From Betaproteobacteria bacterium RIFCSPLOWO2_02_FULL_68_150 (GTDB taxonomy: Bacteria > Pseudomonadota > Gammaproteobacteria > Burkholderiales > SG8-39): a stretch of DNA of 44,419 nt. The position numbers were made by a program, and so were the translations under genes. A model generated the notes under the pieces. It was given only the letters and a program-made list of their open reading frames with translations. It was not told the DNA's origin and did not search any database. Positions 1-44,419 of the stretch are shown piece by piece; within the stretch, counting starts at the first letter, position 1, and each line of letters begins with the position of its first letter. The DNA lies in the NCBI GenBank assembly GCA_001771975.1, contig MERE01000180.1, positions 1 to 44,419 on the forward strand. The letters are read 5' to 3'.

Positions 1-1105
1 CGACAGGCTGTGCCAGACCTTTCAGCGTGAGTTCGCCCAGCGGTTCGGCGTCGACCAGGTCTTCAACGAGATTCAGCACCCGCTGGCAGATCAGAATTTG
101 GCCGGATTTGGCCTCAGTACAAAGACGCGAGGCCAGGTTGGGGATGGTGCCGATCGCGGCATAGTCGAAGCGGCCCTCGAAGCCGATCCTGCCCAGCGTC
201 GCATAACCCTGAGCGATGCCGACGCCAAATCCGACCTCATGCCCTCGCCGGCGCCAATGCGCACCCAGTTCCGCGGCGCGCTCGCGCATTGCAACCGCCA
301 TGCGGATCGCGCGCGCCGCAGCATCCGGACAGGGTGTCAGATCGTTGAACAGCACCATCAGACCGTCGCCCAGGAAGCGCTCCAACGTACCTTCATAGCG
401 ATGAATGATCTCACCCAGTGCCGCGTGATACTCACGCAACACCTCCATCACTTCCTCCGGCTCGGCGGCTTCGGCCAGCGCAGTGAAGCCGCGCAGGTCA
501 CAGAACACCACCGCCACGTTGCGGCGGTGGCTCTCCAGCAAGTGGTCGTCCCCGGTGGAGATCACCAAATCGGCAAGTTGCGGCGCGAGGTAGCGCTTCA
601 GGCGCCTGACGCGCTCGATCTCGTCGAGCTGCGTCGCCACACGCTGCTCGAGCGTCCGGTTCCATTCGGCCAGCTCGTCGGACTGGGTCTGCAGGCGGGC
701 GGCCTGCTCCTGGACGGTGTCATGCAGCGCCTTGATGCGCAGGATGGATTTGACGCGCGCCAGCAGCGCTGCATGATCCACGGGTTTGGTGAGGTACTCG
801 TCACCGCCGCTGTCCAGTCCCGCGACGATATCGCGCGAATCGCTCCTGGCGGTGACCAGGATGATCGGCATGAACGGCAGCGCGGGGTCAGCCTTCAGCA
901 AGCGGCAGACCTCGAATCCGTCGCGCTTCGGCATCATGACGTCGAGCAGAATCAGATCCGGCCGATACTCGCGCGCGCTCTCGAGCGCCTGCTCGCCATC
1001 CACCGCGGTAACGATTTCATATCCCTGGCTGGCCAATCGGGTCTGCAGGATGTCCAGGTTGGCGGCGTTGTCGTCGGCGATCAGGATGCGTGGCGGCGAT
1101 CTCAT
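1..1105 (-). CDS. Response-regulator receiver domain fused to a class III adenylate/guanylate cyclase (3' end runs off the window)
   Basis: Own minus-strand translation from the ATG at 1105..1103. It reads MRSPPRILIADDNAANLDILQTRLASQGYEIVTAVDGEQAL..DLILLDVMMPKRDGFEVC (REC), then a coiled-coil linker. The cyclase homology domain follows: VAVVFCDLRGFTALAE..ERFLGDGLMVLFN..GIAQGYATLGRIGFEGRFDYAAIGTIPNLASRL. It is absent from the ORF track because there is no stop inside the window. Track ORF 98..1174(+) is its antisense shadow. Confidence 0.85.
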   Translation of the reverse strand, partial: MRSPPRILIADDNAANLDILQTRLASQGYEIVTAVDGEQALESAREYRPDLILLDVMMPKRDGFEVCRLLKADPALPFMPIILVTARSDSRDIVAGLDSGGDEYLTKPVDHAALLARVKSILRIKALHDTVQEQAARLQTQSDELAEWNRTLEQRVATQLDEIERVRRLKRYLAPQLADLVISTGDDHLLESHRRNVAVVFCDLRGFTALAEAAEPEEVMEVLREYHAALGEIIHRYEGTLERFLGDGLMVLFNDLTPCPDAAARAIRMAVAMRERAAELGAHWRRRGHEVGFGVGIAQGYATLGRIGFEGRFDYAAIGTIPNLASRLCTEAKSGQILICQRVLNLVEDLVDAEPLGELTLKGLAQPV

Positions 1106-1127
1106 GGGGGTTGCACCGCGCCGACCC

Positions 1128-1493
1128 TCAGGTCAGCAGTTCCCGCACTTTGGCCAGCAATTGCCGCGGGCTGAAGGGCTTCGCGACGTAGGCATCGGCT
1201 CCCGCGGCACGTGCTTTCGCCTCGTCTTCGCTCAGTGCGTAGGAGGTGACCACGATGATCGGAATATGACGCAGGTCGGCATTGGCCTTGATGCGCCGCG
1301 TTGCCTCATAGCCGTCGAGCAGCGGAAGCTGCACATCCATGAGGATGAGGTTCGGGCGATGCAGCACGGCCATGCGAACGCCTTCTTCGCCGTTCACCGC
1401 CTCGACGAGATCGAATCCAGCGCTGCTCAGCAGGTCGCGCAGGATTCGCCGGTTGTCTTCCTGGTCTTCGACCACAAGGATGCGATGGGTCAT
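1128..1493 (-). CDS. Single-domain CheY-like response regulator
   Basis: 121 aa. MTHRILVVEDQEDNRRILRDLL..NLILMDVQLPLLDGYE..PIIVVTSYA..ADAYVAKPF shows the receiver-domain acidic pocket, T and K signatures. Its start overlaps the stop of the upstream kinase gene (ATGA at 1490..1493). Confidence 0.9.
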   Translation of the reverse strand: MTHRILVVEDQEDNRRILRDLLSSAGFDLVEAVNGEEGVRMAVLHRPNLILMDVQLPLLDGYEATRRIKANADLRHIPIIVVTSYALSEDEAKARAAGADAYVAKPFSPRQLLAKVRELLT

Positions 1494-3034
1494 GTTGACG
1501 CCTTGCGCCGGTCCGGGCGCACCAAAATCGTCCGCCGCTCCACCTGCAGCGGCAGCGTGAAATGGAATACCGATCCGCCTCCAGGCTCCGACTTCAGCCA
1601 GATCCGCCCGCCGTGCATCTGGATGATCTTTTTCGAGATCGAAAGGCCAAGGCCGGTGCCGCCCTTGGCTTTGGTGCTGGAGCTGTCGACCTGCTGAAAC
1701 TCTTCGAAGATCCGTTGCTGATCCTCGGCCGCGATCCCTGGTCCGTCATCAGACACGGAGACGTGGAAGGCGCCATCGGCCACCTCCGCCGCCACCGCAA
1801 TCTCGCCGCAGTCGCTGAACTTGATGGCATTGCCGACGATATTCAGGAGCACTTGAGTGATGCGGCGCTCGTCACCGGTGCCATGGGGCAAATCCCCGGC
1901 AATGTGGACTCTGCAGACGAGCCCCTTCTCGGCCATCAGCGATTCGGTTGCGGTCACCACCGTCTGGACCACTTGCTGCATCGAGTAATCGGCCGTCGAA
2001 AGGGTCAATTGGCCGGCCTCGATCTTGGACAGGTCGAGGACGTCGTTGATCAGGTTGAGCAGATGGCGCCCGTTGCTCTGCACGCGAGCCAGGATGTCGC
2101 GAATCTTCTCCGGCACGGCGCCGTAGATGCCGTCCTGGATGAGTTCCGTGTAGCCGAGGATGGCGTTCAAGGGCGTGCGCAATTCATGGCTCGTGTTGGC
2201 GAGGAACTGCGATTTATGCCGACTGGCCGTCTCCAGCTGCTGGTAGAGGCGCCCCAGCTCTTCGCTTGTCCGGTTGACATCGGCCGCCAGCGTGCCCAGT
2301 TCGTCCCGGTTGGCGACCTCCAGGCGCCGCGTGAAGTCGCCGGCCGCAATCTCGCGCAGGCGTGCCTCGATCTCCGTCACGGGCTCGACCACCGACGCGG
2401 AGATGAGATAACCGAGCGCCAGCGCCAGCGCGATGCTGCCCAGCGCAAAGATGACCAGGAACCACTGAGAATGAACGTACGCCTGCTTGCTTGCTGCGAT
2501 GCTCGCGACAATGTCGGCCTCGGCAATGTTGACCAACTTGACGGTCGCGCTCTCGAGACGGTCAGCCAGCGGCCTCGCCTTCGCAAGCTGCATCTCCCGT
2601 GCGGCGCCAACCTGCCCGCCACGGATCAACCCGACGGTCTGGGTCACGACAGCGACGAACCGCTCGTAATCCTGCCGGATCTGCCCGATCAGCTCCGCTT
2701 CCTCTTTTGCCACGAACTGCAGCCAATCCAGGTCGTAGTCAAACTGGTTGAGCTGGCGCAGCGTCGCATCCAGCGTACGCTCCTCCGGCACCAGCAGCGC
2801 CGAGGCGACGCTGTAGAGCTGGTTGGTCGACTCGAGCTGGAGCCGACGGTAGGCAGCGATTTTGCGCTGCAGCGTAATCAACTCTTCGGTCTGCTGGTTT
2901 ACGCTGCTCAGCGAGCGCAGGCCGACGGCCCCCACAATGATGAGCAGAGCCACCATCACGAGCAACGCCACCAGCAGCTTGGTCTGGACTCGTGCCGGCA
3001 CACGGGCCACCAAAGCCACAAGCAGGCGTTTCAT
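1490..3034 (-). CDS. Membrane sensor histidine kinase (periplasmic/helical sensor, HAMP, HisKA, HATPase_c)
   Basis: Track ORF 1490..3121. I trimmed it to the internal Met (MKRLLVALVARV..), which precedes the first TM helix. HAMP: VEPVTEIEARLREIAAGDFTRRLEV. H-box: SHELRTPLNAILGYTELI. G-boxes: DDGPGI and GTGLGLSISKKIIQMHGG. Confidence 0.88.
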   Translation of the reverse strand: MKRLLVALVARVPARVQTKLLVALLVMVALLIIVGAVGLRSLSSVNQQTEELITLQRKIAAYRRLQLESTNQLYSVASALLVPEERTLDATLRQLNQFDYDLDWLQFVAKEEAELIGQIRQDYERFVAVVTQTVGLIRGGQVGAAREMQLAKARPLADRLESATVKLVNIAEADIVASIAASKQAYVHSQWFLVIFALGSIALALALGYLISASVVEPVTEIEARLREIAAGDFTRRLEVANRDELGTLAADVNRTSEELGRLYQQLETASRHKSQFLANTSHELRTPLNAILGYTELIQDGIYGAVPEKIRDILARVQSNGRHLLNLINDVLDLSKIEAGQLTLSTADYSMQQVVQTVVTATESLMAEKGLVCRVHIAGDLPHGTGDERRITQVLLNIVGNAIKFSDCGEIAVAAEVADGAFHVSVSDDGPGIAAEDQQRIFEEFQQVDSSSTKAKGGTGLGLSISKKIIQMHGGRIWLKSEPGGGSVFHFTLPLQVERRTILVRPDRRKAST

Positions 3035-3323
3035 GCGCCGGGGGCAGTTCGAAAACCAGCAGGAAAATTCACTCGCCCTGGCCGCGTCCCGCAATGAGGA
3101 ATCGGCGCACACATGAGGCACGCCGACCGGCGCAGCGCGTGACGGATGGGCAAATCATGCAATGGCGGATACTGCTCCCAGCGATATCGTTCAGGCAAGT
3201 GCAAGTGCAGGCTGTGACGCGGGCAGGCAGCCTGAGCCAGCGTCCATCGCATCGGGCGGAGAAACGCATCACGCAGGGTAGCAACTGGCGCATACTCGAT
3301 CAACTCGACAAGGAGACGGAGCC

Positions 3324-4334
3324 ATGACCCGACAGCGCTGGAGCCGGCGATGTTTTCTGAGCGCCGCGGGAGCACTCGGCGCGAGCGGTGTGTTGCATCC
3401 GCGGTTGGGATCGAGCGCCGATGCGGCTCCGGAAACGCGACGCATCCGCCTGGCGCGAGCTTCGGCGATCTGCTTTGCGCCCATTTTCGTGGCGGGCGAT
3501 GGATTGCTTCAGGCCGAAGGCATTTCGGACGTGGCAATTGCCGATGCGCGCCCTACCACGGTCGCGGCATTCCAGGAAGGTATCGCGGATATCGGCGCCA
3601 CCGACGTGCCGACGGCGCTTGTCAATCTGGACAAGGATGCGGACCACATCGTCGTTCTCGGCGGCATGCATTCGGGTTGCTATGAATTGTTCTCGGCTGG
3701 CAACGTACGCAGCATCCGCGAATTGAAAGGCAAGAGCATTGCGGTGCCCGGCTTGGGTTCCGGACGCTATCTCACGCTGTCTGCGATGCTCTCGCACGTA
3801 GGTCTGAATCCTCGCAAGGACGTCAACTGGGTATCGCATCCGGCACCGGATGCGATACGCCTGCTGGCGGAGGAAAAGGTGGACGCGTTTCTGGGTTTTC
3901 CACCCGAACCGCAGGAGTTGCGCGCAAGAAAAATCGGCCGCCTGATCCTGAGCACGACCACGGACCGGCCATGGTCAGGGTATTACTGCTGCGTGATCGT
4001 CGCGCGCAGGGACTTCGTACGCTCGAATCCTGTCGCCACGAAGCTCGCGCTCAGGGCCATATTGAAAGCGGCCGCGCTGTGCACGAACGAACCCGCGCGC
4101 GCGACGCAGACGCTGGTGAAGCTCGGACTGACACAAAAGTATGAATACGCACTCGAAATGATGAAGGAACTGCCATATTCGCGCTGGCGCGCATACGATA
4201 CCGCAGATTCGATGCGTTTCTATGCGCTGCGACTGCTTGAAGCCGGGCTGATCCGATCGACGCCGCAGAGTCTGATCGCACGGGGCGCGGACCTCCGGTT
4301 TCTGGATCAATTGAAGGGCGAACTGAAGGCGTGA
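3324..4334 (+). CDS. Periplasmic solute-binding protein, NMT1/THI5 - SsuA/TauA-like (ABC-type nitrate/sulfonate/bicarbonate family), Tat-type signal
   Basis: 336 aa. Twin-arginine leader (MTRQRWSRRCFLSAAGALGASG), and an AAGGAGAcGGAG SD just upstream. Overall resemblance to COG0715-type binding proteins, recalled from memory. No permease or ATPase gene is adjacent. Confidence 0.72.
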   Translation: MTRQRWSRRCFLSAAGALGASGVLHPRLGSSADAAPETRRIRLARASAICFAPIFVAGDGLLQAEGISDVAIADARPTTVAAFQEGIADIGATDVPTALVNLDKDADHIVVLGGMHSGCYELFSAGNVRSIRELKGKSIAVPGLGSGRYLTLSAMLSHVGLNPRKDVNWVSHPAPDAIRLLAEEKVDAFLGFPPEPQELRARKIGRLILSTTTDRPWSGYYCCVIVARRDFVRSNPVATKLALRAILKAAALCTNEPARATQTLVKLGLTQKYEYALEMMKELPYSRWRAYDTADSMRFYALRLLEAGLIRSTPQSLIARGADLRFLDQLKGELKA

Positions 4335-4368
4335 TGGGTGTCGCGCCGCGCCTGCCGCCTGAAGCTAG

Positions 4369-5259
4369 CTAGGCCGCCAGGCGGTACCGCCCGTTCTCGA
4401 GCACGATTGCGCCGGTTCGCATCAGCCGCTCGAGGTGCTTGCCCATGATCGCGCCTTCGCCCCACTCGTAGAACTCCTTCGGCTCGCGCGGCTTGCGGTA
4501 CACGATCCATTGGTTGACGATCTCGTCCATCGTGCGCGGCACGGCGAGGCAATCGAGCAGCTTCGCCTCGCGCTCGTCGATCACGGCGCGATAGCGCCCG
4601 AATAGCGCGCTCACGTCGCCCTCGAAGTAGCCGGTCTCATGGCTCGTCAGCCAGACGCGCGCCGGGATCCGGCGCAGACGCTCGATCGACGCCATCAGCT
4701 CGTCGAGCGACGAATCGCGGTCGCCGTACCACGGGCCGAAACGCGTCAGGTCGTAGTCGCCCATGAAGAGCACCGCCGGCTCGCGGAAGAAAAACGCCAG
4801 ATGTCCGGGCGTGTGCCCCGGTGTAGGAATGATCTCGACGCTGCAGCTGCCGAGGTCGATCACTTCGCCCGGCCGCAGCCAGCCGCTGGCTTTGCGCGGC
4901 TGGTAGTGAAATTCTTCCACCAGCGTCTTGCGCCAGTAGCTGCGCTGCGACTCGCCCTGCATGCCGTACCAGTCCATGAACGACTCGACGCCGGATAGCG
5001 GTTCGGCCTCGAGCGGCGACTGACGGAAGGGTAGGTCCTCGAACAGGTTCATTCCCGCGATGTGGTCCTCGTGCCAGTGCGACAACCACACCTCGCGCAC
5101 GCCCGGACCTTCACGCAGCGCCTTGAGGTGGTCGCGGTCGGCGCCGGTGTCGATCAGCACACCGGCGTCCTCCACGTAGACGCAGTTCACGAAGGGGTAC
5201 TTGCCGCGGTTGCCCCCGGGCACGAAGCGGACGGGACCGATGCTGCGCTCTTGGCTCAT
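4369..5259 (-). CDS. MBL-fold metallo-hydrolase
   Basis: 296 aa. HxHxDH motif (LSHWHEDHIAG), later TPGHTPGH, and a downstream D/H ligand (FMGDYD..TSHE). Its start overlaps the yhbY stop (5256..5259). Confidence 0.85.
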   Translation of the reverse strand: MSQERSIGPVRFVPGGNRGKYPFVNCVYVEDAGVLIDTGADRDHLKALREGPGVREVWLSHWHEDHIAGMNLFEDLPFRQSPLEAEPLSGVESFMDWYGMQGESQRSYWRKTLVEEFHYQPRKASGWLRPGEVIDLGSCSVEIIPTPGHTPGHLAFFFREPAVLFMGDYDLTRFGPWYGDRDSSLDELMASIERLRRIPARVWLTSHETGYFEGDVSALFGRYRAVIDEREAKLLDCLAVPRTMDEIVNQWIVYRKPREPKEFYEWGEGAIMGKHLERLMRTGAIVLENGRYRLAA

Positions 5260-5657
5260 GCCTTGCCTCGGTTTCCCCTACGGGAGCGCGCGGCGCTTGC
5301 GCGAGTTGCACGAGCCGACGTCTTCGGTCGAGGCCTTGACGCGCTGACGTCCGGCCGCGGGACCGTCTTCTCTGGTTCTGGTTTTCTGCGGTAGAGCACG
5401 AGCACCTTGCCGATGTGCTGCACCGGCTGCGCCGCGCAGCGCTCGCAGATCGCCGCCATGGCGACGTCGCGCGCCGCGCGCGCAAGGCCCGCCGCGCGTA
5501 CCTTGATCAGCTCATGGGCGGCGAGCGCGCGTTCGATTTCGGCGAGCACCGCGTCGCTCAGCCCGTCGTCGCCGAGCCACACGACCGGCTCGAGCGCATG
5601 CGCGCGCGCCTTGAGCGCCTTGCGCTCGGCGGGCGATAGCGAGTCGCCCGCGCTCAT
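5256..5657 (-). CDS. yhbY: YhbY/CRM-domain RNA-binding protein with a basic C-terminal tail
   Basis: Track ORF 5256..5936 trimmed to the Met at 5657. MSAGDSLSPAERKALKARAHALEPVVWLGDDGLSDAVLAEIERALAAHELIKVRAAG..IGKVLVLYR matches the YhbY pattern (LsxkqrkxLrxxAHxLkPvvxiGxxGLtxxvxxEixxaLxxHELIKVk), recalled from memory. Confidence 0.8.
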   Translation of the reverse strand: MSAGDSLSPAERKALKARAHALEPVVWLGDDGLSDAVLAEIERALAAHELIKVRAAGLARAARDVAMAAICERCAAQPVQHIGKVLVLYRRKPEPEKTVPRPDVSASRPRPKTSARATRASAARSRRGNRGKA

Positions 5658-6168
5658 GCGGGAAACCGTTGGCGCAGCTTCACCTTGCAGAACTTGCCGG
5701 TGGAAGTGCGCGGGATCGCATCGAGAAACTCGAAACGCTCCGGCAGCTGCCATTTGGCGAAGGCGCTCGCGAGATGCGCGCGCAGCTCTTCCGGCGTGGC
5801 GCACTTGCCCGGCTTGAGCACCACGCAGGGCAGCGGCCGCTCGCCCCACTTCGCATCGGGCACCGCGATGACCGCGGCTTCCTGCACTGCCGAATGCGCC
5901 ATCAGCAGGTTCTCCATGTCGACCGAGCTGATCCACTCGCCGCCCGACTTGACCAGGTCCTTGCTGCGATCGGTGATGCGCAGATAGCCGTGGGCGTCGA
6001 GCGAAGAGCGAAGCAATGCCGGGCGAGCGACTTGTCGGGCAGGCGGCTGACGATCCCGGATTCGGCGTACAGCCGGCCGGCGCGCTCGAGCAGGTGATCG
6101 AGCGACAGCGGCACGCGCTGCATGGTCGAGCGGATCACCGATTCACTATCATTCCGCATGAAAGTCAT
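5654..6168 (-). pseudogene. Remnant of an AMP-dependent acyl-CoA synthetase/ligase: N-terminal ~45 codons joined out of frame to the C-terminal ~118 codons
   Basis: Frame A (from the ATG at 6168): MTFMRNDSESVIRSTMQRVPLSLDHLLERAGRLYAESGIVSRLPDKSLARH, a typical ligase N-terminus. Frame B (5654..6016): ..SLDAHGYLRITDRSKDLVKSGGEWISSVDMENLLMAHSAVQEAAVIAVPDAKWGERP..IPRTSTGKFCKVKLR, a typical C-terminal subdomain. The whole AMP-binding core between them is missing. The junction lies around 6008..6025. Confidence 0.75.
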
Positions 6169-6223
6169 CGTACACTCCCGGCCGGAGAATACCTGAGGCA
6201 TTCACTTGGAGGAGGAGACCATC

Positions 6224-6370
6224 ATGAAGCGCATGCTGATTCCGGTCGCAACCCTGATTTCCGCCAAGATCAGTACCAACCAGGACGACTTCGCGCCGAT
6301 CGAGTCGGTGCAGCGGATGCGTTTCGACGGCAAGCAATGGAACTTCTTCGGCGAGGTGATGGGCAAGTGA
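6224..6370 (+). CDS. Small hypothetical protein (48 aa)
   Basis: Below the ORF-track length cutoff. ATG at 6224 is preceded by GGAGGAGGAG (6208..6217). Translation: MKRMLIPVATLISAKISTNQDDFAPIESVQRMRFDGKQWNFFGEVMGK. Third codon positions are mostly G/C, like the real genes here. Confidence 0.4.
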   Translation: MKRMLIPVATLISAKISTNQDDFAPIESVQRMRFDGKQWNFFGEVMGK

Positions 6371-6398
6371 TGCCGGCGCACTGACGCGATCGCGGCGC

Positions 6399-6953
6399 AT
6401 GACTGGCGTGACTCGTTTGGGCGATGCCGCCCAGTCGCAAACGCGGGACCTGAGGGCCGCCATCAGCGCGCTGCGCGCGGAGCTCGAGCAGCTGCAGGAG
6501 CGCCTGGCGAACGCGCAGACCGACGCGGCGACGGCCGTCGGCGCCGATGTGGCGCAGTTGAAAAGCACGATCGCGGCGCTGCGCGGCGAGCTCGAACGCG
6601 AACGCGCGCTGCGCGACGACGCGGTGCGCGAGGCGCAGGGCGCCCGCCAGGCCGAAGCCCAGCAGCTCAAGGCGACGATCGGCACCCTGCGCGAGGCGCT
6701 CGACCAGGCGGGCCACGACGCCGAAGAGCGCCGGCGCGAGGCGGGCGCTGCGGCGAAGGACGAAATCGCCCAGCTGCGCGCCGCTGCAACGGCGCTGCGC
6801 GAGGCGCTCGAGGCGGCGCAGGCGGCGCACGACGAGGCCGTGGCGGCGCTCGAAAAGCAGCATCGCGCCGAAATGGCCGAGCTGCAGGCGACGGTGCGCG
6901 CCCTGCATGCGCGGTTTCACGGTGCGGCGGGCGGCAAGACGAAAGCGAGGTAG
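6399..6953 (+). CDS. Coiled-coil protein built from 36-residue repeats (unknown function)
   Basis: 184 aa, A/E/R/L/Q-rich. The xLRxEL motif recurs at residues 25, 61, 97, 133 and 169 (exact 36-aa spacing). Its stop lies 2 nt before the GTG start of the cyclase gene. Confidence 0.6.
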   Translation: MTGVTRLGDAAQSQTRDLRAAISALRAELEQLQERLANAQTDAATAVGADVAQLKSTIAALRGELERERALRDDAVREAQGARQAEAQQLKATIGTLREALDQAGHDAEERRREAGAAAKDEIAQLRAAATALREALEAAQAAHDEAVAALEKQHRAEMAELQATVRALHARFHGAAGGKTKAR

Positions 6954-6955
6954 CG

Positions 6956-9280
6956 GTGCCAGACAGCAAGACGCGAGCGGGCGCCCAGACGGGCGCGTTG
7001 CCGGAGCCGGGCGGCGCAGGCCGCGCGTCCGGTAAGGGCGGCGACCGCAGACGCCTGAAACTGCTCGAGCTGTTGCTCGACGTTTCGCGCCGCATGGCGC
7101 GTTTCGGCACGCTCGACGAAGTGCTGCACGGGTTGATCGAGATGACGGCGACGGAACTCGACGCCGAGCGCGGCTCGCTGTTCCTCAACGATGCCGCCAC
7201 CGGCGAGCTGTATTCGCGCGTCGCCAAGGGCAAGCTGCGGCGCGAGCTGCGCCTGATGAACAACACCGGCATCGCCGGGCATGTGTTCAGCACCGGTGAG
7301 CCGCTGATCGTGCACGACGCCTATGCCGACGCGCGCTTCAACCGGGCGATCGACGAGCAGACCGGGTTCAAGACGCGCAACATTCTTTGCGTGCCGGTGC
7401 GCACGGTGACGGGCGAGATCATCGGCGTGGTCGAGGCGCTCAACAAGCGCAAGGGCAAGTTCAAGCGGCGCGATCTGGACCTGCTCGAGGCGATGACCGC
7501 GCAGGGCGCGCTCGCGCTGCAGGGCGCGCAGGTGATCGAGCGCATGCAGCAGATCCGCGCCCAGGAGCGCGAATTCGTCGAAGTGGTGTCCGAGGTCACC
7601 GCTGACATCAAGCTCGGGTCGCTGCTGCAGCGCGTGATGGGCGAGGCGACGCGCATGCTGAACGCCGAGCGCTCGACCCTGTTCCTGAACGACGACAAGA
7701 CCGGCGAGCTGTGGTCCGAAGTGAGCCAGGGGCTGGAGTCGATGCAGATCCGGCTGCCGAACAGCGTCGGCATCGCCGGCGCGGTGTTCACGAGCGGAAG
7801 ATCGATCAACATCCCGTATGCCTACGCCGATCTGCGCTTCAACCCGGCGTTCGACCAGAAGACCGGCTACTTCACGCGCTCGGTGCTGTGCGTGCCGATC
7901 GTCAACAAGCAGGGCCGCACGATCGGCGTGACGCAGGTGCTGAACAAGCACGGCGGGCCGTTCAGCGAGGAGGACGAGACGCGGCTGCGCGCGTTTACGG
8001 CGCAGATCTCGATCGCGCTGGAGAACGCGAAGCTCTTCGCCGACGTGCAGAACATGAAGAACTACAGCGACTCGATGCTCGAATCGATGTCGAACGGCGT
8101 CATCACGCTGGACGACACCGGCCGCATCGCGACCTGCAATGCCGCCGGCCTGCGCATCCTGCAGCTGCGCGCGGACGACATCGTCGGCCACCCGGCGGCG
8201 GAATTCTTCGCCGGCGACAATGGCTGGGTGCTCGACAAGTTGAGGCGCGTCGTGGAGACCGGCGAGATCGACGTTTCGGTCGATGCGGCGCTCGCCGTGC
8301 GCACGGAGCGCATTTCCACCAACCTCACGCTGCTGCCGCTGCTCAGCACCGACGCCAAGCGCCTCGGCTCGATGATGCTGATCGAGGACATCAGCAACGA
8401 GAAGCGCCTCAAGTCGACCATGGCGCGCTACATGGACCCGGGCATCGCCGACCAGCTGCTGGCGAGCGGCGCCGAAGCGCTCGGCGGGCAGTCGCTGCTG
8501 GCGACGGTGCTGTTCGCCGACATCCGCAACTTCACCACCTTCAGCGAGCAGCTCGGGCCGCAGGGCACGATCGCCTTCCTGAACGAGTATTTCGAGCTGA
8601 TGGTCGAGTGCATCCAGCGCGAGGGCGGCATGCTCGACAAGTTCATCGGCGACGCCATCATGGCGGGGTTCGGCGTGCCGGTGCCGCGCGAGGACGACGT
8701 CGACCGCGGCGTGCGCGCCGCGATCGCGATGATGCGGGCGCTGCGGGCCTGGAACGAGCGCCGCGCCGCCGAGGCCAAGCCCGCGGTGGACATCGGCATC
8801 GGCCTCAATACCGACCAGGTCGTCTCCGGCAACATCGGCTCGAAGAAGCGCATGGACTTCACCATGATCGGCGACGGCGTCAACCTCGCCTCGCGCCTGG
8901 AATCGGCCTGCAAGCAGTACGGTTCGCACATCCTGGTGAGCGAGTTCACCTACGAGAAGCTGCGCGGCACCTACCGGGCGCGCAAGCTCGACCGCATCGT
9001 GGTCAAGGGCAAGACGCAGCCGGTGGCGGTCCACGAAATCCTCGAGTACCACGACGACGCCTCGTACCCGCAGTTGAGCGAGGCGCTCGGCATCTTCCGC
9101 GACGCGATGAAGAAGTACCGCCAGCGCGAGTTCGCCGCCGCCGCCGGCCTGTTCGAAAAGGTCGTCGCGATCAATCCGCGCGACCGCGCCGCGGCGCTTT
9201 ATGTCGAGCGTTGTGCGCGGCTTGGCGCGAATCCCCCGGGGGAGGATTGGGACGGGGTGTGGCGGCTCGAAGCCAAGTGA
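6956..9280 (+). CDS. GAF-GAF-PAS sensor class III adenylate/guanylate cyclase with a TPR-like C-terminal tail
   Basis: 774 aa, GTG start. Two GAF-like blocks (..ERGSLFLNDAATGELYSRVA..CVPV.. and ..ERSTLFLNDDKTGELWSEVS..CVPI..). PAS-like block (MLESMSNGVITLDDTGRIATCNAAG). Cyclase domain: ATVLFADIRNFTTFSE..LDKFIGDAIMAGFG..IGLNTDQVVSGNIGSKKRMDFTMIGDGVNLASRLE. Confidence 0.9.
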   Translation: MPDSKTRAGAQTGALPEPGGAGRASGKGGDRRRLKLLELLLDVSRRMARFGTLDEVLHGLIEMTATELDAERGSLFLNDAATGELYSRVAKGKLRRELRLMNNTGIAGHVFSTGEPLIVHDAYADARFNRAIDEQTGFKTRNILCVPVRTVTGEIIGVVEALNKRKGKFKRRDLDLLEAMTAQGALALQGAQVIERMQQIRAQEREFVEVVSEVTADIKLGSLLQRVMGEATRMLNAERSTLFLNDDKTGELWSEVSQGLESMQIRLPNSVGIAGAVFTSGRSINIPYAYADLRFNPAFDQKTGYFTRSVLCVPIVNKQGRTIGVTQVLNKHGGPFSEEDETRLRAFTAQISIALENAKLFADVQNMKNYSDSMLESMSNGVITLDDTGRIATCNAAGLRILQLRADDIVGHPAAEFFAGDNGWVLDKLRRVVETGEIDVSVDAALAVRTERISTNLTLLPLLSTDAKRLGSMMLIEDISNEKRLKSTMARYMDPGIADQLLASGAEALGGQSLLATVLFADIRNFTTFSEQLGPQGTIAFLNEYFELMVECIQREGGMLDKFIGDAIMAGFGVPVPREDDVDRGVRAAIAMMRALRAWNERRAAEAKPAVDIGIGLNTDQVVSGNIGSKKRMDFTMIGDGVNLASRLESACKQYGSHILVSEFTYEKLRGTYRARKLDRIVVKGKTQPVAVHEILEYHDDASYPQLSEALGIFRDAMKKYRQREFAAAAGLFEKVVAINPRDRAAALYVERCARLGANPPGEDWDGVWRLEAK

Positions 9281-9283
9281 CGG

Positions 9284-9907
9284 ATGGTGCGCTCCCAATC
9301 GAGCCGGCGATGGCTGCAACGGCACGTCGCTGACCCTTTCGTGCGGCGCGCGCGCGAGGCCGGCTACCGCTCGCGCGCGGCCTTCAAGCTGCTCGAGATC
9401 GACGACCGCGAGCGCCTGCTGCGCCAGGGCGCGAAGGTGGTCGACCTGGGCGCGGCGCCCGGGGGCTGGTCGCAGGTCGCCGCCGAGCGGGTGAAGCCCG
9501 GCGGCCGCGTGATCGCGGTTGATCTGCTCGAAATCGCCCCCATCTCCGGAGTGACCGTGTTGCGCGGGGATTTCTGCGCTGCGGCGGTAGAGGAAGCGAT
9601 CGTCGCCGCTCTGGGCGGTGGCAAGGCGGATGTGGTGCTCTCGGACCTGTCGCCGAACCTGTCCGGGATCGCCTCGGCCGACCAGGCGCGCGCCGCCGTG
9701 TTGCTGCGCGGCGCGATCGCGTTTTGCCGGCGGCAGCTCAAACCCGGCGGCGCATTTCTGGCGAAGGTGTTCCAGGGCGAGGAGTTCGCCAGCGTGCTGA
9801 CGGCGCTGAAGGCGGTGTTCCGGGAGGTGCGCACGCGCAAGCCCGCAGCATCGCGCGGCGAATCGAGGGAAACCTATTTGCTCGCCCGCGGTCTGATAGA
9901 GCCTTGA
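9284..9907 (+). CDS. rlmE: 23S rRNA (uridine2552-2'-O)-methyltransferase RlmE/FtsJ
   Basis: 207 aa. SSRRWLQRHVADPFVRRAREAGYRSRAAFKLLEIDDR..VVDLGAAPGGWSQV..VLSDLSPNLSG. Conserved position immediately upstream of ftsH. Confidence 0.93.
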   Translation: MVRSQSSRRWLQRHVADPFVRRAREAGYRSRAAFKLLEIDDRERLLRQGAKVVDLGAAPGGWSQVAAERVKPGGRVIAVDLLEIAPISGVTVLRGDFCAAAVEEAIVAALGGGKADVVLSDLSPNLSGIASADQARAAVLLRGAIAFCRRQLKPGGAFLAKVFQGEEFASVLTALKAVFREVRTRKPAASRGESRETYLLARGLIEP

Positions 9908-9981
9908 AGGGAAAGCCTTTTTTCTCTGCGAAAACGGCGTAAGATGATGCGTCCGCGAGTTTCTGAAGAAGGAGCAAGTGC

Positions 9982-11868
<1,887 letters not shown>

Positions 11869-11941
11869 ATCCGGTATTTCCCAGGCCGGCGGGCAGCTGA
11901 GCTGTGGACGCTTCGAGCTGCCGCTCGAGCGCCCGCTCGTC

Positions 11942-12715
11942 ATGGGCGTGCTCAACGTCACGCCCGATTCGTTCTCCGACGGCGGCCGCTATTTCGGCGG
12001 CGCGCGAGCCGTTGCGCGGGCCTTTGCCATGGTCGAGGAAGGTGCGGACCTGATCGACATCGGCGGCGAGTCGACGCGGCCCGGGTCGGCGCCGGTGGCG
12101 GAGGCGGAGGAGCTGCGGCGCGTCCTGCCGGTGCTCGAAGCGCTGCACGCGGTGCCGATTCCGCTCTCGGTGGACACGCGGCGCCCAGGCGTCATGCGCG
12201 CGGCGCTCGCGGCGGGCGCCTCGATGGTGAACGACGTCGAGGCGCTCGGCGCGCCCGGTGCGCTCGAGGCGGTTGCGTCCAGCGCTTGCGCGGTATGTCT
12301 GATGCACATGCAGGGGCGGCCCGCCACCATGCAGCAGGCGCCGCATTACGCCGACGTCGTGGGCGAAGTGAAGGAATTCCTCGGCCGGCGTCTCGACGCC
12401 TGCGAAGCGGCGGGAATCGCGCGCGCTCGCCTGGTGATCGATCCGGGGTTCGGTTTCGGCAAGGCCCTGGCGCACAATGTCGTCCTGCTGCAGCGCCTCG
12501 GCGAGCTGGCTGCGCTCGGCGTACCGGTGCTCGCGGGGCTGTCGCGCAAGTCGATGCTCGGCGCGATCCTCGGACGGCCCGCGGCCGATCGAACCGCGGC
12601 GAGCCTCGCCGCCGCTTTGCTCGCCGCGCAGCAAGGAGCGAAAATACTGCGCGTCCACGACATCCGGGAGACCCGCGACGCGCTCGCCGTCTGGCAGGCG
12701 CTCGCCACGCCATGA
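11942..12715 (+). CDS. folP: Dihydropteroate synthase
   Basis: 257 aa from the first ATG: [32 protein letters not shown].. The family-conserved N-terminal peptide [15 protein letters not shown] is encoded in frame upstream (11897..11941), but that stretch has no ATG/GTG/TTG (see findings). Confidence 0.92.
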
Positions 12716-13950
12716 GCAGATCGTATTTCGGCACCGACGGCATCCGCGGCACCGTAGGCGCAGCCCCGATGACACCGGAGGTGGTGCTGCGCCTCGGTTA
12801 CGCTGCCGGCAAGGTGCTCGCCGGCCGCGACGGCCAGCATCCGGCGGTCCTCATCGGCAAGGACACGCGCATCTCCGGCTACATGATCGAGGCGGGGATC
12901 GTGATCAGCGCGTCGCACAACCCCTACCCGGACAACGGCATCAAGTTCTTCTCCGGCGACGGCTACAAGCTGCCCGACGCGGTGGAGGCGGAAATCGAGC
13001 GCGCGCTCGACGCGCCGATGGGCTGCAACGAAGCGGCCAGCCTCGGGCGGGCGCGGCGCATCGACGATGCGCAGGGCCGCTACGTCGAATTCTGCAAGTC
13101 GACCTTTCCGGGCGAGCTCGACCTGAAGGGGATGCGCATCGTGGTCGACTGCGCCCAGGGCGCCGCCTATGACGTGGCGCCGCACGTGTTCCATGAACTC
13201 GGCGCCGATGTCGTGCCGATCGGGGTGGCGCCCGACGGCGTCAACATCAACCAGGCCTTCGGCGCCACCTCGCCGCAGACGCTGCTCGACGAAGTGAAGC
13301 GGCAGCACGCCGACCTGGGGCTCGCGCTCGACGGCGACGGCGACCGCCTCGTGATCGCCGATCGCGAGGGCAGGCTCTACGACGGCGATCAGCTGCTCTA
13401 CGCGATCGTGAAGCACCGGGCGGCAGCCAACCGCATCGCCGGCGTCGCCGGCACGCTGATGACCAATCTCGGCTTCGAGCAGGCGCTTGCCCGCATGCAG
13501 CTGCCGTTCGCACGCGCGCGGGTGGGCGATCGCTACGTGCTCGAGCTGCTGCGGGAGAAGGGCTGGCAGCTGGGCGGAGAGAACTCGGGCCATATCATCT
13601 GCCTGGACAAGCATACGACCGGAGACGGCATCATCTCCGCGCTGCAGGTGCTCACCGCGATGCGCGAGCGCGGCCGCACGCTCGCCGAACTGACCGCGGA
13701 TCTGGTGATGCTCCCGCAGGTGCTGCTCAACGTCGAGGTGCCGCGCGGCTTCGACTGGAAGCAGCATGCGGCGATCGCCGCGGCGCAGTCCCGGGCCGAG
13801 CGTTCGCTCGAGGGCCGCGGCCGGGTCCTGCTGCGGCCCTCGGGCACCGAGCCCGTGCTGCGCGTGATGGTCGAGGGCGAGCCCCGCGAGGCGATCGACG
13901 CGGCCGCCCGGGAGATCGCCGCAGCGGTGCGTCAGGCAACGGGGACTTGA
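12712..13950 (+). CDS. glmM: Phosphoglucosamine mutase, unusually short (in-frame internal deletion relative to canonical GlmM)
   Basis: The start ATG overlaps the folP stop (ATGA 12712..12715). [16 protein letters not shown].., phosphoserine loop [29 protein letters not shown]. It is 412 aa, against 445 aa for E. coli GlmM. Track ORF 12286..13950 is an N-terminal over-extension. Confidence 0.9.
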
Positions 13951-13960
13951 TCGAAATCAA
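13947..13960. promoter_or_regulatory. Perfect FNR/CRP-family palindrome TTGAT-CGAA-ATCAA upstream of frdA
   Basis: Read directly: ggggacTTGATCGAAATCAAattgg. Both half-sites match the FNR consensus TTGAT-N4-ATCAA. It overlaps the glmM stop codon, and its centre is 43.5 nt upstream of the frdA ATG. Confidence 0.6.
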
Positions 13961-13996
13961 ATTGGCCGTGGCTATCTTGCCCAACATGTCGCCACG

Positions 13997-15760
13997 ATGG
14001 AATCAGTCCAGTCCGACGTAGCCATAGTCGGCGCGGGGGGCGCGGGTTTGCGCGCCGCGATCGCGCTGGCGCAGTCCGATCCGAAACTCCGGATCGCCTT
14101 GATCTCGAAGGTCTATCCGATGCGCAGCCACACCTGCGCGGCCGAAGGCGGTGCCGCGGGGGTGATCAAGCCCGACGACAGCCTCGAGCATCATTTCAAC
14201 GACACCGTGGGCGGCGGCGACTGGCTGTGCGACCAGGACGCGGTCGACTATCTGGTGCAGGAGGCGCCCAAGGAGCTGATCCAGCTCGAGCACTGGGGCT
14301 GCCCCTGGAGCCGCGAGCCGGACGGCTCGGTGGCGGTGCGGCCCTTTGGCGGCATGAAGAAGCAGCGTACCTGGTTCGCCGCCGACAAGTCGGGCTTCCA
14401 CATCCTGCACACGCTGTTCCAGACCTCGCTGCAGTTCGCCTCGATCGAGCGCTTCGACGAGTATTACGTCACCGAGCTGCTGGTGCACGAGGGGCGCTGC
14501 GCCGGTGTGGTCGCGATCGAGATGCGCAGCGGCCAGATGCGGCGCTTCGATGCCCGCGCGCTGATCATCGCCGGCGGCGGCGCCGGCCGCATGTTCCCGT
14601 TCACCACCAACGGCGCCATCAAGACCGGCGACGGCATGGCGCTCGCCTACCGCGCCGGTGTCGCGCTGAAGGACATGGAGTTCGTGCAGTACCACCCCAC
14701 CGGGCTGCCGAGCACCGGCACGCTGCTGACCGAGGCCTGCCGCGGCGAAGGCGGCGTGCTGCTGAACAAGAACGGACGCCGCTTCCTGCAGGATTACGGC
14801 ATGGGTCCGGAGACGCCGCTCGGCAAGCCGGTCTTCAAGACGATGGAACTCGGCCCGCGCGACCGCGTCAGCCAGGCGTTCTGGCAGGAGCAGAAAAAAG
14901 GCAACATGATGCCGACGCAATGGGGCGACGCCATGCTGCTCGACATGCGCCATCTCGGCGAGAAGACGATCAACGAGCGGCTGCCGCTGGTGCGCGACAT
15001 GTCGATCAGCTACATGGGCGTCGACCCGGTCACCGACCCGGTGCCGGTGCGGCCGGTGGTGCATTACATGATGGGCGGCATCGACACCGACACGCGCGCA
15101 GCAACGCGCCTGCCGGGGCTGTTCGCCGCCGGCGAATGCGCCTGTGTCAGCATCAACGGCGCCAACCGTCTGGGCTCGAACTCGCTCACCGAGCTGCTGG
15201 TATTCGGGCGGCGCGCGGCGCTGAGCGCGCTGGAGTACGTCAAAGCGGGCGCGGCGCCGGTGAACGAGGGCGCGCGCGCGGCGCTGGCCACTGCGGCGCA
15301 GGGGCGCCTGCGTGAGCTGATGCAAAGGAGCGGCAGCGGCGAAACCGTTGCGGGCTTGCGCAAGGAGATGATGCAGACGATGGAGCAGAACGCGGGCATT
15401 TACCGCACCAGCGAAGGCCTCACCGAGGCCTGCGCCAAGCTCTCCGAGCTGCGCCGGCGCTATGCACGCATCGAGCTGCACGACAAGACCAACGTTTACA
15501 ACACCGACCTGCTGCAGGCGCTCGAGCTGGGCTCGATGCTCGATTGCGCCGAGGCGGTGACGCAGAGCGCGCTGGCGCGCCAGGAGTCGCGCGGCGCGCA
15601 CCAGCGACTCGATTTCACCGCGCGCGACGACGTCAAGTTCCTGCGCCATTCGCTGGCGCTCTACGCGCAGAACGAGCCGCCCCGCATCGACTATCGCGAC
15701 GTCGTCATCACCCGGTCGCAGCCGGGCGTGCGCGACTACTCGGGCGGGGGAGGCAAGTGA
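13997..15760 (+). CDS. frdA: Fumarate reductase flavoprotein subunit
   Basis: 587 aa. Near-colinear with E. coli FrdA as recalled: DVAIVGAGGAGLRAAIA..ISKVYPMRSHTCAAEGG..GGDWLCDQD..HWGCPWSR..RTWFAADKSGFHILHTLFQTSLQF..MEFVQYHPTGLP..CRGEGG..LQDYGMGPETPLG. Confidence 0.95.
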   Translation: MESVQSDVAIVGAGGAGLRAAIALAQSDPKLRIALISKVYPMRSHTCAAEGGAAGVIKPDDSLEHHFNDTVGGGDWLCDQDAVDYLVQEAPKELIQLEHWGCPWSREPDGSVAVRPFGGMKKQRTWFAADKSGFHILHTLFQTSLQFASIERFDEYYVTELLVHEGRCAGVVAIEMRSGQMRRFDARALIIAGGGAGRMFPFTTNGAIKTGDGMALAYRAGVALKDMEFVQYHPTGLPSTGTLLTEACRGEGGVLLNKNGRRFLQDYGMGPETPLGKPVFKTMELGPRDRVSQAFWQEQKKGNMMPTQWGDAMLLDMRHLGEKTINERLPLVRDMSISYMGVDPVTDPVPVRPVVHYMMGGIDTDTRAATRLPGLFAAGECACVSINGANRLGSNSLTELLVFGRRAALSALEYVKAGAAPVNEGARAALATAAQGRLRELMQRSGSGETVAGLRKEMMQTMEQNAGIYRTSEGLTEACAKLSELRRRYARIELHDKTNVYNTDLLQALELGSMLDCAEAVTQSALARQESRGAHQRLDFTARDDVKFLRHSLALYAQNEPPRIDYRDVVITRSQPGVRDYSGGGGK

Positions 15761-16503
15761 TGGGCGAGCGCCAAGTCGAGCTGGAGGTCCTGCGCTACAA
15801 CCCGGAGACCGACCGCGAGCCGCATTTTCAGCGCTATTCGGTCGCCTGCCGGGAAGAGTGGGTGGTGCTGGACGCCCTCAACCACGTCAAGGAGACGCTC
15901 GACCCGACGCTCAGCTACCGCTGGTCGTGCCACATGGCGGTGTGCGGCAGCTGCGGCATGATGGTCAACGGCGAGCCGAAGCTCGCCTGCAAGACCTTCC
16001 TGCGCAACTACCACGGCGTCATCCGCGTCGAGCCATTGCGCCATTTCCCGATCGAGCGGGACCTCGTGACCGTGATCGACGATTTCGTCGCCAAGCTGAC
16101 GCGCGTCAAGCCGTACCTGATTCCCAAGGAACCGAAGTCGGTCGAGGCGGGCGAGTACCGCCAGACGCCGGCGCAGTTGAAGCGCTACAAGCAGTTCACC
16201 CTGTGCATCAACTGCATGCTGTGCTACGCCGCCTGCCCCGAATACGGACTGATCCCGGACTACCTTGGCCCGGCGGCGCTCTCGCTCGCACACCGCTACA
16301 ACCAGGATTCGCGCGACGGCGGCCGCGGGGAGCGGCAGGAGGAGCTCGCGTCGAAGGAGGGCGTGTGGGAGTGCTCGTTCGTCGGCGCGTGCTCGGAAGT
16401 CTGTCCCGAGCACGTCGATCCGGCGGCCGCGATCCAGCAGGTGAAGATCAGGAGCACGCTGGACTGGTACCAGGAGCACTTGATGCCATGGCTGAAGAAA
16501 TGA
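15760..16503 (+). CDS. frdB: Fumarate reductase iron-sulfur subunit
   Basis: The ATG overlaps the frdA stop (TGATG). MGERQVELEVLRYNPETD.., 2Fe-2S cysteines SCHMAVCGSCGMMVNG, and 4Fe/3Fe clusters CINCMLCYAACP and CSFVGACSEVCP. Track ORF 15544..16503 is over-extended. Confidence 0.93.
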   Translation: MGERQVELEVLRYNPETDREPHFQRYSVACREEWVVLDALNHVKETLDPTLSYRWSCHMAVCGSCGMMVNGEPKLACKTFLRNYHGVIRVEPLRHFPIERDLVTVIDDFVAKLTRVKPYLIPKEPKSVEAGEYRQTPAQLKRYKQFTLCINCMLCYAACPEYGLIPDYLGPAALSLAHRYNQDSRDGGRGERQEELASKEGVWECSFVGACSEVCPEHVDPAAAIQQVKIRSTLDWYQEHLMPWLKK

Positions 16504-16889
16504 ACGGCAAGCCGTACGTACGCCCGATCACCTCGGAGTGGATCTTCCGGCACCCGCGCTACCTGCGCTACATGACGCGCGAATTTTCATGCCTCTTCAT
16601 CGGCGGCTACACGCTGCTGCTGATAGCGGGCCTGAAGAGTCTTTCGGAAGGCCGCGCAGCCTACGACGCATTCCTCGAGGCTCTCAAGAGCCCGGCGAGC
16701 ATCGTGTTCCAGGTCGTTGCGCTCGCGTTCGCCGCTTATCACAGCGTGACCTGGTTCGCGCTCACGCCGAAGGCGCTGCCGCTGCAGCTGGGCGAGGAGT
16801 TCGTGTCCGATGGCGCGATTTCCGGGGCGCACTACGTGGTCTGGGCCGTGTTGTCGCTGGGCATCTGGGTCCTTGCCGGAGCGTTCTGA
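16500..16889 (+). CDS. frdC: Fumarate reductase membrane anchor subunit C
   Basis: MNGKPYVRPITSEWIFRHPRYLRYMTREFS.. parallels E. coli FrdC ([29 protein letters not shown]). Three TM helices. ATGA overlap with the frdB stop. An alternative ATG lies at 16488. Confidence 0.85.
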   Translation: MNGKPYVRPITSEWIFRHPRYLRYMTREFSCLFIGGYTLLLIAGLKSLSEGRAAYDAFLEALKSPASIVFQVVALAFAAYHSVTWFALTPKALPLQLGEEFVSDGAISGAHYVVWAVLSLGIWVLAGAF

Positions 16890-16891
16890 CC

Positions 16892-17233
16892 ATGGCGAAA
16901 TCGAACAAGCCAATCGTTTGGGGTCCCTTCGCCGCGGGCGGGACGGTGACCGCTTTCGTGACTCCGGCGCTCATCGTGCTGACGCTGCTGGTGGCGCTCG
17001 GGGCGACCCCCGAGCTGCTGCAATACGACGCCCTGCTGGCGTTCATGCGGCATGGACTGGTCGAGGTGGTGGCCGCAGGCGTGGTCTTCGTTTCGCTCTG
17101 GAGCGCCGCGCACCGCCTGCGCATCACGTGCTACGACCTGGGCGTGAGGGCCGACACGCTGGTGGCGACAGTGGTGTACGCCGTGGCGCTCGCCGGCACC
17201 GCCGCTGCGATCGTGTACCTGTCGAGGCTTTAG
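16892..17233 (+). CDS. frdD: Fumarate reductase membrane anchor subunit D
   Basis: 113 aa. MAKSNKPIVWGPFAAGGTVTAFVTPALIVL.. parallels E. coli FrdD ([25 protein letters not shown]). Three TM helices. Confidence 0.85.
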   Translation: MAKSNKPIVWGPFAAGGTVTAFVTPALIVLTLLVALGATPELLQYDALLAFMRHGLVEVVAAGVVFVSLWSAAHRLRITCYDLGVRADTLVATVVYAVALAGTAAAIVYLSRL

Positions 17234-17237
17234 GGTG

Positions 17238-17265
17238 TTGACAGGTCGGGGCGCCGGCCTAAACT
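17238..17265 (+). promoter_or_regulatory. Sigma70-like promoter: TTGACA - 16 nt - TAAACT
   Basis: A consensus -35 (17238..17243) and a 4/6 -10 (17260..17265) sit in the 60-nt gap after frdD. They are followed by the GAAGGAGG SD and the ATG at 17301. Confidence 0.5.
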
Positions 17266-17300
17266 TGGCGCGCACAACTTTCTGAAGGAGGGTGCGGGAG

Positions 17301-18062
17301 ATGAATCCACCGCCCGTGGTCACGCGTGAGGTTGCGCGCGAAGAGCGTTTCAGCCTGGTCTGGACGAGGGAACTCAATCAGGTGTTCGCGGACGTCGCGC
17401 CGTATTACGACCGCGCCAACTACGTCGCCAGCCTTGGCCTGTGGGACTGGTTCCTGAGCAAGTTCATGGCCACCGTGGACATCCGCCCCGGCGAGCGGGT
17501 GCTCGACGTGTGCGCGGGAACCAATGCGATCGGCATTGCGCTGCTCAAGCGCGAGCCGACGCTCGAGGTGCACGCCATCGACCGCAGCCGGGAAATGCAG
17601 GAGGTCGGCCGCCAGCGCGCCGAGGCGCTGGGTTTGCGCATCCGCAGCACCATCGAGGACGTGCACGCGCTGCCGTTCCCCGACAACCATTTCGACGTCG
17701 TGACGCTGCAGTTCGCCTCGCGCCACCTGCGGGTGAAGCGGGTCTGGGGCGAGATGCTGCGCGTGCTCAAACCCGGCGGGCGCTTCTACCACTGCGACAT
17801 GCTGCGCCCCGCGAACCGCAGCGTGGAGACCCTGTATTACGGCTATCTGCGGTTCTGCCTCTGGTTCACCGGCTTCGTGTTCCGCAGCGGCCAGGCGGCG
17901 CTCAACTGCAAGCAGTACTTCATCGACGCGCTGCAGATGTTCTATTCGGCGGAGGAACTGTCGCACGTGCTGGAGGAACTGGGGTACTGCAACGTCACCT
18001 CGAGGACCGTGTTCTCCGGCATGATGGGCTTTCACCGCGCGGTCAAGCCGGGACAGCCCTAG
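17301..18062 (+). CDS. UbiE/MenG-family class I SAM-dependent methyltransferase-fold protein (candidate quinone-modifying enzyme)
   Basis: Colinear with UbiE/MenG: VFADVAPYYDRANYVASLGLWDWF..GERVLDVCAGTNAIGIAL..AIDRSREM..LPFPDNHFDVVTLQFASRHL..LKPGGRF. ATG 17301 is preferred over the track's GTG 17292 because GGAGG lies 8-9 nt upstream of the ATG. Confidence 0.85.
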   Translation: MNPPPVVTREVAREERFSLVWTRELNQVFADVAPYYDRANYVASLGLWDWFLSKFMATVDIRPGERVLDVCAGTNAIGIALLKREPTLEVHAIDRSREMQEVGRQRAEALGLRIRSTIEDVHALPFPDNHFDVVTLQFASRHLRVKRVWGEMLRVLKPGGRFYHCDMLRPANRSVETLYYGYLRFCLWFTGFVFRSGQAALNCKQYFIDALQMFYSAEELSHVLEELGYCNVTSRTVFSGMMGFHRAVKPGQP

Positions 18063-18074
18063 CCCGGGCTTCGC

Positions 18075-18716
18075 ATGGACCGCGCCGGGGCGCTGGCCGG
18101 CCTCAACCAGCGCCTCCTGGAGGCGTTCAGCCGCCGCACCACCGGCGCGCTGCGCGAAGTCCTTGCGCTGCGCGTGGCGCTGCCGCACATCGAGCCGTTT
18201 CTCGCCTTGAACGTCGCCAAGGAAGTGAAGAAGGACGCGCTCCTGATCAGGAGCGCGGCGCAGGCCGCGGCGGCGCCCGACGCGGCGCTGGCGCGCAGCC
18301 TGCTCGAGGAGGCGCGCGCCATCGACCGCGATTTCCTCGGCGACGTGGCGCGCTTTCCGGTGCGCATCGAGATTCCCTACGCGCGCATCGAGCCACTGCG
18401 CCTGCGGCGCATCGGGCGCGGGCTTGAACTGGCGCACCTGATCATCGCGGGCTGGCGCGGCGGACGCAAGCTGCGCGAGCTGCTGCCGCGCGACGCTCTC
18501 GAGCACCGCCTGCGCGAGCTGCTCGAGCTCTACGCCGAGGAAACGCAGGCGCTCAGCCACTCGGTCCAGCTGCCTGGCCCGCTCGCGCTGCTGCGCGAGC
18601 GCCTGGCGCGTGGCCTGCTGCGCGTGATGCGCGAGGCGGCGGGGCAGGTGTCGGCGCAGGCGGCACGCGCTGTGCACCGGCCGCGCCCGCGGGCGCTGCA
18701 GGAGCGCCCGGCGTGA
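18075..18716 (+). CDS. Hypothetical helical protein (213 aa), no family recognised
   Basis: Starts 12 nt after the methyltransferase stop. Strong G/C third-position bias in this frame. L/A/R/E-rich with no TM segment. The competing 472-aa minus-strand ORF also runs antisense across the methyltransferase and looks like a shadow ORF. Confidence 0.55.
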   Translation: MDRAGALAGLNQRLLEAFSRRTTGALREVLALRVALPHIEPFLALNVAKEVKKDALLIRSAAQAAAAPDAALARSLLEEARAIDRDFLGDVARFPVRIEIPYARIEPLRLRRIGRGLELAHLIIAGWRGGRKLRELLPRDALEHRLRELLELYAEETQALSHSVQLPGPLALLRERLARGLLRVMREAAGQVSAQAARAVHRPRPRALQERPA

Positions 18717-18868
18717 GGGAGGCGCAGACGCTGACGCTCGATCGCGACCTCGCCCGCTGCGGCACGACGGCGGCGCGCTTCGGGCGCGCCACGGACTTCA
18801 ACGGCGGCACGGGCGGAGACGCGGCGCCCCTCGCGCCGCCGCCCGATGTGCCAGAGGCGACCGCGTGA
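18713..18868 (+). CDS. Possible 51-aa ORF bridging the hypothetical gene and marR
   Basis: GTG 18713 overlaps the preceding stop (GTGA), and its own TGA overlaps the marR GTG start (GTGA 18865..18868). 47 of its 51 sense codons end in G/C. Translation VREAQTLTLDRDLARCGTTAARFGRATDFNGGTGGDAAPLAPPPDVPEATA. No homology recognised. Confidence 0.25.
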   Translation: MREAQTLTLDRDLARCGTTAARFGRATDFNGGTGGDAAPLAPPPDVPEATA

Positions 18869-19341
18869 CCCGCGCGCTCCCGCCCGCCGACCCCCGGTGG
18901 CCCGAGCGCACCTTCAGTCACCGGCTGATGCGGCTGGTGAACCTGATCGCAAAGCCTTTTTTCGCGCGCTACGCCGAGGAGACCGACCTGTCGATCAACG
19001 AGTGGCGCGTCCTCATGCTGCTCGCCGCGCATCCCGGCCTCACCGCGAGCGACATCGCCGAGCGCAGCGGGATGCTCCTCATGAACGTCAGCCGCGCCGT
19101 GCGGCGCCTTGCACGCATGCGCCGCGTGCAGCGCCGGCGCGACCCTGCCGATGCGCGCCGTGCCCTGCTCAGGCTGACCGCGCGCGGCGAGGCGATCTTC
19201 GCGCGCATCGCGCCGCAGGCCCGGCGCAGCGAGGAAAGCGTGCGCGGGCAGCTCAGCACCGCCGAGGCCGCGGAGTTCAGTCGCCTGCTCGATAAGCTGC
19301 TCGCCGGCCTGCGATCGCAGCGCGGCAACGGCCGTGCTTGA
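18865..19341 (+). CDS. MarR-family transcriptional regulator
   Basis: 158 aa. A winged-HTH core typical of MarR: LSINEWRVLMLLAAHPGLTASDIAERSGMLLMNVSRAVRRLARMRRVQRRRDPADARRALLRLTARGEAIF. Confidence 0.88.
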   Translation: MTRALPPADPRWPERTFSHRLMRLVNLIAKPFFARYAEETDLSINEWRVLMLLAAHPGLTASDIAERSGMLLMNVSRAVRRLARMRRVQRRRDPADARRALLRLTARGEAIFARIAPQARRSEESVRGQLSTAEAAEFSRLLDKLLAGLRSQRGNGRA

Positions 19342-19372
19342 CAACTGCCGGCCGGATGCTAACAATCGTTAG
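19338..19372 (+). promoter_or_regulatory. Putative promoter (TTGACA-17-AACAAT) overlapped by the inverted repeat CTAAC-N4-GTTAG (candidate MarR operator)
   Basis: TTGACA at 19338..19343 overlaps the marR stop. The -10-like AACAAT is at 19361..19366. The palindrome CTAACaatcGTTAG is at 19359..19372. The GGGAGGGA SD and GTG 19403 follow. Confidence 0.4.
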
Positions 19373-19402
19373 TATCCGTCCGAAGCCGCTCCGGGAGGGA
19401 GT

Positions 19403-20122
19403 GTGGCTGATGCCCCGATGATTGCCCGCCGCGTTCCGCTCGCGCCGATGCAGCGCATGGCCGCCGAGCACCTCGCGCACAGCCTGCGCGAGAGCGTGCC
19501 GGTGTCGATCCACGGCGCAGCGGACGCCGAGGCGCTGGTCGCGCTGCGCGCGCGACTGAATGCCGACGCCTCGCGCGCCGGCCGGCCGCGCGTCACGCTC
19601 ACGCACCTGCTGGTGAAGGCGGTGGCGCAGGCGCTGCGCGCCCACGAGCACCTGAATGCCACGCTCGAGGGCAAGGTGCTGTGTGTCTACGCAGACGTCA
19701 ACATCGGTGTCGCGCTCGCGCTGGCCAACGGCGGCCTCGTCGTGCCGGTGATCCGCGGCGCGGATCGCCTGACGCTCGACGAAGTCGCCGCGATGGCCGC
19801 GGAACAGGAAGCGCGCGCCGCGGCCGGCAAGCTCCAGCTCGCCGACGTCCAGGGTGCGACCTTCACGATCTCGAACGGCGGCATGGTGCCGAGCGTGCTC
19901 TGGACGACGCCAATCGTGCCGCGCGGTCAGGCGGCGATCCTCGGCATCGGCGCAATGCACCAAGCAGCGGTCGTGCGCGAAGGTGCGGTGGTCGCGCGCC
20001 GCCTGCTGCCGACCAGCCTGACGTTCGATCATCGCCTGGTCAACGGCGTGCCGGCGGCGCGCTTTCTCGAAGGGGTGCACCGCCTCGTCGCCGAGGCCGA
20101 GCGCATCGAACTGGGCATCTGA
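19403..20122 (+). CDS. 2-oxoacid dehydrogenase E2 acyltransferase, catalytic domain only (no lipoyl or subunit-binding domain)
   Basis: 239 aa. It begins directly at the catalytic-domain entry motif RRVPLAPMQRM. GLVVPVIRGADRLTLDEVA, GATFTISNGGM, and the catalytic DHRLVNG are present. Confidence 0.88.
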   Translation: MADAPMIARRVPLAPMQRMAAEHLAHSLRESVPVSIHGAADAEALVALRARLNADASRAGRPRVTLTHLLVKAVAQALRAHEHLNATLEGKVLCVYADVNIGVALALANGGLVVPVIRGADRLTLDEVAAMAAEQEARAAAGKLQLADVQGATFTISNGGMVPSVLWTTPIVPRGQAAILGIGAMHQAAVVREGAVVARRLLPTSLTFDHRLVNGVPAARFLEGVHRLVAEAERIELGI

Positions 20123-20137
20123 CTGCAAGGAGAACTC

Positions 20138-20380
20138 ATGCTTCTGGAGATCCGCGTGCCGGAGATGGGCAACGACGCCAAGGAGGCGATTCTGGTCGCC
20201 TGGCACAGACAGCCGGGCGACGCCGTGGCGCAGGGCGAGCCGCTCGCCGACGTGATGACGGACAAGGTCAACGTGGAGATCGTCAGCCCCGCGGCGGGCA
20301 CGCTGAAGGAGACGCGCGCCGCGCCCGACGAGACGGTGCCGGTGGGTGCCGTGATCGCGATGCTGGAGGTCGCCGAATGA
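20138..20380 (+). CDS. Free-standing lipoyl-attachment domain protein (80 aa)
   Basis: Own AAGGAG SD. MLLEIRVPEMG..VAWHRQPGDAVAQGEPLADVMTDKVNVEIVSPAAGTL..VPVGAVIAMLEV. The TDK lipoyl-lysine motif sits at the hairpin position. It is not the AMKM biotinyl motif. Confidence 0.85.
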   Translation: MLLEIRVPEMGNDAKEAILVAWHRQPGDAVAQGEPLADVMTDKVNVEIVSPAAGTLKETRAAPDETVPVGAVIAMLEVAE

Positions 20381-21372
20381 ATGCGCAATTCGCCGAAGCG
20401 CGGGCGCGCGTCGCGGAAGACGGCGCGCTCCTGCGGAGCATGTACGAGCTGATGCTGCTGACACGCGAGATCGATCGCGTCGCGGGCAAGGCCGACGGCC
20501 ACTGGCACGCCTGCGAGGGTGAGGAAGCGGTGATCGCCGCCTGCTACAGCGGGCTGCGCCCGGACGATTTCGCCGTGCCGCACTATCGCGGCATGCTGCC
20601 CGCGTCGGTCGCGCGCGGTGCCGACTTGCGCGCGCTCCTCGCCGGGCTCGCGGGCAAGACGACGAGTCACAGCGGCGGGCGCTACCGCTCGGACGTCTGC
20701 GGGCCGATCGAGCACCGGGTGATCGGCCTGTACTCCGGTGCGCTCGGACCGACGCTCTCCTACGCCGCGGGCACCGCGCTCGCGGCGAAGCTCGATCGGC
20801 GCGATGCAGTGACGATCGCGGTATTCGGCGACGGCACGTCCAACCGCGGAGATTTTCATGAAGCGCTGAACCTTGCCGCGGTGCTGAAGCTCGGCGTGGT
20901 CTATGTCTGCCAGAACAACCAGTTCGCGATCTCGACGCCTGCCGCGCGCGGCGTGGGCGCGCGCTCGATCGCGGACCGCGCGCCGGGCTACGGCATACCG
21001 GGTGTCGCGGCGGACGGCAACGACGCGATCGGGCTGCGCGCCGCGGTCGAGATCGCGATCGAGCGCGCGCGCCGCGGCGACGGACCGACGCTCATCGAGG
21101 CGCTCACCTATCGCATCTCCGGACATCTCGTCGCGGATGCCGCGGACTATCGCCCGGCGGAGGACGTGGCGGCGTGGCGCTCGCGCGATCCGCTCGCGAG
21201 GCTGCAGCGCCACCTGCTGGAGTGCGGCCTGCTGAAGCGGGACGAGGACGAGCGCCTCGCGCGCGAAACGCGCGAACGCGTGGACGCGGCGATGGCGCAG
21301 GCGCAGGCGGACCCGGACCCCGGCGCCGACGCGCTCGGACTGCAAGCGGTTTTCGCAGCGGCGCGGTCATGA
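20377..21372 (+). CDS. TPP-dependent dehydrogenase E1 alpha subunit, divergent copy 1
   Basis: ATGA overlap with the lipoyl gene. The TPP motif is present: AVFGDGTSNRGDFHEALNLAAVLKLGVVYVCQNNQFAIS..YRISGH. Several otherwise conserved E1alpha motifs are absent (see findings). Track ORF 19681..21372 is over-extended. Confidence 0.85.
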   Translation: MNAQFAEARARVAEDGALLRSMYELMLLTREIDRVAGKADGHWHACEGEEAVIAACYSGLRPDDFAVPHYRGMLPASVARGADLRALLAGLAGKTTSHSGGRYRSDVCGPIEHRVIGLYSGALGPTLSYAAGTALAAKLDRRDAVTIAVFGDGTSNRGDFHEALNLAAVLKLGVVYVCQNNQFAISTPAARGVGARSIADRAPGYGIPGVAADGNDAIGLRAAVEIAIERARRGDGPTLIEALTYRISGHLVADAADYRPAEDVAAWRSRDPLARLQRHLLECGLLKRDEDERLARETRERVDAAMAQAQADPDPGADALGLQAVFAAARS

Positions 21373-22346
21373 TCCGCCAGACGATGCAGGAGGCCATCGT
21401 CGCCGGCATCGCCGAGGAAATGCGGCGCGATGCGGACGTCTTCATCATGGGCCTCGACATTGGCCGCTTCGGCGGCCCGCTCAACTCGTGCAAGGGATTG
21501 TGGGAGGAGTTCGGCGCCACCGGCCGGGTGATCGATACGCCGATCTCCGAGGGCGCAATCGTCGGCGCGGGCGTGGGTGCCGCGCTCGCCGGCAAGCGGC
21601 CGATCGTGGACATCATGTTCCTCGAGTACCTGCCGCTCGTCATCCAGCAGCTCGGCTGCGACGGTGGCGCGATGCACTACTACTCCGCAGGCAAGGCGCG
21701 CGTGCCGCTCGTCGTGCGCGCAAAGTACGGCGTCGGGCCGTATCACGGCCATCCTTACGACTTTCACGCGTGGCTCATGCAGACCCCCGGCGTGAAGATC
21801 GCAGTGCCGGCCACCGCGCGCGATGCGAAGGGCCTGATGAAGGCGGCGATCCGCGACGACAGTCCGGTGCTCTTCATGGAGCACATGGCGCTCTACCATG
21901 GCCTGCGCGACGCGATTCCGGAGGAGGACTACGTCGTGCCGCTCGGCGTCGCGGAGGTGAAGCGCGCAGGGCGCGACGTCACCGTCATTGCGTCGGCCGC
22001 GATGGTGCGCAGGGCGCTCGCCGCGGCGCAGGCGCTCGCGAAAGAGGGGATCGAGATCGAAGTCGTGGACCTGCGCAGCATCGTGCCGCTGGACGAGGCG
22101 ACGATCCTCGACTCGGTGCGCAAGACCGGCCGCGCGCTCGTCGTGCAGGAGACGGTGTGCTTCGGCGGCTCGACCGCCGAGGTCGCCGCGCTGATCGCCG
22201 AGCGGTCGTTCCGCGACCTGAAGGCTCCGGTGCGACGCCTTGGCACGGCGTACGTTCCCGTGCCTTTCGCGCGCAGCCTCGAGAAGGCCGCCGTCCCCGA
22301 CGACGCCGCGATCGTCGCGGCGGCAAGGGATCTCGTGTCGCAGTAG
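21369..22346 (+). CDS. Dehydrogenase E1 beta subunit, divergent copy 1
   Basis: ATGA overlap. MIRQTMQEAIVAGIAEEMRRDADVFIMGLDIG..RVIDTPISEGAIVG..PGVKIAVPATARDAKGLMKAAIRDDSPVLFMEH..VDLRSIVPLD. Confidence 0.87.
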   Translation: MIRQTMQEAIVAGIAEEMRRDADVFIMGLDIGRFGGPLNSCKGLWEEFGATGRVIDTPISEGAIVGAGVGAALAGKRPIVDIMFLEYLPLVIQQLGCDGGAMHYYSAGKARVPLVVRAKYGVGPYHGHPYDFHAWLMQTPGVKIAVPATARDAKGLMKAAIRDDSPVLFMEHMALYHGLRDAIPEEDYVVPLGVAEVKRAGRDVTVIASAAMVRRALAAAQALAKEGIEIEVVDLRSIVPLDEATILDSVRKTGRALVVQETVCFGGSTAEVAALIAERSFRDLKAPVRRLGTAYVPVPFARSLEKAAVPDDAAIVAAARDLVSQ

Positions 22347-22354
22347 AGCGCCCA

Positions 22355-23374
22355 TTGGTCACACTTTCGCTCGACGAGGGCCTTCGGCTGTATCGCACGA
22401 TGGCGCGCATCCGCGCCTTCGAGAACGCGGCGGAAGAGGCTTCCCGGGGCGGCGTTTCGGCCTTTGGCGCTGCGCTTTCCGCCAGCGTCAGGGTACGCGG
22501 ACCGCTGCATCTGTCGACCGGGCAGGAGGCGGTGGCGGCGGGCGTCTGCGCGCAGTTGACCACGGCCGACCTCATCACTTCGACGCACCGCGGCCACGGC
22601 CACACCATCGCCAAGGGTGCCTCGGTCGAGCGCATGATGGGCGAGCTCTTCGGCAAGGTGAGCGGCTGCAACGGCGGCAAGGGCGGCTCGATGCACATCG
22701 CCGACTTCTCGGTCGGGATGCTGGGCGCGAACGGCGTGGTTGCCGCGGGAATTCCGATCGCGGTGGGCGCCGCGCATGCGCTGAAACTCCGGCAGCGCAA
22801 TGCGCTCGTCGCGTGCTTTTTCGGCGACGGCGCGATCAATCGCGGTCCGTTTCTCGAAGGACTCAACTGGGCGGCGGTCCACGCGCTGCCCGTGCTCTTC
22901 GTCTGCGAGGACAATCGCTGGTCGGCGACGACCGCGACCGGCGCCATGACCGCGGGCGACGGGGCGCTGGCGCGTGCTGCCGGCATCGGTGTGCCGGGCG
23001 AGCGGGTGGACGGCAACGACGTCTTCGCGGTGCACGCTGCCGCAGCAGAACTGGTGGCCCAGGTCCGCGCCGGGCAAGGGCCGCGATTGCTGCATGCGAT
23101 CACGTACCGCGTGAAGGGCCACGTTTCGGTGGATCCGGCCACCTATCGCGACGGCGAGGAAGTGGACCGCGCGCTCCAGGACGATCCGATTCCGGCGGCC
23201 GCCGCGCGGCTGAGGGCGGCCGGCGTCGCAGCCGAAGCGCTCGCGCAGATCGCGCTGGAAGCGGAGCGGGAAGTGGCTGCGGCGCTTGCCGCCGCCTCGG
23301 CGGCGGCGTGGCCGGACCGGGCAGCGTCGTATTCGGACATCCAGGACACCGGGAGCGACCGTTGGCTTGTCTGA
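22355..23374 (+). CDS. TPP-dependent dehydrogenase E1 alpha subunit, canonical copy 2 (acetoin/pyruvate/BCKA-type)
   Basis: TTG start is inferred, because the conserved LSLDEGLRLYRTMARIRAFE lies upstream of the first ATG. LSTGQEAVAAG, THRGHGH, GKGGSMH, GDGAINRG..CEDNRW, YRVKGHVSVDP. Confidence 0.86.
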   Translation: MVTLSLDEGLRLYRTMARIRAFENAAEEASRGGVSAFGAALSASVRVRGPLHLSTGQEAVAAGVCAQLTTADLITSTHRGHGHTIAKGASVERMMGELFGKVSGCNGGKGGSMHIADFSVGMLGANGVVAAGIPIAVGAAHALKLRQRNALVACFFGDGAINRGPFLEGLNWAAVHALPVLFVCEDNRWSATTATGAMTAGDGALARAAGIGVPGERVDGNDVFAVHAAAAELVAQVRAGQGPRLLHAITYRVKGHVSVDPATYRDGEEVDRALQDDPIPAAAARLRAAGVAAEALAQIALEAEREVAAALAAASAAAWPDRAASYSDIQDTGSDRWLV

Positions 23375-24309
23375 GCTACGCGCAGGCGGGCTGCCTCGCG
23401 CTGGAACGGGCCATGGCGGCCGATCCTGCGGTCGTGGTGCTCGGCGAAGACGTCGGTCGCGGCGGCATCTTCGGCCAGTACCGCGGGCTGCAGCAGAAGT
23501 TCGGCACGGCGCGCGTCCTGGACACGCCGATCTCGGAGGCGACGATCATGGGCGCGGCGGTGGGCATGGCGCTCGCCGGGCTGAAGCCCGTCGTCGAAAT
23601 GCGCGTGGTGGACTTCGCGCTCTGCGCGATGGACGAAATCGTCAACCAGGCGGCGAAGGCGCGCTACATGTTCGGCGGACAGGGGCGCGTGCCGCTGGTG
23701 GCGCGGCTGCCGATCGGCATCTGGACCGGCTCGGCGGCGCAGCACTCGCAGAGCCTCGAAGCGTGGTTCGCGCACGTGCCGGGCCTGGTCGTCGTCACGC
23801 CCTCGAATCCGCAGGACAACTGCTCGCTGCTCGCCGCGTCGCTCGAATGCGGCGATCCGGTGATCTACATGGAGCACAAGGAATTGTGGACGGTGGAGGC
23901 CGAGGTTGATCCGACCGCGAAAGTGCCGCTCGGCCGCGCCAGCGTGCTGCGCGCCGGCGCAGACGTGACGCTCGTCACCTGGGCGCGCACGGTACAGCCG
24001 GCGCTCGAGGCCGCAACGGCCGCCGCCGCACGCGGCGTGTCGGCGGAAGTCATCGACCTTCGCACGCTATGGCCCTGGGATCGCGAGACCGTGCTGGCCT
24101 CGGCCGCGAGGACGCGCCGGCTGGTGGTCGCGCACGAGGCGGTGCGGGTCGCGGGCTTCGGTGCGGAGATCGCGGCCACGGTGGCCGAGGAACTCGGCAT
24201 ACCGGTGCGACGCGTCGGCGGCGCGCGCATCCCGGTCGGCTACTCGAAGGTGCTCGAAGATGCCGCACGCATCAGCGCGGCGGCGATCCTGGAGTCCCTG
24301 CTGCAATGA
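23362..24309 (+). CDS. Dehydrogenase E1 beta subunit, canonical copy 2
   Basis: TTG start 6 nt after GGGAG, with a 13-nt overlap onto E1alpha-2. LSYAQAGCLALERAMAADPAVVVLGEDVG..RVLDTPISEATIMG..QHSQSLEAWFAHVPGLVVVTPSNPQD..IDLRTLWPWD. Confidence 0.86.
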   Translation: MACLSYAQAGCLALERAMAADPAVVVLGEDVGRGGIFGQYRGLQQKFGTARVLDTPISEATIMGAAVGMALAGLKPVVEMRVVDFALCAMDEIVNQAAKARYMFGGQGRVPLVARLPIGIWTGSAAQHSQSLEAWFAHVPGLVVVTPSNPQDNCSLLAASLECGDPVIYMEHKELWTVEAEVDPTAKVPLGRASVLRAGADVTLVTWARTVQPALEAATAAAARGVSAEVIDLRTLWPWDRETVLASAARTRRLVVAHEAVRVAGFGAEIAATVAEELGIPVRRVGGARIPVGYSKVLEDAARISAAAILESLLQ

Positions 24310-24764
24310 CGCCGAAGCGTACGCCGGAGGACTGGATCGCCGCGCTCGGCATGGCGCTGCTGGCGCTCATCACCATGGCCAACGTGGTGGTCCGTTATCT
24401 GACCGACCAGTCGTTTGCGTGGACCGAGGAATTTTCAGTGTTCCTGCTGGTGCTGACGACCATGGCGGGAGCGTCCGCGGCGGCGCTGCGCGAGCGGCAC
24501 ATCCGCATCGAGTTCTTCCTCGATCGCGGGCCGCCCGCGCAGCGCCGCGCGCTGGCGGCGGGCGGGACGGCCCTGGCCGTGGTTTTCTTTCTCGCCTTCG
24601 CGGTGCTCACCGGCCGCATGGCGTGGGATGACTTTCGCTACGGCGAGACGACGATGGGCGTCGGTTTGCCGCGCTGGTGGTATACGGGGTGGGTGCCCGC
24701 GCTGTCACTCGTCATTGCGCTGCGCACCGCGCAGGCGCTGCGGCGGCTCCTGCGAAGCGCATGA
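24306..24764 (+). CDS. TRAP transporter small permease (DctQ-type)
   Basis: 152 aa. ATGA overlap with the E1beta-2 stop. Four TM helices. LITMANVVVRYLTDQSFAWTEEFSVFLLV is a typical DctQ signature. Confidence 0.85.
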   Translation: MTPKRTPEDWIAALGMALLALITMANVVVRYLTDQSFAWTEEFSVFLLVLTTMAGASAAALRERHIRIEFFLDRGPPAQRRALAAGGTALAVVFFLAFAVLTGRMAWDDFRYGETTMGVGLPRWWYTGWVPALSLVIALRTAQALRRLLRSA

Positions 24765-26059
24765 TCGGCACGCTGCTCTTCGCGATCTTTCTCGTCCTCA
24801 TGTTCGGCGGCGTGCCGATCGGCGTCGCGCTCGGCATCGGCGGCATGATTTCGATCGCGCTGGCGAACGCGGACGCGCAGTATTTCGGGCTGCTCGCGGC
24901 GCCGCAGAATTTCTACGCCAGCATCGCCAAATATCCGCTGCTTGCGCTGCCGATGTTCGTGCTGGTCGGCTCGATCTTCGACCGCTCGGGCGTGGCGCAG
25001 CGCCTCGTCACCTTTGCCGTCGCGGTCGTGGGGCGCGGTCCCGGCATGCTGCCGATGGTGGCGATTCTCGTCGCCATGATCCTCGGGGGAATCTCCGGCT
25101 CCGGACCGGCGAACGCCGCCGCCGTGGGCGGCGTCATGATCGCCGCCATGTCGCGGGCCGGCTACCCCGCGGCGTTTTCCGCTTCCATCGTCGGCGCGGC
25201 CGCGGCCACCGACATCCTGATTCCGCCTTCGATCGCGTTCGTCGTCTACAGCGTGATGGTCGCGGGGGCTTCGGTTCCGGCGATGTTTGCCGCGGGGATG
25301 GTTCCCGGCGTGCTCGCCGGGATCGCGCTGATCGCGCCGGCGGTCTGGCTTTCGCGCCGCAACGGCTTTGGCAGCCACGAAGCCGACGAGCCGCGCCCCC
25401 GGTTCTGGCGCAGCCTGCGCGAAGCGGCGTGGGGAATCGCCGCGCCGGTGCTGATCCTGGGCGGCATGCGGCTGGGCTGGTTCACGCCGACCGAGGCCGC
25501 GGTGGTGGCGGTGTTCTACGGGCTTTTCGTCGGGATGGCGGTCCACGGCACGATCGGCTGGAAGGATCTCTTCGACATCTTCCGCGACGCGGGAGAGATC
25601 TCCGCCGTGATCATGATCGTGCTGGGCCTGGCGGGGATCTTCGCCTACTCGGTGAATACGCTCGGGCTTGCCGATCCGCTGGTGAAGGCGGTCACCGGGA
25701 GCGGGCTCGGCAGCACCGGGGCGCTGCTCGCGGTGTTCGCGGTGCTGCTTTTCGTCGGGGTGTTCCTGGATGGCGTCTCGATCTTCCTGATTTTCATTCC
25801 GCTTCTCACGCCGCTCATGAACGCCTTCGGCTGGGACGTGGTATGGTTTGGCGTCGTGCTGACGATGGCCGTGGCGATCGGGCAGATCACGCCGCCGATG
25901 GCCGTGAACCTGATGGTCGCCTGCCGGATGGCCGGCGTGTCGATGGAAAGTACGCTGCCCTGGGTCGGGTGGCTGGTGGCGAGCTTCGTGCTCGCCGCGT
26001 TCGCCGTGATTTTCGCGCCGCCGCTCGCGCTCTGGCTGCCGCGGGCGCTCGGCTACTAG
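24761..26059 (+). CDS. TRAP transporter large permease (DctM-type)
   Basis: 432 aa from the ATG that overlaps the DctQ stop (ATGA). MIGTLLFAIFLVLMFGGVPIGVALGIGG..SGSGPANAAAVG.., polytopic. The track ORF starts 84 nt too early. Confidence 0.92.
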   Translation: MIGTLLFAIFLVLMFGGVPIGVALGIGGMISIALANADAQYFGLLAAPQNFYASIAKYPLLALPMFVLVGSIFDRSGVAQRLVTFAVAVVGRGPGMLPMVAILVAMILGGISGSGPANAAAVGGVMIAAMSRAGYPAAFSASIVGAAAATDILIPPSIAFVVYSVMVAGASVPAMFAAGMVPGVLAGIALIAPAVWLSRRNGFGSHEADEPRPRFWRSLREAAWGIAAPVLILGGMRLGWFTPTEAAVVAVFYGLFVGMAVHGTIGWKDLFDIFRDAGEISAVIMIVLGLAGIFAYSVNTLGLADPLVKAVTGSGLGSTGALLAVFAVLLFVGVFLDGVSIFLIFIPLLTPLMNAFGWDVVWFGVVLTMAVAIGQITPPMAVNLMVACRMAGVSMESTLPWVGWLVASFVLAAFAVIFAPPLALWLPRALGY

Positions 26060-26089
26060 AATGCGTCAACTCAACCGGGAGGCACCACC

Positions 26090-27115
26090 ATGAAACGTCG
26101 CGTTTTCCTCAAAGCCACCAGCGCCGCCGCCGGCGCGCTCGCGTTCCCCGCCATCGCGCTGGGGCAGCAGTACAAGACCGAGTACAAGATGTCTACCGTC
26201 GTCCCGCCCGTGTTCGCCTGGGGCAAGGGCGGCGAGATCTTCGCCAACCTCGTGCGAGAGCGCACGGGCGGCCGCATCAACATCAAGCAGTACCCGGGCG
26301 CGTCGCTGGTGCAGGGCGACCAGACGCGCGAGTTCTCGGCGATGCGTCAGGGCGTGATCGACGTGCTGTGCGGCGCGCCGATCAACTGGTACAGCACGGT
26401 GCGCGAAATCGCCGTGTTCACGCTGCCGTTCATCACGCCCGACCACAAGTCGCTCGATGCAGTGCTGGCGAGCAGGGAGATCATGGACGAGTACTTCGGC
26501 CTCGTGCGCAAGGCCGGCGCCGAGCCGATCGCGGTCGGCGAGACGGGTTTCCGGCAGATCAGCAACTCCAAGCGCCCGATCGCCAAGCCGGATGACCTGA
26601 AGGGCCTGAAGATCCGCGTCGTCGGCAGCCCGATGTACGGCGAGATCATGTCCGGCATGGGAGCGAACCCGACGTTCATGAGCTGGGCGGATGCGCAGCC
26701 GGCGCTCGCCTCGGGCGCGGTCGACGGGCAGGAGAATCCGCTCGAAGTGTTCATGGTGGGGAAGATCCATACCCTCGGGCAGAAGTTCGTCACCAAATGG
26801 AATTACTCCAACGACATCCTGCTCTTCGCCATCGCCGGTTCGATCTGGCAGAGCTGGAGCGCGCAGGACCAGGGCATCGTGCGCCAGGCCGCGCAGGACG
26901 CGGCCCGCGAGCAGATCGGCATGGTGCGCAAGTATTTCGCCGAGGACGTGGAAAAGGTGCGCGCACTGGGCGTCGAGGTGAACGTGCCGACACCGGCCGA
27001 GATGTCCGCCTGGCAGGCGGCGAACCGGGGCGTCTACGCGAAGTGGAAAGCGCAGGTCAATCCGGGCCTGATCTCGAAGATCGAGCAGGTCGTCGCGCAG
27101 TCGCGCAAGGGCTGA
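26090..27115 (+). CDS. TRAP transporter solute-binding protein (DctP family)
   Basis: 341 aa. Signal peptide MKRRVFLKATSAAAGALAFPAIALG. The ..GFRQISN.. Arg lies at the family's carboxylate-binding position. ..VDGQENPL.. is also present. Confidence 0.92.
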   Translation: MKRRVFLKATSAAAGALAFPAIALGQQYKTEYKMSTVVPPVFAWGKGGEIFANLVRERTGGRINIKQYPGASLVQGDQTREFSAMRQGVIDVLCGAPINWYSTVREIAVFTLPFITPDHKSLDAVLASREIMDEYFGLVRKAGAEPIAVGETGFRQISNSKRPIAKPDDLKGLKIRVVGSPMYGEIMSGMGANPTFMSWADAQPALASGAVDGQENPLEVFMVGKIHTLGQKFVTKWNYSNDILLFAIAGSIWQSWSAQDQGIVRQAAQDAAREQIGMVRKYFAEDVEKVRALGVEVNVPTPAEMSAWQAANRGVYAKWKAQVNPGLISKIEQVVAQSRKG

Positions 27116-27116
27116 G

Positions 27117-27135
27117 CGCGCCGATCGCGGGCGCG
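27117..27135 (+). other. GC-rich stem-loop (CGCGCC-gatcgcg-GGCGCG) immediately after the DctP-type stop
   Basis: A 6-bp perfect stem with a 7-nt loop, read directly. There is no following T-tract, so it is not a classical intrinsic terminator. It may be an intercistronic mRNA-stability element. Confidence 0.25.
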
Positions 27136-27188
27136 TCGCGCCGCTGAGCACTATCGTCACCGCGGACAGCGTCACGAGGCTCGGCGAC

Positions 27189-27980
27189 GTGGCGGGGCGG
27201 GTGCTCGTCGCCGGCTCTCATGGCGGAGTGATCGCGGCGCAGTATGGCGCGCTCGCCGGCGCACGCGCGTTGATCCTCAACGATGCCGGCATCGGCAGGG
27301 ATCGCGCCGGCGTCGCGGGACTCGACTGGCTGGACGCCATCGGAATGGCGGCCGCCACGGTGGATTGCATGAGCGCGCGCATCGCCGACGGCAGGGACAT
27401 GCTCGCGCGCGGCGTGATCAGCTACGTCAACGCCAGCGCAGCGCGTTGCGGCGTCGCTGCAGGCCAGGCTTGTGCGGACGCGGCCGCAAGGCTCGGGCGT
27501 GCACCGCTGCCGCACGGCAAGCCGGCACCCTTTGCCGAGAATCGCTGGCGCATGGCCGAGGGTCCGCCCGAAGTGTGGGCGATCGATTCGCTCGGCAAAG
27601 TGCAGCCCGAAGACGCCGGCCGCATCCTGGTGATCGGCTCGCACGGCGCACTGCTCGGCGGGCGGCGCGAGTCGGCGCTGCAGATCGCGGCGGTGGCGGT
27701 GGTGCTGAACGACGCGGGCGTCGGGGCGGACCGCGCGGGCATCGCGCATCTGCCGGTGCTGGGCGAAGGCGGCATTGCCGCCACCACGGTGGATTGCATG
27801 AGCGCGCGCATCGGCGACGGACGTTCGATGTGGGAAAGCGGCGTGCTCTCGTATCTCAATGACGTGGCGGAGCGGCTCGGCGCGAGGCGCGGCGAGCGGG
27901 TGCAGGATTTTGCTGCGCGAGTCACCGTGGCCCACGCCAAGCGACGGGCGCCGAAGCGCGATGCTCCTGGGCAATCGTGA
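27189..27980 (+). CDS. Internally duplicated protein of unknown family (two ~140-aa repeats); the true start may be upstream
   Basis: 263 aa from GTG 27189. Repeat 1: GRVLVAGSHGG..LILNDAGIGRDRAGVAGL..AAATVDCMSARIADGRDM..GVISYVN. Repeat 2: GRILVIGSHGA..VVLNDAGVGADRAGIAHL..AATTVDCMSARIGDGRSM..GVLSYLN. High GC3 in this frame. Confidence 0.6.
   Translation: MAGRVLVAGSHGGVIAAQYGALAGARALILNDAGIGRDRAGVAGLDWLDAIGMAAATVDCMSARIADGRDMLARGVISYVNASAARCGVAAGQACADAAARLGRAPLPHGKPAPFAENRWRMAEGPPEVWAIDSLGKVQPEDAGRILVIGSHGALLGGRRESALQIAAVAVVLNDAGVGADRAGIAHLPVLGEGGIAATTVDCMSARIGDGRSMWESGVLSYLNDVAERLGARRGERVQDFAARVTVAHAKRRAPKRDAPGQS
27355..27384 (+). repeat. 30-nt perfect direct repeat, copy 1 (inside the duplicated gene)
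   Basis: ccacggtggattgcatgagcgcgcgcatcg is identical to 27784..27813, at an offset of 429 nt (143 codons). Confidence 0.9.
27784..27813 (+). repeat. 30-nt perfect direct repeat, copy 2
   Basis: Identical to 27355..27384. It encodes the TVDCMSARI core of the second protein repeat. Confidence 0.9.
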
Positions 27981-28053
27981 GCGCGGCTACCGAGTGCGCT
28001 GCGGCGCACAACATGCGCTAGAATCGCACGATTTCACTGTGGGCCCGCGTCAG

Positions 28054-28818
28054 ATGCGCAACCGGCTGGTGGCCGGCAACTGGAAGCTGCACGGCAGCCG
28101 CACCGCGAACCGCGCCCTGCTCGAGGCGATCGCGGACGGCGGCGGTGCCGGCGGGCCGGTGCAGTGCGCGGTGTGCGTGCCGTTTCCGTACCTCGCCCAG
28201 ATGGCCGAGCTGCTCGGCGGGACGCGCATCGCGTGGGGCGCGCAGGATGTCAGCGAGCATGCCTCGGGCGCCTATACCGGGGAAGTGTCTGCGGCGATGC
28301 TCGCGGAGTTCGGTTGCCGCTACGTGCTGGTGGGGCATTCCGAGCGCCGCCAGCTGCACGCTGAGACGGACGCGGCGGTCGCGGCCAAGTTCGCCGCAGT
28401 GCAGGGCAGTGCGATGACGCCGGTCCTGTGCGTCGGCGAAACGCTGAGCGAGCGCGACAGCGGCAGGACCGAGACGGTCGTGGCGCGGCAGCTGGATGCG
28501 GTCATCGCGCGCTGCGGCGCCGAGGCGTTCGCCAATGCCGTGGTGGCGTACGAGCCGGTGTGGGCGATCGGCACCGGGCGCAACGCCACGCCGGAACAGG
28601 CGCAAGCGGTGCACGCGTTCGTGCGCGTGCGCCTTGCGGCGCTGGGCAGGGCCACCGCGCAGGGGCTTCGCATCCTGTACGGCGGCAGCGTGAAGGCGGC
28701 CAACGCGGCGGCGATTTTTGCGATGCCCGACGTCGACGGCGGGCTGATCGGCGGGGCCTCGCTGGTGGCGGAGGATTTCCTGGCAATCGCGCGCGCAGCG
28801 GCGCGCGGCCAGGGCTGA
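28054..28818 (+). CDS. tpiA: Triosephosphate isomerase
   Basis: 254 aa from the internal ATG: [41 protein letters not shown]. The track ORF is over-extended upstream. Confidence 0.95.
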
Positions 28819-28831
28819 AAGAAAGGCGCAC

Positions 28832-29212
28832 ATGGATCTCTGGTTCACCGTGGTCATCGTGCTGCACGTGCTGGTCGCGCTGGCGATCATCGGGCTGGTG
28901 CTGCTTCAGCACGGCAAGGGTGCGGACATGGGTTCGGGTTTCGGCGGCGGCTCATCGGGGAGCCTCTTCGGCGCCACCGGCTCGGCGAATTTTCTCTCGC
29001 GCATGACGGCTGCGCTGGCGACGATCTTCTTTCTCACCAGCCTCGGGCTGGCGTACTTCGCGACGCACAAGCCGAAGACCTCGGGCAGCATCATGGATGC
29101 GGTGAAGAGCGAGCCGCCGCCGGCGGCCCAGCCTGCGCCCAGGTCGCCGCAGGCCGAGGTGCCGAAGCCCGCGGCGGCCGAAGGGTCGAAGGCGAAGGAT
29201 GTGCCCAATTAA
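28832..29212 (+). CDS. secG: Preprotein translocase subunit SecG
   Basis: 126 aa. [38 protein letters not shown] is the SecG signature. Conserved tpiA-secG pairing. Confidence 0.92.
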
Positions 29213-29244
29213 GCGATAATTTGATCGAGCGCAAACGCGCCAGC

Positions 29245-29332
29245 GCCCACGTGGTGAAATTGGTAGACACGCTAGCTTGAGGGGCTAGTGGCCTAAAAAG
29301 CCGTAGCAGTTCGAGTCTGCTCGTGGGCACCA
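29245..29332 (+). tRNA. tRNA-Leu (anticodon GAG), class II with long variable arm, encoded CCA
   Basis: Folded by eye. Acceptor GCCCACG/CGTGGGC. Anticodon arm CTAGC-TTGAGGG-GCTAG. Variable arm GGCC..GCC. T-arm AGCAG-TTCGAGT-CTGCT. Discriminator A plus CCA. Confidence 0.93.
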
Positions 29333-29371
29333 TGACTTTGGAGAGCGCAGTGAAGAAAGGAAACTGAAGGC

Positions 29372-29728
29372 GTGCTGGCAGAGTACTTTCCGATCCTGCT
29401 CTTCATATTGGTGGGGCTCGCGGTGGGCGTGATTCCGGTCGTGCTCGGCGCGCTGCTCGGGCCGCACCGCCCGGATCCCGAAAAGAACTCGCCGTACGAA
29501 TGCGGCTTCGAGGCCTTCGAGGACGCGCGCATGAAGTTCGACGTGCGCTACTACCTGGTGGCGATCCTTTTCATCCTGTTCGACCTGGAAATCGCGTTCC
29601 TCTTTCCGTGGGCTGCGGTGCTCGGCGAAATCGGCCTGTTCGGCTTCGTTTCGATGATGGTCTTCCTCGCCATCCTGGTGGTGGGCTTCGTCTACGAATG
29701 GAAGAAGGGGGCGCTCGAGTGGGAGTGA
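29372..29728 (+). CDS. nuoA: NADH-quinone oxidoreductase subunit A
   Basis: 118 aa, GTG start. [43 protein letters not shown]. Confidence 0.93.
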
Positions 29729-29746
29729 CGGCGGCGTGGAGGCGGC

Positions 29747-30223
29747 ATGAGCATTGAGGGCTTGCTGGAGCAGGGCTTCGTCACCACCACCGCGGACAAG
29801 CTGATCAACTGGACGCGCACCGGGTCGATGTGGCCGGTCACCTTCGGCCTGGCGTGCTGCGCCATCGAGATGATGCACGCCGGCGCCGCGCGCTACGATC
29901 TGGACCGCTTCGGCGTGGTGTTCCGGCCCAGCCCGCGGCAGTCCGACGTCATGATCATCGCCGGCACGCTCACCAACAAGATGGCGCCCGCGCTGCGCAA
30001 GGTCTACGACCAGATGCCCGAGCCGCGCTGGGTGATCTCGATGGGCTCCTGCGCCAACGGCGGCGGCTATTACCACTATGCGTATTCGGTGGTGCGCGGC
30101 GCCGACCGCATCGTGCCGGTCGACATCTACGTGCCGGGCTGCCCGCCGACCGCGGAGGCGCTGATCTACGGCATCATCCAGCTGCAGAACAAGATCAAGA
30201 GGACCAACACGATCGCGCGCTAG
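29747..30223 (+). CDS. nuoB: NADH-quinone oxidoreductase subunit B
   Basis: 158 aa. [41 protein letters not shown] (N2 cluster ligands). Confidence 0.96.
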
Positions 30224-30242
30224 CGCGGGCGTAACCCCGTCA

Positions 30243-30833
30243 ATGACGCCAAAGCTGCAACGCCTGAGCGATGCGCTGGAGCGGCTGCTGGGTGCGAAAC
30301 CGGTGGCGCGCCTCGGCGAGCTGACGCTCGAAGTGTCCGCGGGCGACTATCTCAAGACCGCGCAGACGCTGCGCGACCATGCGGAACTGCGCTTCGAGGA
30401 ACTGATGGACCTGTGCGGCGTCGACTATTCGACTTACGGCGACCGGCCCAGGCAGGGCGCGCGCTTCGCCGCGGTCGCGCACCTGCTGTCGGTGACGCAC
30501 AACTGGCGGCTGCGGCTGCGCGTGTTCTGCCCCGACGCAGCGTTTCCGCTGCTCGCCTCGCTGGTCGAGGTGTGGCCGAGCGTGAACTGGTACGAGCGCG
30601 AGGCCTTCGACCTGTTCGGCATCGTCTTCGAGGGGCATCCCGACCTGCGCCGCATCCTCACCGATTACGGCTTCGTCGGGCATCCGTTCCGCAAGGACTT
30701 TCCGATCCTGGGGCACGTCGAGATGCGCTACGACCCGGAGCAGAAGCGCGTCGTCTACGAGCCGGTCACGATCGAGCCGCGCGAGGTCACGCCGCGCGTA
30801 GTGCGCGAGGCGCACTATGGCGAGGGCGGCTAG
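30243..30833 (+). CDS. nuoC: NADH-quinone oxidoreductase subunit C
   Basis: 196 aa. [44 protein letters not shown]. Confidence 0.94.
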
Positions 30834-32086
30834 TGGCCGAGATTCGGAACTACACGGTGAACTTTGGCCCGCAGCATCCGGCGGCGCACGGCGTGCTGCG
30901 CCTGGTGCTGGAGCTGGACGGCGAGGTGGTGCAGCGCGCCGACCCGCACATCGGGCTGCTGCACCGCGCCACCGAGAAGCTGGCCGAGCAGCGCACCTGG
31001 ATCCAGTCGCTGCCCTACATGGACCGGCTCGACTACATCTCGATGATGTGCAGCGAGCACGCCTACGTGATGGCGATCGAGAAGCTCGCCGGCATCGAGG
31101 TGCCGATCCGCGCGCAGTACATCCGCGTGCTGTTCGACGAAATCACGCGCGTCATGAACCACCTCTTCGGGCTCGCCGCGCTCGGCCTCGACCTGGGCGC
31201 GATGACGGTGTTCCTGTACTGCTTTCGCGAGCGCGAGGACCTGCTCGACTGCTACGAGGCGGTGTCGGGCGCGCGCATGCACGCGGCGTACTACCGACCG
31301 GGCGGCGTCTACCGCGACCTGCCGGAGACGATGCCGCAGTACCAGGCGCAGCACACGCGCAGTGCGCGCACGCTCGCGGCGATGAACGACAACCGGCAGG
31401 GGTCGCTGCTGGATTTCATCGAGGATTTCACCGCCCGCTTCCCGAAGTGCATCGACGACTACGAGACGCTGCTCACCGAGAACCGCATCTGGAAGCAGCG
31501 CACCGTGGGCATCGGCGTGGTGTCTCCGGAGCGCGCCCTGGCGCTCGGTTTCAGCGGGCCGATGCTGCGCGGCTCGGGCGTCGCCTGGGACCTGCGGAAA
31601 AAACAGCCCTACGAGGTCTACCACCGGCTCGATTTCGATGTCGCGGTCGGCACCAACGGCGATACCTACGACCGGTATCTGGTGCGCGTAGAGGAAATGC
31701 GCCAGTCCAATCGCATCATCCGCCAGTGCGTCGACTGGCTGCGCCAGAACCCCGGGCCGGTGATCAGCGACAACCACAAGGTCGCGCCGCCCTCGCGCCT
31801 CGAGATGAAGGCCAACATGGAGGAGCTGATCCATCACTTCAAGCTCTTCACCGAAGGCATGCACGTGCCCGAAGGCGAGGCCTACGCCGCTGTAGAGCAC
31901 CCCAAGGGCGAGTTCGCGGTCTATTTCATCTCCGACGGCGCCAACAAGCCCTACCGCATGAAGCTGCGCTCGCCGGCGTTCTGCCACCTCTCGGCGATGG
32001 ACGAGATGGCGCGCGGCCACATGCTGGCCGACGCGGTGGCCGTGATCAGCACCCTCGACATCGTGTTCGGCGACGTCGATCGCTGA
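30833..32086 (+). CDS. nuoD: NADH-quinone oxidoreductase subunit D
   Basis: GTG start overlaps the nuo[55 protein letters not shown]. 417 aa. Confidence 0.96.
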
Positions 32087-32092
32087 GCCGCC

Positions 32093-32572
32093 ATGCTGAG
32101 TCCCGAGAGCCTCAGGAGAATCGACCGCGAGATCGCCAAGTACCCGGCCGAGCACAAGCAATCGGCGGTGATGGCGGCGCTCATCGTGGCGCAGGACGAA
32201 AAGGGCTGGCTCGCCACCGAGACCATGGACTTCGTGGCGCAGTATCTGGGCATGGCGCCGGTGGCCGTCTACGAGGTCGCGAGCTTCTACAACATGTACA
32301 ACCTCGAGCCGGCCGGCCAGTACAAGCTCACGGTGTGCACCTGCCTGCCGTGCGGCCTGCAGGGCTCGCTCGACGCCGCCGACCACCTCAAGGCGCGGCT
32401 TGGCGTCGATTTCGGCGAAACCACCGCCGACGGCCGCTTCACCCTCAAGGAAGGCGAGTGCATGGGCGCCTGCGCGATGGCGCCGGTGGTGCTGGTGAAC
32501 AACAAGAAGATGCACGACTACATGTCGAACGCGAAGCTCGACGCGCTGCTCGACGAGCTGAGGAAGCGCTGA
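32093..32572 (+). CDS. nuoE: NADH-quinone oxidoreductase subunit E
   Basis: 159 aa. 2Fe-2S ligands in [25 protein letters not shown]. Confidence 0.94.
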
Positions 32573-32574
32573 AC

Positions 32575-33917
<1,343 letters not shown>

Positions 33918-33921
<4 letters not shown>

Positions 33922-36155
33922 GCGAGCTGAATCTCGAGATCGACGGCCGTGCGGTGGCGGTACCTCCGGGGGCCACCGTGATGGACGCGGCGGTGAAGCT
34001 CGGCATCTACGTGCCGCATTTCTGCTACCACAGGAAACTCTCGATCGCCGCCAACTGCCGCATGTGCCTGGTGGAAGTCGAGCGGGCGCCCAAGCCGCTG
34101 CCGGCCTGCGCCACCCCGGCGACCGACGGCATGAAGGTGCGCACCAATTCGGCGGGCGCGAAGTCCGCGCAGCAGGGCGTGATGGAGTTCCTGCTCATCA
34201 ACCACCCGCTCGACTGCCCGATCTGCGACCAGGGCGGCGAGTGCCAGCTGCAGGACCTCGCGGTCGGCTATGGCAAGAGCGCCTCGCGCTTCGAGGAGGA
34301 CAAGCGCGTCGTGCCGGCGAAGGACATCGGCCCGCTGGTGGCCGCCGAGGAGATGAGCCGCTGCATCCAGTGCACGCGCTGCGTGCGCTTCGGGCAGGAG
34401 ATCGCGGGCGTGATGGAACTGGGCATGATCCACCGCGGCGAGCATGCGGAGATCGTCGCCTTCGTAGGCCGCACGGTCGACTCGGAACTCTCGGGCAACA
34501 TGATCGACCTGTGTCCGGTAGGCGCGCTCACCTCGAAGCCGTTCCGCTTCGCCGCGCGCACCTGGGAACTCGCGCGCCGCAAGTCGATCTCGCCGCACTG
34601 CGGGCTCGGCTCGAACCTGGTGGTGCAGGTGAAACAGAACCGGGTGAAGCGCGTACTGCCGCTCGAAAACGAAGCCGTCAACGAATGCTGGCTCTCGGAC
34701 AAGGACCGCTATTCCTACGAGGCGCTCGAGTCGGGCGAGCGGCTGACGCGGCCGATGCTGAAAGACCACGGCCAGTGGCGCGAGGTCGATTGGCCGCAGG
34801 CGCTCGAGCGCGTCGCGGCGGAGCTGACCAAGGCCGCGGGCAGCGTCGGCATCCTCGCCACGCCGCATTCGACGCTCGAGGAACTGTACCTCGCCGGGCG
34901 GCTGGCGCAGGCCCTGGGCGGGAGCGCCGATTTCAGGCTGCGCCAGTCCGACTTCTCCGGCGACGCCAAGCGGGGCGGGATACCGTGGCTCGGCATGCCG
35001 GTGGCGAACCTGGACGGCCTCGACCGCGTGCTGGTGGTCGGCTCGTTCCTGCGCAAGGACCACCCGCTGCTCGCGCAGCGACTGCGCCAGGCGGCGAAGC
35101 GCGGCTGCCGGGTCAACGTGCTGCATTCGGTCGACGATGATTGGTTGATGCCGATCGCGAACCGCAAGATCGTGCCGCCGTCGGAGCTGCTCGAGGCGCT
35201 GCGTGGCGTCAATGGCACCCCGATCGGGGAGAGCCTGCGTTCCGGCAGGAACGTCGCCGTGCTGCTGGGAAACTTCGCGCAGCAGCATCCGCAGGCGGCG
35301 CAGTTGCAGGCTGCGGCGCAGGCGCTCGGCTACCCGATAGGCTTCCTCGGCGAGGCGGCGAATTCGGTAGGCGGTTACCTCGCCGGATTGCCCGTGGGCG
35401 GCAATGCCGCATCGGCGCTCGGGCACAAGGCCCTGGTGCTGCTCAATGCGGAGCCCGAGCTCGATTGCGCCGATCCGCAGACGGCGGGGCAGGCGCTCGA
35501 GCGGGCGCAGTTCGTGGTGGCGCTCGGCGCCTTCCGGCCGGCGCGCGATGGTGCCGACGTGCTGCTGCCGATCGCGCCGTTTGCCGAGACCGCGGGAACT
35601 TTCGTTTCCACCGAGGGGCGGATCCAGTCGTTCCATCCGGCGGTGCGCCCGGCGGGCGATGCGCGCCCGGCGTGGAAGGTGCTGCGCGTGCTGGGCAACC
35701 TGGCCGGCGTGGCGGGATTCGATTACGAAACTCTCGAGCAGGTGCGCGAGGCATGCCTGCGCGGCAAGGACCTCGCGGCGCTGCTGTCCAACCGCATCGA
35801 TCTCGCGGCCTCGCCCGCGGCGCCTGCGCCGCAGGGACTGCAGCGCATCGCCGAGGTTCCGATCCATTTTGCCGATGCCCTGGTGCGGCGCGCGCCGTCG
35901 CTGCAGAAGACGCGCGATGCGCAGCCGCCGCGCGCGTGGATGAACGCGCGCCTGATGCAGCAGCTCGGCGTCAGCGCAGGCCAGCCGGTGCTCATCCGGC
36001 AGGGCAGCGGCGAGGCGCGGCTCGCCGCGGCGCTGGACGACCGGCTGCCGGAGGGCTGCGTCCGGGTGCCGGCCGCGCACGCCTCCACCGCCGGGCTGGG
36101 TGCGATGTTCGGCACGCTCGGCGTGCAGGCCGTGGCCGTGGGAAAGGCCGCCTGA
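33918..36155 (+). CDS. nuoG: NADH-quinone oxidoreductase subunit G
   Basis: 745 aa, ATGA overlap with nuo[51 protein letters not shown]. Confidence 0.95.
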
Positions 36156-37250
36156 ATGAACGTGACCGCGCTGCTCGACACGCTGCTCGCGTTCTCCGAG
36201 TCGAAGCTCGGCCCGCTCTGGGGGCCGGCCACCTACGAGCTGGTCACCTCCGCGGTGTTCATCGTCCTCATCGTCGCGCCGCTCATGCTGTGCGTGGCCT
36301 ACCTGACGCTGTGGGAACGCAAGCTCATCGGCTGGATGCAGATCCGCATCGGCCCGAACCGCGTCGGCCCGCTCGGCCTGCTGCAGCCGATCGCCGACGG
36401 CGTGAAGCTCCTGTTCAAGGAAGTCATCCTGCCGACCAACGCCAACAAGGCGCTCTACATCCTGGCGCCGATGCTCGGCATCATGCCGGCGCTCGCCGCG
36501 TGGGCGGTGGTGCCGTTCGCGCCGGAGGTGGTGCTGGCGGACATCAATGCGGGGCTGCTCTACGTCATCGCGCTGACCTCGTTCGGCGTCTACGGCGTGA
36601 TCATCGCCGGCTGGGCGTCGAACTCGAAATACGCCTTCCTCGGCGCGATGCGCTCGGCGGCGCAGATGGTGTCCTACGAGCTGGGCATGGGCTTCGCGCT
36701 GGTGGTGGTGCTGATGGTCTCGGGCAGCCTCAACCTGTCGGACATCGTGAACGCGCAGGGGCGCGGCCTGTTCGCCTCCAAGGGGCTGCATTTCCTGTCG
36801 TGGAACTGGCTGCCGCTGGCGCCGATGCTGCTGGTGTATTTCATCTCCGGCGTCGCCGAGACCAACCGCGCGCCGTTCGACGTGGTCGAGGGCGAATCGG
36901 AAATCGTCGCCGGCCACATGATCGAGTACTCGGGCATGACCTTCGCCCTGTTTTTCCTCGCCGAATACGCGAACATGATCCTCATCAGCACCCTCACGGC
37001 GGTCATGTTCTTCGGCGGCTGGCAGGCGCCGATCGACAGCGCGTTGTTCAACCTGCTGCCGCCGTTCGGCTGGCTGCTCGCCAAGGTGTTCGTCATCGTC
37101 TCCCTGTTCCTCTGGATCCGGGCCACCTTCCCGCGCTACCGCTACGACCAGATCATGCGCCTCGGGTGGAAGATCTTCATCCCGCTGACCCTCGTCTGGA
37201 TCGTGTTCGTAGGCGCCTGGATGCAGACGCCGTGGAACATCTGGAAATGA
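36156..37250 (+). CDS. nuoH: NADH-quinone oxidoreductase subunit H
   Basis: 364 aa, polytopic. [48 protein letters not shown]. Confidence 0.96.
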
Positions 37251-37257
37251 AGCCGCG

Positions 37258-37746
37258 ATGAACCGGATGCTCGAGTTGTTCCGCTCCTTCCTGCTGCTCG
37301 AGCTGCTGCGGGGCCTCGCCCTCACCGGGCGCCACCTGTTCCGGCGCAAGATCACGGTCCAGTTTCCCGAGGAAAAGACCCCGGCGAGCCCGCGCTTTCG
37401 CGGGCTGCATGCGCTGCGCCGCTACCCCAACGGCGAGGAACGCTGCATCGCCTGCAAGCTGTGCGAGGCGGTGTGCCCGGCGCTCGCGATCCACATCGAG
37501 TCGGAGGAACGCGCCGACGGCACGCGCCGCACGACGCGCTACGACATCGACCTCACCAAGTGCATTTTCTGCGGCTTTTGCGAGGAGGCCTGCCCGGTCG
37601 ATGCGATCGTAGAGACGCGCATCATCGAGTACCACGGCGAGACGCGCGGCGACCTTCTCTACACCAAGCCGATGCTGCTCGCGGTGGGCGAGCGCTACGA
37701 AGAGCAGATCGCCAAGGACCGCGCGGCCGACGCCGCCTACCGCTAG
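37258..37746 (+). CDS. nuoI: NADH-quinone oxidoreductase subunit I
   Basis: 162 aa. Two 4Fe-4S motifs: [12 protein letters not shown] and [12 protein letters not shown]. Confidence 0.96.
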
Positions 37747-37758
37747 GACCTGCCGCCC

Positions 37759-38352
37759 ATGTTCGAGACCGCCGTGTTCTACGCCTTCGCCGCGATCCTG
37801 CTGGTGGCCGGGGCGTGCGTGGTCACGGCGCGCAACCCGGTACACGCGGCGATGTTCCTGGTGCTCGCCTTCTTCACCGCGTCGGGCATCTGGCTCTTGC
37901 TGCGCGCCGAGTTCCTCGCCATCGCGCTGCTGCTGGTGTACGTCGGCGCGGTGATGGTGCTGTTTCTGTTCGTGGTCATGATGCTCGACATCAACATCGA
38001 GCGCCTGCGCGAGGGCTTCTGGAAGAACCTGCCGCTCGCCGTGGTGGTGGGCGGAATCATGATGGCGGAGATGGCGGCGGTGCTCGCCGGGCGCTACTTC
38101 GGCGTCGCGCCGCGGCCGCTCGCGCGCGCGGCGGACTATTCCAACACCAAGGAGCTGGGCCGCCTCATCTACACCGATTACGCCTACGCCTTCGAGATCG
38201 CGGCGGCGATCCTGCTGGTGGCGATCGTCGCCGCGATCGCGCTCACGCTGCGCGGCCGCAAGGACTCGCGCCGCCAGGATCCGGCCGCGCAGGTACGGGT
38301 GCGGCGCAGCGAGCGCGTGCGGCTGGTGTCCATGCCGGCGGACAAGGAATGA
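37759..38352 (+). CDS. nuoJ: NADH-quinone oxidoreductase subunit J
   Basis: 197 aa. [43 protein letters not shown]. Confidence 0.93.
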
Positions 38353-38657
38353 CGCTCACGCTCTCGCATTACCTGGTGCTCGGCGCGCTGCTCTTTGCGA
38401 TCAGCGTGATCGGCATCTTCCTCAACCGGCGCAACCTGATCGTCCTGCTGATGGCGATCGAGCTGATGCTGCTCGCGGTCAACCTGAACTTCATCGCCTT
38501 CTCGCATTTCCTCGGCGATCCCGCCGGGCAGGTGTTCGTGTTCTTCATTCTCACCGTGGCCGCGGCCGAATCGGCCATCGGCCTGGCGATCCTGGTGGTG
38601 CTGTTCCGCGCGCTCGCCACGATCAACGTCGAGGACCTCGACACCCTCAAAGGATGA
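38349..38657 (+). CDS. nuoK: NADH-quinone oxidoreductase subunit K
   Basis: 102 aa from the ATG overlapping the nuoJ stop (ATGA). [46 protein letters not shown]. Confidence 0.94.
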
Positions 38658-38700
38658 CCCGGTGGCCGGTGCGCTGGCCTGGATCGACAAGATGATCGCC

Positions 38701-40650
38701 ATGAAGACCCTGTACCTGCTGGTGCCCCTGGCGCCGCTCGCCGGCGCGCTCGCGGCGGGCCTCGCCGGGCGCGCGCTCGGCCGCGCCGGCGCGCACCGCG
38801 TCACGATCCTCTCGGTGCTGGTGTCGTTCCTCGCCTCGTGCGTGGTGCTGGCCGACGTGCTGCAGGGCAACGTCTTCAACGGCGGCGTCTACACCTGGCT
38901 CACGAGCGGCGAGACGCGGCTCGAGATCGGCTTCCTGGTCGACCGCCTCTCGGCGCTGATGATGGTGGTGGTGACGTTCGTGTCGCTGATGGTGCACGTC
39001 TACACCATCGGCTACATGGCCGAGGACCCGGGCTACCAGCGGTTCTTCGCCTACATTTCGCTGTTCACCTTCTCGATGCTGATGCTGGTGATGTCGAACA
39101 ATTTCCTGCAGCTCTTTTTCGGCTGGGAAGCGGTCGGCGTGGTGTCGTACTTCCTGATCGGCTTCTGGTACACGCGGCCGAGCGCCATCTTCGCCAGCCT
39201 CAAGGCCTTCCTCGTCAACCGCGTCGGCGACTTCGGCTTCGTGCTCGGCATCGCGCTGATCCTCACGCATTTCGGCACGCTCGACTACGCCGCGGTGTTC
39301 GCGCAGGCCCCCGCCGCGGCCGGCAAGACGGTCGAGCTGTTCGGCGGCGCGCCCTGGCTGCTGCTCAGCGTGATCTGCATCTGCCTGTTCGTCGGTGCGA
39401 TGGGCAAGAGCGCGCAGTTCCCGCTGCACGTCTGGCTGCCCGACTCGATGGAGGGCCCGACGCCGATCTCGGCCCTGATCCACGCCGCGACCATGGTGAC
39501 CGCGGGCATCTTCATGGTGGCGCGCATGTCGCCGCTGTTCGAACTCTCGCCGAGCGCGCTCTCGGTGGTGCTCGTGATCGGCGCGATCACCGCGATCTTC
39601 ATGGGCCTCGTCGCGCTGACGCAGTTCGACATCAAGCGCGTCATCGCCTACTCGACGCTGTCGCAACTCGGCTACATGACGGTAGCGCTCGGCGCTTCGG
39701 CCTACTCGGCGGCGATCTTCCACCTCATGACGCACGCCTTCTTCAAGGCGGTGCTGTTCCTCGCCGCCGGCTCGGTGATCATCGGGCTGCACCACGAGCA
39801 GGACATGCGGCGCATGGGCGGGCTGAAAAAGTACATGCCGTGGACCTACTGGACGCTGCTCATCGGCGCCATCGCCTCTGCCGGGATCCCGCCGTTCGCC
39901 GGTTTTTTCTCCAAGGACGCGATCATCGAGGCGGTGAAGCTGTCGCAGACGCCGGGCGCGGGCTTCGCCTACCTGGCCGTGCTGTCCTGCGTCTTCGTCA
40001 CCGCGGCCTACACCTTCCGCCTGGTGTTCATGGCGTTCCACGGCGAGCCGCGGTTCGACGCCGCGCACCCGCCGCACGAGTCGCCCGCGGTGGTCACCGT
40101 GCCGCTGGTGCTGCTCGCGATTCCTTCAGTCGCCTCCGGCTGGCTGATCGGCCGCGTGGTGTTCGGCGACTACTTCGGCAGCGCCATCGCGGTGGCCCCG
40201 GCGCACGCCAACATCGCGCACATGAGCGGGGAGTATCACGGCCTGTGGAGCTACCTGCTGCACGGCGTGAGCGCGCCGCCGTTCTGGCTGGCGCTCGCCG
40301 GCATCGGCACCGCGTATTACCTCTACCGCGTGCGTACCGACCTGCCCAAGCGCATCGCGATCGCCCTGGGGCCGCTGTACGCGCTCATCGAACGCAAGTA
40401 CGGCTTCGACGAGCTGTACCAGTGGCTGTTCGCGGGCGGCGCGCGCCTGCTCGGCGCCGGGCTGTGGAAGGGCGGCGACGAACGCACCATCGACGGCATC
40501 CTGGTCAACGGTTCGGCGCGCCTGGTGGGCTGGTCCTCCGGCGTGGTGCGCCTGTTCCAGACGGGCTACATCTACCAGTACGCGTTCGCCATGATCTTCG
40601 GCGTCCTGCTGATCATGACCTGGTTCCTGTTCCTCGCGCCAAGGGCCTAG
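38701..40650 (+). CDS. nuoL: NADH-quinone oxidoreductase subunit L
   Basis: [23 protein letters not shown].. matches the usual NuoL N-terminus. Alternative starts are ATG 38692 and GTG 38662 (the latter 8 nt after AGGA). [46 protein letters not shown]. Confidence 0.93.
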
Positions 40651-42135
40651 ATGACGCACACCGTGCCGCTGCTGTCCTACGCCATCTGGGTGCCGATCGT
40701 CGCCGGTCTGCTGGTGCTCGCCACCGGCGGCGACCGGAACGCCGCGCTGCAGCGCTGGCTGGCGCTCGCCGGTGCTCTCACCGGCTTCCTGGTGACGCTG
40801 CCGCTGTACGCCAACTTCGACCTCAAGTCCTCGGGCATGCAGTTCGTCGAACTGGCGCCGTGGATCGAGCAGTTCAACGTCCACTATCACCTCGGGGTCG
40901 ACGGCATCTCGCTGCTGTTCGTGCTGCTCAACAGCTTCATCACGGTGCTGGTGGTGATCGCCGGCTGGAGCGTGATCGGGACGCGCGTGGCGCAGTACCT
41001 GGCGTCGTTCCTCATCCTCTCGGGGCTGCTGAACGGCGTCTTCGCGGCGCTCGATGCGCTGCTGTTCTACGTCTTCTTCGAGGCCACGCTGATCCCGATG
41101 TTCATCATCATCGGCGTCTGGGGCGGGCCCAACCGCGTCTACGCGGCGCTCAAATTCTTCCTCTACACCCTGATGGGCTCGCTGCTGATGCTGGTCGCGA
41201 TGCTCTACCTGTACGGCAAGTCGGGCGGCAGCTTCTCGATCCTCGACTGGCACAAGCTGCCGCTGCCGCTCGGTGCGCAAGTGCTGCTGTTCTTCGGCTT
41301 CCTGCTCGCGTTCGCGGTCAAGGTGCCGATGTGGCCGGTGCACACCTGGCTGCCGGATGCGCACACCGAGGCACCCACCGGCGGCTCGGTGGTGCTGGCG
41401 GCGATCCTGCTCAAGCTCGGCGCCTACGGCTTCGTGCGCCTGACGCTGCCGATCCTGCCGGACGCCTCGCGCGAGCTCGCCTGGTTCATGATCGCGCTGT
41501 CGCTGGTGGCGGTGGTCTACATCGGCCTGGTGGCGCTGGTGCAGACCGACATGAAGAAGCTGATCGCCTACTCGTCGGTCTCGCACATGGGGTTCGTCAC
41601 GCTCGGCTTCTTCGTCTTCAACGCCTACGGGGTCGAGGGCGCGCTGGTGCAGATGATCTCGCACGGCTTCGTCTCGGCGGCGATGTTCCTGTGCGTCGGC
41701 GTGCTCTACGACCGCATGCACACGCGCATGATCGCCGACTACGGCGGCGTGGTGAACACGATGCCGAAGTTCGCCTCGCTCATGATGCTGTTCGCGATGG
41801 CCAACTGCGGCCTGCCGGCGACCTCCGGCTTCGTCGGGGAATTCATGGTCATCCTGGGCGCCATGAAGGTCAATTTCTGGCTCGCGTTCGCCGCCGGCAC
41901 GACGCTCGTCTTCGGCGCCGCCTACACGCTCTGGATGTACAAGCGCGTCATTTTCGGCGCCGTGGCGAACGCCGAGGTGGCCGCGCTGAAGGACCTCAAC
42001 GGCCGCGAGTACCTGGTGCTCGCGCTGCTCGCGCTGGCGGTGCTGTGGATGGGCGTCTATCCGCTGCCCTTCACCGAGGTGATGCACGCTTCGGTCAACG
42101 AACTGCTGCGCCACGTGGCGCTGCCCAAGCTGTGA
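40651..42135 (+). CDS. nuoM: NADH-quinone oxidoreductase subunit M
   Basis: 494 aa. [51 protein letters not shown]. Confidence 0.96.
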
Positions 42136-42143
42136 ACCACGCC

Positions 42144-43631
42144 ATGACGACTCCGCTGCCCGATTTCGCCCTGGCGCTGCCCGAGATCGTGCTGCTCGCC
42201 GGCGCCTGCGCGCTCCTGATCTTCGACCTGTTCGCGCGCGGCGAGCGGCGCGAGGGCAGCGTGCGCTTCGCCGGGCTGGTGCTGCTCGCCACGGCCGCGG
42301 CGACGCTGTTCGTGCTGCTCGGCACCGGCGGCGCCCTGGCCTACACCTTCAACGGCCTGTACGTCGCCGACGTGATGGCGCTGCTGCTCAAGCTCGGCGC
42401 CACGCTGGCGGTGGCGCTGGCGCTCGCCTATTCGCGGCGCTACCTGCACGACCGGGGGCTGCTGAAGGGCGAATTGCTCGCGCTGCTGCTGTTCGCGCTG
42501 CTCGGCATGATGGTGATGATGAGCGCCAACAGCTTGCTCACCCTGTATCTCGGGCTGGAGCTGCTGTCGCTGTGCCTGTACTCGCTGGTGGCGCTCAACC
42601 GCGATTCGCCGGTCTCGACCGAGGCGGCGATGAAATACTTCGTGCTCGGCGCGCTCGCCTCCGGGCTGCTGCTCTACGGCATGTCGATGATCTACGGCGC
42701 CACCGGCACGCTCACCATCACCGAGGTCGCCAGGCAGGTCGCCAACCTGCAGGCCAACAGCGCGCAGCACGGCTTCCTCGTCTTCGGCGTCGTGTTCCTG
42801 ATCGCCGGGCTCGCCTTCAAGCTCGGCGTGGTGCCGTTCCACATGTGGATCCCGGATGTCTACCAGGGCGCGCCGACCGCGGTCACGCTGGTGATCGGCA
42901 CGGCGCCCAAGCTGGCGGCGTTCGCCATGGCGGTGCGGCTGCTGGTCAACGGCCTGCTCGACCTGGCGGCGGACTGGCAGCAGATGCTCGTGATCCTGTC
43001 GGTATTGTCGATGGCGATCGGCAACATCACCGCGATCGCGCAGACCAACGTCAAGCGCATGCTCGCCTATTCGACCATCGCGCACATGGGGTTCATGCTG
43101 CTCGGGCTGCTCTCCGGGGTGGTGGGCGGCAACTGGCTGAATGCCGCGGAGGCCTACGCGGCGGCGATGTTCTACACCGTGGTCTACGTGCTGATGTCGC
43201 TCGGCGCCTTCGGCATGCTGGTGCACCTCTCGGGCAAGGGCTTCGAATGCGAGCGGCTCGAGGACCTGAAGGGCCTCAACCGGCGCAGCCCCTGGCAAGC
43301 CTTCATCATGCTGCTGCTGATGTTCTCGCTCGCCGGCGTGCCGCCCACTGCCGGCTTCTACGCCAAGCTCTCGGTGCTCTCCGCCACCGTGGCCGCCGGG
43401 CAGATCTGGCTCGCGGTGGTCGCGGTGCTGCTGTCGCTGGTCGGCGCGTTCTACTACCTGCGCGTCGTCAAGCTGATGTACTTCGACGACCCCGCCGAGA
43501 CCGCGCCGGCGCTCGAGGGCGAGCGCGACGCCCGCGTGCTGCTGTCGGCCAACGGCCTGGCGCTGCTCGTGATCGGCATCGTGCCGCAGCCGCTGATGGG
43601 GCTCTGCTTCGTCGCCATCAAGAGCCTATAA
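42144..43631 (+). CDS. nuoN: NADH-quinone oxidoreductase subunit N
   Basis: 495 aa from an internal ATG of the 1597-aa run-on track [56 protein letters not shown]. Confidence 0.95.
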
Positions 43632-43652
43632 TCCCGCCGCGTGCGGGGGTGC

Positions 43653-44402
43653 ATGCGATCTGCGGTCCGGGGCCTGAGCGTTTTGCTGTTCGCGGCGGCG
43701 CTGGCGGCGCTCGCGGCCGATCCCGGCGTGGTGGGCGACAGCGAGATCGAAAAGATCATCGCCAGCATCGCCTCGAGCGACACCGAGCGCAACGTCATCC
43801 GCCGGCGCCTCACGGCGTGGCGCGAGCTGCAGCTGGCGCCGAAGAACAAGGCCCTCGGGGATCCCGACAAGCTCAGGCTGGTCAACGATTTCGTGCACGA
43901 GACGCCCTTCTTCTGCGACCCGGTGATGTGGTGCGCCGAGGATTTCTGGTCGCGGCCGGTCGAATTCCTCGCCAACGACGGCGGCGACTGCGAGGATTTC
44001 TCGATCGCCAAGTTCTTCACCCTCAAGGCGCTCGGCGTCGCCGAAGCGAAGCTGCGCATCGTCTACGCGGTCTACCAGCGCGGCGCGTTCACCGGCGCGC
44101 ACATGGTGCTGGCGTATTACCCGACGCCGGATGCCGAGCCGTTCATCCTCGACAACATCAACCAGACGCTGCAGCCGGCGTCGAACCGGCCGGACCTGGT
44201 GCCGGTGTTCAGCTTCAACAGCCAGGGCCTGTGGGGCGCCAAGGAAGCCAAGGGGCGCGGCCAGCCGGGCGAGCAGTACCGCGCCTGGAGCGACCACTGG
44301 CGGCGCGTGCAGAGCGACGAAGCCGTGCGCTCGGTGTCGCCCGAGCAGCGCAAGTCCGGCGAATGCCAGGCGATCATCCAGCGCTCGGCGTGGTGCCGCT
44401 AG
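43653..44402 (+). CDS. Secreted bacterial transglutaminase-like cysteine peptidase (BTLCP / LapG-like fold)
   Basis: Signal peptide MRSAVRGLSVLLFAAALAALAAD (alternative GTG start at 43641). The family core is LVNDFVHE..DFWSRPVEFLANDGGDCEDFSIAKFFTLKALGV..AHMVLAYY..ILDN (Cys-His-Asp triad context), recalled from Pfam Peptidase_C93 descriptions. Confidence 0.82.
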   Translation: MRSAVRGLSVLLFAAALAALAADPGVVGDSEIEKIIASIASSDTERNVIRRRLTAWRELQLAPKNKALGDPDKLRLVNDFVHETPFFCDPVMWCAEDFWSRPVEFLANDGGDCEDFSIAKFFTLKALGVAEAKLRIVYAVYQRGAFTGAHMVLAYYPTPDAEPFILDNINQTLQPASNRPDLVPVFSFNSQGLWGAKEAKGRGQPGEQYRAWSDHWRRVQSDEAVRSVSPEQRKSGECQAIIQRSAWCR

Positions 44403-44419
44403 GGCTGCGGCGGTGAAGG

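Follow-up and report, generated by a model that had tools for sequence, protein, structure and literature searches.

A UbiE-like gene and a gene for an all-alpha partner protein were found beside an Escherichia coli-type fumarate reductase (Frd) operon, in the slot that RquA occupies in related bacteria, and this arrangement hints at an undescribed quinone supply for anaerobic fumarate respiration. The genes lie on a 44,419-nucleotide stretch of DNA (the window) from a Burkholderiales bacterium. The chances appear about even that they form an FNR-controlled, Frd-linked quinone-tailoring module, analogous to RquA, in a ubiquinone-only member of this order. More tentatively, and at somewhat less than even chances, the two proteins may make up a pathway to an undescribed low-potential quinone, or to rhodoquinone without RquA, which serves Frd in ubiquinone-only soil and groundwater Burkholderiales, with the module and RquA mutually replaced at one position of the frd operon.

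The frd operon and its downstream genes

The frdABCD genes named in the earlier note were all present in sequence (13997-17233), and they conform to the E. coli type, with four subunits encoded in operon order, two of which (FrdC and FrdD) are small anchors. FrdA, FrdB, and FrdD exceeded their equivalog cut-offs; the FrdC match was under its cut-off, and the position of frdC was kept across approximately 50 loci. The features of the region are listed in Table 1.

Table 1. Features of the frd region of the window, with positions counted from the first nucleotide of the stretch
Feature	Position	Strand	Remarks
FNR-type box TTGATCGAAATCAA	13947-13960		centre 43.5 bp 5' of the frdA ATG; perfect TTGAT-N4-ATCAA match
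frdA, fumarate reductase (quinol) flavoprotein subunit	13997-15760	+	NF006686, 941.8 bits (cut-off 854); PF00890, PF02910
frdB, iron-sulfur subunit	15760-16503	+	NF009051, 370.7 bits (cut-off 333)
frdC, membrane anchor subunit C	16500-16889	+	NF003445, E 6.2e-25, 87.9 bits (cut-off 143 missed)
frdD, membrane anchor subunit D	16892-17233	+	NF003977, 68.9 bits (cut-off 60); PF02313
Sigma-70-like promoter site TTGACA-16-TAAACT	17238-17265	+	10 of 12 consensus positions; consensus match only
UbiE-like gene, encoding a 253-aa SAM-dependent enzyme related to UbiE/Coq5 (unnamed clade)	17301-18062	+	PF01209, 110 bits, full length
Partner gene, 213-aa all-alpha protein of no known family	18075-18716	+	start 12 nt past the stop of the UbiE-like gene

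The box upstream of frdA had been overlooked in the earlier note. This predicted site, a consensus match, was the only perfect FNR box in the window, where 0.01 would be expected, and its distance from frdA corresponds to class II spacing only with a leaderless or near-leaderless frdA transcript. Among 37 related loci, 18 had an FNR-like box with at most one mismatch ahead of frdA, often at approximately -43, and such boxes also preceded the UbiE-like gene where it comes first in the operon or is solitary (L052, L056, L058, L061, L072, L076, and L077). The best reading of these predicted sites is that the frdABCD operon would be under FNR control.

The UbiE-like ORF starts at an ATG with AAGGAGG upstream. 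The earlier note had given this gene a near-consensus promoter of its own, and a promoter-like site does sit within the 67-bp spacer that follows frdD. It was the sole such site between 13500 and 19000 (0.4 expected); the three closest relatives, L008-L010, share its hexamers, and L036 and L047 have a comparable site. The gap between frdD and the UbiE-like gene is just 13-22 bp in 29 of 46 loci, where the site is absent, so a separate promoter is not general to the family.

The conserved gene further downstream had likewise escaped notice. Pfam and NCBIfam searches with the 213-aa protein returned no match. Its AlphaFold2 model (pLDDT 93.8) comprised seven helices, and structure comparison of the model gave no clear fold match. 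Of 80 loci, approximately 50, some of them lacking frd, have the partner gene directly 3' of the UbiE-like gene. In a sample of 301 genomes of the order, it was present in nine, all of which also carry the UbiE-like gene; two carriers of the UbiE-like gene (G067 and G076) have no partner.

Relationship of the UbiE-like protein to UbiE and RquA

The colinearity of the 253-aa protein with UbiE/MenG was borne out by an end-to-end alignment with PF01209 (110.3 bits against a gathering score of 20.1; residues 27-252 matching profile positions 8-233). The motifs quoted in the earlier note, VLDVCAGTNAIG and TLQFASRHL, were confirmed and are invariant or nearly so across the family. The score on TIGR01934 was 131.7, below the cut-off of 158.35, and the protein was also far under the cut-offs of NF001240 to NF001244 and TIGR02752. 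Because it fell under every NCBIfam UbiE/MenG cut-off and in a separate clade, identity as an ordinary UbiE/MenG was rejected. The earlier note had set against its own proposal a protein that clusters with housekeeping UbiE in a genome lacking any other ubiE. In this genome, a second gene on contig C176 scored 242.6 on TIGR01934, passed the UbiE subfamily model, and represents the housekeeping UbiE.

In a phylogeny, the protein grouped with neither RquA nor ordinary UbiE. Its family formed a tight clade of its own (SH-aLRT 99), nearest to UbiE/Coq5, on a long stem of 1.72 changes per site. Profile-profile comparison also gave UbiE as the nearest family (score 229, with 32% identity over 220 columns; RquA scored 68), and of the solved structures, yeast Coq5 matched the family profile best (E 2.4e-20, over the full length). 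Three residues of the SAM site (D69, D94, and D120) and R141 are invariant in the clade. R141 aligns with the Arg of the conserved FGlRN motif of UbiE, which is presumably the location of Coq5 Arg201. For Coq5, Arg201 is the proposed general base (PMC5289526). On these sequence comparisons, the 253-aa protein is predicted to be an enzyme that binds SAM, and its clade is a distinct and uncharacterised one within the UbiE/Coq5 quinone-methyltransferase superfamily.

With UbiE, MenG, and Coq5 (PF01209, TIGR01934, and yeast Coq5 PDB 4obw), the protein has in common the fold family, the length, the SAM-binding Asp residues, and the Arg. However, its motif I loop (CAGTNA) and post-II motif (FASRH), both invariant in the clade, depart from the canonical (A/G)GGTGD and FG(L/I)RN; in comparison with UbiE, LDVCAGTN replaces the GGTGD loop, ASRH replaces GLRN, and HCDMLRP replaces LEFS. 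The gene also lies outside ubi or men clusters, and its links are to frd and to a partner of its own. The family resembles MpqE (methyl-plastoquinone methyltransferase, NF052510) insofar as MpqE is a UbiE-family member recruited for an unusual benzoquinone. The protein scored 107.8 bits on the MpqE model, far under the cut-off of 335, and the housekeeping UbiE of the same genome scored higher (224.9 bits), indicating no special kinship to MpqE.

The RquA-like enzyme that the earlier note had entertained did not hold up. Sequences that scored 175 bits or more on NF038261 were counted as true RquA. A whole-genome search with this model at E values up to 10 yielded no match at the UbiE-like locus (contig C180); the best match in the genome was the housekeeping UbiE (31.6 bits), and a true RquA control (L093) scored 313.5 bits. 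NF038261 was not among the best 25 NCBIfam matches of the UbiE-like protein, and on an RquA HMM built in this analysis the UbiE-like clade had a median of 6.7 bits, below that of UbiE (51 bits). The hallmark of RquA motif I is the replacement of Asp/Glu by Gln and of Gly by Val (PMC7813818). The window protein reads VLDVCAGTN, with Asp and Gly kept, whereas 27 of 27 true RquA sequences read lQvAcvYG at the same columns, with Gln and Val/Tyr. RquA formed a separate clade (SH-aLRT 99) of two deep subgroups, with the UbiE-like family (99) outside it; a position of this family as sister to RquA would fit the tree test (p-AU 0.65). RquA identity was rejected on these three grounds, namely the NF038261 result, motif I, and the position outside the RquA clade.

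The likeness to RquA (NF038261; Rhodospirillum rubrum; Lonjers 2012, Stairs 2018, Neupane 2022) lies in the slot adjoining frdABCD, a class I SAM fold with an altered motif I, and hosts that are ubiquinone-producing Pseudomonadota; the adjacency of RquA to complex II genes is already in the Stairs 2018 catalogue. RquA turns ubiquinone into rhodoquinone with SAM as the amino donor and with Mn2+. The UbiE-like protein is 21% identical to RquA over 183 profile columns, and it has a partner protein, whereas RquA works without one (PMC9814641).

Genomic distribution and quinone pathways

Approximately 50 of the 80 related loci have the order frdABCD, UbiE-like gene, partner gene. Sterolibacterium has the UbiE-like gene and the partner ahead of frdABCD, and approximately 30 loci have the UbiE-like gene without adjacent frd. 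In other genomes of the order, true RquA takes these same places: it lies 3' of frdD in L093, L094, L096, and L099 and 5' of frdA in L106, L110, and L113. When E. coli-type Frd was scored by FrdD in the 301 genomes, it was present in 17, of which 10 had true RquA, six had the UbiE-like gene, none had both, and one had neither; the Frd genome G165 lacked all three candidate quinone routes. All six Frd-bearing carriers of the UbiE-like gene belong to the family of the window, so the pattern complementary to RquA rests on few independent lineages. The UbiE-like gene itself is rare (11/301). Within the seven sampled genomes of the window's family, it occurred together with Frd in five, and two had neither. 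MenD was present and FrdD absent in four of the 11 carriers (G025, G174, G258, and G076), and the module is therefore not tied solely to Frd or to ubiquinone-only cells.

The FrdA tree placed 26 operons linked to the UbiE-like gene and two linked to RquA in one clade (SH-aLRT 93), and FrdA was 81% identical between the RquA-linked and UbiE-like-linked operons, indicating that the frd-linked gene was swapped within related operons. In such closely related operons, frdD is followed by RquA in one genus, and the UbiE-like gene with its partner takes that place in another.

E. coli-type Frd requires a quinol with a potential below that of ubiquinol, and in E. coli this quinol is menaquinol. Quinone pathways were surveyed in the window's own genome (G000, 87% complete) and in two sister genomes (G013 and G122, both 100% complete). 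UbiA was present in all three, and none of them contained MenD (TIGR00173), MenA (TIGR00751), or MqnA/D (PF02621) above cut-off; a MenA-like prenyltransferase in G013 and G122 reached approximately 80 bits, under the cut-off of 102. MenD was also absent from all seven sampled genomes of the family. The window genome does contain two U32 genes that form a UbiU/V-like pair, as well as a distinct complex II of the SdhC type. The men and mqn genes that the earlier note had wished to see checked were thus not found above cut-off, and its dedicated (demethyl)menaquinone methyltransferase failed on this result. G025, which has men genes, carries a separate MenG-like gene (TIGR01934, 245.9 bits) that adjoins menA, approximately 10 kb from menD and far from its UbiE-like gene, which sits among nosL, hemN, and ccoI-like genes. 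No cultured host of the UbiE-like gene with a known quinone profile was found.

Proposed function and alternative explanations

We propose that the UbiE-like enzyme and the 213-aa helical protein would form a two-gene module attached to the frdABCD operon, with its predicted FNR control. At low oxygen, the module may modify ubiquinone or a late ubiquinone precursor, and its product would be a quinol oxidisable by FrdABCD, such that the module would fill the role of RquA in related bacteria via a different enzyme and probably a different chemistry. We infer a quinone as the substrate and Frd as the user of the product, and the likeliest reaction would be ring C-methylation. The enzyme retains a SAM site of the Coq5 type and the catalytic Arg, which is followed by a His. 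Since every ring carbon of ubiquinone is already substituted, the substrate of a C-methylation would need to be a precursor. The general idea of a Frd-dedicated quinone-tailoring enzyme in the earlier note is favoured by the synteny, the predicted FNR control, and the distribution complementary to RquA; it is the RquA-like and menaquinone-methylase versions that did not stand.

An oxygen-independent UbiE isoenzyme, which would perform the ordinary C-methylation of the ubiquinone pathway while FNR is active, seems unlikely. UbiE is nearest by profile, the catalytic Arg and the acidic SAM-binding residues are retained, and anaerobic ubiquinone synthesis is represented in the genome by UbiU/V-like genes, but the long stem, the invariant CAGTN, ASRH, and HCDM, the scores under TIGR01934 and all equivalog cut-offs, and the dedicated partner argue against it, as does a rare gene that, in the window's family, occurs only alongside Frd. 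We consider it slightly harder to credit that the protein makes rhodoquinone as a very divergent or convergent relative of RquA, with SAM donating its amino group to ubiquinone, perhaps aided by the partner. The shared genomic slot and the zero co-occurrence with RquA in the 301 genomes are consistent with this reading; a topology joining the UbiE-like clade and RquA was not rejected (p-AU 0.65) and surpassed the free tree by 5.4 log-likelihood units; and D-x-x-R-P after the fourth strand is common to both families, where UbiE has LEFS. Against this stand the blank NF038261 search, the low scores on the RquA HMM, a motif I that keeps Asp and Gly, and a partner that RquA does not need.

The enzyme might instead act on another small molecule or on a protein, for example in Frd maturation, with the frd link reflecting mere co-regulation. 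Class I methyltransferases readily change substrate, and both the loci without adjacent frd and the surroundings of the G025 copy would agree with this explanation, which we nonetheless regard as improbable: the kinship to the quinol methylases UbiE and Coq5 is full length, including the N-terminal cap region, and without a role in quinone chemistry, the exchange with RquA within related operons is difficult to explain. Least credible, and very improbable, is a MenG that feeds menaquinol to Frd, the first hypothesis of the earlier note. The collinearity with UbiE/MenG, the use of menaquinol by Frd in E. coli, MenD in four carriers of other families, and the sub-threshold MenA-like prenyltransferase of the sister genomes speak for it, but the window's own genome and its sampled relatives lack MenD, the three pathway genomes have neither MqnA/D nor an above-cut-off MenA, and G025 has its own MenG-like gene beside menA.

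To our knowledge, the low-potential quinol solutions of Pseudomonadota are menaquinone and the rhodoquinone made by RquA. Recent surveys deduce the quinone repertoire solely from menaquinone and RquA genes (PMC11707229, PMC13386864). Soil and groundwater metagenomes are rich in the lineage described here (protein clusters with at least 79% identity numbered more than 100). This lineage has Frd without either solution, and the slot of RquA holds a private UbiE-like enzyme and its partner. Should the module prove to supply a novel quinone, or rhodoquinone by a second route, predictions of anaerobic respiration from the genomes of these bacteria would need revision, one more reaction would join the known quinone-tailoring set, and enzymologists would have a natural comparison in which the UbiE scaffold was recruited twice for one physiological need.

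Organization of the frd region

The intact E. coli-type frdABCD operon described in the earlier note was recovered by NCBIfam profile matches at 13997-17233, and the 253-aa ORF claimed to lie 3' of it is also present. The 253-aa protein matches the UbiE/Coq5 family over its full length, in agreement with its description as colinear with UbiE/MenG, and contains the motifs quoted for it. Two features of the region, an FNR box and an ORF for a 213-aa partner protein, were absent from that note.

Features of the frd region and its surroundings in the window
Feature	Positions	Strand	Evidence or remark
Large sensor gene	6956-9280		two GAF domains, PAS and adenylate/guanylate cyclase domain; upstream of rlmE-ftsH-folP
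FNR box TTGATCGAAATCAA	13947-13960		perfect match; centre 43.5 bp 5' of the frdA ATG
frdA	13997-15760	+	above NCBIfam equivalog cut-off
frdB	15760-16503	+	above NCBIfam equivalog cut-off
frdC	16500-16889	+	FrdC models, E 6e-25
frdD	16892-17233	+	above NCBIfam equivalog cut-off
Sigma-70-like site TTGACA-16-TAAACT	17238-17265	+	consensus match, in 67-bp spacer 3' of frdD
253-aa gene	17301-18062		ATG start; PF01209, 110 bits
Partner ORF, 213 aa	18075-18716	+	start 12 nt past the stop of the 253-aa gene
51-codon ORF and MarR-family gene	18713-19341		follow the partner, with overlapping stop/start codons
MarR-family gene	18865-19341		PF12802, PF01047
2-oxoacid dehydrogenase cluster	19403-24309		E2 ORF matching the catalytic domain only (239 aa)
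First E1-component ORF	19681-21372		long unmatched N-terminal stretch; gene start doubtful
Second, separate E1-component ORF	21488-23374		long unmatched N-terminal stretch; gene start doubtful
655-aa ORF	24628-26595		no Pfam match

The perfect FNR box occurs once in the window versus 0.01 expected. FNR-like boxes were found 5' of frdA in 18 of 37 loci, and also 5' of the 253-aa gene where this gene leads an operon or stands alone. If the box acts at class II spacing, its short distance from the ATG would leave the frdA transcript with little or no leader. The frdA ATG is without a preceding Shine-Dalgarno sequence (13947-13997), and a box spacing of approximately -43 recurs in nine related loci. 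The earlier note had also assigned the 253-aa gene its own promoter. The sigma-70-like site is the sole one within 13500-19000 and its hexamers are kept in the nearest relatives, but the spacer measures only 13-22 bp in 29 of 46 loci, implying that the 253-aa gene is co-transcribed with frd there; the putative separate promoter is a local feature.

Conservation of the partner was assessed across species-representative genomes, in 80 loci at 49-91% identity. In about 50 of them, frdABCD, the 253-aa gene, and the partner follow one another in that order, and in Sterolibacterium the order is 253-aa gene, partner, frdABCD. The partner lies 3' of the 253-aa gene even without adjacent frd (L035, L049, L054, L064-L067, L129, and L130). 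Its profile matched 9 of the 301 sampled genomes of the order, all among the 11 carriers of the 253-aa gene, and the other two carriers lack it. Among 1.84 billion proteins, the partner family accounts for 197 clusters at 50% identity, which makes it a small one. The partner had no Pfam or NCBIfam match, and a Pfam search of 26 family members at E up to 10 returned scattered single matches only. Its predicted structure comprises seven helices (pLDDT 93.8); Foldseek against the PDB found nothing at E up to 0.001, and VIA-align (wide) reached Z 7.0 at best (rmsd 8.6), a value no higher than the noise seen with helical bundles. Isoprenoid-synthase folds, several of which came up at Z 5-6, were not counted as a match. 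The invariant residues N46, K49, E50, K53, D54, D84, F87, R109, R112, Y153, and E156 suggest that the partner holds a polar binding site and is more than a scaffold. The predicted complex of the enzyme and the partner scored 0.00 in both runs, which speaks neither for nor against binding. In one homologue, P0414 (504 aa), the partner region is joined to a B12-binding domain (PF02310, residues 230-345), through either a genuine fusion or a gene call that ran on.

The flanks are ordinary, with rlmE, ftsH, folP, and a phosphoglucosamine-mutase-type gene upstream of the frd region and the MarR and 2-oxoacid dehydrogenase genes downstream. Neither the 51-codon ORF nor the MarR gene is conserved across the 80 related loci. 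The AT skew is strongly negative at 24001-26000 (-0.28) and at 36001-44000 (-0.15 to -0.24), while G+C stays constant.

Relation of the 253-aa enzyme to RquA, UbiE, and MenG

The proposal that the enzyme is RquA-like was examined with NF038261, the curated NCBIfam RquA model (cut-off 175 bits). Run against the whole genome at E values up to 10, the model gave no match at the 253-aa locus; its top match was the housekeeping UbiE, at 31.6 bits, and a true RquA (at least 175 bits) from a related genome, used as a control, scored 313.5 bits. The RquA hallmark lies in motif I, where Gln replaces Asp/Glu and Val replaces Gly (PMC7813818). This motif reads lQvAcvYG in the 27 true RquA proteins collected versus an invariant LDVCAGTN in the 253-aa clade. 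A 78-protein tree showed the 253-aa clade as separate (SH-aLRT 99) and placed it outside the RquA clade, which was itself supported (SH-aLRT 99) and split into two deep subgroups. The free tree joined the 253-aa clade with UbiE (support 87); a constrained tree placing it with RquA was not rejected, being 5.4 log-likelihood units better (p-AU 0.65), and this deep join, which involves long branches, is not secure. Similarity to UbiE over RquA was nevertheless unambiguous. Profile-profile comparison of the clade gave a score of 229 with UbiE (32% identity over 220 columns) and 68 with RquA (21% identity), and its HMM scored a median of 106 bits against UbiE and 11 bits against RquA; the RquA HMM gave medians of 7 bits against the 253-aa clade and 51 bits against UbiE. 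The model search, motif I, the separate clade, and the profile comparisons together exclude the protein as RquA. Name-based searches (ESM Atlas, cluster-member names, and word-index protein searches) returned only generic names, such as "class I SAM-dependent methyltransferase", or UbiE labels assigned automatically; neither the RquA of R. rubrum nor any other RquA with a name was reached in this way.

Closeness to UbiE does not make the protein the UbiE of the cell. A separate gene on contig C176 passes the UbiE model TIGR01934 (242.6 versus a cut-off of 158.35), and the 253-aa protein, at 131.7, falls under every UbiE/MenG equivalog cut-off; this candidate was rejected. A dedicated MenG serving Frd, the other suggestion, found no pathway to act in: MenD and MqnA/D were not found, and no MenA passed the cut-off, in the host genome (87% complete) or in G013 and G122, two genomes of the same taxonomic family (100% complete each), and MenD was absent from all seven sampled genomes of that family. 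UbiA is present in these three genomes. A tandem U32-peptidase-family pair (G000:C104:5137-6683), in the arrangement that the UbiU/UbiV genes for oxygen-independent ubiquinone synthesis would have, occurs in the host, is shared by G013, G122, and G072, and is missing from G251. The host also encodes a separate SdhC-type complex II. Taken together, these gene contents make it look like a facultative anaerobe that relies on ubiquinone only and has Sdh as well as Frd. G013 (G013:C5:565965-566786; L161:6918-7853) and G122 (G122:C52:36934-37785), in which men and mqn genes are otherwise missing, each encode a MenA-like prenyltransferase of the UbiA family at full length, scoring about 80 bits on TIGR00751 against a cut-off of 102. 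ABC and ZnuA transporter genes flank it, and the G013 neighbourhood gave no lead.

Possible chemistry of the enzyme

The best solved-structure match of the clade profile was yeast Coq5, over the full length (E 2.4e-20). The acidic SAM-binding residues D69, D94, and D120 are invariant in the clade, as is R141, which is followed by H142 and aligns with the Arg of the UbiE FGlRN motif, which we take to hold Coq5 Arg201. Arg201 is the proposed general base of Coq5, and the aromatic C-methyltransferase CouO uses, at the position that superposes on it, a His-Arg pair (PMC5289526). The R141-H142 pair and the likeness to Coq5 and CouO favour methyl transfer to a quinol ring over an RquA-type amino transfer, as inferred from sequence. 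With no free carbon on the ubiquinone ring, methylation would have to act on a precursor, for example demethoxy-ubiquinol. We also considered that the invariant His and Cys of the clade might build a metal site, and dropped this idea because A-x-x-H and D-x-x-x-P-E are found in YcgJ and other ordinary methyltransferases too.

RquA and the 253-aa gene beside frd

The location of RquA beside frd is already known; it was catalogued, beside frd or complex II, by Stairs 2018, including MAGs and Accumulibacter in the supplement (PMC5953543). Their Pfam order (generic methyltransferase domains before PF01209) and different downstream gene suggest that those entries may be true RquA, and six MAG names from our related loci did not appear in that supplement. 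In the searchable literature, no account was found of this slot being taken by a UbiE-like clade that has its own private partner. Among the related loci, true RquA lies 3' of frdD in L093, L094, L096, and L099 and 5' of frdA in L106, L110, and L113.

FrdD was found in 17 of the 301 order genomes (the unpublished G026 and G294 counted in totals only); 10 had true RquA, 6 had the 253-aa gene, none had both, and 1 had neither. As the sampled genomes are kin, only a few independent lineages underlie this pattern, which is no statistical proof. All six genomes with the 253-aa gene belong to the taxonomic family of the host, in which Frd and the 253-aa gene occur together in five of seven genomes and are both missing from two. 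The exception, G165, lacks RquA, the 253-aa gene, and MenD; its locus L179 (G165:C1:1996000-2006000) holds a complete frdABCD between ftsK/mipA and lolA/rarA-type genes, with the quinol donor unexplained. MenD is present and FrdD missing in four carriers of the 253-aa gene (G025, G174, G258, and G076), of which G025 and G174 are closed genomes and possibly isolates. The gene/partner pair of G025 is surrounded by nadE, nosL, a ccoI-like ATPase gene, and hemN, a neighbourhood that is anaerobic or microaerobic and not fumarate related.

The FrdA tree placed 26 operons linked to the 253-aa gene and 2 linked to RquA, from the genus g39, in one clade (SH-aLRT 93), and FrdA and FrdB of the window are 81% and 79-81% identical, respectively, to those of g39. 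We read this as RquA and the 253-aa gene/partner pair having replaced each other in place after frdD. Such a swap in related frd operons, more than any other observation, hints at one shared role in the cell, in which the 253-aa enzyme would be a quinone-pathway SAM enzyme serving anaerobic respiration.

Follow-up and report, generated by a model that had tools for sequence, protein, structure and literature searches.

The window, by which we mean the whole 44,419-nucleotide stretch of DNA that was analysed, contains ten genes that follow one another on the forward strand between a gene for a MarR-family regulator (18865..19341, + strand, start codon uncertain) and tpiA, which begins at about 28054, downstream of the last of them. 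Coordinates and profile matches bore out the first-pass annotation, both for the genes with their domains and for the junctions, which overlap or nearly abut. The ten encode a stand-alone E2 catalytic domain, a free lipoyl-domain protein, two E1 alpha/beta pairs (E1-1 and E1-2), the DctQ, DctM and DctP components of a TRAP importer and an internally duplicated protein. ATGA overlaps were found at the junctions of the lipoyl gene with E1alpha-1, E1alpha-1 with E1beta-1, E1beta-2 with DctQ and DctQ with DctM; the junction sequence shows the DctQ start overlapping the E1beta-2 stop codon, as had been claimed. E1alpha-2 and E1beta-2 overlap by 13 nt. The intergenic gaps are 15, 8, 30, 73 and 73 nt, within the limit of about 75 nt given earlier. 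In line with the same annotation, no E3 (lpd) gene was found among those window ORFs that were scanned. Because the synteny is conserved in other genomes, the arrangement is, on comparative grounds, far beyond chance.

The MarR gene adjoins the E2-core gene in eight of the nine genomic contexts; in L093 the contig ends just upstream of the E2-core cluster, and in L096 no MarR gene was called beside the cluster. The window regulator is 40-59% identical to the neighbouring MarR proteins of L001, L003 and L005. The sole sigma-70-like match in 18700-28900 is a promoter-like site (19338..19366, + strand) consisting of TTGACA, a 17-nt spacer and AACAAT, identified by pattern match alone, with 10 of 12 positions matching. 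A palindrome, CTAACAATCGTTAG (19359..19372, no strand assigned), overlaps its -10 element, and comparison of six loci (the window, L001, L003, L005, L006 and L007) showed a TAAC-N4-GTTA palindrome upstream of the E2-core gene in every one. The window palindrome is a probable MarR operator, and this conserved putative operator coincides with the promoter-like site. MarR would repress transcription from the TAAC-N4-GTTA operator until an effector was bound.

The first gene of the operon (19403..20122, + strand) encodes a stand-alone E2 catalytic (acyltransferase) domain of 239 aa. It matched PF00198 only, over residues 9-235 (E 1e-63); the profile search returned no match of this protein to PF02817, the subunit-binding domain (PSBD), or to PF00364, and since the gap after marR is 61 nt, there is no room for a PSBD upstream. 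The family as a whole keeps the histidine of DHRxxNG (H210) together with TFT(I)SN. The next gene (20138..20380, + strand) encodes a free lipoyl-domain protein of 80 aa (PF00364, E 8e-18) with the lipoyl-lysine, K43, in a TDK motif; the protein matches the N-terminal lipoyl domains of the SucB, AcoC and AceF models. The E2 is thus split in the way first described: one gene encodes the catalytic domain alone, the next the lipoyl domain alone, and neither has a subunit-binding domain.

That the split is an assembly or frameshift artefact, or marks a decaying pseudogene of a normal E2, appears vanishingly improbable. About 90 independent protein clusters of catalytic-domain-only E2 (about 240 aa; 206-280 aa, PF00198 only) were found in many samples and sources, and the split persists in alpha- and betaproteobacterial genomes over identities ranging from 98% to about 43%. 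The architecture was identical in all nine contexts examined, each of which has an orthologous free lipoyl gene (about 80 aa) and an E1 alpha/beta pair adjoining the E2-core gene. Among close relatives no fused lipoyl-PSBD-catalytic gene was found, the first full-length E2s appearing at 46% identity or less. The E2 catalytic residues are conserved, the lipoyl gene has a Shine-Dalgarno sequence of its own (AAGGAGAA), and a frameshift in a normal E2 is ruled out as the origin because the order is catalytic domain, then lipoyl domain. We found no point in favour of an artefact, which is effectively refuted. Judged by this conservation, the E2 split is natural, and it recurs in many bacteria.

The two E1 pairs, described from the start as clearly different, show mutual identities of 35% (alpha) and 39% (beta). 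E1alpha-1, the ThDP-binding subunit (20377..21372, + strand; PF00676, E 8e-72), keeps the GDG...NN and YRxxGH motifs, and E1beta-1 (21369..22346, + strand; PF02779 and PF02780) has a family-specific GP(Y/F)HGH(A/P)YD in place of the usual AAQHSQS. E1-1 always accompanies the E2 core and the lipoyl protein, with E1alpha-1 58-72% identical in L001-L007. E1alpha-2 (22355..23374, + strand; PF00676, E 1e-65) has a TTG start with an alternative ATG at 22400. E1beta-2 (23362..24309, + strand; PF02779 and PF02780) also starts with TTG; it has the canonical AAQHSQS motif and shares 63% identity with its Azospirillum counterpart and 52% with that of Thermus. In both E1alpha subunits GDG...(N/D)N is intact, as is the histidine of YRxxGH, the residue used in lipoyl acylation. 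Against AcoA of canonical aco operons E1alpha-2 scored 253 and 226 bits, and against a PdhA 194; E1beta-2, unlike E1alpha-2, had no higher score against its aco counterpart. By these comparisons E1-2 is not clearly of acetoin type.

Judged by how its genes are distributed across genomes, the operon is a fused pair of modules, each conserved on its own. Module 1 comprises MarR, the E2 core, the lipoyl protein and E1-1, with TAAC-N4-GTTA upstream; module 2 comprises E1-2 and the TRAP transporter, with the duplicated protein. The ten-gene arrangement reported earlier is present, but it is not one indivisible unit. Likewise, the importer had been tied to the whole dehydrogenase-like set, but it belongs with E1-2: E1alpha-2 orthologues adjoin TRAP genes like that of PDB 4P8B in L001, L007, Azospirillum and Thermus, as in the window, a genetic link that crosses phyla, and in Azospirillum E1-2 and TRAP occur alone.

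This modularity bears on an alternative that we regard as possible but doubtful, in which two independent systems simply abut. The E2 core and the lipoyl protein would then serve E1-1 only, and E1-2, the TRAP importer and the last protein would be self-contained, E1-2 either acylating lipoyl domains of the housekeeping PDH or OGDH E2s or acting as a non-oxidative ThDP lyase or carboligase. Such independence fits the distribution of module 1, which has a different TRAP system and SDRs beside it in L003, L005, L094 and L095 and stands by itself in L006 and L093. Module 2, in turn, was found alone in Azospirillum (a regulator, E1 alpha/beta and DctPQM), as E1 alpha/beta with the duplicated protein in L089, and in many metagenomic loci. 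Since in Azospirillum and these metagenomic loci it occurs with no dedicated E2 or lipoyl gene, E1-2 may be independent of the E2 core encoded here. However, the modules adjoin each other in the window and, differently ordered, in L001 and L007, and adjacency in three different arrangements makes a functional link between them likely. The spacing from E1beta-1 to E1alpha-2 is only 8 nt, and no terminator-like site was found between these genes. Retention of the acylation histidine in both E1alpha subunits also argues against separate systems, as does module 2 of Thermus, which has its own free lipoyl protein (82 aa) between E1beta and DctP in an operon that lacks an E2-core gene; this suggests that E1-2 orthologues use a free carrier. 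The L096 cluster includes two aminotransferases, and a 2-oxoacid substrate would therefore fit that lineage.

The importer consists of a small membrane subunit, DctQ (24306..24764, + strand; PF04290, E 6e-30), a large membrane subunit, DctM (24761..26059, + strand; PF06808, E 1e-88; TIGR00786 above cut-off), and a periplasmic binding protein, DctP (26090..27115, + strand; PF03480). DctP is a close relative of PDB 4P8B, the TRAP binding protein H16_A1328 of Cupriavidus necator, to which it aligns over its full length at 57% identity (E 2.4e-118), and for this reason probably has the same ligand. The ligand bound in 4P8B is reportedly (S)-2-acetolactate; it is reported to have co-purified with the protein, and the physiological ligand may differ. 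A review (PMC5812351) goes only as far as naming 2-acetolactate as a TRAP ligand new to the work in which these structures were determined. Since the importer is a TRAP system, the imported substrate is probably a carboxylate.

A full-text literature search found neither a published study of a split-E2 system nor a characterised pathway to which this gene set is assigned, in keeping with the first reading of the locus. Acetoin dehydrogenase, AcoABC(L), resembles the window system in three respects: its E1 alpha/beta is a ThDP enzyme of heterotetramer type, acyl transfer to CoA depends on lipoyl, and the catabolic operon has a regulator of its own; AcoA of Klebsiella pKOCBH-A and of an Enterococcus faecalis plasmid is 42-43% identical to E1alpha-2. 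AcoAB cleaves an acyloin with no 2-oxoacid decarboxylation, and such chemistry would suit acetolactate. The aco operons of these two plasmids, however, encode a single-chain E2 of 401-509 aa, lpdA and one E1, whereas in the window the core (239 aa) and the lipoyl protein (80 aa) are separate, a PSBD and an E3 gene are lacking, and there are two E1 pairs and a TRAP importer. With the alpha2beta2 E1s of PDH and BCKDH (Geobacillus 1W85, Thermus 1UM9, human 1NI4 and 1DTW) the window proteins share the E1 families (E 1e-36 to 1e-50), the ThDP and histidine motifs and the E2 catalytic family PF00198. In those systems, by contrast, the E2 carries lipoyl, PSBD and catalytic domains in one chain that tethers E1 and E3; the active-site motif of E1beta-1 is divergent, and every match of the window's E1 and E2 proteins falls below NCBIfam equivalog cut-offs. 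NF008907 (OdhA/Kgd) was among the matches in the profile search. The corynebacterial and mycobacterial OdhA/Kgd proteins have an E2o catalytic domain with no lipoyl domain and use that of another polypeptide, which provides a precedent; there, however, E1o and the catalytic domain form one fused chain, which draws on the lipoyl domains of full-length E2p within a supercomplex, whereas in the window core and lipoyl domain are, as judged from the genes, both free-standing proteins.

The catalytic-only E2 could also form a 24- or 60-mer core, with interfaces that take the place of the PSBD and serve as docking sites for the E1s, E3 and the lipoyl protein. The complex would then be stable and its arm bound non-covalently. 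Catalytic domains by themselves suffice for the assembly of E2 cores, and the domain is here full length, with a C-terminus like that of a canonical E2 (consensus L-x-A-x-P-x-R-x-x-L-G). We nevertheless consider such docking unlikely: profile search detected no E1- or E3-binding sequence element, subunit lengths are ordinary, the gene order is inverted relative to a canonical E2, and the Thermus lipoyl protein occurs apart from any E2-core gene in its operon.

The reading that we prefer, at about even confidence, is that of a MarR-controlled catabolic operon in which the two fused modules form a lipoyl-dependent system like a 2-oxoacid or acetoin dehydrogenase, of carrier-protein style, for imported acetolactate-like or 2-oxo carboxylates, served by a housekeeping E3. 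Within it the substrate, the regulation and the origin of E3 are inferred, as are the points that both E1s use one carrier and that no stable complex forms. DctQMP would take up a small branched hydroxy- or oxo-carboxylate, the best lead being 2-acetolactate or a close analogue. E1-2 with ThDP would break a C-C bond of the substrate and reductively acylate the lipoyl-lysine K43 of the 80-aa protein; with acetolactate, cleavage of the acetoin dehydrogenase type would yield pyruvate and hydroxyethyl-ThDP. The stand-alone E2 catalytic protein would take the acyl group off the dihydrolipoyl protein and pass it to CoA, and the carrier would be reoxidized by a housekeeping dihydrolipoamide dehydrogenase encoded elsewhere. 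E1-1 would feed a second substrate, perhaps the 2-oxoacid released by E1-2, into the same carrier and acyltransferase. It is plausible that one free lipoyl protein shuttles in this manner between both E1s and the acyltransferase, much as the H protein of glycine cleavage, a small free lipoylated protein, moves between separate enzymes and is reoxidized by a shared dihydrolipoamide dehydrogenase. The window carrier, however, is an E2-type lipoyl domain (PF00364, versus PF01597 of H protein), and its partners are ThDP E1s and an acyltransferase in place of P and T proteins. Several observations count against our preferred reading: E1-2 is not clearly of acetoin type, module 2 occurs elsewhere with no dedicated E2 or lipoyl gene, the E1 and E2 matches fall below the equivalog cut-offs, and E1 and E3 would have to meet the carrier efficiently with no PSBD. 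If the reading is true, the swinging arm would be a small protein in its own right and no segment of E2.

The last gene (27189..27980, + strand) encodes a protein whose two halves align over 103 aa with 51% identity (E 1e-28), so the duplication noted earlier is borne out. The statement that it belongs to no recognisable family has to be revised: it is a tandem DUF1805-like protein, a weak relative of DUF1805 (PF08827), with a weak match to that profile seen in 16 of 19 members of the duplicated-protein family. Of 80 loci, 28 have an E1-2 orthologue and 23 an acetolactate-synthase-like enzyme no more than 4 kb from the gene for this protein. Where at least 2.5 kb was available on both sides of it, one or the other ThDP partner was found within 4 kb in 22 of 30 metagenomic loci; on this co-location, the protein is a real partner of these ThDP enzymes. 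It would act on, or together with, a metabolite common to E1-2 and acetolactate-synthase-like enzymes; a decarboxylase- or isomerase-type role is speculation. An AF2 model contains two alpha/beta halves, with TA1206 (1QW2) as the best fold match at a TM of about 0.5, which is not significant. The in-frame translation 5' of GTG 27189 fits the family consensus and contains no ATG, GTG or TTG codon; the true N-terminus is probably about 15-20 codons upstream, perhaps near 27144.

The sequence between marR (18865-19341) and tpiA (from ~28054) of the window contains ten genes on the same strand. Direct reading of the junctions revealed ATGA overlaps between the lipoyl and E1alpha-1, E1alpha-1 and E1beta-1, E1beta-2 and DctQ, and DctQ and DctM genes, and an overlap of 13 nt between E1alpha-2 and E1beta-2; the other gaps in the block are 15, 8, 30, 73 and 73 nt long. 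No terminator-like site was detected in any intergenic gap (five pattern matches are all intragenic and occur at the rate seen in shuffled sequence), and the genes are probably co-transcribed. A Pfam scan identified the 239-aa product of the first gene (19403-20122) as an E2 catalytic core, PF00198 alone at residues 9-235, and the 80-aa product of the second (20138-20380) as a lipoyl domain, PF00364. Two E1 heterodimers follow, E1-1 (20377-22346) and E1-2 (22355-24309), with PF00676 in both alpha subunits and PF02779 plus PF02780 in both beta subunits. Next come DctQ (PF04290), DctM (PF06808) and DctP (PF03480), so that all three components of a TRAP transporter are present, with scores above the NCBIfam cut-offs for TIGR00786 and NF037995; an internally duplicated protein (27189-27980) is encoded last. 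The ten genes and domain assignments of the first-pass annotation were thus upheld, as was its claim that the DctQ start overlaps the E1beta-2 stop codon. Its statement that neither a peripheral subunit-binding domain (PSBD) nor an E3 is visible also held: PF02817 was found in none of the ten proteins, and no E3 gene was found among the scanned ORFs of the window. Upstream of the block, a 213-aa ORF with coding-like GC3 and no Pfam family (18075-18716) lies between a UbiE-type methyltransferase gene and marR. Rfam at gathering score revealed no RNA family across the window (1-44419), and so the secG-nuoA interval yielded no tRNA either.

In a textbook 2-oxoacid dehydrogenase the lipoyl arms are covalently tethered to the E2 core, which docks E1 and E3 through a binding domain. 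Canonical PDH, OGDH and BCKDH share with the window proteins a ThDP-dependent E1 with the GDG...NN motif and catalytic histidines, and the E2 acyltransferase active site (the DHRxxDG/NG histidine and Ser/Thr), which is kept in the window E2. In contrast, their E2 is a single chain with lipoyl domain, PSBD and core, whereas the window E2 is PF00198 only, with the lipoyl domain in a separate downstream gene. As the first-pass annotation had stated of characterised operons, the canonical aco and pdh operons compared encode single-chain E2s (385-509 aa), and the aco operons among them also contain lpdA. A search with the 239-aa E2 revealed some 90 protein clusters, 206-280 aa long and with PF00198 as the sole domain (98% to ~43% identity); their sources are JGI, ENA, NCBI and Logan assemblies, among them MAGs of Rubrivivax, Hyphomicrobiales and further alpha- and betaproteobacteria. 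Full-length E2s with lipoyl domain, PSBD and catalytic domain were first met at no more than 46% identity to the window E2. Nine independent genomic contexts were examined (loci L001, L003, L005, L006, L007, L093, L094, L095 and L096). In every one, the E2 core is accompanied by a free lipoyl gene of 78-80 aa and an E1 alpha/beta pair; eight of them share the window order of core, lipoyl, E1alpha and E1beta genes. The most distant context, L096 (201-6999; 48% identity), contains lipoyl, E1alpha, E1beta, class-III aminotransferase, E2 core, class-I/II aminotransferase and MFS transporter genes, an arrangement suggestive of a route from an amine through a 2-oxoacid to acyl-CoA in this lineage. 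Histidine H210 of the E2 (DHRxxNG) and the TFTISN/TFTxSN motif show little or no variation among 16 family members. The lipoyl protein contains a TDK lysine, K43, and its gene has its own ribosome-binding site (AAGGAGAA).

The division of E2 into a catalytic and then a lipoyl gene, noted from the sequence in the first pass, is therefore kept in relatives. A frameshifted or mis-assembled normal E2, which that annotation had named as a possible artefact unique to this assembly, is excluded by the catalytic-then-lipoyl order, the 61-nt gap between marR and the core gene, and the architecture conserved among the core-only clusters and in the nine contexts. A pseudogene reading was also considered and rejected. 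A genome-collection scan with peptide patterns derived from the E2-core alignment, which were generic E2 motifs, revealed no isolate genome with a split-E2 cluster among the matches listed, which were ordinary E2s with 28-41% identity; in a plasmid collection the E2 core query matched ordinary E2s only (<40% identity).

Full-text literature searches returned no description of a split E2, or of a free lipoyl protein combined with TRAP, in line with the initial impression that this is not a recognised characterised pathway. The glycine cleavage system shares the logic of a free lipoyl carrier, and actinobacterial OdhA likewise has an E2 core without a lipoyl domain; the window arrangement is homologous to neither. 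We conclude that the system is a conserved natural exception to the textbook assembly principle, not new chemistry. Separation of core and arm without a docking domain would provide a ready-made test of how far tethering and assembly matter for catalysis and channelling, and would tie 2-oxoacid dehydrogenase complexes mechanistically to the glycine cleavage system. Three protein groups without names would gain functions: the E2 cores of ~240 aa, the 80-aa lipoyl proteins and a tandem DUF1805 family with more than 1,000 clusters at 50% identity.

The two E1 heterodimers are clearly different, as had been proposed: identity between the pairs is 35% for alpha and 39% for beta subunits. All NCBIfam equivalog matches of the E1 and E2 proteins fall under the curated cut-offs, and they therefore cannot be counted as ordinary PDH, OGDH or BCKDH orthologues. 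Both E1alpha subunits retain the GDG...NN ThDP/Mg motif and the YRxxGH histidine, the one that acylates lipoamide. The AAQHSQS active-site motif of E1beta is usually invariant, and it is canonical in E1beta-2. In E1beta-1 (21369-22346) its place is taken by GP(Y/F)HGH(A/P)YD, with the histidine kept, in 6/6 aligned family members; this change suggests a different substrate pocket. E1alpha-2 matched AcoA of the canonical aco operons of Enterococcus and Klebsiella with 42-43% identity (253 and 226 bits) and rhizobial PdhA with a somewhat lower score (194 bits), and E1beta-2 showed no AcoB-type preference in the same comparison. With alpha leaning towards AcoA and beta without preference, E1-2 appears to form a family of its own.

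Pairwise comparison of the window with related loci, in which two orthologous groups were told apart, indicates that two conserved modules have been fused in the operon. Module 1 consists of MarR, E2 core, lipoyl protein, E1alpha-1 and E1beta-1. These five genes are together wherever contigs show them, with only MarR not visible beside the cluster in L093 and L096. Module 1 occurs by itself in L006 and L093; in L003, L005, L007, L094 and L095 it is followed by one or two SDR genes and a different TRAP transporter (order PQM), whose binding protein is only ~25% identical to the window DctP and has no close solved relative. The SDRs gave generic matches only and thus no substrate clue. Module 2 consists of E1alpha-2, E1beta-2 and a TRAP transporter with a binding protein orthologous to the window DctP. 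In L001 and L007 module 2 is located 5′ of module 1; in the window it is joined straight to module 1, with a gap of 8 nt. Module 2 also stands alone in cultured bacteria. Azospirillum argentinense plasmid p2 contains an XRE-cupin regulator, E1alpha, E1beta and DctPQM, and Thermus thermophilus megaplasmids contain a TrmB-type regulator, E1alpha (annotated acoA), E1beta, an 82-aa ORF, DctPQM and an MFS transporter. The 82-aa ORF, annotated as hypothetical in the interval between E1beta and dctP (L092 10934-11182, pTF24b, AP031329), encodes a free lipoyl domain that has an ESDK motif (PF00364, E 3e-15). Thus, a free carrier beside an E1 pair and this type of TRAP transporter also occurs outside Proteobacteria; no E2 core gene is annotated in the 18.8-kb Thermus stretch around this ORF. 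The single ten-gene block of the first-pass annotation accordingly stands as an adjacency in the window, and E2 core, lipoyl gene and E1 pair do recur as a unit, but the block is made of two parts that also occur apart.

Two neighbourhoods contain further genes that may encode downstream steps. Directly upstream of module 2 in L001 (2148-4291) are a hydroxypyruvate/2-oxo-tetronate isomerase gene (above both NCBIfam cut-offs) and a glycerate-2-kinase-like gene; in L094, HMG-CoA-lyase-like, enoyl-CoA hydratase and ThDP-enzyme genes are divergent from MarR.

The main alternative to a joint system is that the modules are functionally separate, with E1-2 using housekeeping lipoyl domains or acting non-oxidatively. 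The stand-alone occurrences of module 2 speak for such a separation. The recurrent adjacency of the modules does not: they are neighbours in two further gene orders, and this speaks for a functional connection and against coincidence. The presence of a free lipoyl protein in module 2 of Thermus also stands against separation.

The window DctP matched PDB entry 4P8B over its full length with 57% identity (E 2.4e-118), the next-best structures being at ~1e-33. 4P8B stems from the Enzyme Function Initiative survey and reportedly shows the Cupriavidus necator protein H16_A1328 in complex with (S)-2-acetolactate. A review lists 2-acetolactate among the new TRAP ligands of that survey (PMC5812351), and H16_A1328 is listed among the aligned TRAP systems in a later preprint on TRAP transporter structure. 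The similarity makes acetolactate a lead for the ligand of DctP. Acetolactate is the carboxy analogue of methylacetoin, and an acetoin-dehydrogenase-type E1 could attack its ketone, with release of pyruvate and retention of hydroxyethyl-ThDP for reductive acetylation of the lipoyl group. These points suggest a catabolic route for 2-acetolactate-like compounds; we know of no described catabolic route that matches a 4P8B-type TRAP transporter. Beside 4P8B-like TRAP genes of two Burkholderiales loci a Cupin_7 gene (PF12973) is present on the opposite strand (L088 2870-3652 (-) and L090 11487-12449 (-)); the one in L090 adjoins a MarR gene, and the window has no Cupin_7 gene.

In the most likely model, the TRAP transporter would import an acetolactate-like or 2-oxo carboxylate, E1-2 would process the imported compound and load the free lipoyl protein, the core-only E2 would pass the acyl group to CoA, and a housekeeping E3 would recycle the carrier. 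The same carrier and core would also receive a second substrate through E1-1, and this could be the 2-oxoacid that E1-2 releases. Such a system would work like an acetoin or 2-oxoacid dehydrogenase, although the operon encodes neither an AcoC-type E2 nor acoL. Lack of a PSBD speaks against E1-E2-E3 assembly of the usual kind, and we infer that the components form no stable complex; a stable complex built on new interfaces is the second alternative.

The duplicated protein had been described as internally duplicated and of no recognisable family. The duplication stands: its halves are 51% identical (E 1e-28), and nearly all of the 1,101 clusters of the family (at 50% identity) are ~270 aa long, so the family is duplicated throughout. 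The absence of any family likeness does not. The window protein matches DUF1805 (PF08827) weakly (16.8 bits against a cut-off of 29.5), and 16 of 19 diverse members match this model (E up to 1, best 1.9e-8). Confident AlphaFold models of the whole protein and of a single half (pLDDT 83 for both) predict a small beta-alpha-beta domain for each half. Foldseek with the whole model found no significant match; with a single half the best match was sub-threshold, TA1206, a protein of unknown function (1QW2; TM 0.51-0.55, probability 0.87, E 0.46). PDB sequence and profile searches with the protein gave no match.

In close Burkholderiales relatives the gene lies between module 2 and tpiA-secG-nuo, a position that on its own could be mere synteny. 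A metagenome scan with a closer set of homologues, the diverse alignment being too divergent, yielded 80 loci (L097-L176; 46-72% identity). E1-2 orthologues were found within 4 kb of the duplicated gene in 28 of them, in four arrangements, and 23 of these 28 have no tpiA within 7 kb. Unbiased clustering of neighbours, with a codon-position GC score used against shadow ORFs in high-GC DNA, revealed an acetolactate-synthase-like (ALS-like) ThDP enzyme of ~586 aa within 4 kb in 23/80 loci, e.g. L127 6364-8121 (-). This enzyme has TPP_enzyme_N/M/C domains and TIGR00118 as its best model, and scores below all NCBIfam cut-offs. Of the 30 loci in which at least 2.5 kb flanks the duplicated gene on each side, 22 have one or the other enzyme near it; both are present in L134, L135, L141 and L127. 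Around module 2 of Azospirillum, Thermus, L001 and L007, no copy of the protein is encoded within ~9-10 kb. Its linkage to E1-2 and to ALS-like enzymes makes it a partner of two unrelated ThDP architectures, which fits better with action on a shared small molecule (e.g. acetolactate) than with a structural subunit; any specific activity is speculation. The split-E2 system is accompanied by a plausible lead to its substrate and by an accessory family that has not been studied.

A wider reading, which we offer as tentative and rather doubtful, is that of a naturally dissociated plug-and-play system. A single free lipoyl carrier and a single core-only acyltransferase would be shared by several E1 modules, which would be interchangeable and each recruited together with a TRAP importer of its own. 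The tandem DUF1805 protein would act in acetolactate/acyloin metabolism as a new accessory enzyme, working with both E1-type and acetolactate-synthase-type ThDP enzymes. If true, covalent swinging-arm tethering and PSBD-mediated assembly would be dispensable in vivo.

The in-frame translation 5′ of the GTG at 27189 (27099-27188; ...STIVTADSVTRLGDVAG...) matches the conserved N-terminal extension of homologues (consensus ...VAAESVTQLxDVAGK...), and this stretch contains no ATG, GTG or TTG. A rare start codon (CTG ~27144, or ATC) may be used by the duplicated gene; alternatively, its product may have a shortened N-terminus in the window. Directly downstream of the DUF1805 gene, 11 related metagenomic loci contain a fumarate-reductase/succinate-dehydrogenase-type flavoprotein gene (PF00890 and PF02910), e.g. 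L105 5687-7462. The same type is encoded in the window at 13868-15760, ~11 kb upstream of the DUF1805 gene, and this neighbourhood may be local synteny only.

Upstream of the E2-core gene, the sole sigma-70-like match in the region, by pattern only, is a promoter-like TTGACA-17-AACAAT (19338-19366, + strand). Its -10 element is overlapped by a palindrome, CTAACAATCGTTAG (19359-19372). In all of the six loci compared (the window, L001, L003, L005, L006 and L007), the E2-core gene is preceded by a TAAC-N4-GTTA palindrome and a MarR gene is adjacent. PF01047/PF12802 were found on the adjacent MarR genes of L001-L007, L094 and L095, and the window MarR was assigned by 40-59% identity to these MarR proteins, not by the Pfam scan. 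This is good comparative evidence for the conserved palindrome as a candidate MarR operator.

Follow-up and report, generated by a model that had tools for sequence, protein, structure and literature searches.

The two-repeat gene at positions 27144-27980 of the forward strand of the window, by which we mean the whole 44,419-nucleotide stretch of DNA analysed here, encodes a real cytoplasmic protein that is conserved and belongs to a very large, uncharacterised family. The protein, called T in the following, comprises 278 residues from its most likely start, a CTG at 27144, to a TGA stop codon at 27978-27980. It goes back to an ancient tandem duplication of an alpha/beta module of about 135 residues, and both halves have kept the same polar motifs. 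As to its role, it is quite possible that T takes part in the thiamine-dependent catabolism of oxo acids, either as a small soluble enzyme or as a partner that binds a specific ligand.

The frame of T is intact in the window. It is open from 27072 to 27980 and shows a GC3 of 0.82 against a GC2 of 0.59. In an independent assembly, L004, the gene is 94% identical at the nucleotide level, and the comparison of the two gives a dN/dS of 0.48. This value reflects low divergence and not decay, because the adjacent dctP fragment gives 0.50; a pseudogene or relaxed selection on T was dropped as an explanation on the same ground, the fragment being at the same low divergence. The protein of the window does depart from the family consensus at two places in its first half, where SARIA stands for SARIG and a Tyr precedes the conserved Asn at a position that is nearly always His in close homologues (alignment A1). 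A scan for promoters and terminators between 26900 and 28150 found none.

A first reading of the DNA, made from the sequence alone, had described T as two copies of one module, and this holds. The first module (27144-27563) runs through DSVT, GSHGG, NDAGIGRDRAG, SARIADG and GVISYVN into a linker; the second (27564-27977) repeats this order as DSLG, GSHGA, NDAGVGADRAG, SARIGDG and GVLSYLN and ends in a basic C-terminal tail. Both carry the motifs listed in that reading. In a BLASTP self-alignment the halves of about 135 residues are 51% identical over 103 residues (E = 2e-28), and in a tree they fall into the repeat-1 and the repeat-2 clade, respectively. That reading also pointed out a perfect DNA repeat, which we confirm: 27355-27384, encoding (A)TVDCMSARI, and 27784-27813, encoding (T)TVDCMSARI, are identical over exactly 30 nucleotides at a distance of 429 nucleotides. 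The exact match cannot be extended by a single base on either side and sits within a direct repeat of 63 nucleotides with 84% identity.

The family to which T belongs has at least 2,433 homologues, every one of them named 'hypothetical', which form 1,526 or more clusters at 50% identity. They occur in Alpha- and Betaproteobacteria, Gemmatimonadota, Poribacteria, Verrucomicrobia and Streptomyces, with Caldovatus sediminis, Caldovatus aquaticus and Streptomyces sp. DSM 40971 as cultured carriers. The best 150 of the 1,526 cluster representatives all match in two stretches. T can be aligned over its full length with 23 close homologues, which are 63-90% identical to it, and with 145 diverse ones, and it fits a two-repeat family of about 260-300 residues that can be described as 'GSHG...NDAG...SARIGD', each of its two modules carrying DS, GSHG, NDAG-G-D-AG, SARIGD and G--S--N. 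The sequence-only reading could not assign the module to a family, and searches of Pfam and NCBIfam with T likewise gave no match above cut-off; the family has no model in either collection. Single-module relatives, for which the same reading had suggested a search, do exist. They are 125-145 residues long and look complete, as for example P0232 from Nitratireductor mangrovi, and in L007 and L006 a free lipoyl/biotinyl domain comes next to such a relative or is joined to it in a fusion. Two long hits, P0380 with 566 and P0285 with 372 residues, were considered as Rosetta-stone fusions and rejected, their N-terminal extensions being of low complexity and looking like miscalled starts. Our literature search returned no paper on the T family, nothing on the gene cassette around it, nothing relevant on YunC and only incidental mentions of DUF1805.

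Conservation was assessed on 146 diverse sequences with a mutual identity of about 40%. Residues N96, S166 and D190 are invariant in this set, and T11, S25, H26, D47, D148, S149, H167, S236 and N239 are conserved to at least 90%. Cysteine reaches 90% conservation in no column, and in single-module relatives and some orthologues the motif has His, Gly, Ser, Tyr or Phe in place of its Cys, which makes a disulfide redox centre in T unlikely.

How old is the duplication? The 30-nucleotide identity had been taken as a sign of recent duplication or ongoing gene conversion, a view that the family contradicts. In a tree of halves from distant bacteria, 40 first halves and 40 second halves fall into separate clades with supports of 100/99 and 100/98, and the best 150 cluster representatives, as stated above, all match in two stretches. 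At positions where the two halves of T carry identical residues, 26 of 54 codons are identical, against 30.9 expected from codon bias. We also re-drew the synonymous codons of both halves from the codon usage of the window in 20,000 trials, keeping the proteins unchanged. The DNA identity expected for the aligned halves is then 0.622 +/- 0.020 and the observed value is 0.630, so that, taken as a whole, the halves are no more alike in their DNA than codon usage predicts. In 0.64% of the re-draws (P = 0.0064) an exact in-register run of at least 30 nucleotides appears, and the observed run is thus mildly unusual, a point for the idea that a recent duplication or gene conversion has homogenised the halves, or at least the 30-60 nucleotides at the SARIG motif. 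Two further observations lean the same way. Across 21 Burkholderiales genes, in which the motif codons are kept in both halves, the codon identity of the motif between halves is slightly higher within a genome (0.69) than between genomes (0.65; permutation p = 0.03), and one family member, P0291, has halves that are sisters in the tree. Against this, the run was chosen post hoc within a stretch of 44 kb, and many other genomes have the same codons, GAT TGC ATG AGC GCG CGC ATC GGC, in both halves, so that no event particular to this genome is called for. Homogenisation of the whole halves is refuted by the tree, the codon counts, the back-translation simulation and the comparison of motifs across genomes, and we regard homogenisation in any form as very improbable.

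An assembly artefact as the source of the identity is ruled out, both stretches being present in the independent assembly L004 with one mismatch; near-identical DNA is found at both sites in other related genomes too. The 30-nucleotide identity thus falls on an invariant motif with conserved codons and bears no mark of a recent event: what looks striking in the window is the ordinary outcome of a conserved motif under strong codon bias.

A different question concerns the N-terminus. It had been noted that homology between the repeats continues upstream of the first canonical start codon, the GTG at 27189-27191, in a stretch that is in frame and free of stops back to 27117, and that this stretch offers no canonical start. 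All of this is borne out, the frame being open even to 27072. No ATG, GTG or TTG precedes the GTG at 27189 in the open frame, and the only alternatives of translation table 11 in the homologous zone upstream of it are the CTG at 27144 and an ATC at 27153. Homologues conserve '..AAESVTxLxDVAGK' upstream of the equivalent of 27189, and most of them start about 9-12 residues before 'SVT'. The AlphaFold model places a strand at residues 4-7 that has a counterpart in the second half, and nearly all of the 146 diverse members keep T11, the Thr of DSVT; a start at GTG 27189 would mean the loss of this conserved first strand and of the DSVT motif.

Translation of T most likely begins at the CTG at 27144-27146. 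The codon lies at position -23 counted from the G of GSHG and is orthologous to the starts of sister genomes, being ATG in L022, GTG in L024 and TTG in L031. In six genomes, those of the window, L004, L003, L021, L027 and L028, this codon is CTG and no canonical start is found there. CTG start codons are rare, and one may ask if T rather starts at GTG 27189 or ATC 27153, or if the gene is decaying, with an ATG lost and the upstream stretch left as an untranslated relic. A GAGG 9 nucleotides upstream of GTG 27189 would fit the former, as no motif like a Shine-Dalgarno sequence precedes CTG 27144, and the public gene call of the relative P0003 uses the same GTG as the ORF tool did; yet in the relative L004 the GAGG reads CAGG. 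For decay one could cite the dN/dS of 0.48 and the two replaced consensus residues, SARIA and Tyr for His, which are set against the equal dN/dS of the dctP fragment and the intact frame. Against both stands that the stretch from CTG to GTG keeps the family sequence, including the Thr of DSVT, in six genomes without a canonical start; in L027 the only canonical start there lies 4 codons before GSHG and would delete still more of the N-terminus. A GTG or ATC start, or decay, is an unlikely account. With the CTG start, one sub-clade of Burkholderiales would share a conserved non-canonical start, and the ORF tool and public gene calls would have cut 15 conserved residues.

The fold of T is predicted with high confidence (pLDDT 96.9, pTM 0.93). 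A structural search of such a model had been suggested from the sequence, and it was run: Foldseek with both T models found no significant match in the PDB, none having an E-value below 0.5. Sequence-profile searches of the PDB gave nothing with alignment A1, only a local motif of Pol IV (E of at least 0.07) with A3, and only DepH (E = 1) with A2.

Below these thresholds, one relationship recurs, the only link of the family that is known. PF08827 (DUF1805/YunC) gives below-threshold matches in 112 of the 146 diverse members, the best with E = 3.4e-9. T of the window itself scores 17.1 bits (E = 0.006) over residues 72-124 of P0001 and does not reach the gathering score of 29.5 bits. The element concerned is the C-terminal part of each module, about 55 residues with a strand, 'GxIS-xN', a helix, 'Gv-xGm' and a second helix. 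The DUF1805 protein TA1206 (1QW2) is likewise the only recurring local Foldseek match of the T models, found at rank 3 with E = 0.88, a probability of 0.63, a target TM-score of 0.44 and an rmsd of 2.6 over 58 columns. These profile matches indicate remote homology of a sub-domain and not membership, and they establish that the C-terminal part of each T module is remotely related to DUF1805/YunC. The differences are considerable: PF08827 covers 64 positions and 1QW2 is a chain of 102 residues, as opposed to two modules of about 135 residues in T, and the N-terminal strand-loop-helix with GSHG and NDAG lies outside the match. To our knowledge, DUF1805 has neither a known function nor a described link to thiamine enzymes.

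The same element resembles a part of Y-family polymerases (IMS, PF00817). Here 'RGVIShvNaaAaalGVraGM..eA' of T compares with 'RGVIStaNYpARkfGVrsaMp' of DinB/Dpo4, PF00817 has below-threshold matches in 85 of the 146 members (best E = 8e-8), and the PDB profile matches to Pol IV reach E = 0.07. Foldseek aligns 26-30 residues at an rmsd of 0.6-1.6. Only this strand-helix-helix of about 50 residues is shared, which is the DUF1805-matching element, and the rest of the IMS profile is unmatched.

The gene neighbourhood is informative. In the window, all on the forward strand, an upstream operon part (19403-22346) encodes a stand-alone E2 catalytic domain (19403-20122; Pfam 2-oxoacid_dh), a free lipoyl domain (20138-20380; Biotin_lipoyl) and a first E1 alpha/beta pair (20377-22346; E1_dh, Transket_pyr). 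A second pair, resembling that of pyruvate dehydrogenase (PDH), follows at 22400-24309, with E1 alpha at about 22400-23374 and E1 beta at 23362-24309; it matches Pfam E1_dh, Transket_pyr and Transketolase_C, and the NCBIfam PDH E1 models below their equivalog cut-offs. Between this E1 beta and T lie the TRAP transporter genes for DctQ, DctM and DctP (24306-27115; Pfam families of the same names), with in-frame start candidates at 24306 and 24761. The T operon of the window contains no E3 gene.

Orthologues of the second E1 pair accompany T in other genomes, as seen by tblastn on 80 loci. An E1 alpha/beta pair lies within 6 kb of T in 51 of the 80, in same-strand, divergent and downstream arrangements, and in L001 the T gene overlaps the E1 beta stop by 8 nucleotides. 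The operon setting with E1, E2 and lipoyl genes that was remarked upon in the first reading is hence general for E1, but not for E2 and lipoyl genes, which accompany the family in only one other locus (L027). An acetolactate-synthase-like enzyme is encoded near T in 56 of the 80 loci, usually 20-190 nucleotides downstream; its orthologues are 60-68% identical among loci, and T adjoins this gene in almost all loci outside the Burkholderiales. The partner is absent in this genome and its close relatives, the best match here being 33% identical in an 87%-complete assembly. Around divergent members the picture changes: one sits in the order BKACE-T-Dak1-Dak2-BKACE with overlapping stops and starts, and another follows a dehydrogenase beside TctABC transporters. 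The Caldovatus loci have neither an E1 pair nor an acetolactate-synthase-like gene near T. Genes for an SDR, a luciferase-like monooxygenase, a GST and LeuA are neighbours in 4-12 loci each, and six further neighbour clusters (c3, c4, c15, c19, c29 and c43) were discarded as alternative-frame artefacts of GC-rich DNA.

From these contexts we arrive at the role proposed at the outset. T would act together with thiamine-diphosphate enzymes that form or cleave a C-C bond adjacent to a carbonyl group. The core cassette across phyla would be E1alpha-E1beta-T-(acetolactate-synthase-like enzyme), with divergent members beside beta-keto-acid cleavage enzymes (BKACE) and DhaK/DhaL, and T may act on a labile oxo- or hydroxy-acid or an acyloin intermediate of such pathways. 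The pseudo-dimer could form two equivalent polar pockets of Ser-His, Asp, Arg and Asn, which are placed here by motif positions only, and in this organism T might be dedicated to the substrate that the TRAP transporter imports for the split E1/E2/lipoyl system. A catalytic role draws solely on the conserved polar residues and the varied neighbours. The absence of the acetolactate-synthase-like partner from this genome and its close relatives counts against this reading, as do the departures of the window's protein from the family consensus and the tight coupling to E1 beta and the acetolactate-synthase-like gene, which also fits a stoichiometric subunit.

Such a subunit would be non-catalytic, binding the acetolactate-synthase-like protein, E1 alpha/beta or both and tuning their activity or assembly; its role, not its fold, would be that of the acetolactate synthase small subunit or an E3-binding protein. 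Adjacency to the acetolactate-synthase-like gene outside the Burkholderiales, with gaps often of tens of nucleotides, and the overlap with E1 beta in L001 speak for it. A small pseudo-dimeric protein with two equivalent faces would also suit bridging, and the lipoyl/biotinyl domains beside or fused to single-module relatives point in this direction. The partners, however, are architecturally unrelated, ranging from the E1 heterotetramer and the acetolactate-synthase-like enzyme to BKACE, DhaK/L and a dehydrogenase, and neither of the first two is near T in Caldovatus. Among the relatives of the window, E1 beta orthologues occur without T in four genomes (G003, G004, G009 and G011) and T without E1 beta in one (G021), so T is not a fixed subunit. 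Its invariant residues are Ser, His, Asp and Asn and not surface hydrophobics, and it contains no ACT, PSBD or lipoyl domain. We consider this role rather unlikely.

Could T instead bind a nucleotide or cofactor, or relay phosphoryl groups through a histidine? The first reading had seen a likeness to small nucleotide- or cofactor-binding folds, of which the motif layout stands: VLVAGSHGG, a helix and ALILND give the order strand, Gly-rich G-S-H-G-G loop, helix, strand and acidic residue (N-D) of a dinucleotide-binding beta-alpha-beta unit. One version would make T a mini-Rossmann binder of NAD, FAD or CoA that stands in for E2/E3 as the acceptor of electrons or acyl groups from E1. For this one can cite the lack of an E3 gene in the operon and a profile match to DepH at its FAD-binding motif ('GGSHAG..'), which is not significant (E = 1). 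Among the Foldseek matches, Rossmann proteins (D-lactate dehydrogenase, DgpA1, LarE) are aligned over about 56 columns with probabilities of 0.1-0.2, and despite a model at pLDDT 97 no Rossmann, flavodoxin, EIIA-Man or succinyl-CoA-synthetase match is significant. No nucleotide-binding Pfam family is matched in the 146 members, and the replaceable Cys tells against redox chemistry by a disulfide.

The other version is a phosphoryl carrier like DhaM/EIIA-Man, acting via the His of GSHG. Split Dak1/Dak2-type operons often carry DhaM, and one divergent T member stands directly before split Dak1/Dak2 genes. PF03610, however, matches 0 of 146 members and finds another gene in this genome (contig C210), an alignment of 298 T-module sequences, compared by hhalign with one of 14 EIIA-Man sequences, reaches a probability of 0.1, and no EIIA-Man/DhaM structure is among the 50 best Foldseek matches of the T model; an EIIA-Man/DhaM domain was rejected on this basis. 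Taken together, a cofactor-binding or phosphoryl-relay protein seems a distinctly poor prospect.

A bolder form of the proposal, which we rate as rather unlikely, is that T founds a new class of enzyme or component: a pseudo-dimeric alpha/beta fold without a solved relative that is the dedicated partner of thiamine-dependent C-C-cleaving enzymes. It may be a non-homologous enzyme acting on labile alpha-hydroxy-beta-keto acids or acyloins by decarboxylation, isomerisation or tautomerisation, or it may be a new kind of adaptor or acceptor module, with which an E1 alpha/beta pair could do without the classical E2/E3 core. If true, either version would make E1alpha-E1beta-T-(acetolactate-synthase-like enzyme) an unrecognised, widespread cassette of oxo-acid catabolism. 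That T is found so closely and repeatedly beside two unrelated classes of thiamine-diphosphate enzymes and BKACE suggests that a step or component of oxo-acid or acyloin catabolism in bacteria is still missing.

Known partners of thiamine enzymes offer two comparisons. IlvN/IlvH is the small subunit of acetolactate synthase, AcoX belongs to acetoin operons, and the gene for acetolactate decarboxylase, BudA/AlsD, precedes the synthase gene in bud operons; the T gene is likewise a direct neighbour, often on the upstream side, of an acetolactate-synthase-like gene and of an E1 alpha/beta pair resembling those of acetoin or pyruvate dehydrogenase. This likeness is one of gene position only, with no relation in sequence or fold, and Pfam searches of the 146 members found no ACT, ALS_ss_C, NAD-kinase or AAL_decarboxy match at E-values up to 0.05. 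From the E2, E3 and E3BP components of 2-oxoacid dehydrogenases T differs in its family having no Cys column that reaches 90% conservation and in its domains, as lipoyl, PSBD, 2-oxoacid_dh and pyridine-nucleotide-disulfide oxidoreductase domains gave no Pfam match in T or the 146 members and no NCBIfam match in T. What it shares with these components is the operon, in which E1 pairs are encoded along with a free lipoyl domain and an E2 catalytic domain that stands alone.

The two-module protein T (27144–27980, forward strand) belongs to a large, undescribed family without a solved structural relative. At least 2,433 homologues occur in a collection of 5.8 billion proteins; those listed are 64–100% identical and 244–280 aa in length, and each is either unnamed or 'hypothetical'. 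Scans of Pfam and NCBIfam gave no family assignment, in agreement with a sequence-only reading that had called the module unassignable. When 1.84 billion representatives (50% identity) were searched with a single-module profile, 1,526 proteins matched at E ≤1e-3 and 425 at E ≤1e-30. The best 150 of the 1,526 all match in two stretches; 146 of them are 244–310 aa long, and the N-terminal extensions of the two longest (372 and 566 aa) are spurious. A check for single-repeat homologues found proteins of 125–145 aa, such as those of Nitratireductor mangrovi and a Rubrivivax MAG. In a diverse set of 146 members, each about 31–52% identical to the window's T and about 40% to one another, the residues that never vary are Ser, Asp and Asn; conservation reaches at least 90% at further Ser, His, Asp, Asn and Thr positions, and both halves carry the motifs.

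In the window (67.8% G+C) the frame at 27117–27980 translates without interruption and is open upstream to 27072, and a GC3 of 0.82 with a GC2 of 0.59 fits a coding sequence. The earlier sequence observations on this gene were all confirmed. The halves, a tandem duplication of one module, are 51% identical over 103 residues (E 2e-28), and the 30-nt copies at 27355–27384 and 27784–27813 (forward strand) are exact, 429 nt apart and not extendable. Both are part of a longer direct repeat (63 nt, 84% identity). An assembly artefact is ruled out by independent assemblies.

How old is the duplication? The claim that it was recent, or that conversion is ongoing, did not survive: the halves form separate clades and show no excess of codon or DNA identity. 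In a maximum-likelihood tree built from 46 halves of each kind and nine short single-chain relatives, of which seven to eight are complete single-module proteins, 40 first halves form one clade (support 100/99) and 40 second halves another (100/98), with the window's halves inside their respective clades; the homologue P0291 is the only protein whose halves are sisters. The duplication is therefore older than the spread of the family over phyla, and concerted evolution is absent. Among 54 aligned positions sharing a degenerate amino acid, the codon also agrees at 26, where local codon usage predicts 30.9. When both halves were back-translated 20,000 times with local codon usage, the mean simulated DNA identity was 0.622 ± 0.020 (observed 0.630), and 0.64% of trials held an in-register exact run of at least 30 nt; the 30-mer is therefore a mild outlier in an otherwise unremarkable alignment. 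It encodes the invariant motif TVDCMSARI, whose codons GAT TGC ATG AGC GCG CGC ATC GGC are near-uniform in both halves of 21 Burkholderiales orthologues. At this motif, codon identity between halves is 0.69 for halves of one genome and 0.65 for halves of different genomes (permutation p = 0.03), and an occasional short conversion tract is conceivable here. The 30-nt identity is explicable without any recent event in the window genome.

The absence of a canonical start for the conserved N-terminus was likewise borne out: there is no ATG, GTG or TTG in frame upstream of GTG 27189, and CTG 27144 and ATC 27153 are the sole alternatives in the relevant zone. Homologues mostly start with ATG, 22–28 codons ahead of the GSHG glycine. 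At codon -23, the homologous loci L022, L024 and L031 have ATG (then atc gcc gtc gtc), GTG (att gag atc gtc) and TTG (ccg gag atc gtc), respectively; CTG stands in L003 and L021 (then atc gag atc gtc), L027 (atc ggc atc gcc), L028 (atc gac gtc gtc), and the window and L004 (agc act/aag atc gtc). None of these six CTG genomes has a canonical start in the N-terminal zone, and the sole canonical start of the region in L027 lies 4 codons ahead of GSHG. In L003 the CTG is joined as CTGA to the called stop of the SAM-methyltransferase gene that lies upstream, and L021, L027 and L028 have the upstream sequence and the CTGATC junction in common with it. This is the CTG counterpart of the classic ATGA overlap, an arrangement known from translational coupling. 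Within the 15 residues from CTG 27144 to GTG 27189 lie the DSVT motif, with a Thr conserved in at least 90% of the diverse members, and a confidently modelled strand (AlphaFold) mirrored in half 2. GTG 27189 has GAGG 9 nt upstream (CAGG at the same site in L004). Initiation probably occurs at CTG 27144; GTG 27189 is an unlikely start and ATC 27153 a slightly less likely one still.

The surroundings of T in the window begin with a fumarate reductase block (13997–18062) of frdA, frdC and frdD, presumably with frdB between them, and a UbiE/COQ5-type methyltransferase; the same block lies between T and tpiA in L003. A coding-like 213-aa ORF (18075–18716, GC3 0.92) has no Pfam or NCBIfam match; homologues (51–56% identity) sit directly upstream of tpiA in L027, L028, L033 and L035, and one adjoins T in L031. 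After a MarR gene come a stand-alone E2 catalytic domain (239 aa, 19403–20122), a free lipoyl domain (80 aa, 20138–20380) and two different E1 alpha/beta pairs, pair 1 (20377–22346) and pair 2 (22400–24309), followed by DctQ, DctM, DctP, T and tpiA in that order. This 'dissociated' 2-oxoacid dehydrogenase set (19403–24309), all of whose components score below NCBIfam equivalog cut-offs, recurs in L027; the window operon contains no E3 gene. A scan of the stretch from dctP through T to tpiA revealed no promoter-like or terminator-like site between the genes. To judge from downstream ORFs and from the Pfam-annotated homologous loci L001–L003, tpiA is followed by secG and the nuo genes. In a comparison covering 27144–28560, the independent contig L004 is 94% identical over dctP–T (dS about 0.06–0.10), and the 5' half of tpiA differs with dS 0.84 and dN 0.15, suggesting that a recombination or transfer boundary separates T from tpiA; the variable island between glmM and tpiA appears to be mobile independently of the conserved sequence on either side.

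A scan of one genome per species yielded 204 relatives; the 80 loci retained come from Burkholderiales, Gemmatimonadales, Poribacteria, Candidatus Moanabacter, Streptomyces sp. DSM 40971 and many Alphaproteobacteria (Stellaceae, Acetobacteraceae including Caldovatus, Rhodobacteraceae). By tblastn with the window proteins, an E1 alpha/beta pair lies within 6 kb of T in 51 of the 80, most commonly as E1alpha–E1beta–T on one strand, with intervening-gene, divergent and downstream arrangements also present. TRAP genes are near T in about 12, tpiA in Burkholderiales only, and E2 plus lipoyl genes in L027 only. Loci without E1 always have, after T, a gene for a ~585-aa acetolactate-synthase-like thiamine enzyme (best NCBIfam model PRK06112, 406 bits vs a cut-off of 673). 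Its orthologues (60–68% identical) are near T in 56 of the 80 loci, among them nearly all outside Burkholderiales, usually 20–190 nt downstream; the window's 87%-complete assembly has paralogues at 28–33% identity only. Together, these counts define the core cassette outside Burkholderiales as E1alpha–E1beta–T–(acetolactate-synthase-like enzyme), the remaining neighbours being variable. Among the 40 genomes nearest to the window's, T adjoins the E1beta-2 orthologue in three (G002, G006, G016), four have that orthologue without T (G003, G004, G009, G011) and one has T without it (G021). A role for T as a subunit of its partner enzyme is possible but less likely, since the partner's identity varies and T sometimes occurs alone.

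Divergent members widen this picture. One lies in BKACE–T–Dak1–Dak2–BKACE (L101, 3934–8296), where stops and starts overlap. The cluster, which also encodes an SDR, a glyoxalase-like protein and an MFS transporter, appears to be an undescribed operon for the catabolism of ketones or keto acids. Another follows a dehydrogenase gene beside TctABC transporters. In L007 (8001–8578) a 124-aa single-module relative overlaps the start of a 73-aa Biotin_lipoyl-domain gene, and in the related contig L006 (8001–8624) module and lipoyl/biotinyl domain form one 207-aa ORF, by either a true fusion or a frameshift in the long reads; an interaction with lipoyl carriers is possible. A role as cofactor-binding or phospho-relay protein is improbable; an EIIA-Man/DhaM-like relay was tested and found unsupported.

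The recurrent partners, two unrelated thiamine-dependent enzyme classes and BKACE, make or break C–C bonds adjoining a carbonyl. The family's link to thiamine-dependent catabolism is strong and testable, and we infer that T is a small enzyme, or a protein binding a specific ligand, and that it acts on one shared kind of intermediate. This reading fits better than a fixed structural subunit because the partner changes, T can occur alone and polar residues are conserved. It is the family, more than the window locus, that is the object of interest.

AlphaFold modelled T with a pLDDT of 81.8 from 24 close homologues, and of 96.9 (pTM 0.93) from the 146 diverse sequences. Each module runs strand, strand–GSHG–helix, strand–NDAG, helix, strand–SARIGD, helix, strand, helix, helix. 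A Foldseek search of 350,542 PDB chains gave no match at E <0.5 for either model, and PDB sequence profile searches returned only a local Pol IV motif (E ≥0.07) and a DepH FAD-binding motif (E = 1). Each module ends in a ~50-residue strand–helix–helix element, where matches to PF08827 (DUF1805; sub-threshold in 112 of the 146 diverse members, best E 3.4e-9) and PF00817 (IMS; 85 of 146, best E 8e-8) coincide. The pattern RGVIS-xN--A---GV--GM---A occupies T residues ~98–125 and ~241–268 (about 27435–27520 and 27865–27950). The element repeatedly resembles Y-family DNA polymerases, always below threshold (PF00817; Pol IV PDB chains, E 0.07), and Foldseek aligns 26–30 of its residues with them at an rmsd of 0.6–1.6. 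TA1206 (1QW2, DUF1805) is a recurring local match to the model (probability 0.63, TM 0.44, 58 columns), and the strand–helix–helix motif appears to be common to T and DUF1805.
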